A DNA stretch of 64,000 nt. Source: a virus. Taxonomy: Duplodnaviria; Heunggongvirae; Uroviricota; Caudoviricetes. The notes beneath the pieces were generated by a model. It saw nothing but the letters and a program-made list of their open reading frames with translations, was not told the DNA's origin and ran no database searches. Position 1 is the first letter of the stretch. Every line of letters starts with the position of its first letter. This document shows, one piece after another, positions 1 to 64,000 of the stretch. The stretch spans positions 1 to 64,000 of the IMG/VR virus record IMGVR_UViG_3300027721_000009, one strand, 5' to 3'. A program made the translations under genes and the position numbers.

Positions 1-796
1 CGACACTACTCCGTTCCTGCACTCTAATGTGTACGGCACGGTGAACCTGTTGGATCAAATCAAGAACCATAGACCACAGTGCCACTTCATTCATGTCTCT
101 ACGGATGAAGTCTTCGGTTCGCTAGGTCTGAAAGACCCTGCATTCAACGAACAGACGGCATACGCGCCACGCAGTCCATACGCTGCATCCAAGGCAGCGA
201 GTGATCACTTTGTACGCGCATATGCTGCAACTCACGGACTCAAGGTAAACATCACCAATTGCTCCAACAACTACGGACCTTATCAGCATCCGGAGAAGTT
301 CATTCCTACGGTCATCCGTAAGAAACTGGCGGGTGAACGAATCCCGGTCTACGGCACCGGCATGAACATCCGTGACTGGCTGCATGTGGACGATCATGTG
401 GATGCGCTGATTGCCGTCCTTGAGCGTGGGCGCGTTGGTGAGCAATATTGTATCGGTGGTGGCACGCAGAAGACCAACATCGAAGTCGCGACCTCCATCA
501 TTGGCTGTCTCGGCGGATCCTTCGAAGAGATTGAATTCGTAACGGATCGCAAGGGACACGACTTCCGCTATGACATAGATAGTGATAAGCTCTATCTTCA
601 TACGGGTTGGAAGCCCACCGTGCCTTGGGTGCGCGGTCTGATTAGAACTGTGGATTGGTATGTCAATAACATTGAATGGGTGAAATCATGTCGAAATGCC
701 TCGGAATCATACTCGCAGGCGGCAAAAGCTCGCGCCTCTATCCCGCCACATTTGCTACGACCAAGCAAGTTCTCCCCATCTACGACAAGCCCCTGA
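1..796 (+). CDS. rfbB: dTDP-glucose 4,6-dehydratase (RmlB/RfbB), 3' portion; the gene begins upstream of the window
   Basis: Frame is open from nt 2. Extended-SDR catalytic motif YAASKAASDH, plus NCSNNYGPYQHPEKFIP and DWLHVDDH blocks typical of RmlB. The reported 3' end overlaps rfbA by about 110 nt, so the true stop is uncertain. Confidence 0.8.
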   Translation, partial: DTTPFLHSNVYGTVNLLDQIKNHRPQCHFIHVSTDEVFGSLGLKDPAFNEQTAYAPRSPYAASKAASDHFVRAYAATHGLKVNITNCSNNYGPYQHPEKFIPTVIRKKLAGERIPVYGTGMNIRDWLHVDDHVDALIAVLERGRVGEQYCIGGGTQKTNIEVATSIIGCLGGSFEEIEFVTDRKGHDFRYDIDSDKLYLHTGWKPTVPWVRGLIRTVDWYVNNIEWVKSCRNASESYSQAAKARASIPPHLLRPSKFSPSTTSP

Positions 797-1575
797 TCTA
801 TTATCCTCTGTCAACTCTCATGTTGGCAGGGATTCGGGATTTCGTAGTCATCACCACACCCGAAGAGCAATCGGTCTTCAAGACGTTGCTGTGGGATGCG
901 GAAGATCGCATGGGCATTAGAGTCTCGTTCGCTTCGCAGGACTTCCCTCGCGGCATTGCGGACGCATTCAATATCGTCACCGACCAGTACGACCTCACGG
1001 AAGAGTTCACTCGCTTCGCTCTAATTCTAGGCGATAACATCTTCTACGGTGCGGGAATGACCGAAATTCTACAAGAGGCTCGCCATGATGCCTCTACCAC
1101 CATACTAGCCGCAAAAGTGAAAGACCCCGAAAGATTCGGTGTTGTCACCATGGACGACCGTGGGCAAGTCATTGATCTGGAAGAGAAACCCAAGCACCCG
1201 AAGAGCGACTTAGCTATAACTGGAATTTACTTTTTCAATAAGTCGGTTTTTCAGCGAGCGAGGAAACTGCGTCCGTCTAATCGCAATGAGTTAGAAATAA
1301 CCGACCTTGTGAAAACATATTGGAAGGATGGCGCACTAACATGCATTAGACTGCCGCGTGGTTCCATCTGGTTCGACACCGGCACACCCGACTCGCTACT
1401 GGAAGCAGCAAATCTAATTCAGATGATACAGAAACATCAGGGTTTTGCTGTTGGCAATCCTCACGAAATCGCGTATAATAAAGGTTGGATTGAGCCTATC
1501 GCACTAAGACAAACCGCGCAGTTGTGCGAGAAGTCGGCGTATGGTCAGTACCTATTGAATCTCTTGGAGTCATAA
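676..1575 (+). CDS. rfbA: glucose-1-phosphate thymidylyltransferase (RmlA/RfbA)
   Basis: N-terminal GIILAGGKSSRLYP nucleotidyltransferase loop and RmlA-like pattern throughout (ITGIYFF...RGSIWFDTGT). Alternative start ATG at 688. Confidence 0.85.
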   Translation: MGEIMSKCLGIILAGGKSSRLYPATFATTKQVLPIYDKPLIYYPLSTLMLAGIRDFVVITTPEEQSVFKTLLWDAEDRMGIRVSFASQDFPRGIADAFNIVTDQYDLTEEFTRFALILGDNIFYGAGMTEILQEARHDASTTILAAKVKDPERFGVVTMDDRGQVIDLEEKPKHPKSDLAITGIYFFNKSVFQRARKLRPSNRNELEITDLVKTYWKDGALTCIRLPRGSIWFDTGTPDSLLEAANLIQMIQKHQGFAVGNPHEIAYNKGWIEPIALRQTAQLCEKSAYGQYLLNLLES

Positions 1576-2879
1576 TGAAACTTACACCTGAACAACGGCA
1601 CTTCTACATCCACGAACTCGCGAAGGAACTGCCGCCATGGGCGTACAACGCTAACGCGGAATTCGAACCGGGAAAGACTCCGGTGTTCTACTCCGGTCCC
1701 TACTTTGACCACCATGAGATTGAGGCTGCGCTAAAAGCATTCCTCACTGGCAAGTGGCTTGTCACAGGCGAAGAGGTCGCGAAGTTCCAGTGGAAGTTCG
1801 CACGCAAGTTTGGTGTGAAGTGGGCGCACATGGTCAACTCCGGTTCCTCTGCGAATCTGGTCATGGTCGCGGCTGCAAAGAAGTTCTTCGGTTGGAAGGA
1901 CGGCGCAGAAATCATCGTGTCGCCTGTGGGCTTCCCGACGACCATTGCGCCTATCGTGCAGAACGGCATGGTGCCGGTATTTGCCGATATCGAAATGGAC
2001 ACACTCAACTTCGATCTGGATGAAGTCGAGCGCAAGATCACCGAGAAGACCGTTGCAGTCTTCGTATCGCCTGTGTTGGGTAATCCGCCCGACATGGATC
2101 GTCTGCGTGAAATCTGCAACAATGCGCAGATCATCATGTTGGGTGACAACTGCGACTCGCTCGGAACTAAGTGGAATCATGAATGGCTGACGCACTATTA
2201 CGCCGCGTGGTCTACCTCATTCTATCCCGCACACCACATGACGACCGGCGAAGGTGGCATGGTGTGTTCCAACAACGAAGGAATCGTCAACTATGCACGA
2301 CAGTTCTCATGGTGGGGACGCGACTGCGTGTGCGTCGGTGCTGCCAATCTCAAACCCTGCGGATCTTGTGGAAATCGTTTTTCTCAGTGGCTCGCCCCGG
2401 AATACGAGGGAGTGGTCGATCACAAGTATCTGTTTACCCAAATGGGCTATAACCTCAAGCCTCTCGACTTCCAAGGAGCTATCGGCTCTGTACAATTAGA
2501 CAAGTTCGATGAGATTCACCTTCACCGAATGCAGTCCTATGACACCATTCGCGCCATCATCGAAACCTATGTGCCGGAAGTGACGGTAGTGGGTAATCTG
2601 GATGAAGCGGAAGTGAGTTGGTTTGGTGTGCCGATTCTGTGTGATAACGCGGATGTAAAGGTACGCTTGCAAGCACACTTCGAATCCAACAAGATTCAGA
2701 CGCGCAACTACTTCGCGGGTAACATTCTGCTCCATCCCGGCTACAAGCATCTGGATGACTACAAGAAGTATCCTAATGCGAATCAGGCTCTCGACCGAGT
2801 GTTCTTTGTGGGTGCAGCCCCGCACTACGGTCCAGAAATCTTCAACTGGTTTGAAACGGTGCTTTCGCAATGGACCTGA
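1575..2879 (+). CDS. DegT/DnrJ/EryC1/StrS-family PLP/PMP-dependent sugar 3-dehydrase/aminotransferase (RfbH/E1-like)
   Basis: TAATG overlap with rfbA. Fold-type I sugar aminotransferase blocks (HMVNSGSSANL, DNCDSLG) and a Cys cluster CGSCGNRF as in E1 dehydrases. Confidence 0.7.
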   Translation: MKLTPEQRHFYIHELAKELPPWAYNANAEFEPGKTPVFYSGPYFDHHEIEAALKAFLTGKWLVTGEEVAKFQWKFARKFGVKWAHMVNSGSSANLVMVAAAKKFFGWKDGAEIIVSPVGFPTTIAPIVQNGMVPVFADIEMDTLNFDLDEVERKITEKTVAVFVSPVLGNPPDMDRLREICNNAQIIMLGDNCDSLGTKWNHEWLTHYYAAWSTSFYPAHHMTTGEGGMVCSNNEGIVNYARQFSWWGRDCVCVGAANLKPCGSCGNRFSQWLAPEYEGVVDHKYLFTQMGYNLKPLDFQGAIGSVQLDKFDEIHLHRMQSYDTIRAIIETYVPEVTVVGNLDEAEVSWFGVPILCDNADVKVRLQAHFESNKIQTRNYFAGNILLHPGYKHLDDYKKYPNANQALDRVFFVGAAPHYGPEIFNWFETVLSQWT

Positions 2880-3724
2880 CCATCTATGGGCATACAGGAT
2901 TCGTCGGCAGTCATTACGTTCAGAAATACTGCCAGATAGACGACCTGTATCGTCCACCCCGCTATTCGCGTAGACCGAATCCGTACAAGAAAACGGATAT
3001 GCTGTATTTGATATCCACTACGCACAACTACCATGTCTTTGACGATCCGACTCTGGACGTAAAGACTAATCTGTTGGTGCTGACCGAAACCCTAGAGTCA
3101 TGGAAGAACAACAATCCACAAGGCACGTTCAATTTCGTGTCATCGTGGTTTGTCTATGGCGAACGGCGTGGCTTTGAGCGTGCGGGTAAGACGCGAGAAG
3201 ACGAGGATTGCCGCCCCGCAGGATTCTACTCTATCACTAAGCGGTGTGCCGAACAGTTGGTAGAATCCTTTTGCCAGACCCACAATCTGAGCTACCGCAT
3301 CCTGCGCCTCTGTAACATCCTAGGACCGGGAGACATGGGCGTTTCCGCTAAGAAGAACGCGCTCCAATACCTGATCAACGAAATGAAGGAAGATCGCCCA
3401 ATCTCCATCTACGGGACGGGTGAGTTTACCCGCACCTACATGGATGTGGATGATTGTGTTCGCGCACTCCGTCTGGTCATGGATCAGGGTGCCGAGAACA
3501 CCATCTTCAATATCGGCGTAGAACCTTCCCAACAGTTCCTAGACCTGATCAAACTGGCTCATGCCCTGTTGGAGAGCAAGTCCGAGATAAACTTCATCAA
3601 ACCTAAGAAGTTCCACCAACAGGTTCAGGTGGAAAACTTCGATATGGACTGCTCCAAGCTGCGCAGCCTAGGTTTTGAGCCGAAACATAGTATCGTTTCT
3701 ACGGTAGCTCGACTGTGTAAATAA
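2870..3724 (+). CDS. NAD(P)-dependent sugar epimerase/reductase (short extended SDR, RfbS/RfbJ-like)
   Basis: N-terminal GxxGxxG-like IYGHTGFVGS Rossmann motif and YxxxK-like YSITKRCAE. Sits directly after the dehydrase gene. Confidence 0.6.
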   Translation: MDLTIYGHTGFVGSHYVQKYCQIDDLYRPPRYSRRPNPYKKTDMLYLISTTHNYHVFDDPTLDVKTNLLVLTETLESWKNNNPQGTFNFVSSWFVYGERRGFERAGKTREDEDCRPAGFYSITKRCAEQLVESFCQTHNLSYRILRLCNILGPGDMGVSAKKNALQYLINEMKEDRPISIYGTGEFTRTYMDVDDCVRALRLVMDQGAENTIFNIGVEPSQQFLDLIKLAHALLESKSEINFIKPKKFHQQVQVENFDMDCSKLRSLGFEPKHSIVSTVARLCK

Positions 3725-3751
3725 GCTAAATAGAGCATCAACCCTCCCACA

Positions 3752-4954
3752 GTGCGGAAGAAGATGCTCAAGTTTAGCCAGTTCATCATAGAGAATGTCG
3801 AGGACACAGCCCGACTCTCCCATCTGGAACATGCCGAAGACCATGTAATCAATGCCGGTTCTGCCGGTGTTCACCATGCTGTCCGGACAATGGTGGGCGT
3901 TCACCATAAGCTCATGGGGCATAACACCCCGGTCAAGCTAACCACTAAGTATGACGGTGCGCCGTCCATCGTCTTCGGGCATCACCCCGAGACTAAGAAG
4001 TTCTTTGTCGCGTCCAAGTCGGCATTCAACAAGACTCCTAAGATCAATTACAGCCACGACGACATTGACCGCAATCATGGTCATGCTCCCGGTCTGGCAT
4101 CCAAGCTCAAGACCGCTCTCGACCATCTTCCCAAGGTCACTCCAAAGGGTAAGGTCTATCAGGGTGACGTAATGTACACCAAGGATGATGTGAAGTCCAC
4201 CGAGACTCACCACTCCTTCAAGCCAAACACGATCAAGTATTCGATCAAGAAGGATACGCCGACCGGTCAGAAGGTGTCTAAGGCGCACATTGGCGTGGCA
4301 GTCCACACCGAGTACCACGGTGAAGATCACCACTCCCTCAAGGCGAGCTTCGCTCCCGATACTTCGGACTTCAAGGATCACCCGGATGCACACATCATCG
4401 GAACCCACACTAACGCACGCGCTGCTGACTATAAGCCAAAAGATAGAGTCAAATTCTTCAACCATATCAAGAAAGCAAAAGACGCAGCTTCTAACCAGTC
4501 TTTTGACCATCTTGATCACCCTGTCCGTGAACATGTCAAGACCTACATCAACCACACTGTTCGCAGTGGAACTACTCCGTCTGTCAGTGGACTCTCAGCC
4601 CATGTCCAAGCGAAGCACGAAGCTAAGAAAGCTCTTGTCAAAGGTGGGGCTACCAAAGCTCGCATCGAAGGTGAGAAGCAGTCTCATCTGGCTCATATCC
4701 AATCTCATAAAGAAGCCTTTGGAAATACTCTTGCGGTTCATAAGCACCTTGCCGGTGCCAAGCACGTTCTTGTTAAGGCTCTCGCAAAGTCTGATGAATT
4801 TGAACACCACATTGGCGAAAAGGAATCGGGTCCGGAAGGGCATGTAGCCATCGTCGGTTCTAAGCCTACTAAGCTCGTTGACCGTGGCGCAGGCGGGTTT
4901 GCTTCGGCTAACCTGAATGCCGGTGGAATCAAGGGCTTAAAGAAACCTAAATAA
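3752..4954 (+). CDS. hypothetical His/Lys-rich basic protein
   Basis: 400-aa ORF with strong His/Lys bias. GTG start at 3752 or ATG at 3764. No recognisable family. Confidence 0.5.
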   Translation: MRKKMLKFSQFIIENVEDTARLSHLEHAEDHVINAGSAGVHHAVRTMVGVHHKLMGHNTPVKLTTKYDGAPSIVFGHHPETKKFFVASKSAFNKTPKINYSHDDIDRNHGHAPGLASKLKTALDHLPKVTPKGKVYQGDVMYTKDDVKSTETHHSFKPNTIKYSIKKDTPTGQKVSKAHIGVAVHTEYHGEDHHSLKASFAPDTSDFKDHPDAHIIGTHTNARAADYKPKDRVKFFNHIKKAKDAASNQSFDHLDHPVREHVKTYINHTVRSGTTPSVSGLSAHVQAKHEAKKALVKGGATKARIEGEKQSHLAHIQSHKEAFGNTLAVHKHLAGAKHVLVKALAKSDEFEHHIGEKESGPEGHVAIVGSKPTKLVDRGAGGFASANLNAGGIKGLKKPK

Positions 4955-4985
4955 TCAAGTCGGAAATTACCCACAGAGCGGTACA

Positions 4986-6248
4986 ATGTCTCACGCAACT
5001 TTCACCTTCGGACGCTTCAATCCTCCCACCGAATCCGGTCATGGGAAGCTAGTCTCGGCTGTCCAGAAGCACGCCGAAGAGAAAGGCGGATCGCACTACA
5101 TCTTCCCATCCCACTCTCAGGATCCGAAGAAGAACCCTCTTTCCCATGGCGATAAAGTCCATGCGATGAAGAAGATGTTCAAGGGTGCCAACATCGTATC
5201 CCACCCCGACGTAAAGAACGCAATTCATGCCCTCAAGCATCTTGAATCTAAGGGACATACACACGCTACCATGGTTGTAGGTGATGACAGAGTGCATGAA
5301 TTCCATAAGCTACTCCATGCCTACAACGGCAAGGAATACAACTTCAAGAAGATCGAAGTCAAGTCCGCAGGACACCGGGATCCAGACGCAGAGGGATCTG
5401 AGGGAATGTCCGCATCCAAGCTTCGTGGGCTGGTCAAGAGCGGCAAGCGCGACGAATTTATTTCTCACTACTCCGACAAGAAGCTCGGTGCACACATTCA
5501 TGACAAGGTGAAAGCAAACATGTCCGAATCCAAGGCAATGTTCATTCTCGGCGGTCCCGGCAGTGGCAAGGACTACGTGATCAACAATATCCTCAAGCGA
5601 TACGATCTGGTCGAAGTCCAGATGGATCAGATTCTCAACGGCGCAGTGAAGCCATTGATCGAACAGGGAGCCGACCTCCTGATCAACGGTAATGCGGATC
5701 AGGACAAGATTCAGCTTGTCAAGAGCATTCTTGAGAATTATTCGTTCTCTCACACGGTTGTCTCGGTCACTAACAAGGTGTCGCGTGAACGCAACGCCAC
5801 TCGCGACCGTCCGTTGTCAGAGCAGACTCGCATTCGTAAGTGGTTGGATTGTGAGAACATTTCTCTATCCAACTCATTCATCTTCAAGAACTCATTGAAC
5901 TTAGTAGAAGCCTCTCATGCCGAACTGAAAGGATTTCAGGATCAGATCGAAGGCTATCTCAAGTTCCTTCAAGACAACAAGTTCCACACCCTCGCAGAAG
6001 TGCTAGAGTGGGGAACCGATGAAACCGTGGCTGCGTACAAGGGTGGCACTCCCGGTCAAGTAGACGTAAAGCCTAAGCTCACGATGAACAAGCTTCGCAA
6101 GCGTGGTGTGAAGGGAATGCCGCCTAACGCATATGACTCTCGCGTAGGTGGTGTCCAGTACACTAACTATGCAGGCGGTGGCTCGTACACTGGCGGCGCA
6201 TTTGGTGGTCTAGTCTCTAGCTATCAGCACAATAAGAAGGTACTCTGA
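4986..6248 (+). CDS. two-domain protein: N-terminal (H/T)xGH nucleotidyltransferase-like domain fused to a P-loop nucleotide/nucleoside kinase domain (NadR-like architecture)
   Basis: N-terminal FGRFNPPTESGH and later SASKLR resemble the HxGH and ISSTxxR motifs of NMNAT/cytidylyltransferase folds. Mid-protein FILGGPGSGKDYV is an adenylate-kinase-type Walker A. Gly-rich C-terminal tail. Confidence 0.45.
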   Translation: MSHATFTFGRFNPPTESGHGKLVSAVQKHAEEKGGSHYIFPSHSQDPKKNPLSHGDKVHAMKKMFKGANIVSHPDVKNAIHALKHLESKGHTHATMVVGDDRVHEFHKLLHAYNGKEYNFKKIEVKSAGHRDPDAEGSEGMSASKLRGLVKSGKRDEFISHYSDKKLGAHIHDKVKANMSESKAMFILGGPGSGKDYVINNILKRYDLVEVQMDQILNGAVKPLIEQGADLLINGNADQDKIQLVKSILENYSFSHTVVSVTNKVSRERNATRDRPLSEQTRIRKWLDCENISLSNSFIFKNSLNLVEASHAELKGFQDQIEGYLKFLQDNKFHTLAEVLEWGTDETVAAYKGGTPGQVDVKPKLTMNKLRKRGVKGMPPNAYDSRVGGVQYTNYAGGGSYTGGAFGGLVSSYQHNKKVL

Positions 6249-6249
6249 C

Positions 6250-7362
6250 ATGTCTCAGAAAGCATGGGTGAACGCATACACCAAAGGCTCCAAGGCTTTG
6301 CAAGACAAGCTTGCCAAGGTGCACAAGAACAATCCTGAGTTTCAGGAGTTTGTGAAGAAGCATGGCTTCGGCGGCAACCTGTCGGTCAAGCAGTCGGGTC
6401 TACAGAAGAAGACCGTGGCTCCTACCCCTAAGCCAAATGCGGCGCAAGGCGGCGACCAGAATCGCGAACAGATGATCAAGGACATTGCCACGAAGCTGCG
6501 CAATCGTCGGCTTGCCGCGTCCAACCGCGCATCCTTCGGCGGCGAGCTAGGTGGCGACTTCTCCGTTCACTCTGGCGGCTTCCGTCGCTATTCGGAAGAG
6601 ACTGAACTGAACGAACTCTCCGATAAGCGTCTTTCCAAGTACATCAAGAAAGCCGGTAAGTCGGCTGACCGTCTAGCCTACTACAGTGATTCTCGCAACG
6701 ATCCAGATTGGATCAAGTCGAACAAGCGCGAGAAGATGATTGCGGTGGCTAAGAGAAAGCTAGGTGAAGACATTGCGTACAAGGATGGAGCTATCTCCAT
6801 GCGCCGTGGCGGATGGATCGCAAAGCGCAACGGGAAACAGGTTGGAATCATTCATCCTACGGAAGAACTGGCTAAAGCATTGCTAGACAATACGCGCATG
6901 ACGCTCGGACGCAAGGTAGGCGATGCACTTCGCAAGAAGGCAAAGGAACTGGCTCGCTCCCTAGATAAGAGGCGAATGGCAACCGAAGCCGTATCGGGTC
7001 TATCCTACAAGGGATTGAAGAGCCTTTCCAAGCAGCTTCCCAAGTCTGAACTCAAGCAAATGTCGCCGGAAGATCAGGCTTCCTTCCAGAGAATTCGCAA
7101 GCATTTTGCGAAGCGTGCGAACGTAGCCTATCTCGGCGGAAAGAAAGTACGCACCGAATCAGCCGCGAATCGTAATCGCATTCGTTCATGGGATTCGGCT
7201 GTCCTACCAGTAGAACACGATCATCCCCTACATACACCACACCCAAAGGCAAAGCTTGATGCTCTCAGAGCGGCAGGCAAACACGAAGAAGCACGCGAGC
7301 TAGAAAGATCATGGCTACGCAAGGCAATGTCAAAGGCTAAGAAGACGGAGAACTCAAAATGA
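6250..7362 (+). CDS. hypothetical Lys/Arg-rich protein
   Basis: 370-aa ORF, highly basic, in the same operon-like block. Confidence 0.5.
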   Translation: MSQKAWVNAYTKGSKALQDKLAKVHKNNPEFQEFVKKHGFGGNLSVKQSGLQKKTVAPTPKPNAAQGGDQNREQMIKDIATKLRNRRLAASNRASFGGELGGDFSVHSGGFRRYSEETELNELSDKRLSKYIKKAGKSADRLAYYSDSRNDPDWIKSNKREKMIAVAKRKLGEDIAYKDGAISMRRGGWIAKRNGKQVGIIHPTEELAKALLDNTRMTLGRKVGDALRKKAKELARSLDKRRMATEAVSGLSYKGLKSLSKQLPKSELKQMSPEDQASFQRIRKHFAKRANVAYLGGKKVRTESAANRNRIRSWDSAVLPVEHDHPLHTPHPKAKLDALRAAGKHEEARELERSWLRKAMSKAKKTENSK

Positions 7363-8210
7363 GCAAGGCACTGAATGAACTAAAGAAGGCAACAATGGCT
7401 GCGTATCTCGCGAAAGCGGGTGGACATGTTCGCGCAGGAACCTCCATTGCCAAGTCATTTGACGATGACGTATTCCGTCACATGAAGGTAGTCAATCAGC
7501 ACTCACCATACAACGTCAATGGTGCCGAGAAAGACCCCGAGAAGCTAGCTCATGCCACAAAGCAGATGAACGTCAACGCCGAACTGCGTGACCAGTTCAA
7601 GCGCGGCGCACAGAATCGCATCAAGGGTATTGCTCGCGCCGGTCGCTTGCTTGCCAAGGAAGAAGCCATTGAGGAAGGAAAGAATCCTTACGGTCCCGGC
7701 TACAAGCTAGTGGACAAGGATGGCACCGAACTCAAGGTGGGTCACAAGTTCATGCACACTTCGCATCACGAAGGCTCCAAGCCAGAACACCATACCATCA
7801 CCGGTTGGCAGTCGGGCGAGCAGCGTGGCAACTCTTCCTCTTCTGGTCGCGTTGCGGTCAAGGTAGGCAAGGGTAAGAAGGCATACGACACTGAATACTT
7901 CCCTCATGTCTTCGGTATGAAGGTTGTGAAGGAAGAGACTCTTGATGAAGTCTCTCGCTCGACCATTGCCAAGGTTGCGACGGCTCGCTATCAGCAAGCG
8001 CAAACCGCACTCAAGGCAAAGGACTTCGGCGGCTACGTCAAGAAGATGGGCAAGGCAATCAAAGCCGCAGACAAGACTACTCCTAATGTCGGTTGGAGTC
8101 CAGAAGACGACAAGAAGAATGAGGAAGTTGTGGCTCCTGTCGTTTCCGCACAGGAAAAGTATCGCCAGATTCGCGAGCAGAAGGTTCGCGCAGCACGTAA
8201 GGGTAAGTAA
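7359..8210 (+). CDS. hypothetical basic protein
   Basis: 283-aa ORF, ATGA overlap with the upstream gene. Confidence 0.5.
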   Translation: MSKALNELKKATMAAYLAKAGGHVRAGTSIAKSFDDDVFRHMKVVNQHSPYNVNGAEKDPEKLAHATKQMNVNAELRDQFKRGAQNRIKGIARAGRLLAKEEAIEEGKNPYGPGYKLVDKDGTELKVGHKFMHTSHHEGSKPEHHTITGWQSGEQRGNSSSSGRVAVKVGKGKKAYDTEYFPHVFGMKVVKEETLDEVSRSTIAKVATARYQQAQTALKAKDFGGYVKKMGKAIKAADKTTPNVGWSPEDDKKNEEVVAPVVSAQEKYRQIREQKVRAARKGK

Positions 8211-8211
8211 C

Positions 8212-9774
8212 ATGAGCGACCTATTCAATAACGTCAAGCCGGGTGATATGGTTCACTACAAGACTCCACAGGGTCAGCACGGTAAGGGTAAGGTTGTCCT
8301 CCGCTATGACACGCACGTTGTCGTCAATCGCGGCAAGGGACAGCCACAGGTTGTCAACGACAACAACTACGTCAAGCATGAGCGTGGCGGAAAGGTCATT
8401 GGCGCGTTGCTGTCTCGCCTCAAGGAAGATGAACTCAAGGAAGATGCAAAGCTAATGGCACAGCATCAAGAGTGGATGAAGAAAAGAGAAGCCGAGATTT
8501 ACAAAGCTAAGTCTGGTGAAGCATGGGAGCGTGTACACAAGGCAATGCCGGGAATTGCTACACGCATATCCGCTCGCCTGCGTGGAACCAAGCTAGACAA
8601 GTCTGGCAAGGTTGTCAAGGAAATGAGAAATCCATCCGGTCCTTACGGTGGTCATCCTTACGATTGGGATCCAGAACTGCGCAAGCAGATCTTCGCAGGC
8701 ATGGCAAAGAAAGTCAAGCAGAAGGGTCCACCTGACAATCATCGTGACTACAAGCCATCCAAGCTCGGACCTCCTCCGCGCCGTGGAACGACAAGCGAAG
8801 AGACTATCCTTGAGGGTAACATTCCGAAGGTGCATTCATGGGACGAGTTCCATCAGGCAGCGACGGATTGGGCATACTCCAACGATCATCACAACGGCGG
8901 CAATCCGAAGTACATCAAGAAGACGACCGAAACCGACAAGGTGCTACACCAGACGATTTCGATTGGTCATCACCCACGTTCCGGCAACCCATACGTGATC
9001 GGCGTGTTCAACCATATCGGCGGTCCTAATTCCGATAAGGGTCATGGCACTCACCATCACCACACGCAAGGGCTTGAATTGGATGAGGATTCTCACGATG
9101 CCGAGGGTAAGTCCGCTCGCGTGGCTAAGACTCGTCGGCTCAAGAAGAAACTCCATGAAGTGAGTAACTCGACACTCGCTTCCTATGTCTCCAAGGCAAT
9201 TGCTGATCGCAAGAAGGCAGGCGCAGGATTTGACATGGCAGGGCGTATTCACACTGGCGAGCGCAAGAAGTATTTCCAAGACAAGATGTTTGCCAAGATC
9301 GACAAGCGCACGAAGGGCATCACGAAGGCTGTAGGCAAGATTGCCAACAATCTTCCGGCTGAGAAAGTCACCGAAGGAACGCGCTCCGAATACGATGCGA
9401 ACATCCACATGTCGAAAGGGGCTGAGAAGACCGCAAAGGGTCACTACCTGATGCGCGACGGTCGCAAGCTCTCCGGTCCTCACTCGCCAGAAGAAGCGGT
9501 GAAGGCATACAAGGGTCTATCCTCACAGGGTACCGACACCAAGGGTGTGAAGATCGTTCATGTCAAGGAAGGCGTGGAGATTGATGTAACTGTTACGCTA
9601 ATCACCGAAGACAAGGTGAAGGAAGCTGCGCAGAAAGCCATTTCCCTCGCAAAGAAGGCTAAGGGCAACAAGCATGTCGATACGGAACCGAAGCTAGATA
9701 TACAAGACAAGGGAACTGGCGGTCCAATGGAAGCCAATCACGACGAAGGTGGAAATCATGCTCCTCAAGTTTAA
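8212..9774 (+). CDS. hypothetical His/Lys-rich protein
   Basis: True start is the ATG at 8212 (MSDLFNN); the listed ORF extends upstream in-frame. Contains the run GHGTHHHHTQG. Confidence 0.5.
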   Translation: MSDLFNNVKPGDMVHYKTPQGQHGKGKVVLRYDTHVVVNRGKGQPQVVNDNNYVKHERGGKVIGALLSRLKEDELKEDAKLMAQHQEWMKKREAEIYKAKSGEAWERVHKAMPGIATRISARLRGTKLDKSGKVVKEMRNPSGPYGGHPYDWDPELRKQIFAGMAKKVKQKGPPDNHRDYKPSKLGPPPRRGTTSEETILEGNIPKVHSWDEFHQAATDWAYSNDHHNGGNPKYIKKTTETDKVLHQTISIGHHPRSGNPYVIGVFNHIGGPNSDKGHGTHHHHTQGLELDEDSHDAEGKSARVAKTRRLKKKLHEVSNSTLASYVSKAIADRKKAGAGFDMAGRIHTGERKKYFQDKMFAKIDKRTKGITKAVGKIANNLPAEKVTEGTRSEYDANIHMSKGAEKTAKGHYLMRDGRKLSGPHSPEEAVKAYKGLSSQGTDTKGVKIVHVKEGVEIDVTVTLITEDKVKEAAQKAISLAKKAKGNKHVDTEPKLDIQDKGTGGPMEANHDEGGNHAPQV

Positions 9775-10234
9775 GGAATACTTCACGGAAGAGGAACGCA
9801 TCGTAATTGATGTGGATCCTGAATACACTATCTCTAATATGGAGAAGGCTAACGCGGATCTAGATGCCGTGACCGAATCTCCATTCGTGAACTCCGCGTT
9901 GTTTGTCAATGCGGTGCGTGGCACTCTGGAACGCTACGGTGTCGTTCTACCTTCACACTCAAACATGCAGCAGCTACAGATGGAAGGTGAGTGGGTGTAT
10001 CAGCTAGGTGATTCCGGTCACTATGTCTACATGGTTCACAACCTGTCGCCGGAAGGTGCGGTTGAGGGCTATGCTCAGATCGTGGATCAGGAAGAACTGG
10101 ATGACCTAGCAGAACTTGGCATCCCCGAAACGGTGGAACCAGAGCAGCAGGATCGACGGGAACCTTCCGAGTGGATGAAGTATCCTAAAGCACGCAGGGA
10201 CGATGACTCAGGAAATACGAACGAGTACACCTAA
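9758..10234 (+). CDS. hypothetical acidic protein
   Basis: ATG preceded by GGTGGA RBS; acidic C-terminus. Confidence 0.5.
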   Translation: MLLKFKEYFTEEERIVIDVDPEYTISNMEKANADLDAVTESPFVNSALFVNAVRGTLERYGVVLPSHSNMQQLQMEGEWVYQLGDSGHYVYMVHNLSPEGAVEGYAQIVDQEELDDLAELGIPETVEPEQQDRREPSEWMKYPKARRDDDSGNTNEYT

Positions 10235-10239
10235 TCACT

Positions 10240-10623
10240 ATGGAACAACTTAACAATGATACTGTGCTGCTTTACGCCATCAAAGCTTACGATAAGCTGA
10301 ATTACGTAAAGTCTGAATTTGAAGAGGACTACAAGACATTTCGATATGTCAAGAGACTTCTTCAACGATACCGGCAGTCAGGTGAGTTGAAAGAGAATCT
10401 GATTCTCAATCATCTTAGTCTGATCTACAATATGTTTGGGATTGAACCGGGAACCCGATTGCTGTTCTATAAGATGGATCAGGCTGACTATTCTAGTTTG
10501 AAAACGTTTCTCGTTTACCTGAATACGATGCCCGATATCGTCCATGGTATTGAAGGAAAGGACGTTAGATCTTCTGATTATCCTATAGATCTTAAGATTG
10601 CTAATGTTCTTAGATCTCTTTGA
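10240..10623 (+). CDS. hypothetical protein
   Basis: 127-aa ORF. Confidence 0.45.
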   Translation: MEQLNNDTVLLYAIKAYDKLNYVKSEFEEDYKTFRYVKRLLQRYRQSGELKENLILNHLSLIYNMFGIEPGTRLLFYKMDQADYSSLKTFLVYLNTMPDIVHGIEGKDVRSSDYPIDLKIANVLRSL

Positions 10624-10688
10624 ATTAACCCTTCAAAGAACCACACAGGTATTATACAGGCTGGAATTAGAACTGTCAAGGTCAAATC

Positions 10689-11603
10689 ATGGAAAAATAC
10701 AAGTCAATTTACCCTACGCTGAGACAGGCTAAAACTAAGTGGTCTTCACCTAGCATCGTCGCAAAGCAGGGCGAGGGTCCGTCCCACGGATGGTACGACA
10801 TGCTCAAGAAGGATGCTCGCGCCAAGCTTGCAGCGTCCATTCATCAATCGCATACCGGATCCATTCACCGGCAGGAGCGCATCGTGCGAGAAGACAAAAT
10901 CGGCAAGCAGACTCCTTCGGCTGAGTCCATTGCGAAGAAGCACAACAAGGAAGTCGAAGAGATTCAGGCGCAGATCGACAAGGGCATCAAGGTCGAGCGC
11001 GAACATACCAACTCAGATGACGAAGCGCATGAGATTGCTCGCGACCATCTAGACGAGTTCCCCGACTACTATGACCGTCTGGACAAGATGGAAAAGAAGG
11101 CGAAGGCTGACATGAAGGAAGGCTACGATCCTGAGAAGGAAATCCTCAAGGGTCGTATCGAATCCCACAAGAACGTAGCGAAGAAGATGGCAGCGAAGCA
11201 TGGTGAACAGTCTCAGGAAGCCGCTTTCCACCGTGCGCTAGTCAAGCGTTGGGAGAAGGAATTGGGCGAAGACCACATCAAGGAAGATGTAGCCAACTCT
11301 GTCGGCGGTGGAATGTCTCCCGTCATTGGTGGCGAAGGGAATATTCATGGCATGGACCCTATCTTGGGTAAGCCTATTCGCCGCAAGAGATTCGCAGGCA
11401 AGCAAGTGTTTGTGGTGGATCCTACCACCTATCACAAGGCATACTTGGGAAAGCGCAAGTACGAACACTACGAGAAGTATCTTGAGGGTTCGCCATACTT
11501 CGAAGAGATTCGTGAGTATGGTCGCAAGCATTGGGATGAAGCAATCGTCCTTGAGAATGAACAGACGGGCGCAATGGTGTACCTAAAATATGGAAGCAAG
11601 TAA
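10689..11603 (+). CDS. hypothetical protein
   Basis: 304-aa ORF, charged. Confidence 0.5.
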   Translation: MEKYKSIYPTLRQAKTKWSSPSIVAKQGEGPSHGWYDMLKKDARAKLAASIHQSHTGSIHRQERIVREDKIGKQTPSAESIAKKHNKEVEEIQAQIDKGIKVEREHTNSDDEAHEIARDHLDEFPDYYDRLDKMEKKAKADMKEGYDPEKEILKGRIESHKNVAKKMAAKHGEQSQEAAFHRALVKRWEKELGEDHIKEDVANSVGGGMSPVIGGEGNIHGMDPILGKPIRRKRFAGKQVFVVDPTTYHKAYLGKRKYEHYEKYLEGSPYFEEIREYGRKHWDEAIVLENEQTGAMVYLKYGSK

Positions 11604-11605
11604 TC

Positions 11606-12091
11606 ATGAAGCTATCGAAGTATTTCACTCTGGAAGAGTTCTGTAAGTCACAGACTGCCGTTCGCAAGGGCATCAACAACATGCCACCAGCCGAGTTCGC
11701 AGACGAACTGATTGGGAACATGCGTGCGCTCGCTCGCAACGTACTGGATCCGATTCGCGAGAACTATGCTCGACCAGTGATTCTGTCATCCGGCTTTCGC
11801 AGCCCTGCTCTGAACAAAGCCGTCAACGGATCCGCCAAGTCTCAGCACTGTTGGGGCGAAGCCGCAGACACCGAAGTACAGGGCATTGGCAATCCTACGC
11901 TCGCACGGTGGATCATCAAGAACGTGGAGTTCGATCAGGTCATCCTTGAGTTCTACAATCCACTGGAAGGACCGAACTCCGGATGGGTTCACGTATCTCA
12001 TGTACGCAATCGCCCAAACCGTCGCAAGGTCACGACCGCAATCATTCGCGGTGGTAAGACAGTGTACCTCGACGGGTTGGTGTTGCAATGA
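11606..12091 (+). CDS. peptidase M15-family cell-wall hydrolase (L-Ala-D-Glu / D,D-carboxypeptidase-like)
   Basis: SGFRSP...SQHCWGEAAD...H zinc-ligand arrangement typical of peptidase_M15. Confidence 0.7.
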   Translation: MKLSKYFTLEEFCKSQTAVRKGINNMPPAEFADELIGNMRALARNVLDPIRENYARPVILSSGFRSPALNKAVNGSAKSQHCWGEAADTEVQGIGNPTLARWIIKNVEFDQVILEFYNPLEGPNSGWVHVSHVRNRPNRRKVTTAIIRGGKTVYLDGLVLQ

Positions 12092-13497
12092 AATCCCTTG
12101 AAGAAAAGAAACTACTTGCTCGGATGGCGCGGAATATTGGTCAGCCCGACCTCGCGCTAGAAGAGTCGATTGCTCGCGAAGAGAAACTGACCGAGAATCT
12201 ATTCACTAATCTGCCCAAAACGGTCGAAAAGCCAATAGATCCGCCACTTTTGGTCGAAGAGAAACTATTCACTCCGAGTGCCAATCTGGTTCACTCCTCG
12301 GCTGAACACATCAAGATTGCACCCTCCGACCGTGTGAATGAGTCACCGGATCCTATCTCCAAGGAAATGACTCGCCTGCGTTCACAACTCGCAGAGGTGA
12401 TGAACAAGATTGGCACGATGGCATGGGGTGGCGGCGGTACCGGTGCTGTTCGCTTCGACGCACTGGATGATCATCAGCACCCGACCGACATTCGCATTCT
12501 GGAATTCAACACTGCCGGTCCCGGCGAACCGATTGTTCCCGCAGGCTCGCTCGCATGGAATCCCACCGAAGAGTGTCTCGACGTATATCAGCCGGATGGT
12601 ACCGTCTGTCAGGTAGGACTAGAGAACTACATTCGCGTCTGTAATCATACACTCGCAACTCTTCCGCAGGGTTCCTTTGTGATGTTCGCAGGAGTGGATG
12701 AACCGGTGGGTGGAGAACACACTCCGACTGTCGTTCCGTTCACAGCCAATGGCGCGTTCCCTCCACTCTACACCGTAGGTGTGCTGACCGAAGAAATCGC
12801 TCCTGATGAAATCGGTCGAGCAACCACATTCGGTAAGGTGCGTGGATTGAACACCACTGGTGCAGCCGTTGGTGAGACATGGGCGATTGGCGACCTGTTG
12901 TGGGCGCACCCGACGATTCCCGGCGCACTCACGAAAGTCAAGCCTGCGGCACCCGATATCGCACTGTCCGTCGCAGCCGTCCTCCATGTAGGTGCCGTCG
13001 ATGGGCAGTTGCTCGTAAGACCAACCATCTTCCCTCAGTTACACACTGGCACATTCTATTCCACGGTAGCGCAGACGGCTGCGCAAGCCAATACCGCATA
13101 TCCCGTCACTTGGAATGGCAATGGATTGAAGTGTCCACATGTCAATGTAGCCAACACATCAGAAGTCACCGTCGCAGACAGTGGACTCTATCAGTTCGAA
13201 TTCAGACTACATCTAGAAGCTCCGAAGAACCAGATAGGTCGAGTCTGGTTGTGGGTGCGCGTGAATGGTGTGGACGCACCGGGATCATCTACCGAAATGT
13301 CGTTGTTTGGTTCAGGCTCAATTGAAGCTCGACTATATCCATCATGGTCATTTGTTCAGCATATGGAAGCGGGTAGTAATCTACAACTCATGTGGGCAAC
13401 CGACAACACTCAACTCAAAATCTATGCGCCGGAAGCGACTGCCTTTGCACCATCCGCATATCCCGCCGTCATTCGCGCAGTACAGGTAAACCTCTAA
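12088..13497 (+). CDS. hypothetical structural/receptor-binding-like protein
   Basis: 469-aa ORF sitting between two muralytic genes. No clear motif. Confidence 0.35.
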   Translation: MKSLEEKKLLARMARNIGQPDLALEESIAREEKLTENLFTNLPKTVEKPIDPPLLVEEKLFTPSANLVHSSAEHIKIAPSDRVNESPDPISKEMTRLRSQLAEVMNKIGTMAWGGGGTGAVRFDALDDHQHPTDIRILEFNTAGPGEPIVPAGSLAWNPTEECLDVYQPDGTVCQVGLENYIRVCNHTLATLPQGSFVMFAGVDEPVGGEHTPTVVPFTANGAFPPLYTVGVLTEEIAPDEIGRATTFGKVRGLNTTGAAVGETWAIGDLLWAHPTIPGALTKVKPAAPDIALSVAAVLHVGAVDGQLLVRPTIFPQLHTGTFYSTVAQTAAQANTAYPVTWNGNGLKCPHVNVANTSEVTVADSGLYQFEFRLHLEAPKNQIGRVWLWVRVNGVDAPGSSTEMSLFGSGSIEARLYPSWSFVQHMEAGSNLQLMWATDNTQLKIYAPEATAFAPSAYPAVIRAVQVNL

Positions 13498-14129
13498 TGT
13501 TCACGAAGCCAATGCTCTTTGCCATGTTCCCCAACGCAGCGAAGTCGAAGCTAGACCTCGACCTGTTGGTGATGGTGCTTGACGATGCGTTTCAGAACGG
13601 ATCGCTCAAGACGCTCAATCGCCGCGCATCTTTTCTTGCGCAGCTAGCGCATGAGTGTGGGCAGTTCACAGTAATCTCCGAGAACCTGAACTACTCAGCC
13701 ACAGGACTACAGAAGACGTTCAAGAAGTATTTCCCCACATTAGAATTAGCTAATGCGTATGCAAAGCAGCCGCAGAGAATCGCCAACCGCGTCTATGCGA
13801 ATCGCATGGAGAATGGAAGCGAAGCGAGCGGCGACGGATGGAGATTCCGTGGGCGTGGGTTTATTCAACTCACCGGCAAGCGAAACTACAGGCTTTGTGG
13901 GCAGGCTCTCGGTATTAACCTACTGGAAGACCCCGACTACGTATCACGATCCCCTGTCGGTGCCATTGAAACAGCCCTATGGTTCTGGACTGTCAATAAC
14001 CTAAATATGTACGCAGACCGTGATGATCTGAATGGTCAGACGATCAAGATCAACGGCGGAACCAATGGATTAGCAGAACGACTCAAATACTATGATATCG
14101 CGAAGAGGGTCTTATCGGGTGGAACGTGA
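13497..14129 (+). CDS. glycoside hydrolase family 19 (chitinase-like) endolysin
   Basis: FLAQLAHECGQF...RFRGRGFIQLTGKRNY GH19 catalytic region. TAATG overlap with the upstream gene. Confidence 0.8.
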   Translation: MFTKPMLFAMFPNAAKSKLDLDLLVMVLDDAFQNGSLKTLNRRASFLAQLAHECGQFTVISENLNYSATGLQKTFKKYFPTLELANAYAKQPQRIANRVYANRMENGSEASGDGWRFRGRGFIQLTGKRNYRLCGQALGINLLEDPDYVSRSPVGAIETALWFWTVNNLNMYADRDDLNGQTIKINGGTNGLAERLKYYDIAKRVLSGGT

Positions 14130-14563
14130 GTCAACCAGTAAAGAAGAAAAGAAAGACAGCGGCAAGATACCGCGAAGACTGGTTGGACCGCAAGTGGCGA
14201 CCGGCAATGGGATGGATGTATCTGGTGGTGTGTGTCACCGACTTCCTGATCTTTCCGATTCTTCACGCATGGCTACAGGTTCACTACGGCACTGCCACTC
14301 TTGAATGGAATCCTCTCACGCTCAAGGGCGGCGGGCTGTTCCATGTCGCGATGGGTGCGGTCCTCGGTGTAGCTGCATGGTCGCGTGGTCAGGAGAAGAT
14401 CACAAAGTACCAGACGGGTTATTACAACCGTAGTGGAATGGACGATGGCTATGGTAATGAGTACATGGGTGAAGAGGTTATTGGTCACGAAGAATCGTAT
14501 GAGGCTCGCCCTCTTACGCCAGTAGCGAACACTGAAACTGAATTCTACAGATATAGGGGCTAG
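14126..14563 (+). CDS. putative holin / small membrane protein
   Basis: Two predicted TM segments after a basic N-terminus. Located between the endolysin and the spanins. GTG start. Confidence 0.45.
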   Translation: MSQPVKKKRKTAARYREDWLDRKWRPAMGWMYLVVCVTDFLIFPILHAWLQVHYGTATLEWNPLTLKGGGLFHVAMGAVLGVAAWSRGQEKITKYQTGYYNRSGMDDGYGNEYMGEEVIGHEESYEARPLTPVANTETEFYRYRG

Positions 14564-14567
14564 AGAC

Positions 14568-15146
14568 ATGAAACTAATCAATCCAGTGAATCTGATTCCA
14601 CCACAGTACCGTCTAGCCGCATACATCGTCGCAGCCGTATTAGTAGTCGGCGCACTCTTCGGTGGCGGATACAAGACCGGACACACGTTTGCGTCAAACC
14701 ACTATACCGCAATCATTGCGAAGATGGAAGCCGATGCCGCCAAGTTGGAGACAGAGAAAGCCGAATTGCAGACGAAACTCGTCGCAGAAATTGCCAATGT
14801 CAAAGAACGCATTGTCACTAAATACGTAGACCGCGTGAAAGTGATTACCAAAAAGGAGTATGTGTACCGTGAACAAGCTACCAATAATGTCCCTGATCGC
14901 ACTGAGCTTTCTAATGGTTGGGTGTCGCTCCACGACGACGCTGCTACAGGTCGAGATGCCGACAGCACCCGAAGCTCTGATGCAACCGGCTCGGGAATTG
15001 CAGCCAATCAAGCCCTCGCAAGAGTCACCGAAAACTACACAGCCTGTCACGCAAACGCCGAACAGTTAACCTCACTACAGGAATATGTGCGTGAAGTGCA
15101 ACGTGTTGTTGCCGAAGCGAATGAAATCCTACGGAATAAGAAGTAA
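14568..15146 (+). CDS. i-spanin (Rz-like)
   Basis: N-terminal TM segment, a periplasmic coiled coil, and lambda Rz-like stretches (NHYTAIIAK, ENYTACHANAEQL). Confidence 0.65.
   Translation: MKLINPVNLIPPQYRLAAYIVAAVLVVGALFGGGYKTGHTFASNHYTAIIAKMEADAAKLETEKAELQTKLVAEIANVKERIVTKYVDRVKVITKKEYVYREQATNNVPDRTELSNGWVSLHDDAATGRDADSTRSSDATGSGIAANQALARVTENYTACHANAEQLTSLQEYVREVQRVVAEANEILRNKK
14860..15069 (+). CDS. o-spanin (Rz1-like lipoprotein) embedded in the +1 frame of Rz
   Basis: Signal peptide with lipobox LMVGC, then a Pro-rich mature part. Lies entirely inside the Rz ORF. Confidence 0.55.
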   Translation: MCTVNKLPIMSLIALSFLMVGCRSTTTLLQVEMPTAPEALMQPARELQPIKPSQESPKTTQPVTQTPNS

Positions 15147-15149
15147 ATC

Positions 15150-15527
15150 ATGGATCTGGAACAAGCAGTATTAAGGAACGAAGCATCCATAAATAGACTG
15201 GAAGTGGAACTCTCTTCTCTCAAGGAGAAAGTAGCTTTCTTCAATGTCATCTATGGTAAGTTTGATGTTACCCTAGGAAAGATACAGGAAATGATCGAAA
15301 ACCGTAGATACGAAAACAACGAAGAAATCAAGGATGTTTACGCTAGACTAGAAGCGTCGGAACACCGCATCCTTGCGGAAATGAAAGGCATTCGTGAGGA
15401 AATGAAACACCAACACGCTGAGTATCAGGCTAAGATATCTGATATCGACAAGTGGCGTTGGATCGTGGTGGGTGCTGCCGGTGTCGTCGGTTGGATCCTC
15501 AACAAGTTCTTCGGACTCGGCGCATAA
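15150..15527 (+). CDS. coiled-coil protein with C-terminal TM segment (possible lysis regulator)
   Basis: 125-aa ORF; heptad-rich; C-terminal hydrophobic stretch WIVVGAAGVVGWIL. Confidence 0.4.
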   Translation: MDLEQAVLRNEASINRLEVELSSLKEKVAFFNVIYGKFDVTLGKIQEMIENRRYENNEEIKDVYARLEASEHRILAEMKGIREEMKHQHAEYQAKISDIDKWRWIVVGAAGVVGWILNKFFGLGA

Positions 15528-15533
15528 TCACCC

Positions 15534-15562
15534 TTGATTAGTTGAGCCATACGTGGTATCAT
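15534..15562 (+). promoter_or_regulatory. sigma70-like promoter (TTGATT-N17-TATCAT); predicted TSS at or next to the primase ATG
   Basis: Hexamers with a 17-nt spacer read directly from the sequence. Confidence 0.4.
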
Positions 15563-15569
15563 ACCATGT

Positions 15570-16604
15570 ATGAGTATCTACATTGATCGCAAATTCATCG
15601 GACTAATACAATACCGATTAGAGGGTTTCACACAAAAGAAACCAGACCTCTATAATTGCCGTTGTCCCTTCTGCCTCGACTCTAATAAGAGTAAGAGCAA
15701 GAAGCGCGGATACATTTACAAACTCCACGGCATCGAATCGTATGCTTACCGTTGTCATAATTGTGGTAAGTCAATCTCCCTCGGACATTTGATTGAAGCA
15801 ATTGACTCTAATGCGTATAAGGAATACGTCTTGGAGAAGTATTGCGCGGGTGCGAACAAGCACGCGCCTGTGGAGAAACCTGACTTCGGCAACCTGAAAG
15901 GAAATGCCGCAGAGTATTTCCGCAACCATCCAAAAAATCTAAGCATATCAAGCATCTACGCGCTCCCCGAAGAGCATCCTGCGCGTGCCTATATATTGGA
16001 CCGACGCATTCCGGAGAAGTTCTGGAACGATATCTACTACACGGATAAGTTCTTCGACTTCCTCAATGCGGATTTTCCGGATCACGGAAAGACAGAGAAA
16101 GAAGTTCCCAACGATGCCCGAATCGTGTTACTATACACGGATCGCGGTGGATATGTAACGCACGTAGCGGGGCGTGCCATAGATAAGAGTAACGGACTAC
16201 GGTATGTCAGTATCAAAGTATCGGACGTTGACAGAAAGATTTTCGGAGCGCATCGACTCGATCTTAGCAAACCCTCCTACGTGGTTGAAGGTCAGTTTGA
16301 TAGTCTCTTTGTTGATAACTGTGTGGCAAGCGGCGACTCTAATCTTCTTGGCGTTGTGGATTATTTTGCTACCGGAGACTGGACGCTAATCTTCGACAAC
16401 GAGCCACGCAACAAACAGATTGCGAAGGCTTTGGAAGTCGCGATAGATAAGGGATACAAGGTTGTTATCTTCCCGTCTGACTTAGAGCAGAAGGATATCA
16501 ACGATATGGTACTTGCGGGACATGACGTACAAGCATTGATTCGCGAGAACACATACAAGGGTGCATTGGCTATGTTAAGATTTCAAAGGTGGAAAAGAGT
16601 ATGA
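15570..16604 (+). CDS. DNA primase (zinc-ribbon + TOPRIM, T4 gp61-like)
   Basis: CRCPFC...CHNCG zinc ribbon, then TOPRIM motifs (EGQFD, DNEPRN, DIND). Confidence 0.75.
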   Translation: MSIYIDRKFIGLIQYRLEGFTQKKPDLYNCRCPFCLDSNKSKSKKRGYIYKLHGIESYAYRCHNCGKSISLGHLIEAIDSNAYKEYVLEKYCAGANKHAPVEKPDFGNLKGNAAEYFRNHPKNLSISSIYALPEEHPARAYILDRRIPEKFWNDIYYTDKFFDFLNADFPDHGKTEKEVPNDARIVLLYTDRGGYVTHVAGRAIDKSNGLRYVSIKVSDVDRKIFGAHRLDLSKPSYVVEGQFDSLFVDNCVASGDSNLLGVVDYFATGDWTLIFDNEPRNKQIAKALEVAIDKGYKVVIFPSDLEQKDINDMVLAGHDVQALIRENTYKGALAMLRFQRWKRV

Positions 16605-17422
16605 GAAGCAGTGACATTGGTGGATTTGAACCTTCGCCCGTTCCGGAACACGTACCGGAGATCGTTCTAGCCGAAGGTCCGTTGGGTGTGACCGTGAAGG
16701 AAGTCCTTCCCAATCCGAACAACGTGAACATTGCGCAGTACGCAGTTCCGGAAGATAACGTAGTCGAGGTTCTCGACGGCGGCTTTGTCCGTCTTGTGGA
16801 TTCCATGGGCAACGACCTCTCCATCGTTCGCTCCGCTCGCGTATCCTACGATGCCGACTGGCGCGAGGGTGACGAACAGAAGGATGCGAAGCTAATCGCG
16901 TACCTGATGAAGAATCGCCACACTTCGCCTTTTGAATCAGTGACGTTCACCTTTGAAGTCAAGGCTCCTATCTTTGTGTTCCGTCAGTGGCACCGTCACC
17001 GCACATGGGCATACAACGAAATCTCCGCACGCTACACTGAACTGGATGAAGGCTATTACGTCCCGGCAGTGGAACAGATCACCACTCAGTCCACTTCGAA
17101 CAAACAGATGCGTACCAACGAACAACATCCTCAAGCCGGATGGATGCGCCGCGAGATTGACGAACAGAATGAAGCGGCATTCACAACTTACAGAACACTC
17201 ATTGCGAAGGGTTGCCCTCGCGAACTCGCACGCTCCGTACTTCCTGTCGGCGCATATTCGCGCATGTTCGCCACCGTCGATCTACACAACCTGTTCCACT
17301 TCCTGCGCCTCAGACTCCATGAGCATTCACAATATGAAATCCGCGTCTATGCGGAAGCCATGCTACAGTTGATTGAACCTATAGTGCCTGTAGCCGTCAA
17401 AGAATTCAAGAACACACTCTAA
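16601..17422 (+). CDS. thyX: flavin-dependent thymidylate synthase ThyX
   Basis: ThyX signature RHRxxxxxxS (FRQWHRHRTWAYNEISARY). Confidence 0.85.
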   Translation: MRSSDIGGFEPSPVPEHVPEIVLAEGPLGVTVKEVLPNPNNVNIAQYAVPEDNVVEVLDGGFVRLVDSMGNDLSIVRSARVSYDADWREGDEQKDAKLIAYLMKNRHTSPFESVTFTFEVKAPIFVFRQWHRHRTWAYNEISARYTELDEGYYVPAVEQITTQSTSNKQMRTNEQHPQAGWMRREIDEQNEAAFTTYRTLIAKGCPRELARSVLPVGAYSRMFATVDLHNLFHFLRLRLHEHSQYEIRVYAEAMLQLIEPIVPVAVKEFKNTL

Positions 17423-17431
17423 GGGACTATC

Positions 17432-19318
17432 ATGACTTCACGCCTACCATCCATCTATCAGGATTACATCCACATTTCCCGTTACGCACGCTACCGCGAC
17501 GATCTAGGTCGCCGGGAGACTTGGGATGAAACGGTTGATCGCTACCTCAACCACTTCAAGAAGTTCACGAACAACAACAAGAAAATCCCATGGGATGAAC
17601 TCCGCGAAGGAATCCTGAACCTAGAAGTCATGCCATCCATGCGTGCGCTGATGACGGCAGGACCGGCACTAGAGAAGGATCAGGTCGCAGGCTACAATTG
17701 CTCGTATGCAGTCATCGACAACCCCAAGGTCTTTGATGAAATCATGTACATCCTCATGTGCGGCACCGGAGTCGGCTACTCAGTCGAGTCTCGCTACACA
17801 AACAAACTTCCGGAGATTCCAGATGAAATCCACGAAACAGAAACAACCATCGTCGTCCGTGATTCAAAGATTGGGTGGGCAACCGCATATCGTGAATTTA
17901 TCTCTCTGCTCTATTCCGGTAAACTTGCTCGCTATGACGTATCTAAGGTGCGAAAGGCGGGTGAACGACTTAAGACGTTTGGTGGGCGTGCTTCTGGTCC
18001 CGAGCCTCTTGCTGACCTATTCGAATTCACTCGACAGGTCTTTCAGAAGGCTAGAGGAAGAAAGCTTACAACGCTAGAGTGTTCCGATATCGTCTGTAAG
18101 GTTGCGGATATCGTGGTTGTCGGTGGTGTTCGCCGCTCCGCATTGATCTGCCTCTCCGACCTGAACGATGACTATCTACGTAACGCGAAGTCTGGTCAGT
18201 GGTGGGTATCCGATCCGCATCGTCAGCTTGCGAATATCTCCGCAGTGTACGAGCGCAAGCCATCCATGGAAACATTCATTCGCGAATGGGTTGCTCTCTA
18301 CAACTCCAAGTCTGGTGAACGTGGTATCTTCTCGCGTGAAGCTTCGCAGCTTGTCGCTGCCAAGTACGGCAGACGCGACGAGAACATCGACTATGGTACG
18401 AATCCTTGCTCTGAAATCATTCTGCGTCCAGACCAGTTCTGTAATCTCAGTGAAGTGGTTGTGCGTGCGGAAGATGATCTTGCAACCCTCGCACGCAAAG
18501 TCACACTCGCAACGATTCTCGGCACACTCCAAGCCACGCAGACTAACTTCCGTTATCTGTCTAAGCGTTGGAAGAACAACACGGAAGAGGAAGCACTTCT
18601 CGGTGTGTCGCTGACGGGCATCATGGACAATCCCCTGATGAACAGTCCGGTGAATGGATTAGCTGATAACCTGAGTAGGCTGCGTGAGATTGCCGTCAAT
18701 GTCAACAAGCAATACGCGAAGATCCTCGGCATCAATCAAGCCGCAGCCATCACTTGTGTCAAGCCATCCGGCACCGTGTCGCAGCTAGTCGATTCCGCAT
18801 CCGGTATTCATCCTCGCTATGCTCCGTACTACATTCGGCGCGTGCGTGGTGACAAAAAAGATCCACTCGCAGACTTCATGGTATCCCACGGCTACACCGC
18901 AGAGGATGACTTCTATGGTGCGCAGCGTTGGGTCTTCGGATTCCCTCAGAAGGCTCCCGAAGGCGCAGTGGTCACTGCCAACGTAACCGCGATTCAGCAG
19001 TTGGAACTGTGGAAGGTCTATCAGGAACATTGGTGCGAACACAAGCCGTCGATCACGGTCTACGTGGGCGACGATGAATGGATGGAAGTTGGCGCATGGG
19101 TCTACAAGAACATCGACACTCTATCCGGCGTATCGTTCCTGCCGCGTGACACCGGCAGCTACCGTCAGGCTCCGTATGAGGAAATCACGGAAGAGAAGTA
19201 CAACGAACTGGTCGCGGCGCAACGCCTAGATATTGATTGGACTCAGTTCCGTGAAGGCACCGACAATACTGAGAGTGCCAAGACTTTAGCATGTGTTGCG
19301 GGAGTATGTGAAATCTAA
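17432..19318 (+). CDS. ribonucleotide reductase, single-chain; probably class II (NrdJ-like)
   Basis: TNPCSEIIL...CNLSEV active-site region. No adjacent beta-subunit gene. Confidence 0.6.
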   Translation: MTSRLPSIYQDYIHISRYARYRDDLGRRETWDETVDRYLNHFKKFTNNNKKIPWDELREGILNLEVMPSMRALMTAGPALEKDQVAGYNCSYAVIDNPKVFDEIMYILMCGTGVGYSVESRYTNKLPEIPDEIHETETTIVVRDSKIGWATAYREFISLLYSGKLARYDVSKVRKAGERLKTFGGRASGPEPLADLFEFTRQVFQKARGRKLTTLECSDIVCKVADIVVVGGVRRSALICLSDLNDDYLRNAKSGQWWVSDPHRQLANISAVYERKPSMETFIREWVALYNSKSGERGIFSREASQLVAAKYGRRDENIDYGTNPCSEIILRPDQFCNLSEVVVRAEDDLATLARKVTLATILGTLQATQTNFRYLSKRWKNNTEEEALLGVSLTGIMDNPLMNSPVNGLADNLSRLREIAVNVNKQYAKILGINQAAAITCVKPSGTVSQLVDSASGIHPRYAPYYIRRVRGDKKDPLADFMVSHGYTAEDDFYGAQRWVFGFPQKAPEGAVVTANVTAIQQLELWKVYQEHWCEHKPSITVYVGDDEWMEVGAWVYKNIDTLSGVSFLPRDTGSYRQAPYEEITEEKYNELVAAQRLDIDWTQFREGTDNTESAKTLACVAGVCEI

Positions 19319-20142
19319 TGCTTAATGAACTACAGAATGATATGCCGAATGTGTTTGAAAACACCTTGAAGGGTTTCCCTACGGTTCGCTACATTTCCCT
19401 CAAGGAAAGTGTGAACCGCAGGAACTTCATGAAGCAGCAATTGGACATGTATGGGATCCCACACCGTCCATTCATCGTGGATCGCTATTCAGAAATCAAA
19501 GATAGCGTTGATGTGAACGTAATTCCAGAAAGCGCAAGATTCGCATTGTCACCATTGCAGATCGGCTGCGCAATATCTCAAATCGAAAACATGAGAGATT
19601 GGTTGGATAACACCGACGAAGAATATGTCATCTTCTGTGATGACGATATGAACTTCGATAGTATTTTCTATTGGACGTTTACGTGGAAAGAGTTTGTCGA
19701 GAACCTTCCGCCTAACTGGAATATCATCCAGTTGATCCGTATGGATGATAGCGAAGAACTCTACGGTGTGAATCTCAAGTTGCAACACGGTAGGTTTTGG
19801 GGAACCGCACGCCTGATGAACCGTGGATCCGTGGAATGGCTGTTGGGCATCCTACAGAATCCAGACGGCTCATACAATCTGGTTGCCAATGGTGGAGAGT
19901 TCATGCCCATTGTGGAGAACGTCCTCTTCCTCAATCTCCCTAGAGTGTACAACTTCCCACTACTCACCGAGTTCAACAACGAGAATCTGAACTCTACGGG
20001 ATTGGTATACATAGATGATAGCGAGAAAGAGAACCATCTTAAGTCCAAGGCGCGGTGTAAGTATTACAACTACGTCATCGACAAGCGATGGGAATTGATG
20101 GGTAAGTATGTAAACATCCGTGAGGCGTTAGCAATACCATGA
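19318..20142 (+). CDS. glycosyltransferase family 25
   Basis: GT25-like N-terminal region (ISL...S..RR) and a DDD motif. Confidence 0.6.
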   Translation: MLNELQNDMPNVFENTLKGFPTVRYISLKESVNRRNFMKQQLDMYGIPHRPFIVDRYSEIKDSVDVNVIPESARFALSPLQIGCAISQIENMRDWLDNTDEEYVIFCDDDMNFDSIFYWTFTWKEFVENLPPNWNIIQLIRMDDSEELYGVNLKLQHGRFWGTARLMNRGSVEWLLGILQNPDGSYNLVANGGEFMPIVENVLFLNLPRVYNFPLLTEFNNENLNSTGLVYIDDSEKENHLKSKARCKYYNYVIDKRWELMGKYVNIREALAIP

Positions 20143-21125
20143 ACCTAGTGTACAAAGCCTTGAATGCGGGTGGGTCAATCCATCCGCTTATCATCCCTAA
20201 TGAGTTTCCTACCAACGGCACGGCTCAACTGAATCCCTCTGTCTACGTCGATGGTGGTGATATCCTCACCACTATTCGGCACTGTCAGTACACCATCGTC
20301 CATTCGGAGAAGGGTAAGTTCCAACACCAGTGGGGTCCGTTGACGTATCTCTGTCCGGAAGATGACCTGACGTTGACCACAACTAACTACCTCGCGAAGC
20401 TGAATGCTGATCTGACGATCAAGGACATTCGCAAGGTGGACACTGCCATTCACGACAAGAAACCCATTTGGGAATTCGTCGGTCTGGAAGACGCTCGCCT
20501 GTTCCGTTGGGACGGCAAGCTTTACCTCTGTGGTGTGCGGCGTGACACCACAACGAATGGTCAGGGGCGCATGGAACTCTCCGAAGTCCAATACACTTCG
20601 GATGGAATCAAGGAAGTCACACGTTGGCGCATCCCCGCTCCCGGTCTAGATAACACGTACTGCGAAAAGAACTGGATGCCGATTCTCGACATGCCATTCC
20701 ATTTCGTGAAGTGGAGTAACCCGACCGAAATCGTCAAGGTCGATCCGGTCAAGAAGACCTGTGAAGTGGTATTCCAGAGTGATCGTGTTGTCGAAGCACC
20801 GTATGAGTATCGCGGCGGGAGTCATGTGATTCCGTTTGGTGACTATCGCATTGCTGTAGCTCACGTTCTCACTAAGTTCTGGCGCAACCCTGACGGGCGC
20901 AAGGATGCGACCTATCGCCACTGCTTCATCGTTTGGGATAAGGATTGGAACGTGGTTCGCTATGGCGCACCATTCTCATTCATGGATGCTGAGATTGAAT
21001 TCTGTTGTGGTATGGCTGAACACGATGGGAACTTCCTACTCAGCTTCGGCTATCAAGATAATGCCGCGTTTGTGGTCAAGGTACCGAAGCGCGTAATTGA
21101 GGGGTATGTAAGTGGACGTAACTAA
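20139..21125 (+). CDS. hypothetical protein (possibly glycan-active)
   Basis: 328-aa ORF, ATGA overlap, no motif assigned. Confidence 0.45.
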   Translation: MNLVYKALNAGGSIHPLIIPNEFPTNGTAQLNPSVYVDGGDILTTIRHCQYTIVHSEKGKFQHQWGPLTYLCPEDDLTLTTTNYLAKLNADLTIKDIRKVDTAIHDKKPIWEFVGLEDARLFRWDGKLYLCGVRRDTTTNGQGRMELSEVQYTSDGIKEVTRWRIPAPGLDNTYCEKNWMPILDMPFHFVKWSNPTEIVKVDPVKKTCEVVFQSDRVVEAPYEYRGGSHVIPFGDYRIAVAHVLTKFWRNPDGRKDATYRHCFIVWDKDWNVVRYGAPFSFMDAEIEFCCGMAEHDGNFLLSFGYQDNAAFVVKVPKRVIEGYVSGRN

Positions 21126-23121
21126 ACTAACCGCAGCGATTACGAAGTACATTCGCGACACCGAGAATGCTGAACTCAACTATCAGATCGCTCTGATCTA
21201 CGAAGAGCTAAAGCAAACGTCAGCCGCTATCGGGTTCTTCCTGCGTGCGGCTGAACGCACCAACGACATGAATCTAGCCTACGAGTGCTTGCTCAAGGTG
21301 GGTCTGTGCTTCGAACGCCAGACGCGCCGCAACAACACCGTGCGCGTGTTCTACAAGCACGCAGTCCTGTTGCTGCCTAAGCGTCCGGAAGCCTACTTCC
21401 TGCTATCGCGTTTCTATGAGCGCACTCTAGATCGTGTCTCCGGATACCTCTATGCGCAGCAGGGGCTAGACTTCGCAGACTTCAATCAGGTTCCGCTCCG
21501 TGGCTACGTTGAGTATCCCGGTAAGTACGGACTGATCTTTGAGAAGATGGTCTGTTCATGGTGGTGGGGTAAGGTTGACGAGTGCCGTGCGCTACTCGTA
21601 GAACTGCGCGACAAGTACAAGTATGTCATGGACGGTGTACATATCGGAGCCGTCCAGAACAATCTGAACATGTTGGGTGTCACGGCAGAGTCACACGTAC
21701 TGCGTCCGTACAAGATTTGGCAGAAGTCTCAGTTGCGTTACAAGTTCAAGGATTACGATAAGATCTACCGCAACTTCTCTCAGGTCTATCAGGACTTGTT
21801 CACCCTCTCCATGCTCGACGGCAAGCGCAATGGCACGTATCTGGAAATCGGCACTGCCGGTCCAGATCACGGCAACAATACCAAACTCCTAGAAGAGTTG
21901 GGTTGGACGGGTGTGGGTATCGAATGGGATAAGAACCTTGCCGCATCCTACGCTGCCGCTCGCAAGAACCCTGTACTCAATCAGGATGCACTCAAGACGG
22001 ATTACATCGAACTCACTCAGAAGATTGCGGTCAATGGTGTGATCGACTACCTACAGTTGGACTGCGAACCCGCATCCACGACCTACGAAATCATGACACG
22101 CATTCCGTTCAACCTGATCAAGTTCGCCGTCATCACGTATGAGCATGATGACTACGTGGACATGACGGGACAGTACCGGAACCTGTCGCGTGCGTTTCTG
22201 CGCGAGCGTGGCTACGAACTCGTAGTCTCGGATATCTCACCAGACGGCGTATCCAACTTCGAAGACTGGTGGGTACATCCTGACCTAGTGAGCAAGGATA
22301 TCATCCGCGCTATGAAGGATACCTCCAATCGCACTAAGCACGCCACGGAGTACATGCTCTCGGAGCCGTTCATTGAATTCAAGCCAGAAGAAGTAAATGG
22401 GTTGGACACCACAAACAACGATCCAACTTTCACCTCTTGTCTTCTCCGCGAAGTAATCACGGAGAGAATCTATGAACGGTATCGTTCAGTTCAGGATGGT
22501 GATGTTGTGGTTGATCTTGGGGCTAACATCGGGCTATTCCCATGGTCATTCAAGAACAAGCTTTACGGACGAGCGGGTGCGCTTGTGGTCGCGGTAGAAC
22601 CATCACCATCACTCATCCCCACACTTACCAACAACATGTCTAAATTGATTGCTCCTACAAAGGTATTCAACTATGCGATTGGTGGAACTACGGAAGAGCG
22701 CAAGGTAACTGACACCGATTGGCTTGCGGGTGACGTTCCCATTGGAAGCACGCTAAAGGTCAAGACGTTCAAGGACTTCCTTGCGGACGCGCAACTAGAG
22801 AAAATCGACTTCCTTAAGGTTGATGTTGAGGGTGCCGAATACGATATCTTCACCGAAGAGAACTACGAGTTCCTGACTAAGAACGTCAAGTATATCACTG
22901 GCGAGTGGCATCTGAGTTATGCGGAAGATGGACTAAACAAGTTCATCAACTTCAAGAACCTCTACCTGAAAGGCAAGAACAACTTCCGTGTGTTTGAACC
23001 GTATGATTGGAGAGAAGTAACCCACAAGATTCTGGACGATGCATACCTCCACGAATTCTACAACTGGCGCAATCCACGTAACAAGGGTGCGCAGTTCATG
23101 GTCTATATCGACAACGGGTGA
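21112..23121 (+). CDS. TPR-like N-terminus plus two FkbM-family methyltransferase domains
   Basis: Two Methyltransf_21-like segments (LEIGTAGPDHGNNT...; VVDLGANIGLF...AVEPSP). GTG start. Confidence 0.6.
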   Translation: MDVTKLTAAITKYIRDTENAELNYQIALIYEELKQTSAAIGFFLRAAERTNDMNLAYECLLKVGLCFERQTRRNNTVRVFYKHAVLLLPKRPEAYFLLSRFYERTLDRVSGYLYAQQGLDFADFNQVPLRGYVEYPGKYGLIFEKMVCSWWWGKVDECRALLVELRDKYKYVMDGVHIGAVQNNLNMLGVTAESHVLRPYKIWQKSQLRYKFKDYDKIYRNFSQVYQDLFTLSMLDGKRNGTYLEIGTAGPDHGNNTKLLEELGWTGVGIEWDKNLAASYAAARKNPVLNQDALKTDYIELTQKIAVNGVIDYLQLDCEPASTTYEIMTRIPFNLIKFAVITYEHDDYVDMTGQYRNLSRAFLRERGYELVVSDISPDGVSNFEDWWVHPDLVSKDIIRAMKDTSNRTKHATEYMLSEPFIEFKPEEVNGLDTTNNDPTFTSCLLREVITERIYERYRSVQDGDVVVDLGANIGLFPWSFKNKLYGRAGALVVAVEPSPSLIPTLTNNMSKLIAPTKVFNYAIGGTTEERKVTDTDWLAGDVPIGSTLKVKTFKDFLADAQLEKIDFLKVDVEGAEYDIFTEENYEFLTKNVKYITGEWHLSYAEDGLNKFINFKNLYLKGKNNFRVFEPYDWREVTHKILDDAYLHEFYNWRNPRNKGAQFMVYIDNG

Positions 23122-23124
23122 TAT

Positions 23125-23814
23125 ATGGAGTATGTGTTTAAGGGTGATTATGAATTCACGACCGATTGGTTTTCGAAGCACACGGTTCTATGGAACGCTA
23201 TCATCACAAAGTTTCAGCCACACAGGATTCTTGAAATCGGGAGCTTCGAAGGTCGCTCTACAATCCATCTTGTCGAAAAGATTAGAAAGCAGAGCAACGC
23301 TCCGATAGAGATTGTCTGTATTGATACGTGGCAGGGTGGCGCGGAACATGCCGGGATTGATTTCGATTCGGTCGAAGGTCGATATGACCGGAACATGAAG
23401 AAACTGGTTGACTCCACATACGATTTATCCATCTGGAAGAAGAAGAGATTGTCTTCGGTCGCTCTTGCCGAATTGTTGATTGAAAACGGTGCCAAGTTCG
23501 ATTTCATCTACATTGACGGATCGCACCTCGCAGCAGACGTATTTCTAGACGCTGCCCTCGCGTTCCAACTCCTGAGAGTTGGTGGCGTATTGATATTCGA
23601 TGACTATGCGTATGGCGACGAGGATTCAAAGAAAGATGCGTTCAATCACCCACATATTGCCATAGACGCATTCATTGAAGTGTATGGCAACAAGCTCTCA
23701 CTAATCCCATTTAAGACGACGGGTGATGATGGTGAAATAGAAGATCTACGAGAAGTTGTAATAAAGAAAGGGCTGTTGTTCTATCAGATGTATCTCACCA
23801 AAGCAGCCGACTAA
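23125..23814 (+). CDS. class I SAM-dependent methyltransferase (CmcI/TylF-like)
   Basis: ILEIGSFEGRST...FIYIDGSH...LIFDDY pattern. Confidence 0.65.
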   Translation: MEYVFKGDYEFTTDWFSKHTVLWNAIITKFQPHRILEIGSFEGRSTIHLVEKIRKQSNAPIEIVCIDTWQGGAEHAGIDFDSVEGRYDRNMKKLVDSTYDLSIWKKKRLSSVALAELLIENGAKFDFIYIDGSHLAADVFLDAALAFQLLRVGGVLIFDDYAYGDEDSKKDAFNHPHIAIDAFIEVYGNKLSLIPFKTTGDDGEIEDLREVVIKKGLLFYQMYLTKAAD

Positions 23815-23841
23815 ATATCACATAGCACTCAGGAGTATCCC

Positions 23842-24045
23842 ATGGCAGAACTAGAACGAGAATTGCATTGCGAGAACTGTGGAAGCCAGTGTCGCATCAT
23901 CTATGACTCCGATCAGGTGCACTACGATCCTGAGACTTGCCCGTTCTGTGGCGAGATTGCCGGGACCGTTGTTGACGAAGATTGGGAAGAGTTCGAAGAC
24001 GATGGACTAGGTGACGACGATGACAATGACTCTAATTGGAATTGA
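23842..24045 (+). CDS. small zinc-ribbon protein with acidic tail
   Basis: CENCGS...CPFCGE. Confidence 0.5.
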   Translation: MAELERELHCENCGSQCRIIYDSDQVHYDPETCPFCGEIAGTVVDEDWEEFEDDGLGDDDDNDSNWN

Positions 24046-24676
24046 CTATAGCCTGACTTGTCCTGCCGTCTGTGTCGCTAACAGTAAGAACTTTGACGAC
24101 TGTTATTTTCACTTTCTGCATGAGAACAAGAAGCATCATGGTTTCACCTTCGATGACCATATACTAGGTGATCCTCATGACGAGTACCTCACGGATCAGC
24201 AACGCTACGAGAACATTGCTTCTTGGGTGTTGAACATCCTCTCACCCTTCGACAAGGAATCGACATACATACTAATTGAGGACTATGCGTTCGCAGCCAA
24301 GGGACGAGTGTTCAACCTTGCCGAGAACTGCGGACTCCTCAAGTACCTGTTGTATAAGGAAGGCTACCAGTTTTCGACCATTGCCCCTAGCGTCATCAAG
24401 AAGTACGCAACGGGCAAGGGCAACGCAAACAAGGAAGCCATGTGGCTTGCGTTCTTTGAACTGACGAATCGCGACCTAGTGGGCGTGTATGGTCCCAAGA
24501 CCAGAACTCTCACCTCCCCTGTGACGGATATCATTGACTCCTACTATCTTACACGATGGATGCACGATAGCGTAGAAAACGAAGAAGAATCGGAGAAAAT
24601 GAACCGTGGCACGAACAAAGCAGCAAAACCAAAAACTAAGTCAAGAAAAGGTAAGCGAAGTGATAACCAATTGTGA
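24011..24676 (+). CDS. RuvC-like Holliday junction resolvase
   Basis: LIGIDYSLTCPAVCV N-terminal acidic loop, ILIEDYAF, and the RuvC-like APSVIKKYATGKGNANKEAMW block. Confidence 0.6.
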   Translation: MTTMTMTLIGIDYSLTCPAVCVANSKNFDDCYFHFLHENKKHHGFTFDDHILGDPHDEYLTDQQRYENIASWVLNILSPFDKESTYILIEDYAFAAKGRVFNLAENCGLLKYLLYKEGYQFSTIAPSVIKKYATGKGNANKEAMWLAFFELTNRDLVGVYGPKTRTLTSPVTDIIDSYYLTRWMHDSVENEEESEKMNRGTNKAAKPKTKSRKGKRSDNQL

Positions 24677-25028
24677 TGCAATCGTCTTTGGCAGCTATCA
24701 GGAAGAATCGAACAACCACACGATCATGACGTTCATGCAATCGAAGCATGGGCATAAAGCCGATCCGCATGAGTGCGGACACCGGTTCAACATCGTGTTG
24801 TTTGATAAGCTTTCGCCAGAAGAGAAGGATGTAGAACTCTTCTCGGCTATCCTAGGCGACCCGAAGGGCTACGTCGAGCGCATGGGCAAAGCAGGATATC
24901 ACGGTATCGTGGTCAAGCAGAAGACTTGTAAGCTCAAGGAAATCAAGGAAGTCTTTTCCAAGGTTCTGTACGGCTATGGCTTCGAAGAGAAACTGATCAA
25001 GAAGGTAATTCGCAAAACGGTGGTGTAA
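24661..25028 (+). CDS. hypothetical protein
   Basis: GTG 24661 or ATG 24726 start; unknown function. Confidence 0.4.
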
Positions 25029-25030
25029 TC

Positions 25031-26011
25031 ATGGGAAAGCGATATATTGTGACAGGTGGCGCGGGATTCCTCGGTAGCCATCTGTGTGAAAGATTGATTG
25101 AGTTGGATGAAACCTGTAAGGTCTTTGCGGTGGATAACCTGTCATCTTCGGATGGCACCAATCTACCGAAGCTTCGCAAGTATGGCTACAACCGTTTCGA
25201 ATTCGTAGACATGGATGTTTGCGATAAGATGACATGGGAAACGCTTGATGATCATGGTCCGTATGACGGCATCTTCAATCTAGCCTGCCCCGCTTCGCCG
25301 CCGTTCTATCAGAACATGCCCATCCAGACGACACTCACCTGTGTCCTAGGAGCGAATTATGCCTTGGCATACGCAACGAAATGGGGAGCTAAGATTCTCC
25401 AAACATCTACTTCGGAAGTTTACGGTGATCCAGAGGTACATCCTCAACCGGAAGAGTACCGAGGTAGCGTCAATTGTTTCGGTCCAAGAGCGTGCTATGA
25501 TGAAGGTAAGCGAGCGGCTGAAGCCCTCTTCTTCGACTACCAGAAGCAAAGCGGTACGGATATTCGCGTGGTCCGCATTTTCAATACTTACGGTCCTCAC
25601 ATGCTTGCTAATGATGGGCGCGTGGTGACAAACTTCATCAATCAGGCACTCAGGGGCGAAGACATTACCATCTACGGTGACGGCACACAGTCACGTTCCT
25701 TCTGTTACGTCGAAGACCTTATCAATGCCATCATGATTGTCTGGAAGTCAAATTACAAGTCGCCGGTCAATATCGGCAATCCAAAAGAGTATACGATGCT
25801 TGAATTGGCTGATGCTGTAATTAAAATTACAGGCAATAAGTCTAATTTGATTTACCACTCGCTCCCGGTAGACGATCCATTACAACGATGCCCTGACATT
25901 TCTCTAGCGAAATCATTGGGTTGGGGTGGACCGCGAATTGAGCTTGACGAGGGGCTACGGAATACTGTACAATACTTCCTGTATAAAGCGTTTTCTACGC
26001 CGAGGGTTTGA
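25031..26011 (+). CDS. UDP-glucuronate decarboxylase (UDP-xylose synthase-like extended SDR)
   Basis: VTGGAGFLGSHL Rossmann motif and UXS-type catalytic block PRACYDEGKRAAE. Confidence 0.75.
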   Translation: MGKRYIVTGGAGFLGSHLCERLIELDETCKVFAVDNLSSSDGTNLPKLRKYGYNRFEFVDMDVCDKMTWETLDDHGPYDGIFNLACPASPPFYQNMPIQTTLTCVLGANYALAYATKWGAKILQTSTSEVYGDPEVHPQPEEYRGSVNCFGPRACYDEGKRAAEALFFDYQKQSGTDIRVVRIFNTYGPHMLANDGRVVTNFINQALRGEDITIYGDGTQSRSFCYVEDLINAIMIVWKSNYKSPVNIGNPKEYTMLELADAVIKITGNKSNLIYHSLPVDDPLQRCPDISLAKSLGWGGPRIELDEGLRNTVQYFLYKAFSTPRV

Positions 26012-26259
26012 ACATGAAGTATAGTTACAATGATCTGGTGAGCAAGCTGCGCGACGGCGTGCTGAATATTACCTTTGAGAAGGTGGATGGGACTGAGCGC
26101 ACGCTACAGTGTACGCTACGCCCTGAGTATCTTCCGGAAGAGTATCGTAACAAGGCACCCATGCTGACCGAGACAACCCCGCTCACGATTTCCGTGTGGG
26201 ACGTTGAGAACTCCGGTTGGCGTTCGTTCCGCGTCGAAAACGTTATCGCGGTATTCTAA
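26008..26259 (+). CDS. hypothetical protein
   Basis: 83-aa ORF. Confidence 0.45.
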   Translation: MNMKYSYNDLVSKLRDGVLNITFEKVDGTERTLQCTLRPEYLPEEYRNKAPMLTETTPLTISVWDVENSGWRSFRVENVIAVF

Positions 26260-26261
26260 TC

Positions 26262-27320
26262 GTGGCAAAGGTCAAGCAAGTGCGCACTCGTAGAGTGCAC
26301 GCACCCGTCGATCATGAACCGAAGTGGACTTCGAAGGAAGCACCGGGACTCATTGATACCATCAAGGCATTGAACTGGTACAACGTCGAACGCGACGAGA
26401 AAGACGCGGCTAAGATTCTCAAGACGACTCCCGGCATTGCTCGCCATTTCCAGACACTTGCTTGGACCGTGCGCATGAAAGAGCGCGGGTTCCCTGTGCC
26501 GAAGTCTTCGGAAGAAACGATCAAGCGCATGACGCATGAGTTTCGCGAAGCACTCAAAGCGGCGAAGCCTGTGACAGTGGACAAGTCGAACGTGGTTTCG
26601 ATTCAGCAGCGCGTCCTCGCCAAGACCGACGAAATCATTGGCGAAATGCAGGGACTCATTGACGACTATGGTGTGCGCGGCGACTCCAACAAGTTGAACG
26701 CATATCAGTGGATGATCGACAACAACGTGAAGCCTGTTCATGCGAATCGCATTGCGGAGTTCTTCCGTGAGCAGTCGCGAGAAATTTTCGAAGCCGCACA
26801 GGGTAAGGACAAGGAACTGAAAGAGGGCTACTCGCACTATACAAAGTCGCGCCTCCTGAACCTGTTACACGCCCATTCGAACATCATCAAGGATGCGCTC
26901 AAGCTTGCTTCGAACGCTTCCGCATCACGCAAGCCGCGCAAGAAAAAGCCGGTTTCGTTTGAGAAGATGGTTTCGAAGATCAAGTACAAGGTCAAGGACG
27001 ATTCCCTTAAGCTGCAATCCGTCGATCCGGTCAAGGTGGTGGGTGCCATTCAGTTGTGGATTTACAACACTAAGACCCGCAAGCTTGGGGTGTACATGGC
27101 AGAAGACGAGTCTGGCTTGAAGGTCAAGGGTACGACTATCCTCAACTTCGTGGAAAGTACGTCTATCTCCAAGACTCTACGCAAGCCTGAAAAGACTCTG
27201 CCGTTGGTGGTAGATGGCGGCAAGATCGCACTACGTAAGGTGCTAGATGGCGTAAATTCGAAGCCGTTGAAAATGAACGGTAGAATCAACAAGGATACCT
27301 TGCTTCTGCGAGTTGTCTAA
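26262..27320 (+). CDS. hypothetical protein
   Basis: Long ORF; start uncertain (GTG at 26262 directly after the upstream stop). Confidence 0.45.
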   Translation: MAKVKQVRTRRVHAPVDHEPKWTSKEAPGLIDTIKALNWYNVERDEKDAAKILKTTPGIARHFQTLAWTVRMKERGFPVPKSSEETIKRMTHEFREALKAAKPVTVDKSNVVSIQQRVLAKTDEIIGEMQGLIDDYGVRGDSNKLNAYQWMIDNNVKPVHANRIAEFFREQSREIFEAAQGKDKELKEGYSHYTKSRLLNLLHAHSNIIKDALKLASNASASRKPRKKKPVSFEKMVSKIKYKVKDDSLKLQSVDPVKVVGAIQLWIYNTKTRKLGVYMAEDESGLKVKGTTILNFVESTSISKTLRKPEKTLPLVVDGGKIALRKVLDGVNSKPLKMNGRINKDTLLLRVV

Positions 27321-27361
27321 ATAGAGCGTTCCTTCTTCTCACTCTAGCCAGAGGATACGGG

Positions 27362-27907
27362 ATGATCCGCATTACAAGCGACTACCTTAAGAAAGGCGAC
27401 CTCGCGTTCCTGAAAAGGTACTGCTACTTTGTGATGCACAAACTGGTCAGACCGTCCGTTCTACGCAAAGCCAACATCAGCATTCGGATCATCAAGAACG
27501 ATGATCTGGAATCTCAGTCTGATGCCATGGACTTCAAGGACTACGGTGCATGGGTGTTCTACGAAGGCATTGATCCCGCCAACGGCAAGAAAAAGTTTGT
27601 CATGACGCTCAATGCTTCGCGCATTAACAGAAAGGCGAAAAAGACTCTTTACAGGGTCAAGAAAATCATGTATGATATCGCGCACGAACTCACCCATGTC
27701 AAGCAGTATCTCAACAACGAACTGTTCGACTACAAGGATGGCAAGGCGCGTTACAAGGGTGAGGTGTTCCATCTAGGACACGCGGACGATCTGCAAACAT
27801 ACTTCAACTCACCATGGGAAATCGAAGCCTACGGGCGCGAGCATGGCATGTACAAGATGTTCCAAGAAAAGCTAAAACAAGAACAAAAGGCTAAGAGTAA
27901 AAAGTGA
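27362..27907 (+). CDS. putative HExxH zinc metallopeptidase-like protein
   Basis: IAHELTHVKQY motif. Confidence 0.4.
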   Translation: MIRITSDYLKKGDLAFLKRYCYFVMHKLVRPSVLRKANISIRIIKNDDLESQSDAMDFKDYGAWVFYEGIDPANGKKKFVMTLNASRINRKAKKTLYRVKKIMYDIAHELTHVKQYLNNELFDYKDGKARYKGEVFHLGHADDLQTYFNSPWEIEAYGREHGMYKMFQEKLKQEQKAKSKK

Positions 27908-28107
27908 ATCCCTCCATACCCCTGCGCAAAGGCGAAAAGCTGCTGACATTCAAAAACAAGATCAATGGGATTGTGTATTACAGTACAAACCGTTATAAGC
28001 CCATGATCCATGAAGGGCAGGAAATGCTGCCAGTGTTCCAACGTGCCGCGCCTCCAAATGCGCGGCATTTGCTTTTAGTGAGCAAGGCTGCGCTAGAGCG
28101 CATTTAA
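27904..28107 (+). CDS. hypothetical small protein
   Basis: 67-aa ORF. Confidence 0.35.
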   Translation: MNPSIPLRKGEKLLTFKNKINGIVYYSTNRYKPMIHEGQEMLPVFQRAAPPNARHLLLVSKAALERI

Positions 28108-28199
28108 CATATCCTGTTCAAGTTTCCCGGTTGTTCATGTTCCGTGAACACTCCCAAAAGATGAACATCGGACGCATTCTGTAGCCATTTGGCTCGCTT

Positions 28200-28390
28200 T
28201 TGTAGCCACCCCGCTACCCTGATATCCCCTAGACCTCGCGCCTCGCTACGGGCTTCCTAGAGCGTCCTAGAGGGCATCCGTAAGTCCTTGATTCTATTGG
28301 GGTTATTCCCCTATAATTACCCTCGCGTAAGTCCTTGATAAGATTAAGGTTATTGCGCTTGCCTATTTTTAGGGTATTCGGTATGATTAG
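28200..28390 (+). repeat. intergenic repeat element, copy 1; contains CGTAAGTCCTTGATTC twice (28279-28294 and 28326-28339)
   Basis: Direct comparison with copies at 36613, 40380, 51255 and 59245. Confidence 0.7.
28359..28387 (+). promoter_or_regulatory. sigma70-like promoter TTGCCT-N17-TATGAT; predicted TSS at about 28394 (leaderless)
   Basis: Hexamers and spacer read from the sequence. Confidence 0.5.
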
Positions 28391-28393
28391 AGT

Positions 28394-28630
28394 ATGGAAG
28401 TTAAACATTTTGCCTCGGTCTGCGAAGCGGTCTGCTCGTTGATCGAACAGGGCTATCATACGGTGTTGGAAGATGCCGGTGCCGCCAAGGTGCGTCTTAT
28501 GATGCGCGACGGTGGCGATATCATGGTGGTCCGCTACGTCGGCTTGCTCTCGGCTACGGTCGAGCAGGATGACGGGTTTTGGGCTGACAAGCTTGAAGAT
28601 TGGGCGTCTGACGCTCCGGACTATCTGTAA
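28394..28630 (+). CDS. hypothetical protein
   Basis: 78-aa ORF at the predicted TSS. Confidence 0.45.
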   Translation: MEVKHFASVCEAVCSLIEQGYHTVLEDAGAAKVRLMMRDGGDIMVVRYVGLLSATVEQDDGFWADKLEDWASDAPDYL

Positions 28631-28836
28631 TGACCAACAAATACGCGCAGTTCGAATATCACGGTGGTCCGTATGACCGTGGCGCGGCTGACTATTACTA
28701 CTGGCGACCGCGCAATCCGCACAAGTACCCGAATGGTACGTACAACGGTCCCGAAGTCACCGACCTGACTCCGGAAGAGGTTGAGGCGTATAACGCCGGT
28801 TACGATGAATGCAACGACCGTAAGGATTGGGGTTAA
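28630..28836 (+). CDS. hypothetical protein
   Basis: 68-aa ORF. Confidence 0.4.
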   Translation: MTNKYAQFEYHGGPYDRGAADYYYWRPRNPHKYPNGTYNGPEVTDLTPEEVEAYNAGYDECNDRKDWG

Positions 28837-28837
28837 C

Positions 28838-29032
28838 ATGAAACTCGGTTCACGTACTCCGTTGACCATCCCGCAAGTCTGGAAGTTGCTCGACGCTGCT
28901 ATCTGGATGCGCGACAATCACAAGCCGCGTTGCGATGGCATGTCGCACGATGAATACATTGCGAGCCTGCGGAAAATCATCACCGACAAGTGCGATGAAA
29001 CCGACCGCATGTTCGAAAGGAATGCCGCTTGA
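28838..29032 (+). CDS. hypothetical protein
   Basis: ATG directly after the upstream stop. Confidence 0.4.
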   Translation: MKLGSRTPLTIPQVWKLLDAAIWMRDNHKPRCDGMSHDEYIASLRKIITDKCDETDRMFERNAA

Positions 29033-29379
29033 TCGCTGCGCCTAAAATCGGCTCGCAGATTCGCGTGCAGACCAAATTCGGTTTGCGCGAGGGAACCGTT
29101 GTTCCTAATCAGAAGTGGGAAAAGGCAGACACGTTCTGCATGACGGGTGACGCTGCGATTGCTATTCGCAATATCGCGCTCGCCAATGTCGTCACAATCG
29201 AATACATAACAGGCGCACCGTCGAAAGATGCCGTGCGTGCCTTTCGCGTCAAGTCTACGGACAAGAAACGCGAATACATCGTGACGGTTAGCGGCAACAA
29301 GATTGACTGCAACTGCACCGGCTTTACCTATCATCACAAGTGCAAGCATTCGGATGCTGTGCGAAGGAAAATCAAATGA
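29029..29379 (+). CDS. SWIM-type zinc-finger protein
   Basis: CNCTGFTYHHKCKH = CxCxnCxH. Confidence 0.5.
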   Translation: MIAAPKIGSQIRVQTKFGLREGTVVPNQKWEKADTFCMTGDAAIAIRNIALANVVTIEYITGAPSKDAVRAFRVKSTDKKREYIVTVSGNKIDCNCTGFTYHHKCKHSDAVRRKIK

Positions 29380-29600
29380 GTGCATACAAGACGGTCTGTG
29401 CCGACGTTGAGGTTAGCCTTGACGAGTGGCAGGAAAAGGAAATCATCGACTACATGGAAGACATTGGTTACACTCTTGTCAAGAGTCCCGAAGACGATGC
29501 ATGGCTGACGCGCCTCGCGGATGCCAAGGTCTACCATCCGGAACAGTTCGATAAGATGTTCTCGGAATACATTCATCAGAAGTTGGGGCGAATCGTATGA
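29376..29600 (+). CDS. hypothetical protein
   Basis: ATGA overlap with the upstream gene. Confidence 0.4.
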   Translation: MSAYKTVCADVEVSLDEWQEKEIIDYMEDIGYTLVKSPEDDAWLTRLADAKVYHPEQFDKMFSEYIHQKLGRIV

Positions 29601-29797
29601 AGCGGCGCGGCAAAGCAATCGAAGTGGATGCGGATGCTGCTATCTCGGATGCGGAACTGAGCGAACAACTTCGCCTCAAGTTCAAGGCAGAATGGGAGAA
29701 GCGCGACATGGATCGCCACTTCGCTACGGATGACCGCAGTGCGTTTTCGCAGGAAGCGTTCCTCAAAGACGCAATGGCAATATTCGGGAAACTATAA
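29597..29797 (+). CDS. hypothetical protein
   Basis: 66-aa ORF. Confidence 0.4.
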   Translation: MKRRGKAIEVDADAAISDAELSEQLRLKFKAEWEKRDMDRHFATDDRSAFSQEAFLKDAMAIFGKL

Positions 29798-30636
29798 TGA
29801 AAATTCAAGTTCTAAACGACCTCCATATCGAATTCGATAATGGACCGCAGCTTAAGCTTCCCGGTGGACAGAAACTCTTTCTCCCCGGTGACGTTTGTGT
29901 GGCTGCGTATCTGCGAAAGGGACGCACGGACAAGCTTGCGAAAAAGCATGAGCGGGTCTGCCGTGAGTTCTTTTTCCATGAGTGCGCGAAGTATGAACAA
30001 GTGTTTTACATTCCCGGCAACCATGAGCATTACAACGGCATCTTCGATTACACGGTCGAAATCCTGCGCGAGTTCCTTGAGGGAACGAACGTCACCATTC
30101 TAGACAACGAATGGGCTGACCTTGATCATAACTGCGGTTGGCAGTTGTTCGGCGGCACGCTATGGACTGATTACAACAATCAGGACTGGTTCGCGATGCA
30201 CGCTGCGAAGGACAAGATGAACGACCACCAAATCATCAAGAAACTCAAGCCGGTTGCAAACCCGTATGGTGAGTTCATGGGAAGGTTCCTTCCTGTTGAC
30301 GCATATGCGGAACACAACAAGACGCTAGAGGCTCTTGAGAATGGCATCTATGACATGGCGCGGATTGACCGTCCGACGATTGTTATGACGCACCATGCGC
30401 CGACGCATCAGAGCATCATGCCGCAGTACAAGGGTGATCTACTCAATGCTGCGTATGCGAGCGACTTGAGCGAACAGATTCTAAGACTAAGCAACATTAA
30501 GTATTGGTTCCATGGTCATATGCATGACAGCATTGAGTACATGGTGGGCGAGTGTCAGGTTAAGTGTAATCCTAGGGGTTACAACGGCTATGCGCTCAAT
30601 CCAAACTTCAATGTGGACTTTGAGTTCGAAATCTGA
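29797..30636 (+). CDS. calcineurin-like metallophosphoesterase
   Basis: DLH...GDV...GNHE...HH...GHMH metal-ligand blocks. Confidence 0.7.
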   Translation: MKIQVLNDLHIEFDNGPQLKLPGGQKLFLPGDVCVAAYLRKGRTDKLAKKHERVCREFFFHECAKYEQVFYIPGNHEHYNGIFDYTVEILREFLEGTNVTILDNEWADLDHNCGWQLFGGTLWTDYNNQDWFAMHAAKDKMNDHQIIKKLKPVANPYGEFMGRFLPVDAYAEHNKTLEALENGIYDMARIDRPTIVMTHHAPTHQSIMPQYKGDLLNAAYASDLSEQILRLSNIKYWFHGHMHDSIEYMVGECQVKCNPRGYNGYALNPNFNVDFEFEI

Positions 30637-30667
30637 TATACTGTGATCCTCTAATCGGAGATTTGCT

Positions 30668-30859
30668 ATGAATGGCTTCAAATTGATCTTAGTGCTTGCG
30701 CTGATTGCGTTCGCCCTGATTCTCGGTCCCGCCCTGTTCATTTGGGGTATCAACGAACTGCTAGAGCAGGCAAAAGTCGCCTATCAGATTCCGTGGAACT
30801 TCTGGACATGGCTCGCAGCACTCTTCGTAATGCCGAAGTCTGCGGGTTACAAGAGCTAA
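30668..30859 (+). CDS. small membrane protein
   Basis: Two hydrophobic segments. Confidence 0.4.
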   Translation: MNGFKLILVLALIAFALILGPALFIWGINELLEQAKVAYQIPWNFWTWLAALFVMPKSAGYKS

Positions 30860-30863
30860 GATC

Positions 30864-31109
30864 ATGGCACTAAAACGCCATAGCGAAATGACGCGGATTC
30901 ATACCATCGACCTACATGGTCCGGAAGGTAATGCGTTTGTCCTGCTAGGCTATGCGAACCGTTTGGGACGCGAGCAGGGTATGGACACTGCGAAAATCCA
31001 CAAGGAAATGACAAGCGGTGATTACACCAATCTGGTGAGAGTGTTCGTTCGCGAATTCGCTCACTGTTGCGATATCATCGTCCCTGATGAACTGGCGGAT
31101 GATCTATAA
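30864..31109 (+). CDS. hypothetical protein
   Basis: 81-aa ORF. Confidence 0.4.
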   Translation: MALKRHSEMTRIHTIDLHGPEGNAFVLLGYANRLGREQGMDTAKIHKEMTSGDYTNLVRVFVREFAHCCDIIVPDELADDL

Positions 31110-31297
31110 TGCTAACAGACAAAGAAATTGAAGAGTATGGTGTGATTCGGTTCTTCTCGGACTATGGGAAGCATCAGGTCACTATTGAGTTGCGCGGCGA
31201 TGCTGATATCTATCAGGTTCGCGACGGACTGAGAGGCTTCCTCTTGGCTACCGGATTCGCAAAGAGCAACGTTGACGAAATTCTAGAGGATGAATGA
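31109..31297 (+). CDS. hypothetical protein
   Basis: 62-aa ORF. Confidence 0.4.
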   Translation: MLTDKEIEEYGVIRFFSDYGKHQVTIELRGDADIYQVRDGLRGFLLATGFAKSNVDEILEDE

Positions 31298-31455
31298 TGA
31301 AACGAATTGATTGGTTATTGCTTGGATCGTGGGCAGCATACGTGGCTTTTGTTGGTCCGTGGCTTATCTCCGCTCCAAGTTGGATTGCGGTTGGACTAGG
31401 CTTCGGTCTTCTGGTCGCACTTGTGGTTTTCACGGCTAAGAGGTTTTACGAATGA
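31294..31455 (+). CDS. small two-TM membrane protein (not in the ORF track, under 60 aa)
   Basis: MMKRIDWLLLGSWAAYVAFVGPWLISAPSWIAVGLGFGLLVALVVF; ATGA overlaps on both sides. Confidence 0.35.
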   Translation: MMKRIDWLLLGSWAAYVAFVGPWLISAPSWIAVGLGFGLLVALVVFTAKRFYE

Positions 31456-32342
31456 ACAAGTTTGGTAAGGTTGCAGTTGCGGTTGCGGTGGCATTGTCAC
31501 TCGTAGGCTGCACAAAGGTTCCTGCCGGTAACGTCGGCGTGAAGGTCTATCTTCTCGGCAACTCCAAGGGTGTTGACGTTGAAGAACTGTCGCCGGGACG
31601 TTACTGGATTGGTTGGAACGAAGAACTCCACCTGTTCCCGACGTTCGCGCAGAACTATACGTGGACTCGCGAATGGATTGACGAGAACGGCGACGGCAAG
31701 GCGCAGCAGGACGAACTCGCTGACGAATCCATTTCGTTCCAGACGAAGGAAGGTCTTGTTGTCTCGGCTGACGTAGGTATCTCCTACAACGTTGACCCGA
31801 CAAAGGTTTCGGTTCTCTTCTCCAAGTACCGCAAGGGTATCGAAGAAATCACCGACCTCTACCTTCGCAACATGGTGAAGGATGCGCTCGTAACGTCCGC
31901 ATCGACTCGTTCGATTGAAATGGTCTACGGTGTCGGTAAGGCTGAGTTGCTTGCCGAAGTCGAAAAGACCGTTCGCGAACAGGTCGCACCTTTCGGCATT
32001 CAGGTCGAACGACTGTATTGGGCGGGTGAGTTCCGTCTGCCGCAGACTGTCGTTGCGTCCATCAACGCGAAGATTGAAGCTACGCAGAAGGCGCAGCAGC
32101 GCGAGAACGAAGTCGCGCAGGCAAAGGCAGAAGCCGACAAGTTGGTTGAAACTGCGCGTGGTGAAGCGGATAGCCGTCTAATCAACGCAAAGGCAGAAGC
32201 CGAGTCGATTCGCATCAAGGGTGAAGCCCTCGCTGAGAATCCGAAGCTTGTCGAACTGTCAGCCATCGAAAAGTGGAACGGCGTGCTTCCGACCATCACT
32301 GGCGGCGCAGTGCCATTCGTGAACGTTACTCCGAAGCAGTAA
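31452..32342 (+). CDS. SPFH/Band-7 (prohibitin/HflK-like) lipoprotein
   Basis: Signal peptide with lipobox LVGC, then an SPFH core and an Ala/Glu-rich coiled-coil C-terminus. Confidence 0.65.
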   Translation: MNKFGKVAVAVAVALSLVGCTKVPAGNVGVKVYLLGNSKGVDVEELSPGRYWIGWNEELHLFPTFAQNYTWTREWIDENGDGKAQQDELADESISFQTKEGLVVSADVGISYNVDPTKVSVLFSKYRKGIEEITDLYLRNMVKDALVTSASTRSIEMVYGVGKAELLAEVEKTVREQVAPFGIQVERLYWAGEFRLPQTVVASINAKIEATQKAQQRENEVAQAKAEADKLVETARGEADSRLINAKAEAESIRIKGEALAENPKLVELSAIEKWNGVLPTITGGAVPFVNVTPKQ

Positions 32343-32343
32343 C

Positions 32344-32517
32344 ATGAGCGATTTTACGGTCATGACTCCGGAACAGGAAGAGCGTTCTAAGAAATTAGAA
32401 CTCTTCTACCGGCAGATTCGGGAACTCGCACGTAGCTCTAATCTCAATCAGTATCCACTGGTATACGAAGCCCTGTCGGGCGTGGATCCTAAGTGGAACG
32501 AGGGACGTTCAAATTAG
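32344..32517 (+). CDS. hypothetical small protein
   Basis: 57-aa ORF. Confidence 0.35.
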   Translation: MSDFTVMTPEQEERSKKLELFYRQIRELARSSNLNQYPLVYEALSGVDPKWNEGRSN

Positions 32518-32519
32518 AC

Positions 32520-32548
32520 TTGACATGTGATCAATTAGTCTGTATAAT
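32520..32548 (+). promoter_or_regulatory. perfect-consensus sigma70 promoter TTGACA-N17-TATAAT
   Basis: Read directly from the sequence. Preceded by AAATTAGAC, which also precedes the promoter at 41868. Confidence 0.6.
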
Positions 32549-32554
32549 AGTAGA

Positions 32555-32930
32555 CTAATGGGATGATTACAGCAAACCAATATTAAAGTACCGTCGCGGC
32601 ATGGATCAAAAGGGTTCGCCCTCAGATCCCCTAAAGTGCCGCACACAGAAGTCCACTGAAAATACGACTGGCTCCTGACAAGATTCGGGATAAGGTTTGG
32701 AAGGATGCCGTAAAACTTCTTCATCCCGACTTTGATTATGAATATGAGACTTCTTTCAGCAATCCAAATCCATCATAAAGGAAAAGCGAAGTCTGTTTAG
32801 ATTTGAGAATCGGTTCAGCAAACCAAGATCACAGGAGAAATCCTGTACCATAGTAGCCGTCACACGGTATCGTTATAGGGTTAACGCAAAACCTCACGAT
32901 TCTGTTTGTAATAGGTAGGAAAGGAATAGT
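32555..32930 (+). ncRNA. candidate structured non-coding RNA or long leader downstream of the consensus promoter
   Basis: No plausible + ORF for about 380 nt. Nested hairpin GGAUC-AAAA-GGG-UUCG-CCC-UCA-GAUCC. Motif CAGCAAACCAA at 32570 and 32815. Confidence 0.35.
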
Positions 32931-32933
32931 AAA

Positions 32934-34358
32934 ATGAACGCAACACGTAAGAACGCATTTGTAGCCGCAGCACTTTCGGTGCCGGTAGAGGCTCGTACCG
33001 ACAACGGTATGAAGGCTCAGAAGTCCACCATGTCCGCAATCGTAGACCTGTTCTACATCGTCGGTTCTTCGCGTGGCAAGAATCTCTCGCGCCAGTTCGA
33101 AACTGCCATGCAGCAGGATGAAGACCTTGCGCTCCGTATCGCATTGTGGGCGCGTGACGCTCGCGGTGGTGCGGGTGAGCGTGAGGTATTCAAGTTCCTC
33201 TTGACGCACCTTGAGTTGTCGCGTCCAGACTTCCTCTTAAATTCGAAGTTCTTGGCAAAGGTGCCGGAACTCGGACGTTGGGACGACTTGCTCGTTCTTT
33301 CGGAGCCTCGCGCAAAGGCGAAGGCATTCGACTTGATCAAATCTGCGCTTGAGTCTGGCAACGGACTATGCGCAAAGTGGATGCCACGTAAGGGCAAGGT
33401 TGCTCGCGAACTTCGCGAACACTTCGGCATGTCGCCAAAGGCATACCGCAAGACTCTTGTTGGCTTGTCCAACACGGTCGAGCAGAAGCTTTGTGCGCGT
33501 GAGTTCGACCAAATCAACTACTCGCACGTTCCTTCGCTCGCAATGTCGCGCTACATGAAGGCGTTCTCTAAGAATGACGCAGAGCGTTTCGTTGCATACC
33601 GTGAGTCCTTGAAGAAGGGCGAAACGAAGATCAACGCGAAGGGTGTATTCCCTTATGACGTAATCAAGGCTCTCCGCGCAGGCGGCGACCGTGACGTATG
33701 TAACGCGCAGTGGGACGCACTGCCTGACTACATGGACGACACCAACGTTCTGCCTCTGGTAGACGTTTCGGGATCCATGCACTGTCCGGTTGGTGGCAAC
33801 CCTAACTTGCAGTGCATCGACGTTGCACTTTCGCTCGGACTCTACACTTCGGGACGTAACAAGGGTGTGTTCAAGGACATGTTCCTTACGTTCTCCGCAG
33901 ATCCGGAACTGTTGAAGGTTACGGGTACGCTCTCGCAGCGTATGGATCAGATGAACCAGTCTGAGTGGGGTATGAACACCAATCTGCACAAGGCATTCAC
34001 AAGAATCCTTGACGTTGCAGTGAAGGGTAACGTTCCGCAGGCAGACATGCCATCGGTTCTGTTGATCATGTCGGACATGCAGTTTGACCAGTGCGCTCGC
34101 TTCGATGACTCTGCTATGCAGATGATCGAACGCAAGTACGCTGCGGCAGGCTACAAGGTTCCTGTCATCGTGTTCTGGAACATCAGTGCCGGTGGTAAGG
34201 ATAACGCGCCAGTGTCCTTCGACAAGAAGGGTGTGGCTCTCGTTTCCGGATGCTCGCCTGCAATCATGAAGGCTGTCCTCGCGGCAGACTTCGATGACCT
34301 CTCGCCTGAGACAATCGTGCGGGATGCGGTAAGTATTCCTCGCTATGACTATCGTTGA
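32934..34358 (+). CDS. vWA-domain protein with MIDAS motif; N-terminal helical domain possibly TROVE/Ro60-like (DUF2828-type)
   Basis: C-terminal DVSGSM...T...SDMQF MIDAS arrangement. N-terminal ~270 aa helical with ARDARGGAGER. The TROVE assignment is a hypothesis. Confidence 0.5.
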   Translation: MNATRKNAFVAAALSVPVEARTDNGMKAQKSTMSAIVDLFYIVGSSRGKNLSRQFETAMQQDEDLALRIALWARDARGGAGEREVFKFLLTHLELSRPDFLLNSKFLAKVPELGRWDDLLVLSEPRAKAKAFDLIKSALESGNGLCAKWMPRKGKVARELREHFGMSPKAYRKTLVGLSNTVEQKLCAREFDQINYSHVPSLAMSRYMKAFSKNDAERFVAYRESLKKGETKINAKGVFPYDVIKALRAGGDRDVCNAQWDALPDYMDDTNVLPLVDVSGSMHCPVGGNPNLQCIDVALSLGLYTSGRNKGVFKDMFLTFSADPELLKVTGTLSQRMDQMNQSEWGMNTNLHKAFTRILDVAVKGNVPQADMPSVLLIMSDMQFDQCARFDDSAMQMIERKYAAAGYKVPVIVFWNISAGGKDNAPVSFDKKGVALVSGCSPAIMKAVLAADFDDLSPETIVRDAVSIPRYDYR

Positions 34359-34455
34359 TTTCCTCCTCGGTGGTGCCGTCTTCGCCCTAGTAGTTGTAAT
34401 GGCTATTAGGGTGGAGCGGCGTTACCTAGCCTCTAAACGTCCCCGAGACTAAATA

Positions 34456-34484
34456 TTGCGTTGCAGCAAGAAAGGTGCTATAAT
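34456..34484 (+). promoter_or_regulatory. sigma70-like promoter TTGCGT-N17-TATAAT
   Basis: Read from the sequence. Overlaps the ATG of the listed small ORF, so either the ORF or the promoter is not functional as annotated. Confidence 0.4.
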
Positions 34485-34761
34485 GGACAAAGGGAAGCGT
34501 CAGAAAAGACTAATCCAAAAGGTCCGGAATATAACCAAATGGTTGAAACGGGAACGAGTAAAGGCAAAAGAGGCAGGCGTAAGGTTCACAGTCGAGAATG
34601 AGAAAGATGCACACATTGAAGCGAATCACGGTAAACGTTGTTCTTGCGATATGTGCTGTAATCCACGCCATTCAAGATTCCATAAGGGAACAGGACGCTT
34701 GACTCTCCAAGAGAGGAAAGCAAATGAGAAGGCTAATGACGAGTTTGATGAACAAGGTTGA
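34483..34761 (+). CDS. doubtful small basic Cys-containing ORF
   Basis: Lys/Arg-rich. Its start codon lies inside the -10 element. Confidence 0.25.
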   Translation: MDKGKRQKRLIQKVRNITKWLKRERVKAKEAGVRFTVENEKDAHIEANHGKRCSCDMCCNPRHSRFHKGTGRLTLQERKANEKANDEFDEQG

Positions 34762-34905
34762 TTACGAAGCAGCAACGGTGTTTGCATTGGTAGCGTGTGT
34801 CGCTACTTTCGCAGCAGTGTGGCTACACGCATTCAGCCATTTCGGACAATAAAGGGAAACGTGAGAAGGGTGGAAGCAGTCACCATATTGACTGCATGTT
34901 AGAGG

Positions 34906-35835
34906 ATGAAGATTATGAAGTTGAAAGTAATGTTGATGGTCGCGATGCTTGCCCTTTCGGGTACGGCATTTGCTGTCCAACCGGTAAATCCCGGTAATAG
35001 TGGTGGTGAAGGTAACAACACCAACTGTCAGGGAACGGGCAACCCGAATTCACCTTGCGTGCCTACGCCTCGCGACCCTCGCGACGGTGGTAATGGCGGC
35101 AACGGTGGAAACGGTGGTAATGGCGGCAACGGCGGCGCGGGTGGTGATGCCACTGCGGTTGGCGTTGGTGTCGGCATCGGCGTAGGCATTGCGAATGCCG
35201 AAGCGAGCGCGGCAGCACTTGCCTCCGCATCGAATCGCACAGAAGTTGATGTGCGCAATACCAACACGAACCTGAACAGTCAGCTACAGGGTCAGGTACA
35301 GGGTCAGTCGCAGACTAACAATGCGTCGGTTGGCAACGTAACGTCGGGTGACGTAACTTCGACAAACACCAATAACAACACCGCAACCGGTGGTCAGGGT
35401 GGAAGTGCGGTCGCAGCAGCAACCGTTGAATCGGGTGCCGTGTCGGTTGCCGAAGGTGCGGTTCAGAGCAATCTGAATTACACGTACAAGGAAGTGCGTC
35501 AGGCTCCTGCGATTGGTCAGGGTAGCTTCGCCATCAGTGGTTGTAGCGTTGCCGGTAATGCCGGTGCGTCTAGCCCCGGTGGAGCAGGCTTCCTAGGCTT
35601 TGGTTTCACACCTTCGCAGTGCTATGACTTCATGTTGGCACAGGCTTACCAGTCAATCGGTGAGAAGAAGGCAGTGTGCGATATCTTGAAGAACAGCAAG
35701 GCAGGCAAGCGTCAGGCGAAGCGTGGTATCACGTTGCCTGAATGTCTGCCGGAAGTTCAGGAAGTCAAGACTGTCGTAGTCGAAGTCCCGAAGACTGTCT
35801 ACGTGGAAGTCCCTCCTGCCAAGATCAGCGAATAA
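34906..35835 (+). CDS. secreted low-complexity Gly/Asn/Gln-rich repeat protein
   Basis: Signal peptide MKIMKLKVMLMVAMLALSGTAFA. (GGN)n run. Cys pairs near the C-terminus. Confidence 0.55.
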   Translation: MKIMKLKVMLMVAMLALSGTAFAVQPVNPGNSGGEGNNTNCQGTGNPNSPCVPTPRDPRDGGNGGNGGNGGNGGNGGAGGDATAVGVGVGIGVGIANAEASAAALASASNRTEVDVRNTNTNLNSQLQGQVQGQSQTNNASVGNVTSGDVTSTNTNNNTATGGQGGSAVAAATVESGAVSVAEGAVQSNLNYTYKEVRQAPAIGQGSFAISGCSVAGNAGASSPGGAGFLGFGFTPSQCYDFMLAQAYQSIGEKKAVCDILKNSKAGKRQAKRGITLPECLPEVQEVKTVVVEVPKTVYVEVPPAKISE

Positions 35836-35860
35836 CTCTCGCTAACTCTTAGGAGTATGG

Positions 35861-35900
35861 AGCCTCTGTCGGCATAACAACTGGCAGAGGCTCTTTTCAT
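35861..35900 (+). terminator. rho-independent terminator
   Basis: AGCCUCUG...CAGAGGCU stem followed by CUUUUCAUU. Confidence 0.55.
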
Positions 35901-35901
35901 T

Positions 35902-36252
35902 ATGGTACTAATCAATCTCACTCTCGCGGTTATCTGCTTCGGCAGTAACATGGAATGCCATCCGATTCTCTATGGTGACAAAACACCACAGGGCGAATTC
36001 AGCATGGTAGTCCGTGTCACTCCCCAAGTTGGTTACGGTGGTGACGTAATTCAGTTCCACGCGGACGAAAAGCAAATCTACGCGATTCATCGTCTGTGGA
36101 CTCGCTCGCCACAACAGCAACGCGAACAACGTATATCATCCCCTGATATATCTCGCCGGAAGATTTCAGCCGGTTGTATCAACGTCATGCCAGAAGTCTA
36201 TGAGCAGTTGAAAGCATGTTGCTTGAACGAACCATTGAAGGTCATACAATGA
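35902..36252 (+). CDS. small L,D-transpeptidase (YkuD)-like protein
   Basis: HRLW...SAGCINV resembles the YkuD H...SxGC(I/V)R catalytic motif. Confidence 0.35.
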   Translation: MVLINLTLAVICFGSNMECHPILYGDKTPQGEFSMVVRVTPQVGYGGDVIQFHADEKQIYAIHRLWTRSPQQQREQRISSPDISRRKISAGCINVMPEVYEQLKACCLNEPLKVIQ

Positions 36253-36620
36253 ACAGACTAGAAGAACTACTCACCATCCTTTCCGAAGAATGTGCCGAAG
36301 TCTCGCAAGTGGCATCCAAGTGCGTGCGCTTCGGATTGGAATCTGAATATAATGATCGCACTAATCGTGATCGTCTTGAATGGGAGATTGGTGACTTCAT
36401 GGCAATGGTGCGATTGCTCACCGAAGAGTATAATCTCAATATGGACAACATCATTGCCGCAGCCGACGCGAAGCTTGTCAAGGTTGAGAAGTTCATGCGC
36501 AACAAAAAGGGATTGAGCGCACCGGAACTCGCGGCAGCATTCTCGCAGCGCACCCTGCCGCCACTGGCACCCATCGAAAAGCCGCACAGACGCGGAAAAC
36601 CCCGGTCAAATAAGCGGTAA
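36249..36620 (+). CDS. mazG: MazG-like nucleoside triphosphate pyrophosphohydrolase
   Basis: LSEECAEV...LEWEIGDFMAMVRLL all-alpha NTP-PPase motifs. Confidence 0.55.
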   Translation: MNRLEELLTILSEECAEVSQVASKCVRFGLESEYNDRTNRDRLEWEIGDFMAMVRLLTEEYNLNMDNIIAAADAKLVKVEKFMRNKKGLSAPELAAAFSQRTLPPLAPIEKPHRRGKPRSNKR

Positions 36621-36722
36621 TTCGTAAGTCCTTGATTCCTAAAGAGTTTCTCTTATTGCTTAGTTCTTAGTCTTCCTGTAGACTTATCTTATAGGTTGAT
36701 GATTTCAAGCAAGGACTAACAG
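36613..36722 (+). repeat. intergenic repeat element, copy 2 (CGTAAGTCCTTGATTC at 36623-36638) with a weak promoter TTGCTT-N17-TAGACT at 36656-36684
   Basis: Sequence comparison with the other copies. Confidence 0.5.
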
Positions 36723-37601
36723 ATGCCGCGTGGCGTACCGAAAGCGGGTTTCCGCATGACAAAGAATCGAAAGGCTCGCAAGGGTGGCAAAGTCACCAAT
36801 TCCGTGACCTTCGACAATGCGGCAATGTATCGCGAGCCTGAGATTCAGGAAACCGAAGACCAGATTCGGAACAAGCTTGATGAACGCTTTTCGGCAATGA
36901 CCATGATGGTCGAGTCAGCCATCAAGGGTGACGTTCGCGCCATCATTTTCTCCGGTCCTGCCGGTGTCGGCAAGTCGCATGAAGTGCACGCTGCACTGGA
37001 CCGACTCAAGCCGTATCACACGATCATTCACGGTTTCGTTCGCCCGACCGGTCTGTACCGTACCCTGTACGAATACCGTCAGCCGGGTTCGGTTGTCGTC
37101 CTTGACGATGCCGACTCAATCTTTGGCGACGACATTTCGCTGAACATCCTCAAGGTCGCGTGCGACACTACGCGCAAGCGTGAGATTTCTTGGCTCTCCG
37201 AGATTCGCATGGAAGATGAAGGTGGCGACAAGCTCCCGCGTTCCTACGAATTCGAAGGCACGATCATCTTCATTACGAATCAGGACTTCGACTACCTGAT
37301 CGAAAAGGGCAACAAGCTTGCGCCGCATATGTCGGCTCTTGTTTCCCGGTCCATGTACCTCGACATGAAAATGCATTCGAAGCGCGACTACATCGTGCGC
37401 ATCAAGCAAGTTCTCGAAAAGGGCATGTTGAAGGATTACGGTCTTTCGAAGCAGGATGAAACGGAAATCATGGACTTCATTACGAAGTATCAGGATACCA
37501 TCCGCGAACTCTCGCTGCGCATGGTGGTCAAGCTTGCGAACCTCAAGAAGTCGCGTCCGACTAAGTGGTATTCGCTCGCTAAGGTCTTCTGCGTCAAGTA
37601 A
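36723..37601 (+). CDS. AAA-type P-loop ATPase
   Basis: Walker A FSGPAGVGKSH, Walker B VVVLDDAD. Confidence 0.6.
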   Translation: MPRGVPKAGFRMTKNRKARKGGKVTNSVTFDNAAMYREPEIQETEDQIRNKLDERFSAMTMMVESAIKGDVRAIIFSGPAGVGKSHEVHAALDRLKPYHTIIHGFVRPTGLYRTLYEYRQPGSVVVLDDADSIFGDDISLNILKVACDTTRKREISWLSEIRMEDEGGDKLPRSYEFEGTIIFITNQDFDYLIEKGNKLAPHMSALVSRSMYLDMKMHSKRDYIVRIKQVLEKGMLKDYGLSKQDETEIMDFITKYQDTIRELSLRMVVKLANLKKSRPTKWYSLAKVFCVK

Positions 37602-37613
37602 CAGGATAAGACA

Positions 37614-37865
37614 ATGGCTCGTCATTTTCTCAAGGAAGCACTTCTGCCGGAAGGCGTAAAGGTAGTGCGTCTTACATTCACTCCGCACCCATACTTCCAA
37701 CCGGAATTCGTTGAGGAAGTTATCAACGAACTCTCCGCGAAGGAATTTCTGGTGCGCGGCGGTCTGGATGAATTCACCGCAGTAGACAGACTGGCGTTCC
37801 GCTTGCTCTACGAATCGGGTGTCATGGCAGGAACGCTACCGGAACTCAAAAAGGAAGGCGTGTAA
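37614..37865 (+). CDS. hypothetical protein
   Basis: 83-aa ORF. Confidence 0.4.
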   Translation: MARHFLKEALLPEGVKVVRLTFTPHPYFQPEFVEEVINELSAKEFLVRGGLDEFTAVDRLAFRLLYESGVMAGTLPELKKEGV

Positions 37866-38080
37866 TGTCATTCCAGTCCATAGAAATCATTGATGCGGAC
37901 ACGATGGTTTCCATCATTCGCGGTCCCATGATCGCAATCCCGCGCAATAGCGAACAGGTTGTGCTGCGCGACATGCACTACACCGTGACACAGGTTGTCT
38001 ACGATTTTCAGGAAGTCAAGCGACTCGGCATCAAGGCAAAGGCTGAACTCGCGATTCGCGTTTACGTCAAGAGGAACTAA
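37865..38080 (+). CDS. hypothetical protein
   Basis: 71-aa ORF. Confidence 0.4.
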   Translation: MSFQSIEIIDADTMVSIIRGPMIAIPRNSEQVVLRDMHYTVTQVVYDFQEVKRLGIKAKAELAIRVYVKRN

Positions 38081-38083
38081 TAC

Positions 38084-38230
38084 ATGTTCACACTCATTGC
38101 AACTCTTCTCTTTTTCTTGCTCACTCTCATGTGGCGCAGTGGTGATCCTCTCAATCTGTTCATCAAGTTCGGACTCGGACTGATGACGGGTTGGGGCGGC
38201 TATATCATCTACACAACCGGAGCAATCTAA
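38084..38230 (+). CDS. small membrane protein (about 48 aa, not in the ORF track)
   Basis: MFTLIATLLFFLLTLMW... Confidence 0.3.
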   Translation: MFTLIATLLFFLLTLMWRSGDPLNLFIKFGLGLMTGWGGYIIYTTGAI

Positions 38231-38409
38231 TGGATGACGTTGGCGACATTCTCATGGCGGTTGGTGGTGTCATGTTGGTTCTCGGATTCGGTGGACTCTG
38301 CCTCCTAGGAATCTGGATGGCATTCTCAATCTCACTTCCACTAGGGCTGATCACACTAGCCATCTGTGGATTCGGAATCGGTGTCATCGGTTCCATGCTC
38401 ACACGTTAA
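38230..38409 (+). CDS. small two-TM membrane protein
   Basis: True start is the ATG at 38230 within the listed ORF. Confidence 0.4.
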   Translation: MDDVGDILMAVGGVMLVLGFGGLCLLGIWMAFSISLPLGLITLAICGFGIGVIGSMLTR

Positions 38410-38421
38410 CGGAGAATTTCA

Positions 38422-39102
38422 ATGGGTACTCGTTCACTCACGTACATTTGGGAAGACAAGGCTGAAAAGCCGTTCCTGTGCATGTATCGGCAGTTCGATG
38501 GATACAAGGAAGGTCACGGCAAGGAACTCGCTGAATTCCTCGCGCCTATCACAATGATCAACGGCATCGGTGGACAGAAAGCCGGTGAAGCTGCGAATGG
38601 CATGGGTTGCCTCGCTGCGCAGTTGGTCACGCATTTCAAGGGACCGCACGGCATCGGCGGCTTCTATCTGCACGCTCCGGATCTTCCGCAGGATGCAGGA
38701 CAGGAATACGAATATCACGTTGCGCCGAATCGCGTGACGGTATACGAGATTCACTTCGAAGCACCGAATGACTGTATCTTTGTCGGTACGTGGAAGGCAT
38801 TCGCAGAATGGGCAGGCGCGGAAGTTGTCGCTGCCAAGGTCGCAGTCGAAGATGAACGCACGCTGCCGGAACTTTTCAAAGCCGGTGAGACTGTGCACGT
38901 TCGCTTCCGCAAGGCAGACGGCACGATCCGCGACATGCGCTGCACAAAGAACTTTGACCGCATTCCGGAAGACATGCATCCCGGCGCGAGCGGTCGCATC
39001 GGTCGCAACGATCCGCATCTGTTCAAGGTCTATGACCTCGACAAGCAGGACTGGCGTTCCTTCCGTGATAACACGGTCATTTCATTCGGAGTATCATCAT
39101 GA
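38422..39102 (+). CDS. hypothetical protein
   Basis: 226-aa ORF. Confidence 0.5.
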   Translation: MGTRSLTYIWEDKAEKPFLCMYRQFDGYKEGHGKELAEFLAPITMINGIGGQKAGEAANGMGCLAAQLVTHFKGPHGIGGFYLHAPDLPQDAGQEYEYHVAPNRVTVYEIHFEAPNDCIFVGTWKAFAEWAGAEVVAAKVAVEDERTLPELFKAGETVHVRFRKADGTIRDMRCTKNFDRIPEDMHPGASGRIGRNDPHLFKVYDLDKQDWRSFRDNTVISFGVSS

Positions 39103-39263
39103 CCGCACGACTTCTTAAGTACGCACTGTACGGACTGTTGGGGTTCGAACTGTCACAGGTGGGCGCGGGATTGGATAACCCTCTGTGGTTCTTCGCAATC
39201 CTGATCACCGTGCTGATCATCGAACAACTCGGCATCATTCAGGCAACCTCGCGGAGATTCTAA
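39099..39263 (+). CDS. small membrane protein (about 54 aa)
   Basis: MTARLLKYALYGLLGF... Confidence 0.3.
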   Translation: MTARLLKYALYGLLGFELSQVGAGLDNPLWFFAILITVLIIEQLGIIQATSRRF

Positions 39264-39264
39264 T

Positions 39265-39522
39265 ATGGAACCGTATGAAAAGAAAATTCACCGGCTCAAG
39301 ATTGTCATTCATACAAAGAGTGGCAAGGTCTTCGAATCAATGGTCATGGAATTGGATGAAGACGCTGCGGGTAGATGGGCAGGACTACTGCGTGCCGGTA
39401 TCGAAGAACTCTCGACACTCTACATTCCACAGGTTCACGCATTGGGTTGGACTCAGCACGCCTACTTCAATCCGACAAACATCGAAGCGGTCGAACTGAT
39501 TCAGGTTCCGGAGAATATCTAA
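39265..39522 (+). CDS. hypothetical protein
   Basis: 85-aa ORF. Confidence 0.4.
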   Translation: MEPYEKKIHRLKIVIHTKSGKVFESMVMELDEDAAGRWAGLLRAGIEELSTLYIPQVHALGWTQHAYFNPTNIEAVELIQVPENI

Positions 39523-39896
39523 TGGGTTACAATACCACAGTCATCGTCCTGAACGATGCGATTGATATCATCCGTGACGATCCGAAGTTCGGTGAGAAAC
39601 TCTACTACGCGATTCTGGAATTGGCTCGCGGCAAACAGGTAGACATTCCCGCGCACTCGTATCGCGACGGTAAGATCACTGGCGTTCATTGTAACGCAGC
39701 CACCGCAGTCGAAACGCATCATGCAGACGGCACAGCCGTTGTCGCGGTAGGCGGCAACTGCGCATCGGTACTCGGTCACGTATTCTACACCGGATACCAT
39801 GGCGACGAGTCTGGCAAGTTGAAGACGCTACAGCAACTCGCGGAATCCATGGGTTATCGTCTTGTAAAGAAACCCGCACGTAAGAGAGCCGCATGA
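39522..39896 (+). CDS. hypothetical protein
   Basis: ATG at 39522 (MGYNTTVIV). Confidence 0.45.
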   Translation: MGYNTTVIVLNDAIDIIRDDPKFGEKLYYAILELARGKQVDIPAHSYRDGKITGVHCNAATAVETHHADGTAVVAVGGNCASVLGHVFYTGYHGDESGKLKTLQQLAESMGYRLVKKPARKRAA

Positions 39897-40120
39897 TCGC
39901 TCAATTCGGAATCGCACTGACTGGCACCGTCGCTATCTTTCTCACACAGAGCAAGAGCGCGGAAGCAAGACGCTACGCCTGTCTGTTCGGAATCGCCGGT
40001 CAGCCGTTCTGGATTTACGAAACGTGGTTCGCAGCACAGTGGGGAATGTTCGCTCTTACGTTCTTATACACACTCGCATGGCTTAAGGGCATTCACACTC
40101 ACTGGATAACACAATCATGA
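39893..40120 (+). CDS. small membrane protein
   Basis: 75-aa ORF, hydrophobic. Confidence 0.4.
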   Translation: MIAQFGIALTGTVAIFLTQSKSAEARRYACLFGIAGQPFWIYETWFAAQWGMFALTFLYTLAWLKGIHTHWITQS

Positions 40121-40362
40121 AACTCTTAGACATTGCACAGACGGCTTACCTCGACTCCATGGACAAGCGTTCATTCCCCGCGTGCTTCACTGGTTCGCGC
40201 CAATTTGAAAACTGGCAAGCCGTAGAATCCATTGCGCACACAAAGCCGCGTGCGCTGCCATGCCGAGACTGCACGGTAGACTATCATCGGCAGATGGTCG
40301 CTGCCGGATGCTGCGCACTGGCAGGCATCCCGAAGATCACCCGAATCATGGATCGGAGCTAA
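40117..40362 (+). CDS. hypothetical protein
   Basis: 81-aa ORF. Confidence 0.4.
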   Translation: MKLLDIAQTAYLDSMDKRSFPACFTGSRQFENWQAVESIAHTKPRALPCRDCTVDYHRQMVAAGCCALAGIPKITRIMDRS

Positions 40363-40379
40363 CAGGAAGGCGCACAAGC

Positions 40380-40596
40380 CACGATCTGCCGGTACCCGCT
40401 AGGGTAGCCTAGGGTACCCGCAGAAACGCCCCTAGAGGCTCTCAGACAGTCCTAGAGGGCATCCGTAAGTCCTTGATTCTAAAGGGCTTATTTTGATCAA
40501 TTCTTAACCATCCTAAGTGCTTGATTCTCTTAGGGTTTTCCCTATTGCGTATTCCACCGGTTTTGCTATACTGGTTGTACAAGGTAAGGAAAAGAT
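40380..40596 (+). repeat. intergenic repeat element, copy 3 (28-mer GTACCCGCTAGGGTAGCCTAGGGTACCC at 40392-40419; CGTAAGTCCTTGATTC at 40464-40479; variant CTAAGTGCTTGATTC at 40512-40527)
   Basis: The identical 28-mer recurs at 59271-59298. Confidence 0.7.
40545..40572 (+). promoter_or_regulatory. sigma70-like promoter TTGCGT-N16-TATACT
   Basis: Read from the sequence; a leader with AAGGAAAAG RBS precedes the ATG at 40597. Confidence 0.5.
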
Positions 40597-41307
40597 ATGC
40601 TGAATCGCAAAGTCACTGAATGGTCGAGCGCGGAATGCAAGTACGTCGATAAAGGTCGCGTCACTGAGCATGTCGGTCGCTCGCTTTACGTGGCGAACGA
40701 AACCGTCCAGATCATGTCGGACGTATGGGATACGGAAACGTTCCTGTACTCCGTGCGCGACGACGGCACGTTGAGCCGCGATTGCGTCGGCTACTGCGAC
40801 AATCCGGAAATGAATCCGGTCTACGAAATTGATGCGACCGAAGAGGCGTTCGAACTTTATCGCGCCGCGCAGGAAGCTCGCCAGTACGAAACTCTGGTGC
40901 ACAATACGAATGCGGAATACGCGAATCCGGCGCACAAGGGTCGCGTTGTGAAGGTTACGAAAGGTCGCAATACGCCCAAGGGTGTTGTCGGCAAGGTTGT
41001 CGTAATCATCGAACGTCCGTATGGCATGGGCTATCACTCTTCGATGCGCAAGAAACTCGGTATTGCGACCTCGGCTCGCACCGTTGAAAAGGTCATGCCG
41101 AATGGTAAGGTCTTCCAGAATCATGCCGACATGGTATGGGTTTGGGCGCACAACTGCGAAGTCGAAAAGCCGCAGACTGCGGACCTCGCACTCTGCCGCC
41201 AGATGGCGCAGGATTTTGCGAAGGGTGCCGTGAACGGTCTTCGCAAGACGCAGGCTGACCGCTACCAGTACAATGCGCAAGGCATGAAGGGCTACAAGGC
41301 AGCGTAA
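40597..41307 (+). CDS. hypothetical protein
   Basis: 236-aa ORF. Confidence 0.5.
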   Translation: MLNRKVTEWSSAECKYVDKGRVTEHVGRSLYVANETVQIMSDVWDTETFLYSVRDDGTLSRDCVGYCDNPEMNPVYEIDATEEAFELYRAAQEARQYETLVHNTNAEYANPAHKGRVVKVTKGRNTPKGVVGKVVVIIERPYGMGYHSSMRKKLGIATSARTVEKVMPNGKVFQNHADMVWVWAHNCEVEKPQTADLALCRQMAQDFAKGAVNGLRKTQADRYQYNAQGMKGYKAA

Positions 41308-41321
41308 AACAAGGGCTAAAA

Positions 41322-41366
41322 CGCAACCCCTTGAACGGCAAAGAGTTTTCGGGGTTGCGTTCTGGT
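41322..41366 (+). terminator. possible terminator hairpin AACGCAACCCC...GGGGUUGCGUU
   Basis: 11-bp perfect stem, but no U-tract follows. Confidence 0.3.
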
Positions 41367-41380
41367 CGAAAGTCGGTAGA

Positions 41381-41677
41381 ATGGTATACATGATGAAGCG
41401 AAACGTAAAGCGAATGGAAATTAACCTTCCCGCGATTGAAGTTGGCGACCTGATTCGGGCGTATGACTTCGAACCGTGTCCCGGCAGACCCGACATGTAT
41501 GTTGTCGGAATCGTGAAGGATATCGGTTGGATCCGGAACGAGTACATCGGCTACACGATTGACTGTGTGTTCGATTCTCTTTCGAAGGAAATTCCGAAGG
41601 CTTCGCGAGTTGGTGCCACGGTGTATGTCCCGGTCCAGACTTCCATGGACTATGACGGTAGGGTAACAAAGGTATGA
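41381..41677 (+). CDS. hypothetical protein
   Basis: 98-aa ORF. Confidence 0.4.
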   Translation: MVYMMKRNVKRMEINLPAIEVGDLIRAYDFEPCPGRPDMYVVGIVKDIGWIRNEYIGYTIDCVFDSLSKEIPKASRVGATVYVPVQTSMDYDGRVTKV

Positions 41678-41865
41678 GTCAAGACGCTAAGAGTATCGTG
41701 CGCGAAGTCGCAACGGAACTGTCGATGCAGGGTTTCCTGCTAGAGCATGAGGTTACGCTGCGCGGCGATTGGGATTCGGCTAAGATGGATAAGACTGTGC
41801 TGTATGCCGTCGCGTCCAAGTTGCAGGATCAGATTGCGGCACTTTTGAAGGCAGCTTCAAATTAG
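41674..41865 (+). CDS. hypothetical protein
   Basis: 63-aa ORF. Confidence 0.4.
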   Translation: MSQDAKSIVREVATELSMQGFLLEHEVTLRGDWDSAKMDKTVLYAVASKLQDQIAALLKAASN

Positions 41866-41867
41866 AC

Positions 41868-41896
41868 TTGACAGGGTTTGAATTAGAGAGTATACT
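41868..41896 (+). promoter_or_regulatory. sigma70-like promoter TTGACA-N17-TATACT heading the tRNA array
   Basis: Read from the sequence. Same AATTAGAC upstream context as the promoter at 32520. Confidence 0.55.
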
Positions 41897-42342
41897 GTAT
41901 GGACTAGGCAAGGTGCGGACCCGCAAAACGTCCGCAGGCATAGGTAGATGTAGCAAAAAATATTTGCAAAATCGCTTGACTTAGAGAGATTTTTCAAGTA
42001 AACTGTGCTATATATTGTAGAGAGTGGATTCGCCGCTCCCGCGTAGTCGGTAGGGTCATAGACCCCAAGCTGCCCCTCAACGGGTATGTGTAAAAGGCGA
42101 ATGTTGATACTGGTAAACTTGGCTTAGTCCCAAGTTTTTTTGCCCCTACGAAAAGTAGGGATGCCGCAAAAGGTTCTTTGTCAATTAGATTGATATTAGT
42201 GATTGGGCGCACTTACTGCCCTGCGAGGACTTTTTGCTCGCTAAATTGTAAGGTAAATCACTTCCTGTCTTCGGATGGGCGTGCCTATCAAGGGTGCCAT
42301 GACTACGTAAATGTCATCCCGCATGTGGTAAGCGGGAACTAT

Positions 42343-42416
42343 GCAAAGGTCGTCTAACGGTTTAGGATACTAGACTTTCAATCTGGAAGATGCGGGTTCG
42401 AATCCCGTCCTTTGCT
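42343..42416 (+). tRNA. tRNA-Glu (anticodon TTC), CCA encoded
   Basis: Hand-folded cloverleaf; T-loop GGTTCGAATCC. Confidence 0.7.
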
Positions 42417-42538
42417 CCAATTCTCAGAGCGCGACTAAATGCGCGTTCGGTAATGTGTCGGGAAAAGAGCGGTGCAATTCCGCAGTCACCTTCGGGTGTC
42501 AGTAAGTGTAATCAGGTGCACGTTCCCATTGTTTCTAT

Positions 42539-42611
42539 TCCGGGTTGACTAGAGTGGTAATAGCCGCGACTGTTAATCGCGTACTCGTAGGTTCGATCCC
42601 TACACCCGGAG
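42539..42611 (+). tRNA. tRNA-Asn (GTT)
   Basis: Hand-folded; anticodon loop CTGTTAA. Confidence 0.7.
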
Positions 42612-42618
42612 CCAACAT

Positions 42619-42691
42619 GCGTAGGTAATTCAACGGCTAGATTGCTTCCCTGTCACGGAAGATTATGCGGGTTCGAATCCCGTCTTACGCG
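42619..42691 (+). tRNA. tRNA-Asp (GTC)
   Basis: Hand-folded; loop CTGTCAC. Confidence 0.7.
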
Positions 42692-42805
42692 CCAACTTCG
42701 TAGTATGACCTACGTAAGATGTATTCCCGCTCGCAAAAGCGTAGGAGCATCCGGTGTCAAAGTCGCAGGGGGTTGCGTATCCTGATAAAACGCAAGACGA
42801 ATTCC

Positions 42806-42876
42806 GGGGAGTTAGTATAACGGGATTATTTCTCGCTTGCACCGAGAAGACAAGGGTTCGATTCCCTTACTCTCCA
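42806..42876 (+). tRNA. tRNA-Ala (TGC)
   Basis: Hand-folded; G3-U70 in the acceptor stem; loop CTTGCAC. Confidence 0.65.
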
Positions 42877-42884
42877 CCAACAAC

Positions 42885-42958
42885 GGGTCTGTCGTATAAC
42901 GGCATATTATATCCGGCTCTTAACCGGTAAGATTAGGGTTCGATTCCCTACAGACCCA
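42885..42958 (+). tRNA. tRNA-Lys (CTT)
   Basis: Hand-folded; loop CTCTTAA. Confidence 0.6.
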
Positions 42959-42966
42959 CCAATCAT

Positions 42967-43050
42967 GAGCGTAACACCCAATAGGAAGGGTATCGGGCTG
43001 TAACCCCGAAGTCGGCTAGTTCCGTGTAGGTTCGACTCCTACTGCGCTCA
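42967..43050 (+). tRNA. tRNA-Tyr (GTA), long variable arm
   Basis: Hand-folded; loop CTGTAAC. Confidence 0.65.
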
Positions 43051-43058
43051 CCAATTTT

Positions 43059-43150
43059 GTTCCTGTAGTTTAACGGTAGAACACCACCCTTATAAAGTGG
43101 CATTGTCGCCAGATTAGCGAACGGTCTAGGTTCGAATCCTAGCAGGAACA
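43059..43150 (+). tRNA. type II tRNA, anticodon ambiguous (CCTTATAAA loop region)
   Basis: Good acceptor and T-arm, about 22-nt variable arm; anticodon stem could not be placed unambiguously. Confidence 0.45.
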
Positions 43151-43161
43151 CCAGTAGATTT

Positions 43162-43235
43162 CGGAGTGTAGCTCAGTCTGGTAGAGCACTGCGTTTGGGG
43201 CGCAGGTGTCCAAAGTTCGAATCTTTGTACTCCGA
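43162..43235 (+). tRNA. tRNA-Pro (TGG)
   Basis: Hand-folded; loop TTTGGGG. Confidence 0.7.
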
Positions 43236-43244
43236 CCAATTTTT

Positions 43245-43320
43245 GCGAGTGTAGCAGAATCGGCATATGCGGGACACTTAAAACGTCCGTCACTTGTGGG
43301 TTCGACTCCCACTACTCGCA
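43245..43320 (+). tRNA. tRNA with Leu-type anticodon TAA (76 nt, short variable loop)
   Basis: Loop CTTAAAA closed by a weak stem; class I length is unusual for Leu. Confidence 0.45.
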
Positions 43321-43543
43321 CCAGAACTTGCGCGAACGCTAGGGATGACAACCCAAGGTCTTGCTCGTCACAAGACTGTTAGTAACGCAACGTATAAAGC
43401 GGAGCGCGGAAATCGCGTTCGCAAACAGAATGATAGAGCCACCGGTAAAACTCCGGTCCTTGATAGACTAGCAAGCTACAAGGTAGTTCAAGAGGTCAAC
43501 GCTTCGCAGCAAAGACCGCGACAGAACACTATCGCATATTTAC

Positions 43544-43614
43544 GCGGGGTTGGCATAATGGTTGTGTCCAAGTCTTCCAAACTTGTTACGCGGGTTCGAT
43601 TCCCGCACTCCGCT
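43544..43614 (+). tRNA. tRNA-Gly (TCC)
   Basis: Hand-folded; loop CTTCCAA. Confidence 0.7.
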
Positions 43615-43621
43615 CCAATTC

Positions 43622-43694
43622 GCCCTTATAGCATAACGGAAAGTGCGTCGGGTTTCTACCCCGTTCGGTGTGGGTTCGATTCCTACTGAGGGCA
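43622..43694 (+). tRNA. tRNA-Arg (TCT)
   Basis: Hand-folded; loop TTTCTAC with a 4-bp anticodon stem. Confidence 0.55.
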
Positions 43695-43707
43695 CCAATT
43701 ATTCAAT

Positions 43708-43781
43708 GCGCCTGTGACGGAACTGGCATACGTGTTAGTCTTAGAAGCTAAATTTTGTGGGTTCGACTCCCACCGGGCGCA
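43708..43781 (+). tRNA. tRNA with Leu-type anticodon TAG (74 nt, class I length)
   Basis: Stem TTAGT/GCTAA, loop CTTAGAA; paralog of the 48155 gene. Confidence 0.55.
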
Positions 43782-43791
43782 CCAATTTCAT

Positions 43792-43862
43792 GTGGGATAA
43801 GTGTTACGGTAGCACAATAGTCTCCAAAACTACTAGCGGGGGTTCGACTCCCTCATCCCACG
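43792..43862 (+). tRNA. tRNA-Trp (CCA)
   Basis: Hand-folded; loop CTCCAAA. Confidence 0.65.
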
Positions 43863-43870
43863 CCAACATC

Positions 43871-43943
43871 GGGTCCATGACGTAACGGCTAGCGTATCGG
43901 GCTTTTACCCCGTAAAGTCAGAGTTCGAATCTCTGTGGACCCA
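43871..43943 (+). tRNA. tRNA-Lys (TTT)
   Basis: Hand-folded; loop CTTTTAC. Confidence 0.65.
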
Positions 43944-44125
43944 CCAAAAAAGGTAGCTCGTAGCTTCCTAGAGAGTTAGTGCCGCTGCCGGTGCGAGTAG
44001 TTAGCCAACACTACTGCGCAGCAGAGAACGGTACTAACGATCTTCAATAGCGCGATAGATAGCTTCGCGGGTGTTAGCGGGTATGGTAGGAAATGACCGT
44101 ATCAAAAACCCGCCGCGAATTCAAT

Positions 44126-44197
44126 GCCGGTGTCTTCTAATGGCTAGGAACGTCAGCCGATTACTGACTAATGGGGGTTCGATTCCTCTCACCGGTA
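44126..44197 (+). tRNA. tRNA-Ile (GAT), unusual loop CCGATTA
   Basis: Perfect 5-bp anticodon stem GTCAG/CTGAC; C33 and T37 are atypical. Confidence 0.5.
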
Positions 44198-44205
44198 CCA
44201 ACTTT

Positions 44206-44277
44206 GCCCTTGTATTTCAACGGACAGAATACGACGCTACGAACGTCATGATGGGGGTTCGATTCCCTCCGAGGGTA
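44206..44277 (+). tRNA. tRNA-Arg (ACG)
   Basis: Hand-folded; loop CTACGAA. Confidence 0.6.
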
Positions 44278-44285
44278 CCAACTTT

Positions 44286-44357
44286 GTCTCTATAGTGTAA
44301 TGGATAACACGCAACTCTCCGAAGGTTGTAATTCAGGCTCGACTCCTGATAGGGACA
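44286..44357 (+). tRNA. tRNA-Arg (CCG)
   Basis: Hand-folded; loop CTCCGAA; T-loop CTCGACT. Confidence 0.6.
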
Positions 44358-44404
44358 CCAAACACAATGCCGCAAAAATGGGGAAACCTGTTGCGTGGCT
44401 CTCC

Positions 44405-44476
44405 GGTGATATCGTACAACGGCTAGTACAGGAGTCTCATAAGCTCTTAATGATGGTTCGATTCCATCTTTCACCA
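44405..44476 (+). tRNA. tRNA-Met (CAT)
   Basis: Hand-folded; loop CTCATAA. Confidence 0.6.
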
Positions 44477-44486
44477 CCAATTCAAT

Positions 44487-44558
44487 GCCGTCATAGTATA
44501 ATGGCGATTACGTCTGTCTTGTAAGCAGACTATCTCAGTTCGATTCTGAGTGACGGCT
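44487..44558 (+). tRNA. tRNA-Thr (TGT)
   Basis: Hand-folded; loop CTTGTAA. Confidence 0.7.
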
Positions 44559-44566
44559 CCAAATAT

Positions 44567-44639
44567 GTAAGCGTGGCAGACCGGCAGATGCATCGGATTG
44601 CAAACCCGATTTAAGCGAGTTCAATTCTCGCCGCTTACT
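44567..44639 (+). tRNA. tRNA-Cys (GCA)
   Basis: Hand-folded; loop TTGCAAA. Confidence 0.6.
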
Positions 44640-44648
44640 CCAAACAAT

Positions 44649-44719
44649 GCCCGATTCGTAAAATGGTATTACCTCGCTTTTACACGGCGAAGTCGGCAGT
44701 TCGATCCTGTCATCGGGTA
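44649..44719 (+). tRNA. tRNA-Val (TAC)
   Basis: Hand-folded; loop TTTACAC. Confidence 0.65.
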
Positions 44720-44731
44720 CCAACAAACAAT

Positions 44732-44804
44732 AGCGAAAGAGTGAAACGGTTTACATTCTAGCCTCATAAGCTAGAGACATTGGGTTCGACTCCCATGATC
44801 GCTA
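44732..44804 (+). tRNA. second CAT-anticodon tRNA (fMet, Met or Ile2/lysidine)
   Basis: Perfect anticodon stem CTAGC/GCTAG, loop CTCATAA; imperfect acceptor stem. Confidence 0.5.
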
Positions 44805-44812
44805 CCAACAAC

Positions 44813-44883
44813 GTCCGATTAGCTTAAAAGTGAAGCACAGACCTGATAAGTCTGAGAAGTAGGAGCATTACCTACATTGGACA
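44813..44883 (+). tRNA. tRNA (GAT) with non-canonical T-loop AGCATTA
   Basis: Perfect acceptor and anticodon stems; T-arm GTAGG-AGCATTA-CCTAC lacks the TTC. Confidence 0.5.
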
Positions 44884-44972
44884 CCAACTACATTCAGCGC
44901 ACGAAAAGGTAAGTAGTGCGGTCTTGCGTCAACAAGGCGAGTTGTATCTTGACGGATATGATGACTGCGTGC

Positions 44973-45044
44973 GCCGCCATAGTATAACGGTTATTACAAG
45001 GTCTTGGTAAGACTTGAATCACAGTTCGATTCTGTGTGGTGGCA
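44973..45044 (+). tRNA. tRNA-Thr (GGT)
   Basis: Hand-folded; loop TTGGTAA. Confidence 0.65.
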
Positions 45045-45130
45045 CCAATTCAATTCAGCACTCGTTCATTTTCGCGAATGTTCGAAGCTACTGTGAAAGT
45101 CAGTCGTCGGTAGCGCGATAGCTACGCCAT

Positions 45131-45201
45131 GCGGGTATGATGTATTGGTTGCCTAGAACTTTGCCAAAGTTCATGAACGGGTTCGATTCCCGTTACCCGC
45201 T
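45131..45201 (+). tRNA. tRNA-Gly (GCC)
   Basis: Hand-folded; loop TTGCCAA. Confidence 0.7.
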
Positions 45202-45206
45202 CCAAT

Positions 45207-45821
45207 TCAACACGGATCGTATCTGTAATCCAAGCGATACAGGTCTTCGATCCCGCGTCTTAGATCGTCGGTAACAACGAGGTCTGTTATGAAGTTCGGC
45301 TTCTCGTTCTCAACGGGAATGTCGATTGCCGTATCACCACCGAAGATGCCGATAAGTCTTCTGGCTTCCGATTCGAAGTCATGATAGTTGAGTACGTTCA
45401 TGTTCGGATGGTCAAACCATGCGGACTGCGGCTTGAAGCCGAGAATGTTAGTGCGGTTGATCCGCTCCAACAAATCCACCGGCTGACGATTGATCTTCTC
45501 TCTTAGGTGTTGCGGCAGCGCGTTGAATGACTCTTCATCCAATGGCTCTGGCATGACGACACCAGAGAAGTCTTCCGGAAAAAGTTTGAACAGGACGGTT
45601 CGATACGTGCGCAGAAAGTTGTACGTGGATACGAAACGTTCTACAGGGTCGCGCCAGAAAGCGTAACCCGTCAGTGCTAAATACGCGGGACTTGGAGTGT
45701 CATGAATGTGAACAGCAACATTCGTCCCAAGCGGTCTTAGCAGATTTCGAATGGTAGTCGAACCAGTCTTCGGCACCAGATAGAAAATGTATTTGTTATC
45801 GTGACTGACGATCATACTCAT
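45207..45821 (-). CDS. sulfotransferase-family protein (the only convincing minus-strand gene in the window)
   Basis: N-terminal YLVPKTGSTT (5'-PSB, PAPS-binding-like) and a later RDP... region. Inserted inside the tRNA array. Confidence 0.6.
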   Translation of the reverse strand: MSMIVSHDNKYIFYLVPKTGSTTIRNLLRPLGTNVAVHIHDTPSPAYLALTGYAFWRDPVERFVSTYNFLRTYRTVLFKLFPEDFSGVVMPEPLDEESFNALPQHLREKINRQPVDLLERINRTNILGFKPQSAWFDHPNMNVLNYHDFESEARRLIGIFGGDTAIDIPVENEKPNFITDLVVTDDLRRGIEDLYRLDYRYDPC

Positions 45822-45943
45822 ATTTAGGGGAAGAGAAATGTTCCAAGAAAGAAATAGAGCATACTACCTAAGACAAGCGCGAGCATGTTTCAAGGCAGGC
45901 TTGATCTTTCTGAAACGTTCGGTCTTCCTCCCCAAGAGATAAT

Positions 45944-46016
45944 GTCCTCTAAACTAATCTAGTGAAAGTGCAAGTTTGAAAAACTTGAGAGGTTGGAGCG
46001 TAACCAACAGAGGACA
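45944..46016 (+). tRNA. tRNA-Phe (GAA) with non-canonical T-loop AGCGTAA
   Basis: Perfect acceptor GTCCTCT/AGAGGAC and anticodon stem CAAGT/ACTTG. Confidence 0.55.
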
Positions 46017-46125
46017 CCACATTTCCTACGTCACTGAAATTGAACGTAGCGTAATAGAGTCAACAGATGAAACGACCTCCCTAGTGGTGCACTCAATAGT
46101 GCTGAAAAAATCTGTCGAATACAAT

Positions 46126-46199
46126 GCACCGGTCTTCTAACAGGATAGGAAAACAGATTCTCAATCTGTGCAATGACGGTTCGAATCCGTTCCGGTGCG
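46126..46199 (+). tRNA. tRNA-Glu (CTC)
   Basis: Hand-folded; loop TTCTCAA. Confidence 0.65.
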
Positions 46200-46277
46200 C
46201 CAACCAATCGTCCCGCGCATAGCTCGACAGCGCATGTGTACACATGGGCAGAATCAACTGCCGGGATGACCAGATAA

Positions 46278-46349
46278 CAGGATGTAAGTCAAAAGCAGAC
46301 GACCTCGCTTGGAACGAGGAGGTAGGTGGAGCGTTACCACCCATCCTGA
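46278..46349 (+). tRNA. tRNA (TGG, Pro-type) with non-canonical T-loop AGCGTTA
   Basis: Perfect stems; T-arm GGTGG-AGCGTTA-CCACC. Confidence 0.5.
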
Positions 46350-46495
46350 CCAACATCTTGCGTACATTTTCTAGAGGGTGTACGTGAGGACTTGAAAGTA
46401 GCCGACTGGCAAATTACGATTCAAGCGTCACGCCCTTTACGATACAGGGCGACTCATTCAGAAAGTAGTTCATATGGACTACTAAGTAGATCAAT

Positions 46496-46569
46496 GGTGC
46501 CGGTAGCATAATGGTTAATGCCCAAGACTGTGAATCTTGAAGATGCGGGTTCGAATCCCGTCCAGCACC
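46496..46569 (+). tRNA. tRNA-His (GTG) with G-1
   Basis: Extra 5' G pairing with C73; loop CTGTGAA. Confidence 0.7.
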
Positions 46570-46591
46570 CCAAACACAAACGGAGTTTCCC

Positions 46592-46771
46592 ATGGCAGCG
46601 AAGAACGATGTAACAGGCGATAGCATAAAAACTAAGACCGGCAACTCTAATGCATATGCAAAGGGTTGGGATCGTATCTTCAAGAAAGGGAAAGCCAAGA
46701 AAGGTGAAGAACTAACAGTGTGCGTTGCAAAGCGCGGCGTTGGTAAGTCAACCTTCAACAAGAACAATTGA
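46592..46771 (+). CDS. small ORF (59 aa) inside the tRNA array
   Basis: GGAG RBS 7 nt upstream; motif AYAKGWDRIFKKG; its TGA overlaps the first nt of tRNA-Gln. Confidence 0.4.
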   Translation: MAAKNDVTGDSIKTKTGNSNAYAKGWDRIFKKGKAKKGEELTVCVAKRGVGKSTFNKNN

Positions 46772-46843
46772 CCACATGCGGTACCGGTATCTGCACCTTG
46801 TCTTTGAAACAAGATTTTCTAGGTTCGAATCCTAGGTGGTCAG
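46769..46843 (+). tRNA. tRNA-Gln (TTG)
   Basis: Hand-folded; perfect anticodon stem CTTGT/ACAAG, loop CTTTGAA. Confidence 0.65.
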
Positions 46844-46977
46844 CCAATTTCTCTCGCGAGGAAAAACAACGAATCGTACTACGTTGTAAAACAAGGGTAC
46901 GCAACCATGTGCTGAAAGCAGACGGCTAACGTGCTGTCTCTTCCTTCGGGAAGTGGAGTAAGAGTGGTGGTAGTAAG

Positions 46978-47055
46978 CGATTCTAAGATAGTTCAATCAG
47001 GTAGAACAACCTCACGCTAAGAGGGAGACAGAGGTTCAAATCCTCACTAGAATCC
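46978..47055 (+). pseudogene. degenerate tRNA-like sequence (D-arm and T-arm present, acceptor pairing broken, no CCA)
   Basis: TAGTTCAATCAGGTAGAAC D-arm and GGTTCAAATCC T-loop, but no consistent 7-bp acceptor stem. Confidence 0.3.
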
Positions 47056-47093
47056 GGACGCAGCTTCCAAGAATGCCAAATGCGTCCAACTTT

Positions 47094-47164
47094 TCTCGGC
47101 TCGTCTAACGGCAGGACGCAACACTCTGAATGTTGCTATCGAGGTTCGAATCCTTGGCTGAGAA
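47094..47164 (+). tRNA. tRNA-Gln (CTG)
   Basis: Hand-folded; loop CTCTGAA. Confidence 0.7.
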
Positions 47165-47207
47165 CCAAACATACATACTCTTGAGTGACCCTCAAGAGGA
47201 TTACAAG

Positions 47208-47750
47208 ATGGAACCGATTCAAGTGATGTACGAAGGCGACCTCGCCCCTCTGATTGAGTGGGCTGAGAATGGCGACAGGGATCGCGACGGATTAGGCTTC
47301 GCGCCTGAACCGTTCTACTCATGGGTGCGCAATCACATGCCGCCCTACTGTCGCGGATTCGTTACGAACACCATCGGGTACATAACGGAGAATGGAATCT
47401 TCGACGGTGATTGGGTTAAGGGATATCCACATATCCATACCACAACGATGTTTTGGGAACCCGAGATATACACCATCATCACCTATCTGATCGTACCCGA
47501 AGAGGGTGGCGAATTCGCGATGGGTGGATTGGAACGGAACGATCCGTACACTTTGATTCCGGTCAAGCCGGGATTGTCCATCGGGTGTGATTCAATCACA
47601 TGGCATGGAGTCAAGCAAGTACGAAAGGGAAAGCGCGTTGCGATAGTGACGGCAGGCTTTCCATCACAAGAGTACCAGAAGAAATGTCTGGCACTGAGAA
47701 ACGAGAACAAAGGAAGGTTGCGCGAGAGGCTTATGCGCCCTGTTTGCTAA
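47208..47750 (+). CDS. putative 2OG-Fe(II) oxygenase-like protein
   Basis: AGAGGA RBS. HxD...H-like YPHIHTT...WHGV. Last ~40 nt overlap tRNA-Ser(GCT), with the stop TAA inside its anticodon loop. Confidence 0.4.
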   Translation: MEPIQVMYEGDLAPLIEWAENGDRDRDGLGFAPEPFYSWVRNHMPPYCRGFVTNTIGYITENGIFDGDWVKGYPHIHTTTMFWEPEIYTIITYLIVPEEGGEFAMGGLERNDPYTLIPVKPGLSIGCDSITWHGVKQVRKGKRVAIVTAGFPSQEYQKKCLALRNENKGRLRERLMRPVC

Positions 47751-47796
47751 ACAGAGGGATGTAACAGTCACAGAGGTTCGAATCCTCTACCTTCCG
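47712..47796 (+). tRNA. tRNA-Ser (GCT), type II
   Basis: Hand-folded; loop TTGCTAA; long variable arm. Confidence 0.65.
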
Positions 47797-47804
47797 CCAA
47801 ATTT

Positions 47805-47891
47805 GGAAGATTGACCGAGAGGCTTATGGTTCCCGCTTGGAAAGCGGTGAGTGGGGAAACCTACACACAGGTTCAAATCCTGTATCTTCCG
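47805..47891 (+). tRNA. tRNA-Ser (GGA), type II
   Basis: Hand-folded; loop TTGGAAA. Confidence 0.6.
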
Positions 47892-47899
47892 CCACATAT

Positions 47900-47970
47900 G
47901 GTTCTGTCGTATAGAAGCAATACACGGCATTGACATTGCTGAAAAGATGGAGCGTTACCATCCAGAACCA
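47900..47970 (+). tRNA. tRNA (GAC, Val-type) with non-canonical T-loop AGCGTTA
   Basis: Acceptor GGTTCTG/CAGAACC; T-arm GATGG-AGCGTTA-CCATC. Confidence 0.45.
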
Positions 47971-47979
47971 CCAACTAAA

Positions 47980-48064
47980 GGAAGGTTGGCAGAGAGGCTA
48001 ATTGCCGCTGTTTCGAAAGCAGATGGGTGTAAAAACCACACAGGTTCAAATCCTGTACCTTCCG
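47980..48064 (+). tRNA. tRNA-Ser (CGA), type II
   Basis: Hand-folded; loop TTCGAAA. Confidence 0.55.
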
Positions 48065-48073
48065 CCAGACAAT

Positions 48074-48147
48074 GCGAGTGTGATGTAACTGGCAAACGTG
48101 ATCGGCTCAAACCCGATTTTTTGTGGGTTCGAATCCCACCACTCGCA
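48074..48147 (+). tRNA. tRNA with Leu-type anticodon CAA (74 nt, class I length)
   Basis: Perfect anticodon stem ATCGG/CCGAT, loop CTCAAAC. Confidence 0.55.
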
Positions 48148-48154
48148 CCAATAC

Positions 48155-48228
48155 GCGCCTATGACGGAACAGGCATACGTCTAACGTTGAGAACGTTAGT
48201 TTTGTGGGTTCGAATCCCACTAGGCGCA
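48155..48228 (+). tRNA. tRNA with Leu-type anticodon GAG (74 nt, class I length)
   Basis: Perfect anticodon stem TAACG/CGTTA, loop TTGAGAA. Confidence 0.55.
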
Positions 48229-48325
48229 CCAAACATTGAGAGTATGGAAATTACTCAATGAAATTGGACTAGGTGAGGATGGAACGTTGCTAGTACGTAC
48301 ACGGAATACCATAACTGTTTAGTCG

Positions 48326-48495
48326 CCGGAACCATAACCGGAACAATTTACTGAGTCGAGCTAACGCAGGCAACTGAGGAAGTTCGCGACTCTCGCCAAG
48401 GTCGCGTGGGAGGCTAACGCCGTCTAACCACCGTGACACAGAGAGCAACACAAACAGAACGTGGGAAACCTTGGCTTATACGTTCGGGTTGTGGC
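48326..48495 (+). ncRNA. RNase P RNA-like element, apparently miniaturised (catalytic-domain motifs present, specificity-domain region missing)
   Basis: In order: GAGGAAGUUCG (48376; compare E. coli GAGGAAAGUCCGG), GGCUAACGCC (48412; compare GGUAACGCC), ACAGAGAGCAA (48438; exact 11-mer of M1 RNA), ACAGAAC...GGCUUAU (48454-48479; compare ACAGAACCCGGCUUAU). Terminal helix CCAUAACCGGAAC (48332) with GUUCGGGUUGUGG (48482). Confidence 0.45.
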
Positions 48496-48637
48496 AAAGA
48501 TGAATGTTAGCATAGAACAGAATCGCGGCTACGGACTCAGTAATTTCAATAGCTGACCCATACGTGTCGAAAGCTCTTTAGGCAAGACTTGCGGAAGTCG
48601 AAATACGCAAGTTAGACGGTGGGTTGGCGGTACCTAT

Positions 48638-48711
48638 ACCCTTGTAGTTTCAACGGACAGAACACCCCGGTCCTAACGGGTCCAATGCAGGTTCGAATCC
48701 TGTCGAGGGTA
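48638..48711 (+). tRNA. tRNA-Arg (CCT)
   Basis: Hand-folded; loop GTCCTAA; 4-bp anticodon stem. Confidence 0.55.
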
Positions 48712-48722
48712 CCACATATTCG

Positions 48723-48793
48723 CTGTCATCGTATAATGGCTATTACGGATGTTTCGTAAGCATCCTATCTCAGTTCGACTCTGAGTGACAGCA
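48723..48793 (+). tRNA. tRNA-Thr (CGT)
   Basis: Hand-folded; loop TTCGTAA. Confidence 0.65.
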
Positions 48794-48800
48794 CCAGTTT

Positions 48801-48885
48801 GGAAGACTAACTCAACAAGGTTGGGACTCGCCTTGAAAGCGATGGGATGCCTAACGGCATTGGGGCGCGATACCTCAGTCTTCCG
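48801..48885 (+). tRNA. tRNA-Ser (TGA), type II, with non-canonical T-loop CGCGATA
   Basis: Acceptor GGAAGAC/GTCTTCC; loop CTTGAAA. Confidence 0.5.
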
Positions 48886-48964
48886 CCAAGTTAGGGGAAA
48901 CTTTCAGCAAATCAAACAAACTTTACCTGTAATAAAGCAAAAGCGTTTCCCGCCAAATTAGAAA

Positions 48965-49029
48965 GCGTACAGCAAACCAAAATTCTCTACGAAAGACCTA
49001 GACCGGTTCGACTCCGGAATGCTCCACCA
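48965..49029 (+). other. tRNA-like 3' module (T-arm CCGG-TTCGACT-CCGG + CCA) without a matching 5' half
   Basis: Preceded by the CAGCAAACCAA motif shared with 32570/32815, and by a GGGAAAC...GUUUCCC-GCCA minihelix at 48897-48957. Confidence 0.3.
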
Positions 49030-49123
49030 ATGCGAAGGGGCTTTAGTGTAACGGCAGCACATGAAAAAACGCTTTCTGTCTTTCCTAAATAGCCCTATAG
49101 TTTCGACTTTGAGGGCTATCCCA

Positions 49124-49441
49124 ATGACCACAAAATTCTCTCCCATGACCATCCTAGGGTCTGTCATGTCGCTCGCGGCATTCGCAAGCCTTGTGATCGG
49201 GTTCAATTCCTACTTCATGCCCCGCGCCGAAGCCGACGAAATCATCGGTAAGGTGACACGGCAGCAACAGGTAGACCGCGTGGAGACTGACCTCACCGTG
49301 ATCGAACTGGAAATGAAGTTTCTAGAAGAGACTCTGGAAGACGATCCGGACAACGCGAAGGCGCGGAAGCGTCTGGAATATCTAGAGAAGCGTCTTCTGG
49401 TTCTGGAAGAGTACCAGTTAGAGCTACAGAGCGGCGACTAA
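49124..49441 (+). CDS. membrane-anchored coiled-coil protein
   Basis: N-terminal TM segment then heptad-rich region. The upstream part of the listed ORF overlaps a tRNA-like D-arm and a hairpin, so the start was moved to the ATG at 49124. Confidence 0.4.
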   Translation: MTTKFSPMTILGSVMSLAAFASLVIGFNSYFMPRAEADEIIGKVTRQQQVDRVETDLTVIELEMKFLEETLEDDPDNAKARKRLEYLEKRLLVLEEYQLELQSGD

Positions 49442-49485
49442 ATACTACACTGATATCAATCTAATTGCCAAAGGATCCAACCACC

Positions 49486-50601
49486 ATGCTACGCTTCAAA
49501 GAACACCTGATTGAGAAAGAGATTTCGGAGTATGCCTACACGTTTGAGGATTTCGTCGCCCTAGGCGAGCAGTCCTTGGATGAAATGAAGCTGACCGATA
49601 TTCCTGTCAAGGTTGAGGGTCCGAAGGCTAATCGCGAAGCAACCCCGGCTCATGGCGTTCCTACCGAGAAGCAGAAGGGTGGCAACCACTGGCAGAAGCT
49701 CCGCAAGGGTGCTGCGTCTTACTTCTCTAAGTCTCCCGAAGAGCAGAAGAAAGCTCATGAGGAAGCGCATAAGGTTCTAGGTCACACGGCTCTAATGGGT
49801 GACGAAGCATCTAACCCGAAGCTAGCCAAGAGCGGTAAGACGATGCCTGAGTTCCGTACTAAGGGACTCACCCTAGCACCGTCCACCCATTCCGGCATCG
49901 ACGTATGCCCTAACGCATCCTCTGAGTGTAAGGCAAGCTGCCTAGGCTCCGAAGCCGGTCGCGCACACATGGCAAAGGATGCGCGAGTCAAGCGTACCCA
50001 CAAGTTGTTTGACCATCCAGAACACTTCTACGCCAAGCTCGACCATGAGATTTCCTCTGCGAAGAGCGCGGCACACAAGGCAGGGCAGAAGCTAGCCGTA
50101 AGACTGAACGTGGCTTCCGACGTTCCGCATGAGCATCTTGCTCGCGGTCTGTTCGACAAGCACAAGGACGTTCACTTCTACGACTATACGAAGATCACCG
50201 GTCGCGCCAATCACGCGAAGAAGCCTGACAACTATCACCTGACGCTATCCTCGACGGGATTGAACCACAAGGAAAGCAACTGGTCGCACGTTCGGAAGCA
50301 TTTGGACAAGGGTGGTGTGGCAGCAATGGCATTCCACATCAATGCGAAGAGCCACGCAGGAAAGGCAACAGCCCTACCGTCGCATGTGCATGATGAAGAG
50401 ACAGGAAAGAAGTATCGCGTGATTGATGGTGACGAACACGATCATCGTCACTTGGACAAAGCCTACCATGGCATCGGAGAACACGAAGGCGTGATTGCCG
50501 GTCTTAAGTTTAAGGGCGGCGAAGGTAACATGGAGAAGGCAGGCAACTTTGCGGTGAAGCATGAAGGCGGCATTGCGGTTGCGAAGAAAGGGCAGAACTA
50601 A
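49486..50601 (+). CDS. hypothetical His/Lys-rich protein
   Basis: ATG at 49486 (TTG at 49465 is an alternative). Confidence 0.5.
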   Translation: MLRFKEHLIEKEISEYAYTFEDFVALGEQSLDEMKLTDIPVKVEGPKANREATPAHGVPTEKQKGGNHWQKLRKGAASYFSKSPEEQKKAHEEAHKVLGHTALMGDEASNPKLAKSGKTMPEFRTKGLTLAPSTHSGIDVCPNASSECKASCLGSEAGRAHMAKDARVKRTHKLFDHPEHFYAKLDHEISSAKSAAHKAGQKLAVRLNVASDVPHEHLARGLFDKHKDVHFYDYTKITGRANHAKKPDNYHLTLSSTGLNHKESNWSHVRKHLDKGGVAAMAFHINAKSHAGKATALPSHVHDEETGKKYRVIDGDEHDHRHLDKAYHGIGEHEGVIAGLKFKGGEGNMEKAGNFAVKHEGGIAVAKKGQN

Positions 50602-50613
50602 GTCAAATTAGTC

Positions 50614-50642
50614 TTGCCATCCGGGGCAGGACATGATATAAT
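50614..50642 (+). promoter_or_regulatory. sigma70-like promoter TTGCCA-N17-TATAAT
   Basis: Read from the sequence. Confidence 0.5.
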
Positions 50643-50676
50643 GATCTTGCTTCTAATATGAAGAAGAGTAAGTGTT

Positions 50677-51255
50677 ATGACGGCTACAGCAGTTCAAATT
50701 CTAATCGCAGACAGCGCAGGCAACCCTAAAGATTGGGTTACGCTCGACTATGCATCCCATTACCTCGCATCCGATAAGGTTGTGTGGCAAGCCGGTTCGG
50801 TTGTCAAGACCTATCGCGGCGGTTTCAACCATGTGACCGGACTGCGTTCGACTCTGGACATTCACTCCATTCTCGGTATCTCCGGTAAGTTGCTAGGCGA
50901 CAAGTTCTTCACCAGAACGACCGTCTACACGGATCGTGAGATTCTGTACGCTCGCGACAGATACCTCTGTGCGTACTGCGGCGACGAGTTCAATGCTTAC
51001 AAGCTAACCATTGACCACGTTCATCCTCAGTCTCGCGGTGGTAAGAACGTCTGGCAGAACTGCGTCACCGCATGTAAGACTTGTAACCACAAGAAGGGTG
51101 ACAAGACTCCGGAAGAGGCAAAGATGCCATTGCTCTATGTGCCATACGCGCCAAACATGTTCGAAAAGATGATTCTAAAGAATCGCAACATCCTTTCGGA
51201 TCAGATGGACTTCCTCAAGGCGCGGGTTCCTAAGACTTCCAGAGTCTTCCTGTAA
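50677..51255 (+). CDS. HNH endonuclease
   Basis: C-terminal CAYCGDEF...LTIDHVHP...NCVTACKTCNHKKGDK HNH/zinc motif. Confidence 0.75.
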   Translation: MTATAVQILIADSAGNPKDWVTLDYASHYLASDKVVWQAGSVVKTYRGGFNHVTGLRSTLDIHSILGISGKLLGDKFFTRTTVYTDREILYARDRYLCAYCGDEFNAYKLTIDHVHPQSRGGKNVWQNCVTACKTCNHKKGDKTPEEAKMPLLYVPYAPNMFEKMILKNRNILSDQMDFLKARVPKTSRVFL

Positions 51256-51406
51256 GCCGTTCGGCAGGCTCCCTAGGCTACCCTACCGGTGCCTAGGTGC
51301 GCCTCACCAGAGGCTTCCTAGAGCGTTCTAGGGCATATCGTAAGTCATTGATTTGTAAGGGGTTGGGAAGGTTGACTTCCCGCCCCTTTTTGCTTATAAT
51401 GGTTGT
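51255..51406 (+). repeat. intergenic repeat element, copy 4 (CCCTAGGCTACCC inverted sub-motif at 51275-51287, palindrome CCTAGAGCGTTCTAGG, CGTAAGTCATTGATT at 51339-51353)
   Basis: Sequence comparison with the other copies. Confidence 0.65.
51372..51400 (+). promoter_or_regulatory. sigma70-like promoter TTGACT-N17-TATAAT; predicted TSS at about the ATG 51407 (leaderless)
   Basis: Read from the sequence. Confidence 0.55.
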
Positions 51407-51763
51407 ATGACTGATCATCACACTCCATTCTGGATTGAAGGGCTGTACGTTCTCAACGAGGGCGAGCTTGCCCGTCAGACTCTTACCGAGACTCGCATCT
51501 ATCGCGGCAACGATCCGCGATGCGTAATTCTCGGCGGCGATGCCTATTGGCAGTGGAGCGAGTTCGGTCCCTACAGAAACCACAATCAGGGTTTTTGTTG
51601 GACTCAGGCTCTTCACGATGGACTTGAGGGTTGGCATTCGACCATCTTCCATGCGGACGAGAATCCCCGATTCTGTGTGCATCCGCAGCATCCCGACTAT
51701 GCGCACGTTGCGCGGATTTGGGATTTGGTCAACGCGAACGTGTTCGTTCCGAAGGATTGGTAA
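51407..51763 (+). CDS. hypothetical protein
   Basis: 118-aa ORF beginning at the predicted TSS. Confidence 0.45.
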   Translation: MTDHHTPFWIEGLYVLNEGELARQTLTETRIYRGNDPRCVILGGDAYWQWSEFGPYRNHNQGFCWTQALHDGLEGWHSTIFHADENPRFCVHPQHPDYAHVARIWDLVNANVFVPKDW

Positions 51764-51767
51764 GATT

Positions 51768-52220
51768 ATGGCTATCCTATATATTGTGAGGGGCGTGTCC
51801 GGTTCGGGCAAGTCTACTCTGGCTCGCGAAATGGCATCTAAGCTTGGCTTGGAACACTATGAAGCGGACCAGTGGTTTGAGCGGGATGGAGTCTACAACT
51901 TCGATCCTCGCGAACTACAGAATGCGCACGCGGCTTGCTTGGAAAATGCAATGTACGCTATGCGACATTTGGGCGGGTGTATCGTGTCCAACACGTTCAC
52001 TCGCCTTTGGGAGATGCGAAACTATCTCGACTTTGCCGCAGAACTCGGCTGTCAGATTCGCATCATAACGTGCCGTGGGCAGTATCAGAATACGCACGGC
52101 TTGAGTGACAAGGACGTTGAAAAGCAGCGTGCGCGTTTCCAGAGCAATCTACAGATTGCCAAGGAATTGCAGTATGATCGGCAACGGTTCGGAATGATCG
52201 TCTTTTCGAACCATGGATAA
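51768..52220 (+). CDS. P-loop kinase of the polynucleotide kinase (Pnk) N-terminal-domain type
   Basis: LYIVRGVSGSGKSTLARE Walker A at the extreme N-terminus, as in T4 Pnk; about 150 aa. Confidence 0.55.
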   Translation: MAILYIVRGVSGSGKSTLAREMASKLGLEHYEADQWFERDGVYNFDPRELQNAHAACLENAMYAMRHLGGCIVSNTFTRLWEMRNYLDFAAELGCQIRIITCRGQYQNTHGLSDKDVEKQRARFQSNLQIAKELQYDRQRFGMIVFSNHG

Positions 52221-53109
52221 TGAAATGCACTTAGTTGATAGACAGTTGCGTGAGTTTGCTGAGTCCCATCCGGACTTAGTTTCCGTTCGCATGTCAGTTC
52301 GCCATCCGCGTCTGCGAGTGGTGAAGTACAAGCCGAAGGTTTTCTACAAGGCACTCTGGACTCCTGAGTTGTGCGAAATGCGCGGCTTAGTTGTGGACGA
52401 GGATTGGAACGTCATCGTGCGCCCTTTCCGCAAGATCTTCAACCGCTTCGAATCCGGTACCGATTTCCCGTTGGATGCCGAAGTTGCGGCTGCGCGTAAG
52501 GTCAACGGCTTCATGGCAGCGTTGACGATGGATGATGAATACGGCTTGATTGTTTCGACAACGGGTTCGTTGGATTCGCCATTCGTTACCATGGCTGAGA
52601 AGTATCTGCTGCCGTTGAAGGATTCCGGTCTGATCAACGGTGTTACGTATCTCTTCGAAATCGTGGATCCAGAGGATCCGCACATTGTCGAAGAGAAGGT
52701 TGGCGCATACCTGATTGGTGCGCGTGCGGTCTGTTCAAAGATCACGCTCCTAGAGTGTGACCTAGACGAGATTGCAAAGGGAATGGGTGTGTTGCGTCCG
52801 GAATGGAAGCGTGCATCGTTTCGCGAGATAGTCGAAGAGACTAAGACTTGCAAGCATGAGGGATTCGTTTGCTACAACGTAGAGAACGGACATGCTCTTA
52901 AGATCAAGTCTCCATACTATCTGGTTAAGAAGTTCTTCGCTCGCGTGCGTGCGGAGAAGCTAACGGCAGATTGGCTACAGGCTAATCGCCACAACTTTGA
53001 TGAAGAGTTTTACGGATTGATTGACTATATCTCGGACAACCGGGATCAGTTCACCACAATGGATCAAGAGGGGCGCAAGTCCTTCATCGAACACTTTTTG
53101 TCGTTATGA
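52213..53109 (+). CDS. ATP-dependent RNA ligase-like nucleotidyltransferase
   Basis: Motif I KVNGF (K-x-N/D-G), motif IV EGFV, motif V LKIKS. Confidence 0.5.
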   Translation: MDNEMHLVDRQLREFAESHPDLVSVRMSVRHPRLRVVKYKPKVFYKALWTPELCEMRGLVVDEDWNVIVRPFRKIFNRFESGTDFPLDAEVAAARKVNGFMAALTMDDEYGLIVSTTGSLDSPFVTMAEKYLLPLKDSGLINGVTYLFEIVDPEDPHIVEEKVGAYLIGARAVCSKITLLECDLDEIAKGMGVLRPEWKRASFREIVEETKTCKHEGFVCYNVENGHALKIKSPYYLVKKFFARVRAEKLTADWLQANRHNFDEEFYGLIDYISDNRDQFTTMDQEGRKSFIEHFLSL

Positions 53110-53738
53110 CTGAACATTTAGGTATATGGATCGGGCAGAATGTGGTGTCTGTCCGCTTCCCTGAGAGAGAAAGAAAAGTGGAAAAGATTTGGTTTACTTC
53201 CGATACTCATTTCGGACACAAGAACATTTTGAAGTTTTGCCCTAACTCCCGTCCTGTGAAGGACGTTGAAGAGCATGATGAACGATTGATTCGCAACTGG
53301 CAAGAGCAAGTTGCGCCGCATGATCGCGTCTATCACTTGGGCGACTTTTTCTTCTGCAACGGCGACCGAGCGCGTAAGATCCTCGACCGTCTGCCGGGAC
53401 AGATTCACTTCATTCACGGCAACCACGATAAGGTGATTTCGTCTAACCACGATATCCGCTCGCGGTTCGTTTCCGTGTCCGACTACAAGGAACTGCGGAT
53501 TGACGAAATCAAGGTCTGCCTGTTCCACTTCCCGATTTACGAGTGGCATCATATCCACTACGGATCGTTCCATCTGTACGGTCACGTTCACGGCTCCGTA
53601 CAGGTACCGGGTCGCGCAATGGACGTAGGCGTGGATACCCGTCCCGGTGGAGACATGAAGCTTTGGTCTTGGCAAGAGGTCAAGGCAAAGCTATCGGCGC
53701 GTGAGGTTCGCACTCACCACAACAACGTGAGAATGTAA
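53106..53738 (+). CDS. calcineurin-like metallophosphoesterase (candidate RNA 2',3'-end phosphatase)
   Basis: SDTHFGH...GDFF...GNHD...GHVHG metal-binding blocks. Confidence 0.65.
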   Translation: MTEHLGIWIGQNVVSVRFPERERKVEKIWFTSDTHFGHKNILKFCPNSRPVKDVEEHDERLIRNWQEQVAPHDRVYHLGDFFFCNGDRARKILDRLPGQIHFIHGNHDKVISSNHDIRSRFVSVSDYKELRIDEIKVCLFHFPIYEWHHIHYGSFHLYGHVHGSVQVPGRAMDVGVDTRPGGDMKLWSWQEVKAKLSAREVRTHHNNVRM

Positions 53739-53739
53739 C

Positions 53740-54063
53740 ATGAGCTTAGACGTATACTTGAAGAAAGTGATGCCAACCGAAATCTATTCGGACAACATCA
53801 CTCACAACCTCGCGCCCATGGCGAAGCAAGCCGGTATCTACGAAGTCCTCTGGCGACCAGAAGACCTCGGACTCAAATATGCGCGAGACTTGATTCCGTT
53901 CCTTGAAACGGGATTGCTTGAGTTGTCTCGGCATCCGGAACTCTACGAGCAGTTGAACCCCGCGAATGGGTGGGGCAACTATGTCGGCTTGAAGGTATTC
54001 GTTCGCGAGTACCTAGAAGCCTGCCGTGCGAATCCGGATGCGGAGGTAGAGGTTTCACGATGA
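53740..54063 (+). CDS. hypothetical protein
   Basis: 107-aa ORF. Confidence 0.4.
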   Translation: MSLDVYLKKVMPTEIYSDNITHNLAPMAKQAGIYEVLWRPEDLGLKYARDLIPFLETGLLELSRHPELYEQLNPANGWGNYVGLKVFVREYLEACRANPDAEVEVSR

Positions 54064-54293
54064 ACAAGAATGAAGCAATCGAAGAGTGTAACAGATACCT
54101 CGCACGCAACGAAGCGCAACGCGCCCGTTCGGTAAGACTACAAGAGTTGGCGAGCATGGCGCGTAACGGTAAGCCAGAAGAGGCGAAGCGTGCGCTGCGC
54201 GAGCTAGACGCAGACCGCATGAACCTGACAGTTTATGACGGTGCGAATCTAGAATTAGCCATCAAAACACTGCTAAAACTCGTAAGTGCTTGA
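54060..54293 (+). CDS. hypothetical protein
   Basis: ATG at 54060 (MNKNEAIEE). Confidence 0.4.
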   Translation: MNKNEAIEECNRYLARNEAQRARSVRLQELASMARNGKPEEAKRALRELDADRMNLTVYDGANLELAIKTLLKLVSA

Positions 54294-54348
54294 ACTAAAA
54301 GGTGTTCTAATAGTTGCGTTTTTCGATGTTAAGTGAGACAATAATAGT

Positions 54349-55239
54349 ATGAGTAAAGCATTCAAACCGATTCTTGCCGGTAAGTTCGACGCGAGCAAGC
54401 AGAAATTCCCGGTACTCGCATCCGCAAAGCTCGACGGCGTGCGGTGTATCGTCATTGACGGCGTGGCAATGTCGCGCAGTCTCAAGCCGATTCCGAATGA
54501 ATTCGTTCAGAAGCAAATCGGCAAAGCCAAGTACAACGGACTCGACGGCGAACTCATGGTAGGATTCGTCGGCGGCAAGGATGTTTACCGCAATACCGTT
54601 TCGGCAGTCATGTCCGAAGACGGCACGCCTGCGTTCACCTTTTGGGTGTTCGACAAGGTTCCGCAGAATCCAGAACGCGCCGAAGGCTATGCCGACCGGC
54701 TTGCGTCAATCCAGAAGTTCGACGGCGACGGCGCAATCAAGGTGCTGCCGCATACACTGATCAAGGATATGGACTCGCTCGACCGGTTCGAAGCGAAGCA
54801 ACTTGAGCGTGGCTTGGAAGGCGTGATTCTTCGCGCCCCGAAGGGTCCGTACAAGTTCGGCAGATCGTCCACCAACGAAGGCACGCTACTGAAACTCAAG
54901 CGATTCGAAGACTCCGAAGCTGAGATTATCGGCGTGGAAGAGTTGCTTTCCAATCAGAACGATGCGAACAAGAATGCCCTCGGTCACACTGAGCGCAGTT
55001 CGCACAAGGCTAACATGGTGCCAATGGGAACCATGGGCGCACTCAACGTTCGCGACCTCAAGAGCAAGGTGGAATTCTCCATCGGCACCGGTTTCGATGC
55101 GGACACCCGCGCCGAATTCTGGAAGACGCGCAAGAGCGTCATCGGCAAGATCGTGAAGTACAAGTATTTCGCGAGCGGTTCGAAAGACAAGCCGCGTTTC
55201 CCGGTCTTCCTCGGCTTCCGTGACAAGAGGGACATGTAA
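54349..55239 (+). CDS. ATP-dependent DNA ligase (small, T7-like)
   Basis: Motif I KLDGVR, EGVILR, LKLK, plus a C-terminal OB-like region. Confidence 0.7.
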   Translation: MSKAFKPILAGKFDASKQKFPVLASAKLDGVRCIVIDGVAMSRSLKPIPNEFVQKQIGKAKYNGLDGELMVGFVGGKDVYRNTVSAVMSEDGTPAFTFWVFDKVPQNPERAEGYADRLASIQKFDGDGAIKVLPHTLIKDMDSLDRFEAKQLERGLEGVILRAPKGPYKFGRSSTNEGTLLKLKRFEDSEAEIIGVEELLSNQNDANKNALGHTERSSHKANMVPMGTMGALNVRDLKSKVEFSIGTGFDADTRAEFWKTRKSVIGKIVKYKYFASGSKDKPRFPVFLGFRDKRDM

Positions 55240-55409
55240 TGGAATGGCTTCTAATCCTGCTTGCAATCCCGGTAGCACTCGGAATCGCAGCCGCAATCGT
55301 GTGGTTCTGTGTTAAGGTCTTTTGGGTTATCGGTGTAATCGTGTTCCATGTTGCTATGATTGTTCTGGCAATCGCAGCATTCGTTGGGCTAATAATTCTA
55401 CTGACATGA
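55239..55409 (+). CDS. small two-TM membrane protein (56 aa)
   Basis: TAATG start overlap and ATGA stop overlap. Confidence 0.35.
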   Translation: MEWLLILLAIPVALGIAAAIVWFCVKVFWVIGVIVFHVAMIVLAIAAFVGLIILLT

Positions 55410-55864
55410 TCATCACAATCCTAGCATGGTTCACCGTCGTCGGTCTGCCAATTCTAGGATTGGTGGGTATCTGGTTTCTCTGGAAAAAGATCTTTCCCAA
55501 ACCGATTGACCCGCCTGCGCCGCTACATGATCTGAGATACTCTTACACCGCGCCGCCGCCTGACTACGTGGAGCCTACTGTTACTATGACTACATCAAAA
55601 GACATGCCCGATTGGACTTCAATAAACGAGGAAGCGTTCCTAGAAGGTGAAGATGATCCTGTAGTGGACTGTCGCAAGATCGTGGATCCCGGCACTCGCG
55701 TCTGGCGTATCTATCGCAGCGTAGACCGAATCCATTGGGCTGAGTGTGACCCTGCACTGACTGAACGCGCAGCCTGTAACTACGCAGACTACATAAAGAG
55801 AAGCAACCCCGAAGAGTTCGTGCGTTGCAATGATCCAAACGGCGTGATTCTCTTCTATGAATAA
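55406..55864 (+). CDS. membrane-anchored hypothetical protein
   Basis: ATG at 55406 (MIITILAWF). Confidence 0.45.
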   Translation: MIITILAWFTVVGLPILGLVGIWFLWKKIFPKPIDPPAPLHDLRYSYTAPPPDYVEPTVTMTTSKDMPDWTSINEEAFLEGEDDPVVDCRKIVDPGTRVWRIYRSVDRIHWAECDPALTERAACNYADYIKRSNPEEFVRCNDPNGVILFYE

Positions 55865-56324
55865 AGACCTGTGTAATCGTGTGCTTTCATTCTGCGACTC
55901 GTTGCCGTGGAAGCGATACGATTTTCAGAGTCCTAGCGGTATACCATTCCACTATAGCGGCTTTCATGTCCGCAGTGAGCATCCAATCTATCCGGAGCTA
56001 TTGGACTATCTACTCAAGGCAGCACCAGAATTTGAACAGTTTGACCTCAACATATCCATCAACAAATATGAAGTTGGCGACTATATGGGTAGGCATCGTG
56101 ATAACATGCCTATCAGGTGGAGAACTTTTCTTGTCCAGTTGAGCGAACCCGATTCTTACGAAGGTGGCGACTTGACGGTAGACGACAAACCAAGTTCAAG
56201 AGAGCAAGGCACGACTAACTTGTTTGATTCACAAACTGTCTGGCACTCCGTAGACAAAGTGACCAAAGGAACCAGATATAGCATCGTCTATTGGGGTTAC
56301 GAGAAAGAGGTAGAAAATGAATAA
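55857..56324 (+). CDS. 2OG-Fe(II) oxygenase (prolyl-4-hydroxylase-like)
   Basis: GRHRDN HxD motif and distal WHSV His. Confidence 0.6.
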   Translation: MNKDLCNRVLSFCDSLPWKRYDFQSPSGIPFHYSGFHVRSEHPIYPELLDYLLKAAPEFEQFDLNISINKYEVGDYMGRHRDNMPIRWRTFLVQLSEPDSYEGGDLTVDDKPSSREQGTTNLFDSQTVWHSVDKVTKGTRYSIVYWGYEKEVENE

Positions 56325-56691
56325 GCTAGACCATCTAATCGGCGCAACGGGACTCGCCCTGTTCATCTTCGCAGGCTTTCTTGCCGGATGCGAGCCGAAG
56401 CCGCACGGTCCACCTTTGCTGACCGAATGCAAATTCGAAACGCCCCTGAACGTCAACATCATCGTGTTAGACGACAAAGCCATGCGCGAGAAGTGGGAAT
56501 ACTACAATCGCACAAAGCTACCCGAAGCTGCGAAAGTCGAAGGGTTTGCCATCTATAACAAAGCCACCGGTCTTCATACCTTATTTGTATTAGAGATAAG
56601 AGGGCAGGCTGATCATGACCGGATTGAAACCATCGGGCATGAGCTAATGCATTCTTTCTGCGGCGACTGGCATCCGCGAAATTATGGTTGA
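56317..56691 (+). CDS. lipoprotein with HExxH metallopeptidase motif
   Basis: Lipobox FLAGC; GHELMHSF. Confidence 0.5.
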   Translation: MNKLDHLIGATGLALFIFAGFLAGCEPKPHGPPLLTECKFETPLNVNIIVLDDKAMREKWEYYNRTKLPEAAKVEGFAIYNKATGLHTLFVLEIRGQADHDRIETIGHELMHSFCGDWHPRNYG

Positions 56692-56716
56692 CAAATCGAC
56701 TAAATAGTAGTAGACT
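56688..56716 (+). promoter_or_regulatory. sigma70-like promoter TTGACA-N17-TAGACT
   Basis: Read from the sequence; same unusual -10 TAGACT as the 36656 candidate. Confidence 0.4.
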
Positions 56717-56769
56717 ATAAGGCAGAGGATAGACCTCTACCATATTAACTCTAAGGGAGCCTTAGAAAC

Positions 56770-57828
56770 ATGAGCAAGCAAACACACATGTCCGTGTTCA
56801 TCGGACGCTTTCAGCCGCCACACAAGGCGCACATCGAAACCATCACTCGCGCATTGGAATTCTCCGACAAGGTGCTAATTCTAATCGGTTCGGCATTCAA
56901 GCCATCCGACACGCGCAATCCGTTCCCCGCAGCAGAACGCCGGGAAATGATCCAGACTTGCTTTAATCTGGAAACGCAAAAGCGACTCGTATTCGACTAT
57001 ATCTCCGACCATCCATACAACGATCTTGCGTGGGTGAAGAATGTCCAGACCGCAATCGACAAGGCTTACTATGACAACTTCGGTTGGCAGGACAAGGCTG
57101 ACATTACGCTGATCGGACACCACAAAGACGAGTCCACGTATTATCTCGACCTCTTCCCGTCTTACAAGCAAGCGGAAATGGAGAACATCTACGGTCTGGA
57201 TTCCACGACCATCCGTGAACTCTACTTCGCAGGCAAGGATGCGTGGAAGAACAGCAACATGAAGCGTGTCGCGCAGTTCGTTCCGCAGCCGGTCATGAAC
57301 TACATCACCAATCACATGAAGCTGATCGCGTATGATCGTCTTGTGCGCGAATTCGAATTCCTTCGCACCTACAGGCTACAGTGGTCGCAGGCTCCGTATC
57401 CACCAGTGTTCGTCACTGCGGATGCCGTTGTCACCAACATGGGACACGTTCTACTCGTTCGCCGCAAGTCCGCACCGGGAGAAGGTCTGTGGGCAATGCC
57501 GGGAGGTTTCCTCAATCAGTACGAAACGCTGCGTGAGTGTGCGAATCGCGAACTAGAGGAAGAGACTAAGATCAAGGTTCCGCCGCGAGTCCTCGACGGT
57601 TCAATCGTCAAGGAAAAGCGATACGATCATCCCGGTCGCTCGCTGCGCGGACGCACGATCACAACCGCATTTCACTTCGATCTACATGAACGGACTATGC
57701 CGAAGGTTCGCGGCTCAGATGACGCTGCGCAAGCCAAGTGGGTTCCGTTGGCTGAATTCATCAAGATGCAAGCCGTCATGTACGAAGACCACTATTCAAT
57801 CATCACCGACCTTCTAGGTTTGGGCTGA
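56770..57828 (+). CDS. natV: bifunctional NMN adenylyltransferase / Nudix hydrolase (NadM-Nudix, NatV-like)
   Basis: N-terminal [12 protein letters not shown] (HxGH-type); C-terminal Nudix box [24 protein letters not shown]. Confidence 0.85.
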
Positions 57829-57870
57829 GATAGACTTAGCCCCGTTTCAACAGCAGATAAGGAGTTTATC

Positions 57871-59244
57871 ATGCGTACCAATCTTCTACTTAACACCGAC
57901 TCGTACAAGGCTTCCCACTGGCTCCAATACCCACCGGGAACAGAGTACGTCTATTCATACATCGAATCTCGCGGCGGTCTTCATGACGCGACCGTGTTCT
58001 TCGGTCTACAGGCATTCGTAAAAGAATACCTGATCGGCGGCGTGTTTACTCAGGATGACATTGAGGAAGCCGCAGCGTTCTTTGCCGCACATGGCGAACC
58101 GTTCAATCGTGAGGGATGGGAATACATCCTGCGCGAATACGGTGGCAAGCTGCCAATCGAAATCAAGGCACTGCCAGAAGGTCTGCGCGTTCCTGTGCGC
58201 ACTCCGCTAGTCACCATCGTCAACACAGACCCGAAGTGCTTCTGGTTGACCTCGTATCTGGAAACCGCACTGCTTCGCGCAGTCTGGTATCCGACGACTG
58301 TTGCGACAATCTCACACTACATCAAGACCATCATCAAGCGTGAACTGGAAGAGACAGGCGACCTCGCCGGTCTGCCGTTCAAGCTACATGACTTCGGTGC
58401 GCGTGGCGTATCGTCCAACGAATCCGCAGCCCTCGGTGGCATGGCGCATCTGGTCAACTTCCAAGGCTCCGACACGGTTCAGGGTGTAGTCGCGGCGGCT
58501 CGTTACTACAACGAGAAGATGGCAGCGTTCTCCATCCCCGCAGCCGAGCATTCCACGATTACTACGTGGGGTAAGACTCGCGACGGTGAGACTGCGGCAT
58601 ACTACAACATGATTCAGAAGTACAGCAAGCCGGGAAGCATCTTCGCAGTTGTTTCTGACTCCTACGATATCTTCAAGGCGTGCGAAGAGATTTGGGGTGG
58701 AAGCCTCAAGGATGCCGTAATTGCTCACGGTGGTACTCTGGTCATCCGTCCTGACTCCGGTGATCCGGTTGCTGTCACACTTCGCTGCGTCCAGATTCTT
58801 GACGAGAAGTTCGGCAGCACTCGCAATGACAAGGGATTCAAAGTCCTCAATCACGTTCGACTCATTCAGGGTGACGGTGTGAATCCTTCAAGCATCGAAG
58901 CCATCCTGATGAACTTCAAGGCACATGGCTACAGCGCAGACAACATTGCGTTCGGCATGGGCGGCGCGTTGCTCCAACACATGAACCGTGACACACAAGA
59001 GTTCGCAATGAAGGCGAGCGCAGTCATGGTCAACGGTGAATGGCGGGACGTATCCAAGTCACCTGTCGGTCAGGCTTCGAAAAAGTCGAAAGGTGGACGT
59101 TTCTCGGTGGTTATGGAAGGCGGTCGCCTGATAACCATCGGTTATGACGAGACTGAGGAAGACTACTTGAGAACCGTTCTCATCAACGGGAAACTGGTAC
59201 GGGACATGACACTAAGCCAGATTCGCTACAATACGAGCCTCTAG
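57871..59244 (+). CDS. nadV: nicotinamide phosphoribosyltransferase (NadV/Nampt)
   Basis: NTDSYKASHW N-terminus and type II PRTase pattern over the full length. Confidence 0.85.
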   Translation: MRTNLLLNTDSYKASHWLQYPPGTEYVYSYIESRGGLHDATVFFGLQAFVKEYLIGGVFTQDDIEEAAAFFAAHGEPFNREGWEYILREYGGKLPIEIKALPEGLRVPVRTPLVTIVNTDPKCFWLTSYLETALLRAVWYPTTVATISHYIKTIIKRELEETGDLAGLPFKLHDFGARGVSSNESAALGGMAHLVNFQGSDTVQGVVAAARYYNEKMAAFSIPAAEHSTITTWGKTRDGETAAYYNMIQKYSKPGSIFAVVSDSYDIFKACEEIWGGSLKDAVIAHGGTLVIRPDSGDPVAVTLRCVQILDEKFGSTRNDKGFKVLNHVRLIQGDGVNPSSIEAILMNFKAHGYSADNIAFGMGGALLQHMNRDTQEFAMKASAVMVNGEWRDVSKSPVGQASKKSKGGRFSVVMEGGRLITIGYDETEEDYLRTVLINGKLVRDMTLSQIRYNTSL

Positions 59245-59410
59245 AAGCCTAATATGAGCCGTTTGGGGAGTACCCGCTAGGGTAGCCTAGGGTACCCCCA
59301 AATAGCCCCAAAACGCCTCTCAGGGGGCTTACAGAGGCTCTCGTAAGTGCTTGATTCTATTAGGGTTATTAGGGCTAATCTAAGTTACTGATTCTTAAAA
59401 GCTTTTTCGT
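59245..59410 (+). repeat. intergenic repeat element, copy 5 (28-mer GTACCCGCTAGGGTAGCCTAGGGTACCC at 59271-59298; CGTAAGTGCTTGATTC at 59342-59357; variant CTAAGTTACTGATTC at 59380-59394)
   Basis: 28-mer identical to 40392-40419. Confidence 0.7.
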
Positions 59411-59411
59411 G

Positions 59412-59439
59412 TTGCATTCTCGGTCCAGTCTGATATACT
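59412..59439 (+). promoter_or_regulatory. sigma70-like promoter TTGCAT-N16-TATACT
   Basis: Read from the sequence. Confidence 0.5.
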
Positions 59440-59444
59440 GGTAT

Positions 59445-59790
59445 TACAGAGTGAGGAAACGGGCATGAGTTAGTAGACACAGTAACGGTTGCGTTCAAGG
59501 GTAAGTTACCATGACACTTGAATAACCGCGCACAGCATGGTGACTCGGCATAGCAAAATGACCCCGCTATGTCGGATACAAAGAGAGCCGACTCATTAAC
59601 CGGTGGGGTGCGCAACTGGCACAAGGCGTTAACAAAAGTTGAAACTGCCACGGATGGGAACCTGAATCGCGCAGTGCGGTCCCTACCATCTAAGAATAGA
59701 CCGCAACTGCGCACTTGGGAAAGGATACACTGACGACGACGGGACAGATGGTAGCTTTGTAAAGCACTGTCCCGTCGAATTTCAGATCGA
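59445..59790 (+). ncRNA. about 350-nt highly structured non-coding leader / candidate ncRNA
   Basis: No + ORF. Long perfect hairpins GCGCAGUGCGGUC...GACCGCA-A-CUGCGC (59667-59712) and GACGGGACAG...CUGUCCCGUC (59740-59778). Confidence 0.35.
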
Positions 59791-59792
59791 AT

Positions 59793-60209
59793 ATGGCATA
59801 CATGAGTCAAGAGCGCAAGGCGCAACTCTCCCCGGCTATCAAGGCGCATTGCGCCAAGTATGGCATCAAGGCTTCGATTGCCGTGCGCCATCATTCGACC
59901 CTTGTGGTCAACATCAAGTCGGGCAAGCTCGACTTCTGCCAGAATTTCTACGATACGCAGGCTCCGGTTCATGCGCATCGTTATCCGCATCATGAAGCCA
60001 TGATGAAGCCGAATGCCATTCAAGTCAATCCGCACTGGTGCCATGAGCATTTCTCTGGCAAGTGCAAGACGTTCATCGTGGAACTCATTCGCCTGATGAA
60101 CATCGGCAACCATGACCGTTCGGACATTCAGACCGACTACTTTGATGTGGGTTGGTACAAGGATGTGAACATTGGTACGTGGAACAAGCCTTACGTGGTG
60201 ACGAAGTAA
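59793..60209 (+). CDS. hypothetical His-rich protein
   Basis: 138-aa ORF. Confidence 0.5.
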   Translation: MAYMSQERKAQLSPAIKAHCAKYGIKASIAVRHHSTLVVNIKSGKLDFCQNFYDTQAPVHAHRYPHHEAMMKPNAIQVNPHWCHEHFSGKCKTFIVELIRLMNIGNHDRSDIQTDYFDVGWYKDVNIGTWNKPYVVTK

Positions 60210-60544
60210 TGAAAATCTACAATCGCAACGATGGCAAGGCTCGCAAGGTTCTTGCTGCTGTTAAGCGTCTTGCTAAGAAGAGCAAAGACGACAGCGTGAT
60301 GCTTGTCGATATCTACGCGAATTGTCGCGAGCAGGGTTTCCACCTTGCGTCCTGCGACGACTGCGCCGTGTCGTTTTCCGAATTCCGGCGCAGCGACAAC
60401 ATCGTTGTCTACGTCGGCAAGCGCAAGGATTTTGCGTTCAACACGCACATCCCCTCTGAGGAAGTTTACGAGAATGCGAAGTTCTTCGCTCCTGACGGCT
60501 ACGAAGCCGCTGCGAAGTTCATCGTCAAGCATCTGGAAGGCTAA
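60209..60544 (+). CDS. hypothetical protein
   Basis: ATGA overlap; ATG at 60209. Confidence 0.45.
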   Translation: MKIYNRNDGKARKVLAAVKRLAKKSKDDSVMLVDIYANCREQGFHLASCDDCAVSFSEFRRSDNIVVYVGKRKDFAFNTHIPSEEVYENAKFFAPDGYEAAAKFIVKHLEG

Positions 60545-60545
60545 C

Positions 60546-60785
60546 ATGGCTAAGATTAAGAACAGTTCGACTTATCACTCCCGCGTCCGTTACGGCATCA
60601 TGGATGAAAACGGTATGCAGTTTGGCGACCTGAGTGACCCGACGCTTTTCAATCTGCCGACTGCGCGAAAGTTGTTCGAAGAGAATTTGAACGACCTCGG
60701 ACAGTGTGCGCAGATCGTGAAGGTCCGCGTTACCTACGAAGTCCTCGACTATGACGATGACGCATTCCGACTGACGGACGACTAA
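60546..60785 (+). CDS. hypothetical protein
   Basis: ATG at 60546 (MAKIKN). Confidence 0.45.
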   Translation: MAKIKNSSTYHSRVRYGIMDENGMQFGDLSDPTLFNLPTARKLFEENLNDLGQCAQIVKVRVTYEVLDYDDDAFRLTDD

Positions 60786-60786
60786 T

Positions 60787-61095
60787 ATGGCTCTTACACT
60801 CTTAACTCCGCGTCAGGAAACCCTGATCGTCAATAACGTTGTGGCAGCGTGTCGCGATATCGAACGTCTGAATCGCACCGGCTACAAGTTCATCAATCTG
60901 TGCGCCGGATTCATTGCGCACTATGACCTGTACGGCTTCCGCGCCGCGTATGGCTATTCGGGCAAACTCGCTGCGGATATCATGCGCAACCGTTTCGCAA
61001 ACGAGTGGAAGAACTTCCACGTAGGCGAGCGCGATTACGACTACTATCAGCAAAAGGCGCGGGTGTACGCTCGCATCGTTGAGGCAATTCGATAA
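60787..61095 (+). CDS. hypothetical protein
   Basis: 102-aa ORF. Confidence 0.45.
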   Translation: MALTLLTPRQETLIVNNVVAACRDIERLNRTGYKFINLCAGFIAHYDLYGFRAAYGYSGKLAADIMRNRFANEWKNFHVGERDYDYYQQKARVYARIVEAIR

Positions 61096-61310
61096 TGGGT
61101 ATCGGTGACGACAGCGAATTCCGTTTGGCGCGTGCCGCGTTTCTTTCGAAGTCTCTCAAGGCATCGGCTACCGCAGGCGTGGCAGAAGATCAAGTAAACA
61201 ACGTGTACGCAGGCTACTGCGAATCGTTCCTCATGCTTCTAGCCACTCGCTATCCGGAAGTCCGCAAGGAAATGGAAGAGCGCATTCTCTACAAGGGATT
61301 CCGTTCATGA
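61095..61310 (+). CDS. hypothetical protein
   Basis: 71-aa ORF. Confidence 0.4.
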   Translation: MGIGDDSEFRLARAAFLSKSLKASATAGVAEDQVNNVYAGYCESFLMLLATRYPEVRKEMEERILYKGFRS

Positions 61311-61519
61311 AGTCTTACGTTCTACGTGCCGGTTCGAAGTATACTCTCATGCAAGAGACTCCGACCAAAATGCTGATCATTCCGGATGTTGCGGATCGTG
61401 ACATTTCGTTCGATGACAGCGAATTGATCGAAGTGGATACCGTCACAAAGATGCTTCACTTCAAGGTTGGCAATCGGCACTACTATGCCAACAACAGCAA
61501 CGTGAGCATCGTTCACTAA
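61307..61519 (+). CDS. hypothetical protein
   Basis: 70-aa ORF. Confidence 0.4.
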   Translation: MKSYVLRAGSKYTLMQETPTKMLIIPDVADRDISFDDSELIEVDTVTKMLHFKVGNRHYYANNSNVSIVH

Positions 61520-61737
61520 TGATCTTCAACGACACATTGACGGCTGACTCATTGCAGGAAGAGTATCTTGCATGGGCGAAGGATTGGAGTCAGGGTAAGA
61601 CCTCGCTCCGCTTCGGGCAGCACATCTGTAATAAATACCTAGTCTTAGGCAAGTCCGCACCTGAGATTTTCTATGCCGAAAACGTAGGGGATGCCTACTG
61701 GCTAATCGCGGACGTTTTAGTAAATCAGGAAATTTGA
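61519..61737 (+). CDS. hypothetical protein
   Basis: 72-aa ORF. Confidence 0.4.
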   Translation: MIFNDTLTADSLQEEYLAWAKDWSQGKTSLRFGQHICNKYLVLGKSAPEIFYAENVGDAYWLIADVLVNQEI

Positions 61738-61937
61738 GCATGTCACGCACATGGAAACGGGATGATTCTGGTCGCAAGAATCAGGGCGACTCTCTTAGAG
61801 ATAAGAGGCGAAACAAGTACAATAACACGCACCGCGAGGATGCCGTAAATCCGGATTCCTACGACCGCATGAAATTGAATCAGGAGTTCCGGCGTAACTC
61901 TAATTTCAATTATGGGCTTGACAACGACTCAGATTAG
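61734..61937 (+). CDS. hypothetical basic protein
   Basis: 67-aa ORF. Confidence 0.4.
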   Translation: MSMSRTWKRDDSGRKNQGDSLRDKRRNKYNNTHREDAVNPDSYDRMKLNQEFRRNSNFNYGLDNDSD

Positions 61938-61946
61938 TGCTATACT
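61918..61946 (+). promoter_or_regulatory. sigma70-like promoter TTGACA-N17-TATACT
   Basis: Read from the sequence; overlaps the 3' end of the preceding ORF. Confidence 0.5.
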
Positions 61947-61989
61947 GATCCCGTCGATTTGATTTATCATTTGAATTTGAGGTTTTGTA

Positions 61990-62433
61990 ATGTCTAAGTC
62001 TACCAAGTATTTCGAACTCTTCTCGGCTCTCCGCGCAGGCGGCGACAAGGGAGTTTCCCCGGCAGCGTTGCAGAAGGCGACCGGTTTCAATCAGGGTGCG
62101 CTCGCCGTCTACATTCACGCACTGCGCCATCAGTTCGGTGCTGTCATCGAGTCCGTCCGTAACGGTCGCACCGTGACCGCATACCGGCTCACCAATGCGG
62201 ATGAAGTGACCATCACTGCGGCACGCAAGCCGCGCACGCTCAAGACGAAGGCGAAGGCATCGGCTAAGAAGCCGGTCAAGATGAAGACCGTCAAGCCTAC
62301 GCTTCGCACCGCACAGATTGTCAAGACCTCCAAGGTTGACGACGGTTCGATTCCGGTTCTCGACGCGGACCTCGACATTGCCGAAATCGGCGCGTCGGAG
62401 TTGGACGACATTCGCCACTCTCTCGGTATCTAA
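61990..62433 (+). CDS. basic, possibly DNA-binding protein
   Basis: 147-aa ORF with a Lys-rich central region. Confidence 0.45.
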   Translation: MSKSTKYFELFSALRAGGDKGVSPAALQKATGFNQGALAVYIHALRHQFGAVIESVRNGRTVTAYRLTNADEVTITAARKPRTLKTKAKASAKKPVKMKTVKPTLRTAQIVKTSKVDDGSIPVLDADLDIAEIGASELDDIRHSLGI

Positions 62434-62435
62434 TC

Positions 62436-62585
62436 ATGAAGAATCATCAGTTCTTCGCGCTACAGTGTAGCATCTGGATCGTCGGCTCGACGGCAGCACA
62501 GACTCCGGTTGCCAAGATCGGATTCCTTGTGATCGGTATTGTCTACCTGATCCTGCAATTCATTGCCATCAAGAGTGAAGTATGA
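62436..62585 (+). CDS. small membrane protein (about 50 aa)
   Basis: MKNHQFFALQCSIWIVGSTAAQ... Confidence 0.3.
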   Translation: MKNHQFFALQCSIWIVGSTAAQTPVAKIGFLVIGIVYLILQFIAIKSEV

Positions 62586-62848
62586 CAAGTCTCCGTAAAG
62601 ATGGTCTGCCCGTAGTTCCCGTTTGCATTGAATGCGAGCATTGGTATGATTCCGTGTTCGATGCCTGTAACTCCCCCAACAGGGCGCGAGACTTCGACCC
62701 CGTTCACGGCTATACGTACAAAACGATACGCTGCCGCGATGCGCGTGCCGACAACAATCTGTGCGGAACTGCCGGGGCATGGTACGAGCCAAGGAAGGTG
62801 GTCAAGCCGACACTTCGGCAGCGCATTCGGCGGTGGCTCTTCTCGTAA
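62582..62848 (+). CDS. Cys-rich zinc-finger-like protein
   Basis: CIECEHW...C...C...C pattern. Confidence 0.4.
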   Translation: MTSLRKDGLPVVPVCIECEHWYDSVFDACNSPNRARDFDPVHGYTYKTIRCRDARADNNLCGTAGAWYEPRKVVKPTLRQRIRRWLFS

Positions 62849-62857
62849 TCCCTAAAT

Positions 62858-63064
62858 ATGGGAGCAGGGATGCTCCCTCGGGAGGATGACATGTTAAGTT
62901 TCACACGCGAATCGACTCATTACTACATCATTTCGAACATCTGGATCGCGACGAGCATTCTCGCTGACCAGTGGTACGACATGTACTTCGCAGGCGCGAT
63001 GGGTCTTATCTGGTTCCTGTATGGCTTGTGGATGGGTAAGAAGGAAAAGGACAGCGAAAGCTAA
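62858..63064 (+). CDS. small membrane protein
   Basis: 68-aa ORF, two hydrophobic segments. Confidence 0.4.
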   Translation: MGAGMLPREDDMLSFTRESTHYYIISNIWIATSILADQWYDMYFAGAMGLIWFLYGLWMGKKEKDSES

Positions 63065-63067
63065 ACT

Positions 63068-63601
63068 ATGAATGTGTTTTTCCTCGACCGTGATCCTCAG
63101 ATCGCGGCGCAGTTTCATAATGACAAACATGTGGTAAAGATGATTCTGGAATCCGCACAGTTGCTCTCGACTGCGCATCGGGTTCTGGACGGCGACTCAA
63201 AAGGAGTGCTGAGTGATGCGCGAAATGACGTTCTCTATAAGGCTACCCACCGTAATCACCCGTCTGCTGTATGGGTTAGACGCGAACTTGATCACTATCG
63301 TTGGGTTCATGATCTACTGTATTTTCTTATTGGTGAGTTCCGCTATCGCTACGGCAAGCCGCACGCCACAGAACGTCTACAGCCCTTTCTTCTAGACGCA
63401 CCGCACAACATCCCCATGGACGGTCCTTTCATCATGGAAGACCCTCCGCAGTGTATGCCGGATGACTCCAAGCATGAAGATTGTGTGACAGCGTACCGTA
63501 CATACTACGCTAGACATAAATACCATATCGCGGGTTGGAAACGTCGCGGCACTCCGGAGTGGTGGAATGAAACGGTTCAAGGAATTCATATCGGAAAGTA
63601 G
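63068..63601 (+). CDS. hypothetical protein
   Basis: 177-aa ORF. Confidence 0.5.
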   Translation: MNVFFLDRDPQIAAQFHNDKHVVKMILESAQLLSTAHRVLDGDSKGVLSDARNDVLYKATHRNHPSAVWVRRELDHYRWVHDLLYFLIGEFRYRYGKPHATERLQPFLLDAPHNIPMDGPFIMEDPPQCMPDDSKHEDCVTAYRTYYARHKYHIAGWKRRGTPEWWNETVQGIHIGK

Positions 63602-64000
63602 TCTTCATGTCTTCGACATAGATGACACGCTGTTCCATACGACCGCAAAAGTCCACGTAAAGAAAGGTGGCAAGACGGTCAAGACCCTCTCTTCGGCTGA
63701 GTATAACAGCCATACGCTCCCACCGGGACACTCGTATGACTACCACGAATTCCACTCAGCCCACAAATTCGACACCGAATCCAAGCCTGTTCATCGGATG
63801 ATGGACAAGCTGAAAGGCGTTCATGCCTCCGTGAAAGCGAAGGGGAACGGACGAGTCATTCTCAATACCGCAAGGCAGGACTTCGATGACCGAGAAACGT
63901 TTTTGGGAACCTTTCGCAAGCATGGTGTTGAGATTGATGATATTCACGTACATCGTGCGGGTAACATTGCTAGGGAGAAAGGAATCTCCGTTGGACACGC
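63567..64000 (+). CDS. HAD-superfamily phosphatase (DxDxT), 5' part; continues beyond the window
   Basis: ATG at 63567 with GGAG RBS; VFDIDDTLF is HAD motif I. No stop before the window ends. Absent from the ORF track. Confidence 0.55.
   Translation, partial: MKRFKEFISESSLHVFDIDDTLFHTTAKVHVKKGGKTVKTLSSAEYNSHTLPPGHSYDYHEFHSAHKFDTESKPVHRMMDKLKGVHASVKAKGNGRVILNTARQDFDDRETFLGTFRKHGVEIDDIHVHRAGNIAREKGISVGH

Follow-up and report, generated by a model that had tools for sequence, protein, structure and literature searches.

A catalytic-domain-only homologue of bacterial RNase P RNA in the tRNA array of a phage

The ribozyme RNase P, which trims tRNA precursors, is found universally and has been studied in depth, and large phages bring tRNAs, tmRNA and aminoacyl-tRNA synthetases of their own into the infected cell. 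As host RNase P already processes phage tRNA precursors, with T4 as the precedent, it is not evident why a phage should need its own, and the question raised by the present locus is what an RNase P RNA-like gene does in a phage tRNA array. The window analysed is a stretch of 64,000 nt (positions 1 to 64,000 of the IMG/VR virus record IMGVR_UViG_3300027721_000009, Caudoviricetes), in which a gap of 406 nt with no long ORF separates tRNA-Leu(GAG) at 48155-48231 from tRNA-Arg(CCT) at 48638-48714. A first-pass annotation made from the letters alone had described a non-coding gap of about 400 nt between these tRNA genes and, within the array, a miniaturised RNase P RNA-like gene; both points are borne out, the latter by a full-length covariance model (CM) match, a family of homologues and strong covariation. 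The window RNA is probably a phage RNase P RNA derived from bacterial type A and reduced to the catalytic domain (C-domain), using host RnpA on phage pre-tRNAs, an activity that we infer. The features of the locus are as follows.

42343-48888, plus strand: tRNA array of about 40 same-strand genes enclosing the RNA gene (ARAGORN and Rfam)
48232-48348, plus strand: variable upstream spacer of 117 nt, outside the RNA (missing at the related loci L007 and L034)
48349-48542, plus strand: RNase P RNA homologue, catalytic domain only, 194 nt (49.3 bits against the full RF00373 model; 229 bits against the family model R1)

The ends of the gene are placed at 48349 and 48542 because the P1 helix covaries. 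The extent first proposed, 48326-48495, is therefore replaced, its right-hand end losing CR-IV, the P2 3′ strand, CR-V, the P4 3′ strand and the P1 3′ strand. The upstream spacer is identical in L040, partial in L051 and lacking in L007 and L034 though the RNA is conserved there, and it is within this spacer that the supposed P1 5′ strand CCAUAACCGGAAC (48331-48343) lies. The array comprises 35 tRNAs called by ARAGORN, four detected by Rfam only and one tRNA-Ser recovered at a relaxed threshold. A promoter and terminator scan finds no signal adjoining the RNA gene above chance level.

Homology to RNase P RNA and an RNase P fold are shown at the level of sequence comparison. The window RNA aligns end to end with the Rfam RNaseP_arch model (RF00373, model positions 1-288) at 49.3 bits, the E-value being 5.3e-13 when 461 nt are searched and 9.1e-12 when 8 kb are. 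The CM search suggested in the first-pass annotation as a check thus returns a significant match, though one below the gathering score of 84, and the RNA is unlisted in a default Rfam scan; scores fall under the Rfam gathering threshold because the S-domain (specificity domain) is gone, which leaves about half of each model without a counterpart. The L007 homologue scores 40.8 bits. A longer copy in Stenotrophomonas phage DLP6 finds its best model in RNaseP_bact_a (RF00010; 54.7 bits, E 1.7e-14, gathering score 100); a narrower re-scan of the DLP6 stretch gives no bact_a match and is treated as a filter artefact in view of the earlier 54.7 bits. The R1 model has no spanning match to E. coli rnpB, a result that is uninformative for a narrow model facing insertions of more than 180 nt. 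In global alignment with an in-silico S-domain-deleted E. coli M1 RNA, identity is 65% (z = 3.4), with the middle part mis-registered; the correspondences with M1 given here are taken from exact string matches instead. Blocks common to M1 at homologous sites are GAGGAA, GAGCAA, CGGGU, AGAUGAAUG and ACAGAA. The 9-mer AGAUGAAUG, the CR-IV block at 48498, recurs exactly at M1 position 328 and had been overlooked at first. The elements of the 194-nt RNA, in 5′ to 3′ order, are as follows.

48349-48357, plus strand: P1 5′ strand, pairing with 48534-48542 (9 bp; 7-8 pairs changed on both sides across the family)
48360-48365, plus strand: P2 5′ strand GCUAAC, pairing with GUUAGC at 48506-48511 (compensated at 4/6 pairs in A4 and 6/6 in A5)
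48367-48376, plus strand: P3, a minimal 3-bp hairpin with a GCAA loop (middle pair UA, AU or GC)
48376-48389, plus strand: CR-I, J3/4 GAGGAA and the P4 5′ strand with bulged U48384, equivalent to E. coli U69 (conservation, covariation)
48390-48394, plus strand: P5 5′ strand, pairing with 48441-48445 (4/5 pairs compensated)
48395-48402, plus strand: 5′ strand of the P6 pseudoknot, GCCAAGGU, pairing with ACCUUGGC at 48468-48475 in the loop of the P16/17-like hairpin
48403-48433, plus strand: P7-like helix CG-C-GUGG / CCAC-CG with a short stub hairpin (stub 48410-48423, loop UAAC)
48443-48448, plus strand: end of the P5 3′ strand and J5/15, GAGCAA (also M1 244-249)
48449-48493, plus strand: P15-L15-P16/17-like stem-loop (helices covary; P15 is 48449-48453 with 48489-48493)
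48498-48506, plus strand: CR-IV, the J18/2 equivalent, AGAUGAAUG (exact M1 9-mer)
48517-48530, plus strand: CR-V, J2/4 ACAGAA (48517-48522) and the P4 3′ strand (48523-48530) (CM alignment, P4 covariation)
48534-48542, plus strand: P1 3′ strand (covariation)

Several of these elements carry counterparts of canonical catalytic and substrate-binding nucleotides. GAGGAA of CR-I and the bulged-U column are each present in 37/37 members, and P4 is formed by 48381-48389 and 48523-48530 with U48384 bulged (97-99% paired, 2-5/8 pairs compensated), a helix not included in the CM structure; L014 carries the canonical AAG-U-C form of P4. The P6 pseudoknot of 8 bp shows changes on both sides in 7/8 pairs and is 97% paired in a MAFFT alignment fitted to no structure. 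A48447 is the counterpart of E. coli A248, which contacts N(-1), and lies in a GCAA found in 36-37/37 members. In the L15 internal loop ACA (48454-48456) faces GGG (48486-48488), and G48487, G48488 and U48489 match the 3′-RCCA binding site of the E. coli RNA (G292, G293 and U294) and would form its counterpart here; CGGGU occurs at M1 290-294 and at 48485-48489 of the window, and it is near-invariant in the family together with CAAACAG. The CR-IV feature of the universal core, AGNNNNAU between P15/18 and P2, is present in the window RNA, and the CR-V/P4 3′ strand reads ACAGAAUCGCGGCU, its ACAGAA being found also at M1 347.

The RNA is also reduced relative to bacterial RNase P RNA. The specificity domain was already held to be absent in the first-pass annotation, and CM alignments indeed delete it: CR-II, CR-III and P10/11/12 are missing, and the P7-like strands enclose an 18-nt stub only, which occupies the place of the ~150-nt bacterial S-domain (P8-P14). 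The 10/10 matches of a search pattern with unconstrained stub distance likewise have no S-domain. P18 is absent, P15-3′ leading straight into CR-IV (GGC-AA-AGAUGAAUG), and the P18-P8 contact is lacking, while members of the medium-size class, DLP6 among them, carry one or two hairpins in the place of P18 and have a longer P3. The P7-like helix does not vary within the minimal class, LR756501 alone showing covariation (GUUG/CAAC), and the stub hairpin is variable and serves as an insertion site (+33 nt in L015-17, +131 nt in L019). The family also has an invariant segment, GUGGGAG...ACCACCGUGAYAYAG, that keeps a fixed 20-nt spacing from CR-I, includes a single-stranded P7-P5 stretch of about 8 nt and has no canonical RNase P counterpart.

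This structure reassigns much of the original evidence. All five signature blocks that had been cited are literally present (GAGGAAGTTCG at 48376, GGCTAACGCC at 48412, ACAGAGAGCAA at 48438, ACAGAAC at 48454 and GGCTTAT at 48473), and two of their matches to M1 are coincidental. The 11-mer ACAGAGAGCAA does occur exactly at M1 position 130 (rnpB of NC_000913.3); it is not the homologous M1 block, because the M1 site lies in the S-domain and the window site is the covarying P5 3′ strand with J5/15, of which only GCAA is conserved. The P8-like GGCUAACGCC turns out to be the variable stub hairpin, with UAAC, GAAA, CUUG, UUCG or UUAA as the loop among relatives. What had been taken for the P1 3′ strand, GUUCGGGUUGUGG, is actually P16-3′/L15/P15-3′, and ACAGAAC...UUGGCUUAU, read as the P4 3′ strand, lies inside the P15-17 hairpin, the real strand being the CR-V sequence at 48517-48530. 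The UUGG to which a compensatory P4 pairing had been ascribed belongs to the P6 pseudoknot.

Support from covariation extends to P1-P7, to P15-17 and to the two pseudoknots, namely P4 with its bulged U and P6. In a structure-naive MAFFT alignment of 13 sequences, pairing over the 61 pairs, with P4 and P6 counted in, is 98.6%, versus 30-38% with the partners slid, and 33/61 show changes on both sides; the observed values are reached by 0/500 shuffles. Among 37 distinct members 96.6% of positions are paired and 39/54 pairs are compensated. CR-I, J5/15 (A248), the L15 GGU loop, CR-IV and CR-V, AACAGAA included, are essentially invariant. Between the window and L007 the RNA is identical at 163/194 positions (84%) and the neighbouring spacer at 50/92 (54%), and of the 31 differences in the RNA 22 fall in pairs, 21/22 of them pair-preserving, and none in the CR blocks. 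This pattern of substitution shows the RNA to be under purifying selection, and the conservation in related phages by which the original proposal was to be judged is found as a family of homologues with a covarying RNase P fold.

The family has homologues on about 45 contigs of viral or metagenomic origin, many of them 100-465 kb in size, and further members are found in DLP6 (KU682439.2, 105772-106019, unannotated) and in LR756501, a phage of 735 kb. At least 35 distinct sequences from many phage lineages share one deletion architecture. A search for the family signature in 185,579 bacterial and archaeal species genomes, with patterns that demanded exact motifs and in two cases also a short P7 stub, yields nothing real and two chance matches. 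By these searches the family is shown to be restricted to phages and linked to tRNA arrays: the gene sits on the tRNA strand inside the array at 28/29 metagenomic loci and at 6/6 of those scanned among seven new IMG/VR loci, and flanking tRNAs are often 0-10 nt away (L017, L018, L023, L030, L061, L065, L066 and DLP6). Members away from tRNAs are the L010/L011/L012 clade, L038 and LR756501. A blastn search of the 406-nt gap against GenBank phages gives no match at E 1e-5, DLP6 surfacing at a relaxed E-value. The window as a whole has no near relative in GenBank; one of its proteins recurs on a Logan assembly of SRR5468428, an occurrence that is uninformative as to the host.

Several leads were rejected in assembling the family. 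The first search pattern, GAGGAAGTTC...AGAGCAA...AACAGAA, matched six unrelated coding sequences (L001-L006) without RNase P signal, so that three short blocks alone are unspecific, and L009, L013, L043 and the MAG contigs L055 and L056 were discarded as chance pattern matches. The seed from Agrobacterium phage Atu_ph04 (L022) matches neither Rfam nor R1. A possible Ro60/Y-RNA connection came down to a weak YrlA match in L007, the window having no Y-RNA match, and the ORF labelled phrog_850 'RNA-binding protein' in that connection is a DUF2828/DUF7788 protein.

For the protein partner, tblastn with E. coli RnpA as the only query, a search of limited sensitivity that covered the window, 462 kb of related loci, LR756501 and the whole genome of DLP6, detects no RnpA homologue. 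The sole matches that would suggest a phage-encoded RnpA are host-contaminated or mis-filed records, and no conserved neighbouring partner protein is found across clades. As no phage RnpA is found, the enzyme would need the host protein.

Taken together, the data suggest a pathway in which a bacterial type-A RNase P RNA was the probable ancestor and would have lost the S-domain (P8-P14), P18 and most of P3, while keeping the full catalytic core of P1-P5, the P4 and P6 pseudoknots, the P15 GGU loop, J5/15 with A248, CR-I, CR-IV and CR-V. The RNA would be co-transcribed in the polycistronic tRNA-array precursor and freed by the same cuts as the neighbouring tRNAs, after which it would fold into the C-domain core and bind host RnpA, and the RNA-RnpA complex could then strip the 5′ leaders from the densely packed, CCA-encoding phage pre-tRNAs. 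[quoted passage not shown] CCA is encoded by 35/35 window tRNAs (35/36 of the Rfam-defined tRNAs) and by 307/367 tRNAs of the family loci, with U(-1) in 75% and a purine discriminator in 81%; the CCA and U(-1) features are non-discriminating, the host enzyme preferring them equally. The gain to the phage would be added or re-specified capacity for tRNA 5′ maturation during infection.

The biochemical precedent for such an enzyme is the engineered E. coli C-domain RNA, which is active with and without the protein C5, requires P6-like pairing and P15-17 and tolerates the loss of P18, a P18-deleted and P3-minimised variant cutting at +1 (PMC5839562). Both required elements, P6 and P15-17, are kept in the phage RNA. 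In vitro, loss of the S-domain slows E. coli RNase P RNA about 100-fold (PMC5839562), a cost in rate that would make a C-domain-only enzyme a poor catalyst unless something compensates. The wider proposal, that large phages encode an active 194-nt C-domain-only RNase P, which would commandeer host RnpA and either replace the host enzyme in tRNA 5′ maturation or give this step a new specificity, is put forward tentatively, as a reading with much in its favour that still falls somewhat short of being the expected one.

The rate cost is also the starting point for a rival view, in which the RNA is a decoy or competitor that retains the C-domain surface for protein binding and soaks up host RnpA without being itself a productive enzyme, so that host RNase P would be inhibited or re-tuned, for example in host shut-off. 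This is unlikely on balance. Any RnpA that the RNA meets would be that of the host, no phage RnpA having been found; engineered RNAs without the S-domain are far less active (PMC5839562); an inactive orthopoxvirus RNase P-like RNA has been proposed as a possible decoy (PMC3001073); and several members do not adjoin tRNAs. A decoy, however, needs no catalytic or substrate-binding nucleotides, and the bulged U, A248, the L15 GGU and P6 are invariant or maintained by covariation, while tight nesting among CCA-encoding tRNAs is easier to reconcile with an enzyme than with something that inhibits the very activity those tRNAs need. The conserved family-specific segments without canonical counterpart could indicate a different or additional function, and an equally improbable alternative is that the RNA is an exapted derivative that now binds or cleaves something else, such as non-tRNA substrates with a helix and RCCA or phage or host mRNAs, or that acts as a chaperone or scaffold of the array transcript; in one variant a phage protein might stand in for the S-domain. 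The invariant GUGGGAG...ACCACCGUGAYAYAG with its fixed spacing, the large insertions accommodated by the stub hairpin, the loss of T-loop recognition and the ability of C-domain RNAs to cut simple hairpin-RCCA substrates (PMC5839562) are consistent with exaptation, against which stand the retention of all that canonical chemistry and CCA binding need, tRNA genes as the strongest genomic association, and the lack of any protein family consistently adjoining the RNA across clades.

Decay of a phage-captured host rnpB, the remnant hypothesis that the first-pass annotation had offered beside a minimal enzyme, is effectively refuted and would now be very surprising: half of the ancestral molecule is gone and the score is under the Rfam thresholds, yet one deletion architecture recurs in the distinct sequences counted above with every variable helix compensated, the RNA is far more conserved than its flanking spacer, and all but one of the paired substitutions relative to L007 preserve pairing. 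Chance resemblance of short motifs is a concern in so far as three short blocks recur by chance, as in the six coding sequences, and two of the five original matches were coincidental; it is already refuted, with a negligible probability left to it, by CM E-values of 5e-13 and 9e-12, by syntenic conservation and by the shuffling test. The reading as a C-domain-only RNase P RNA served by host RnpA is preferred.

Among known systems, bacterial type A (RF00010; E. coli M1, rnpB, 377 nt) shares with the phage RNA the C-domain with P1-P5, the P4 and P6 pseudoknots and the P15 GGU loop. Unlike type A, the phage RNA has no S-domain (P8-P14, CR-II, CR-III), in the window class no P18 and a P3 of only 3 bp, measures 194 nt against the 377 nt of M1, has an extra conserved single-stranded P7-P5 segment, is encoded in phage tRNA arrays and scores under the gathering threshold. 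A likeness in size and reduction is also seen in the type T RNase P RNA, whose discovery in Thermoproteaceae (Pyrobaculum and relatives) was reportedly made by Lai et al. in PNAS in 2010. Type T is described as the sole natural RNase P RNA class with a degenerate or absent S-domain, with P18 absent and P6 predicted (PMC5839562, PMC8172020). Going by that description, the two share the degenerate or absent S-domain, the absence of P18, the kept P6 and a similar size, and the best Rfam match of the window RNA is itself an archaeal clan member, RNaseP_arch. Type T is, however, the sole essential enzyme of an archaeal cell and works with archaeal proteins, whereas the phage RNAs are accessory and viral, carry a bacterial-type L15 and CR-IV and grade into longer bacterial-A-like forms such as DLP6. 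The bacterial CR-IV and L15, the bacterial-A best match of DLP6 and its Stenotrophomonas host argue, as sequence and taxonomic evidence, against membership of type T, and on the strength of the bacterial-type elements and bacterial-A-like forms the reduction looks independent of type T and convergent with it.

The laboratory construct Eco CP RPR has nearly the same design, a type-A C-domain without S-domain that depends on P6-type pairing and P15-17, and its delP18 and delP18-P3Mini variants lack P18 and have a reduced P3 as in the phage RNA (PMC5839562). These constructs cut the correct site with or without C5 and are about 100-fold slower than full M1 (PMC5839562), whereas the phage RNAs occur in nature, have been preserved by evolution and possess a P7-like helix with a stub and family-specific segments. 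A virus-encoded RNA resembling RNase P RNA is known also from orthopoxviruses (camelpox); it comes from a eukaryotic virus, has no tRNA array around it and is described as having partial secondary-structure likeness and no activity on pre-tRNA (PMC3001073). The phage family, by contrast, keeps a full, covarying catalytic core. The T4 tRNA cluster contains rnaC and rnaD, small stable RNAs with no function assigned. These lie on the tRNA strand inside a phage tRNA cluster, as here, and DLP6 is T4-like; as relatives they were rejected, the family model finding nothing above noise in the T4 region.

The first-pass annotation knew of no described phage RNase P RNA, and open-access papers and bioRxiv likewise hold no earlier RNase P RNA from a bacterial virus that we could find. 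To our knowledge, C-domain-only bacterial RNase P RNAs have hitherto been laboratory constructs only. If active in phages, the RNA would be the first RNase P from a virus and, among natural RNase P RNAs of bacterial type, the smallest, and it would represent a loss of the S-domain independent of that in Pyrobaculum. A conserved phage family of this kind would extend the translation functions of large phages to tRNA 5′ maturation, would serve as a natural experiment on the roles of the S-domain and P18 and on C-domain function in vivo, with DLP6 and S. maltophilia D1571 as a cultured pair, and would offer a ribozyme scaffold that is compact, at about 195 nt, and already tried out by evolution. 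Rfam scans at the gathering threshold overlook such genes, and unannotated copies are present in DLP6, in LR756501 and in dozens of IMG/VR genomes. In at least one member, that of a 365-kb phage (L019), a tRNA- or tmRNA-like gene splits the RNA gene, and the ribozyme may even be assembled from two processed pieces.

The gap between the tRNA-Leu(GAG) and tRNA-Arg(CCT) genes spans 406 nt and has a longest ORF of 53 codons. An Rfam scan of the gap region at gathering thresholds returns tRNAs only; under E-value reporting, the sole strong non-tRNA match in the gap is to RNaseP_arch at 48349-48542 (model positions 1-288, 49.3 bits, E-value 5.3e-13 when 461 nt are searched and 9.1e-12 for 8 kb), which is significant though below the gathering threshold. 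The first-pass annotation had placed a miniaturised RNase P RNA-like gene at 48326-48495; it was right about the kind of gene but wrong about its boundaries and fold, and it is virtually certain that the RNA is a selected homologue of the RNase P catalytic domain (C-domain).

The tRNA array and the RNase P-like RNA gene
42343-48888, tRNA array of about 40 genes, all on the same strand
48155-48231, tRNA-Leu(GAG)
48232-48348 (+), spacer, 117 nt
48349-48542 (+), RNase P-like RNA, 194 nt
48543-48637 (+), spacer, 95 nt
48638-48714, tRNA-Arg(CCT)

The covariance model (CM) alignment identifies P1 as UACUGAGUC/GACUCAGUA, P2 as GCUAAC/GUUAGC, and CR-V with the 3′ strand of P4 as ACAGAAUCGCGGCU at 48517-48530, downstream of the end first proposed. 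All five sequence blocks quoted in the first-pass annotation are present where it placed them, but several are reassigned. Its P1 is refuted, the 5′ strand falling in the 117-nt spacer, which is missing from two related loci (L007 and L034), and so is its 3′ strand of P4, which sits within P15-17 and P6. The block GGCUAACGCC, read as a signature, is a stub hairpin whose loop varies freely across the family, and ACAGAGAGCAA is indeed an exact 11-mer of E. coli RNase P RNA (M1, position 130) but not a conserved signature, being a specificity-domain (S-domain) site in E. coli and overlapping a covarying P5 strand here. The conserved core blocks, compared with the annotated rnpB of NC_000913.3, occupy columns that are invariant or nearly so across the family.

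Core blocks with window position and M1 position
GAGGAA (CR-I), 48376, M1 61
GAGCAA (J5/15), 48443, M1 244; A48447 = A248
CGGGU (L15), 48485, M1 290; G48487, G48488, U48489 = G292, G293, U294 (the RCCA-binding GGU)
AGAUGAAUG (CR-IV), 48498, M1 328
ACAGAA (CR-V), 48517, M1 347

Relative to M1, the RNA is missing P18, most of P3 and, as first annotated, the entire S-domain (P8-P14, CR-II, CR-III). It also contains an invariant, family-specific module with no canonical counterpart, GUGGGAG...ACCACCGUGAYAYAG (48403-48440 and homologous columns), at a fixed 20-nt spacing from CR-I; about 8 nt of it, joining P7 to P5, are single-stranded and absent from canonical RNase P RNAs.

The window encodes phage-like proteins (ribonucleotide reductase, NAMPT, HNH endonucleases, a GP88-family protein) and has no close relative among 50,697 GenBank phage records. 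The GP88-family protein just downstream of the RNA leads to L007, a 172-kb IMG/VR contig with the same order of tRNA-Leu(GAG), RNA (RNaseP_arch 40.8 bits) and tRNA-Arg(CCT). Pattern searches from the conserved blocks find the RNA on 17 IMG/VR contigs of 5.7-465 kb and at 31 true metagenomic loci, of which 3 apparently duplicate IMG/VR entries (the contigs match in length, and the RNA sequence is identical for 2) and one, L040, is identical to the window. The cultured Stenotrophomonas phage DLP6 carries a copy at KU682439.2 105772-106019, found at relaxed E-value and unannotated there; RNase P is not mentioned in its genome paper. A divergent copy scoring 53 bits with R1, a family model built from 13 minimal-class sequences, lies in the 735-kb uncultured 'huge phage' LR756501.1 at 181311-181540 (-) (L021:2819-3048); its P7 has changed to GUUG/CAAC, the 3 kb to either side contain no tRNA gene, and LR756503.1 has a divergent copy at the same position. 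R1 finds no second copy in the window. By size the family falls into two classes. Minimal members, the window RNA among them, measure about 195 nt; larger ones measure 235-290 nt, with an extended P3 and an additional hairpin or two at the bacterial P18 site. The DLP6 copy is of the larger kind, and its best-scoring match is the bacterial class A model (54.7 bits). Across bacterial and archaeal genomes, one per species (n = 185,579), a family pattern demanding the short P7 stub gives only 2 matches, neither of them real, both being without every downstream motif and giving no R1 match; all 10 matches to an earlier pattern that left this distance unconstrained were likewise without an S-domain. 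The RNA is so far restricted to phages.

The fold is supported by extensive covariation. RNAalifold on 8 sequences recovers P1, P3, P4, P5, a P7-like helix, the stub hairpin and the P15/16 stem-loop, with 25 of 54 pairs compensated. When an explicit RNase P-type structure is counted on a MAFFT alignment of 13 sequences, fitted to no structure, its 54 pairs are 98.9% paired, against 30-40% with partners slid by 1-3 columns, and 27 of them change on both sides, measures reached by none of 500 shuffles. P6 was looked for because published C-domain work (PMC5839562) pointed to it: J5/7 (48395-402, GCCAAGGU) is complementary to a hairpin loop (48468-475, ACCUUGGC), and the complementary pair differs in almost every lineage (GCUGAAAC/GUUUCAGC, GCCGAGUG/CAUUCGGC, GUUGGAUU/AAUCCAAC, GCAAGAGA/UCUCUUGC). 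P6 alone has 7 of 8 pairs compensated, and its inclusion gives 61 pairs, 98.6% paired and 33 compensated. When 37 distinct members are aligned with the CM, pairing reaches 96.6% and 39 of 54 pairs are compensated; for P4, which lies outside the structure of the CM and is therefore an independent test, the figures are 97% and 5 of 8 pairs. One member, L014, has the canonical bacterial P4 form AAG-U-CGGGA/UCCCG-CUU, which identifies the bulged U as U48384.

The window and L007 share 163 of 194 nt of the RNA (84%) and 50 of 92 nt of the adjacent 3′ spacer (54%). The 31 differences in the RNA comprise 9 in loops and 22 at paired positions, 21 of which preserve the pair, and none falls in the CR blocks. 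This pattern excludes a decaying remnant, an option raised in the first-pass annotation, and purifying selection is maintaining both the RNase P fold and the core nucleotides of the RNA.

At 28 of 29 metagenomic loci, and at all 6 new IMG/VR loci scanned for tRNAs, the RNA sits inside a tRNA array and is encoded on the same strand as the tRNAs; the exceptions to this setting are the L010/L011/L012 clade, L038 and LR756501. Many genomes pack it as tightly as a tRNA, leaving 0-10 nt to the adjacent gene on one side or both (5 and 5 nt in L017, 4 nt upstream in L018, 4 nt downstream in L030, 0 and 8 nt in L061 and L066, 8 nt downstream in DLP6). Promoter- and terminator-like matches near the RNA occur at chance level only, making co-transcription with the array and release by tRNA-processing cuts the natural inference. 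No protein family is consistently found beside the RNA. The 117-nt spacer contains a direct repeat, CCGGAAC-CAUAA-CCGGAAC, which misled the first-pass annotation; it is clade-variable (identical in L040, partial in L051) and has no second copy elsewhere in the window. The 95-nt spacer is of similar length in L034 and L007 and may serve as a long structured leader or encode a further small RNA, a possible 12-bp long-range stem showing a few compensatory changes in a weak comparison of three sequences. No Y-RNA-like match occurs in the window. Other features in and around the array are as follows.

Further features of the window
32934-34358 (+), DUF2828/DUF7788 protein, 474 aa (phrog_850, 'RNA-binding protein'), about 14 kb upstream
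43059-43153 (+), tRNA-Ile(UAU), unusually long (92-95 nt)
44732-44804, 45944-46016, 46982-47052 and 47900-47970, four tRNAs found by Rfam and missed by ARAGORN; that at 46982 is the sole window tRNA without encoded CCA
45207-45821 (-), sulfotransferase-family ORF inside the array, on the opposite strand
48801-48888 (+), likely 40th tRNA, type II tRNA-Ser(UGA), called by ARAGORN at relaxed threshold only; acceptor stem GGAAGAC/GUCUUCC, then GCCA
50677-51255 (+), HNH endonuclease ORF directly downstream of the array

Taken together, the data establish that the RNA is homologous to the catalytic domain of RNase P RNA, has bacterial type A ancestry and is genetically linked to tRNA arrays. A role as a catalytic RNase P subunit working with host RnpA is the reading we consider reasonably probable. 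The RNA would be cut out of the array transcript, bind host RnpA and cleave the 5′ leaders of phage pre-tRNAs, with L15-RCCA pairing, the A248-N(-1) contact and protein-leader contacts replacing S-domain-T-loop recognition in substrate positioning. [quoted passage not shown] The phage might gain the capacity to process its roughly 40 tRNAs, freedom from the host enzyme or a changed specificity.

The leading alternatives to a catalytic subunit are that the RNA is a decoy for RnpA or an exapted RNase P derivative. A tblastn search with E. coli RnpA detects no homologue in the window, across 462 kb of related loci or among genuine phage records, including the complete DLP6 genome. CCA is encoded by 35 of 35 window tRNAs called by ARAGORN and by 307 of 367 tRNAs at RNA-bearing loci, where U at -1 (75%) and a purine discriminator (81%) predominate; these features fit a type-A enzyme reading RCCA via L15, and the host enzyme prefers them equally.

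The phage RNA descends from bacterial type A RNase P RNA and would work like it, but two defining features are lacking: it has no S-domain (CR-II, CR-III) and scores below the Rfam thresholds. It is therefore a variant rather than a plain member. Among natural RNAs it comes closest to the type T RNA of the archaeal Thermoproteaceae, in which the S-domain is likewise degenerate, P18 is absent and P6 is present; the bacterial-type sequence blocks of the phage RNA, and its gradation towards the DLP6 form, suggest that the two were reduced independently. Its closest functional counterpart is the engineered Eco CP RPR delP18/P3Mini construct. The sole viral RNase P-like RNA found, a candidate from orthopoxviruses, is reported inactive (PMC3001073), and T4 rnaC and rnaD, considered as relatives, are unrelated. 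No report of a phage RNase P RNA was found in open-access papers and bioRxiv; a prior description elsewhere is possible.

The long tRNA-Ile(UAU) recurs in the tRNA arrays of L015-L017, L028, L039, L042, L064, L065, L067 and DLP6, frequently near the RNase P-like RNA in phages carrying both. The DLP6 tRNA region also contains an unannotated permuted tmRNA (L020:978-1251, KU682439.2 ~102792-103065; RF04321 136.8 bits, beta_tmRNA 103.7 bits) partially overlapping an annotated hypothetical CDS, and tmRNAs lie near the RNase P-like RNA in L064 and L067. In L019 (IMGVR_UViG_3300017716_001697, a 365-kb contig), the RNA at 5482-5827 carries a 131-nt insert (5563-5693) in the stub hairpin, with a 7-bp acceptor stem including G3:U70, a T-arm (GGGUUCAACUCCC) and a 3′ CCA; ARAGORN makes no call for it, and it is a tRNA-like or tmRNA-like gene nested in the ribozyme gene. 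Were it excised like a tRNA, the RNA would be split in two, and the pieces could reassociate via P1, P2, P4, P5 and P7. An unrelated 92-kb viral contig reached by a chance pattern match (L003, IMGVR_UViG_3300042451_001241) carries a GOLLD RNA (308 bits) beside a tRNA and tmRNA (4832-5227, 3337-3723).
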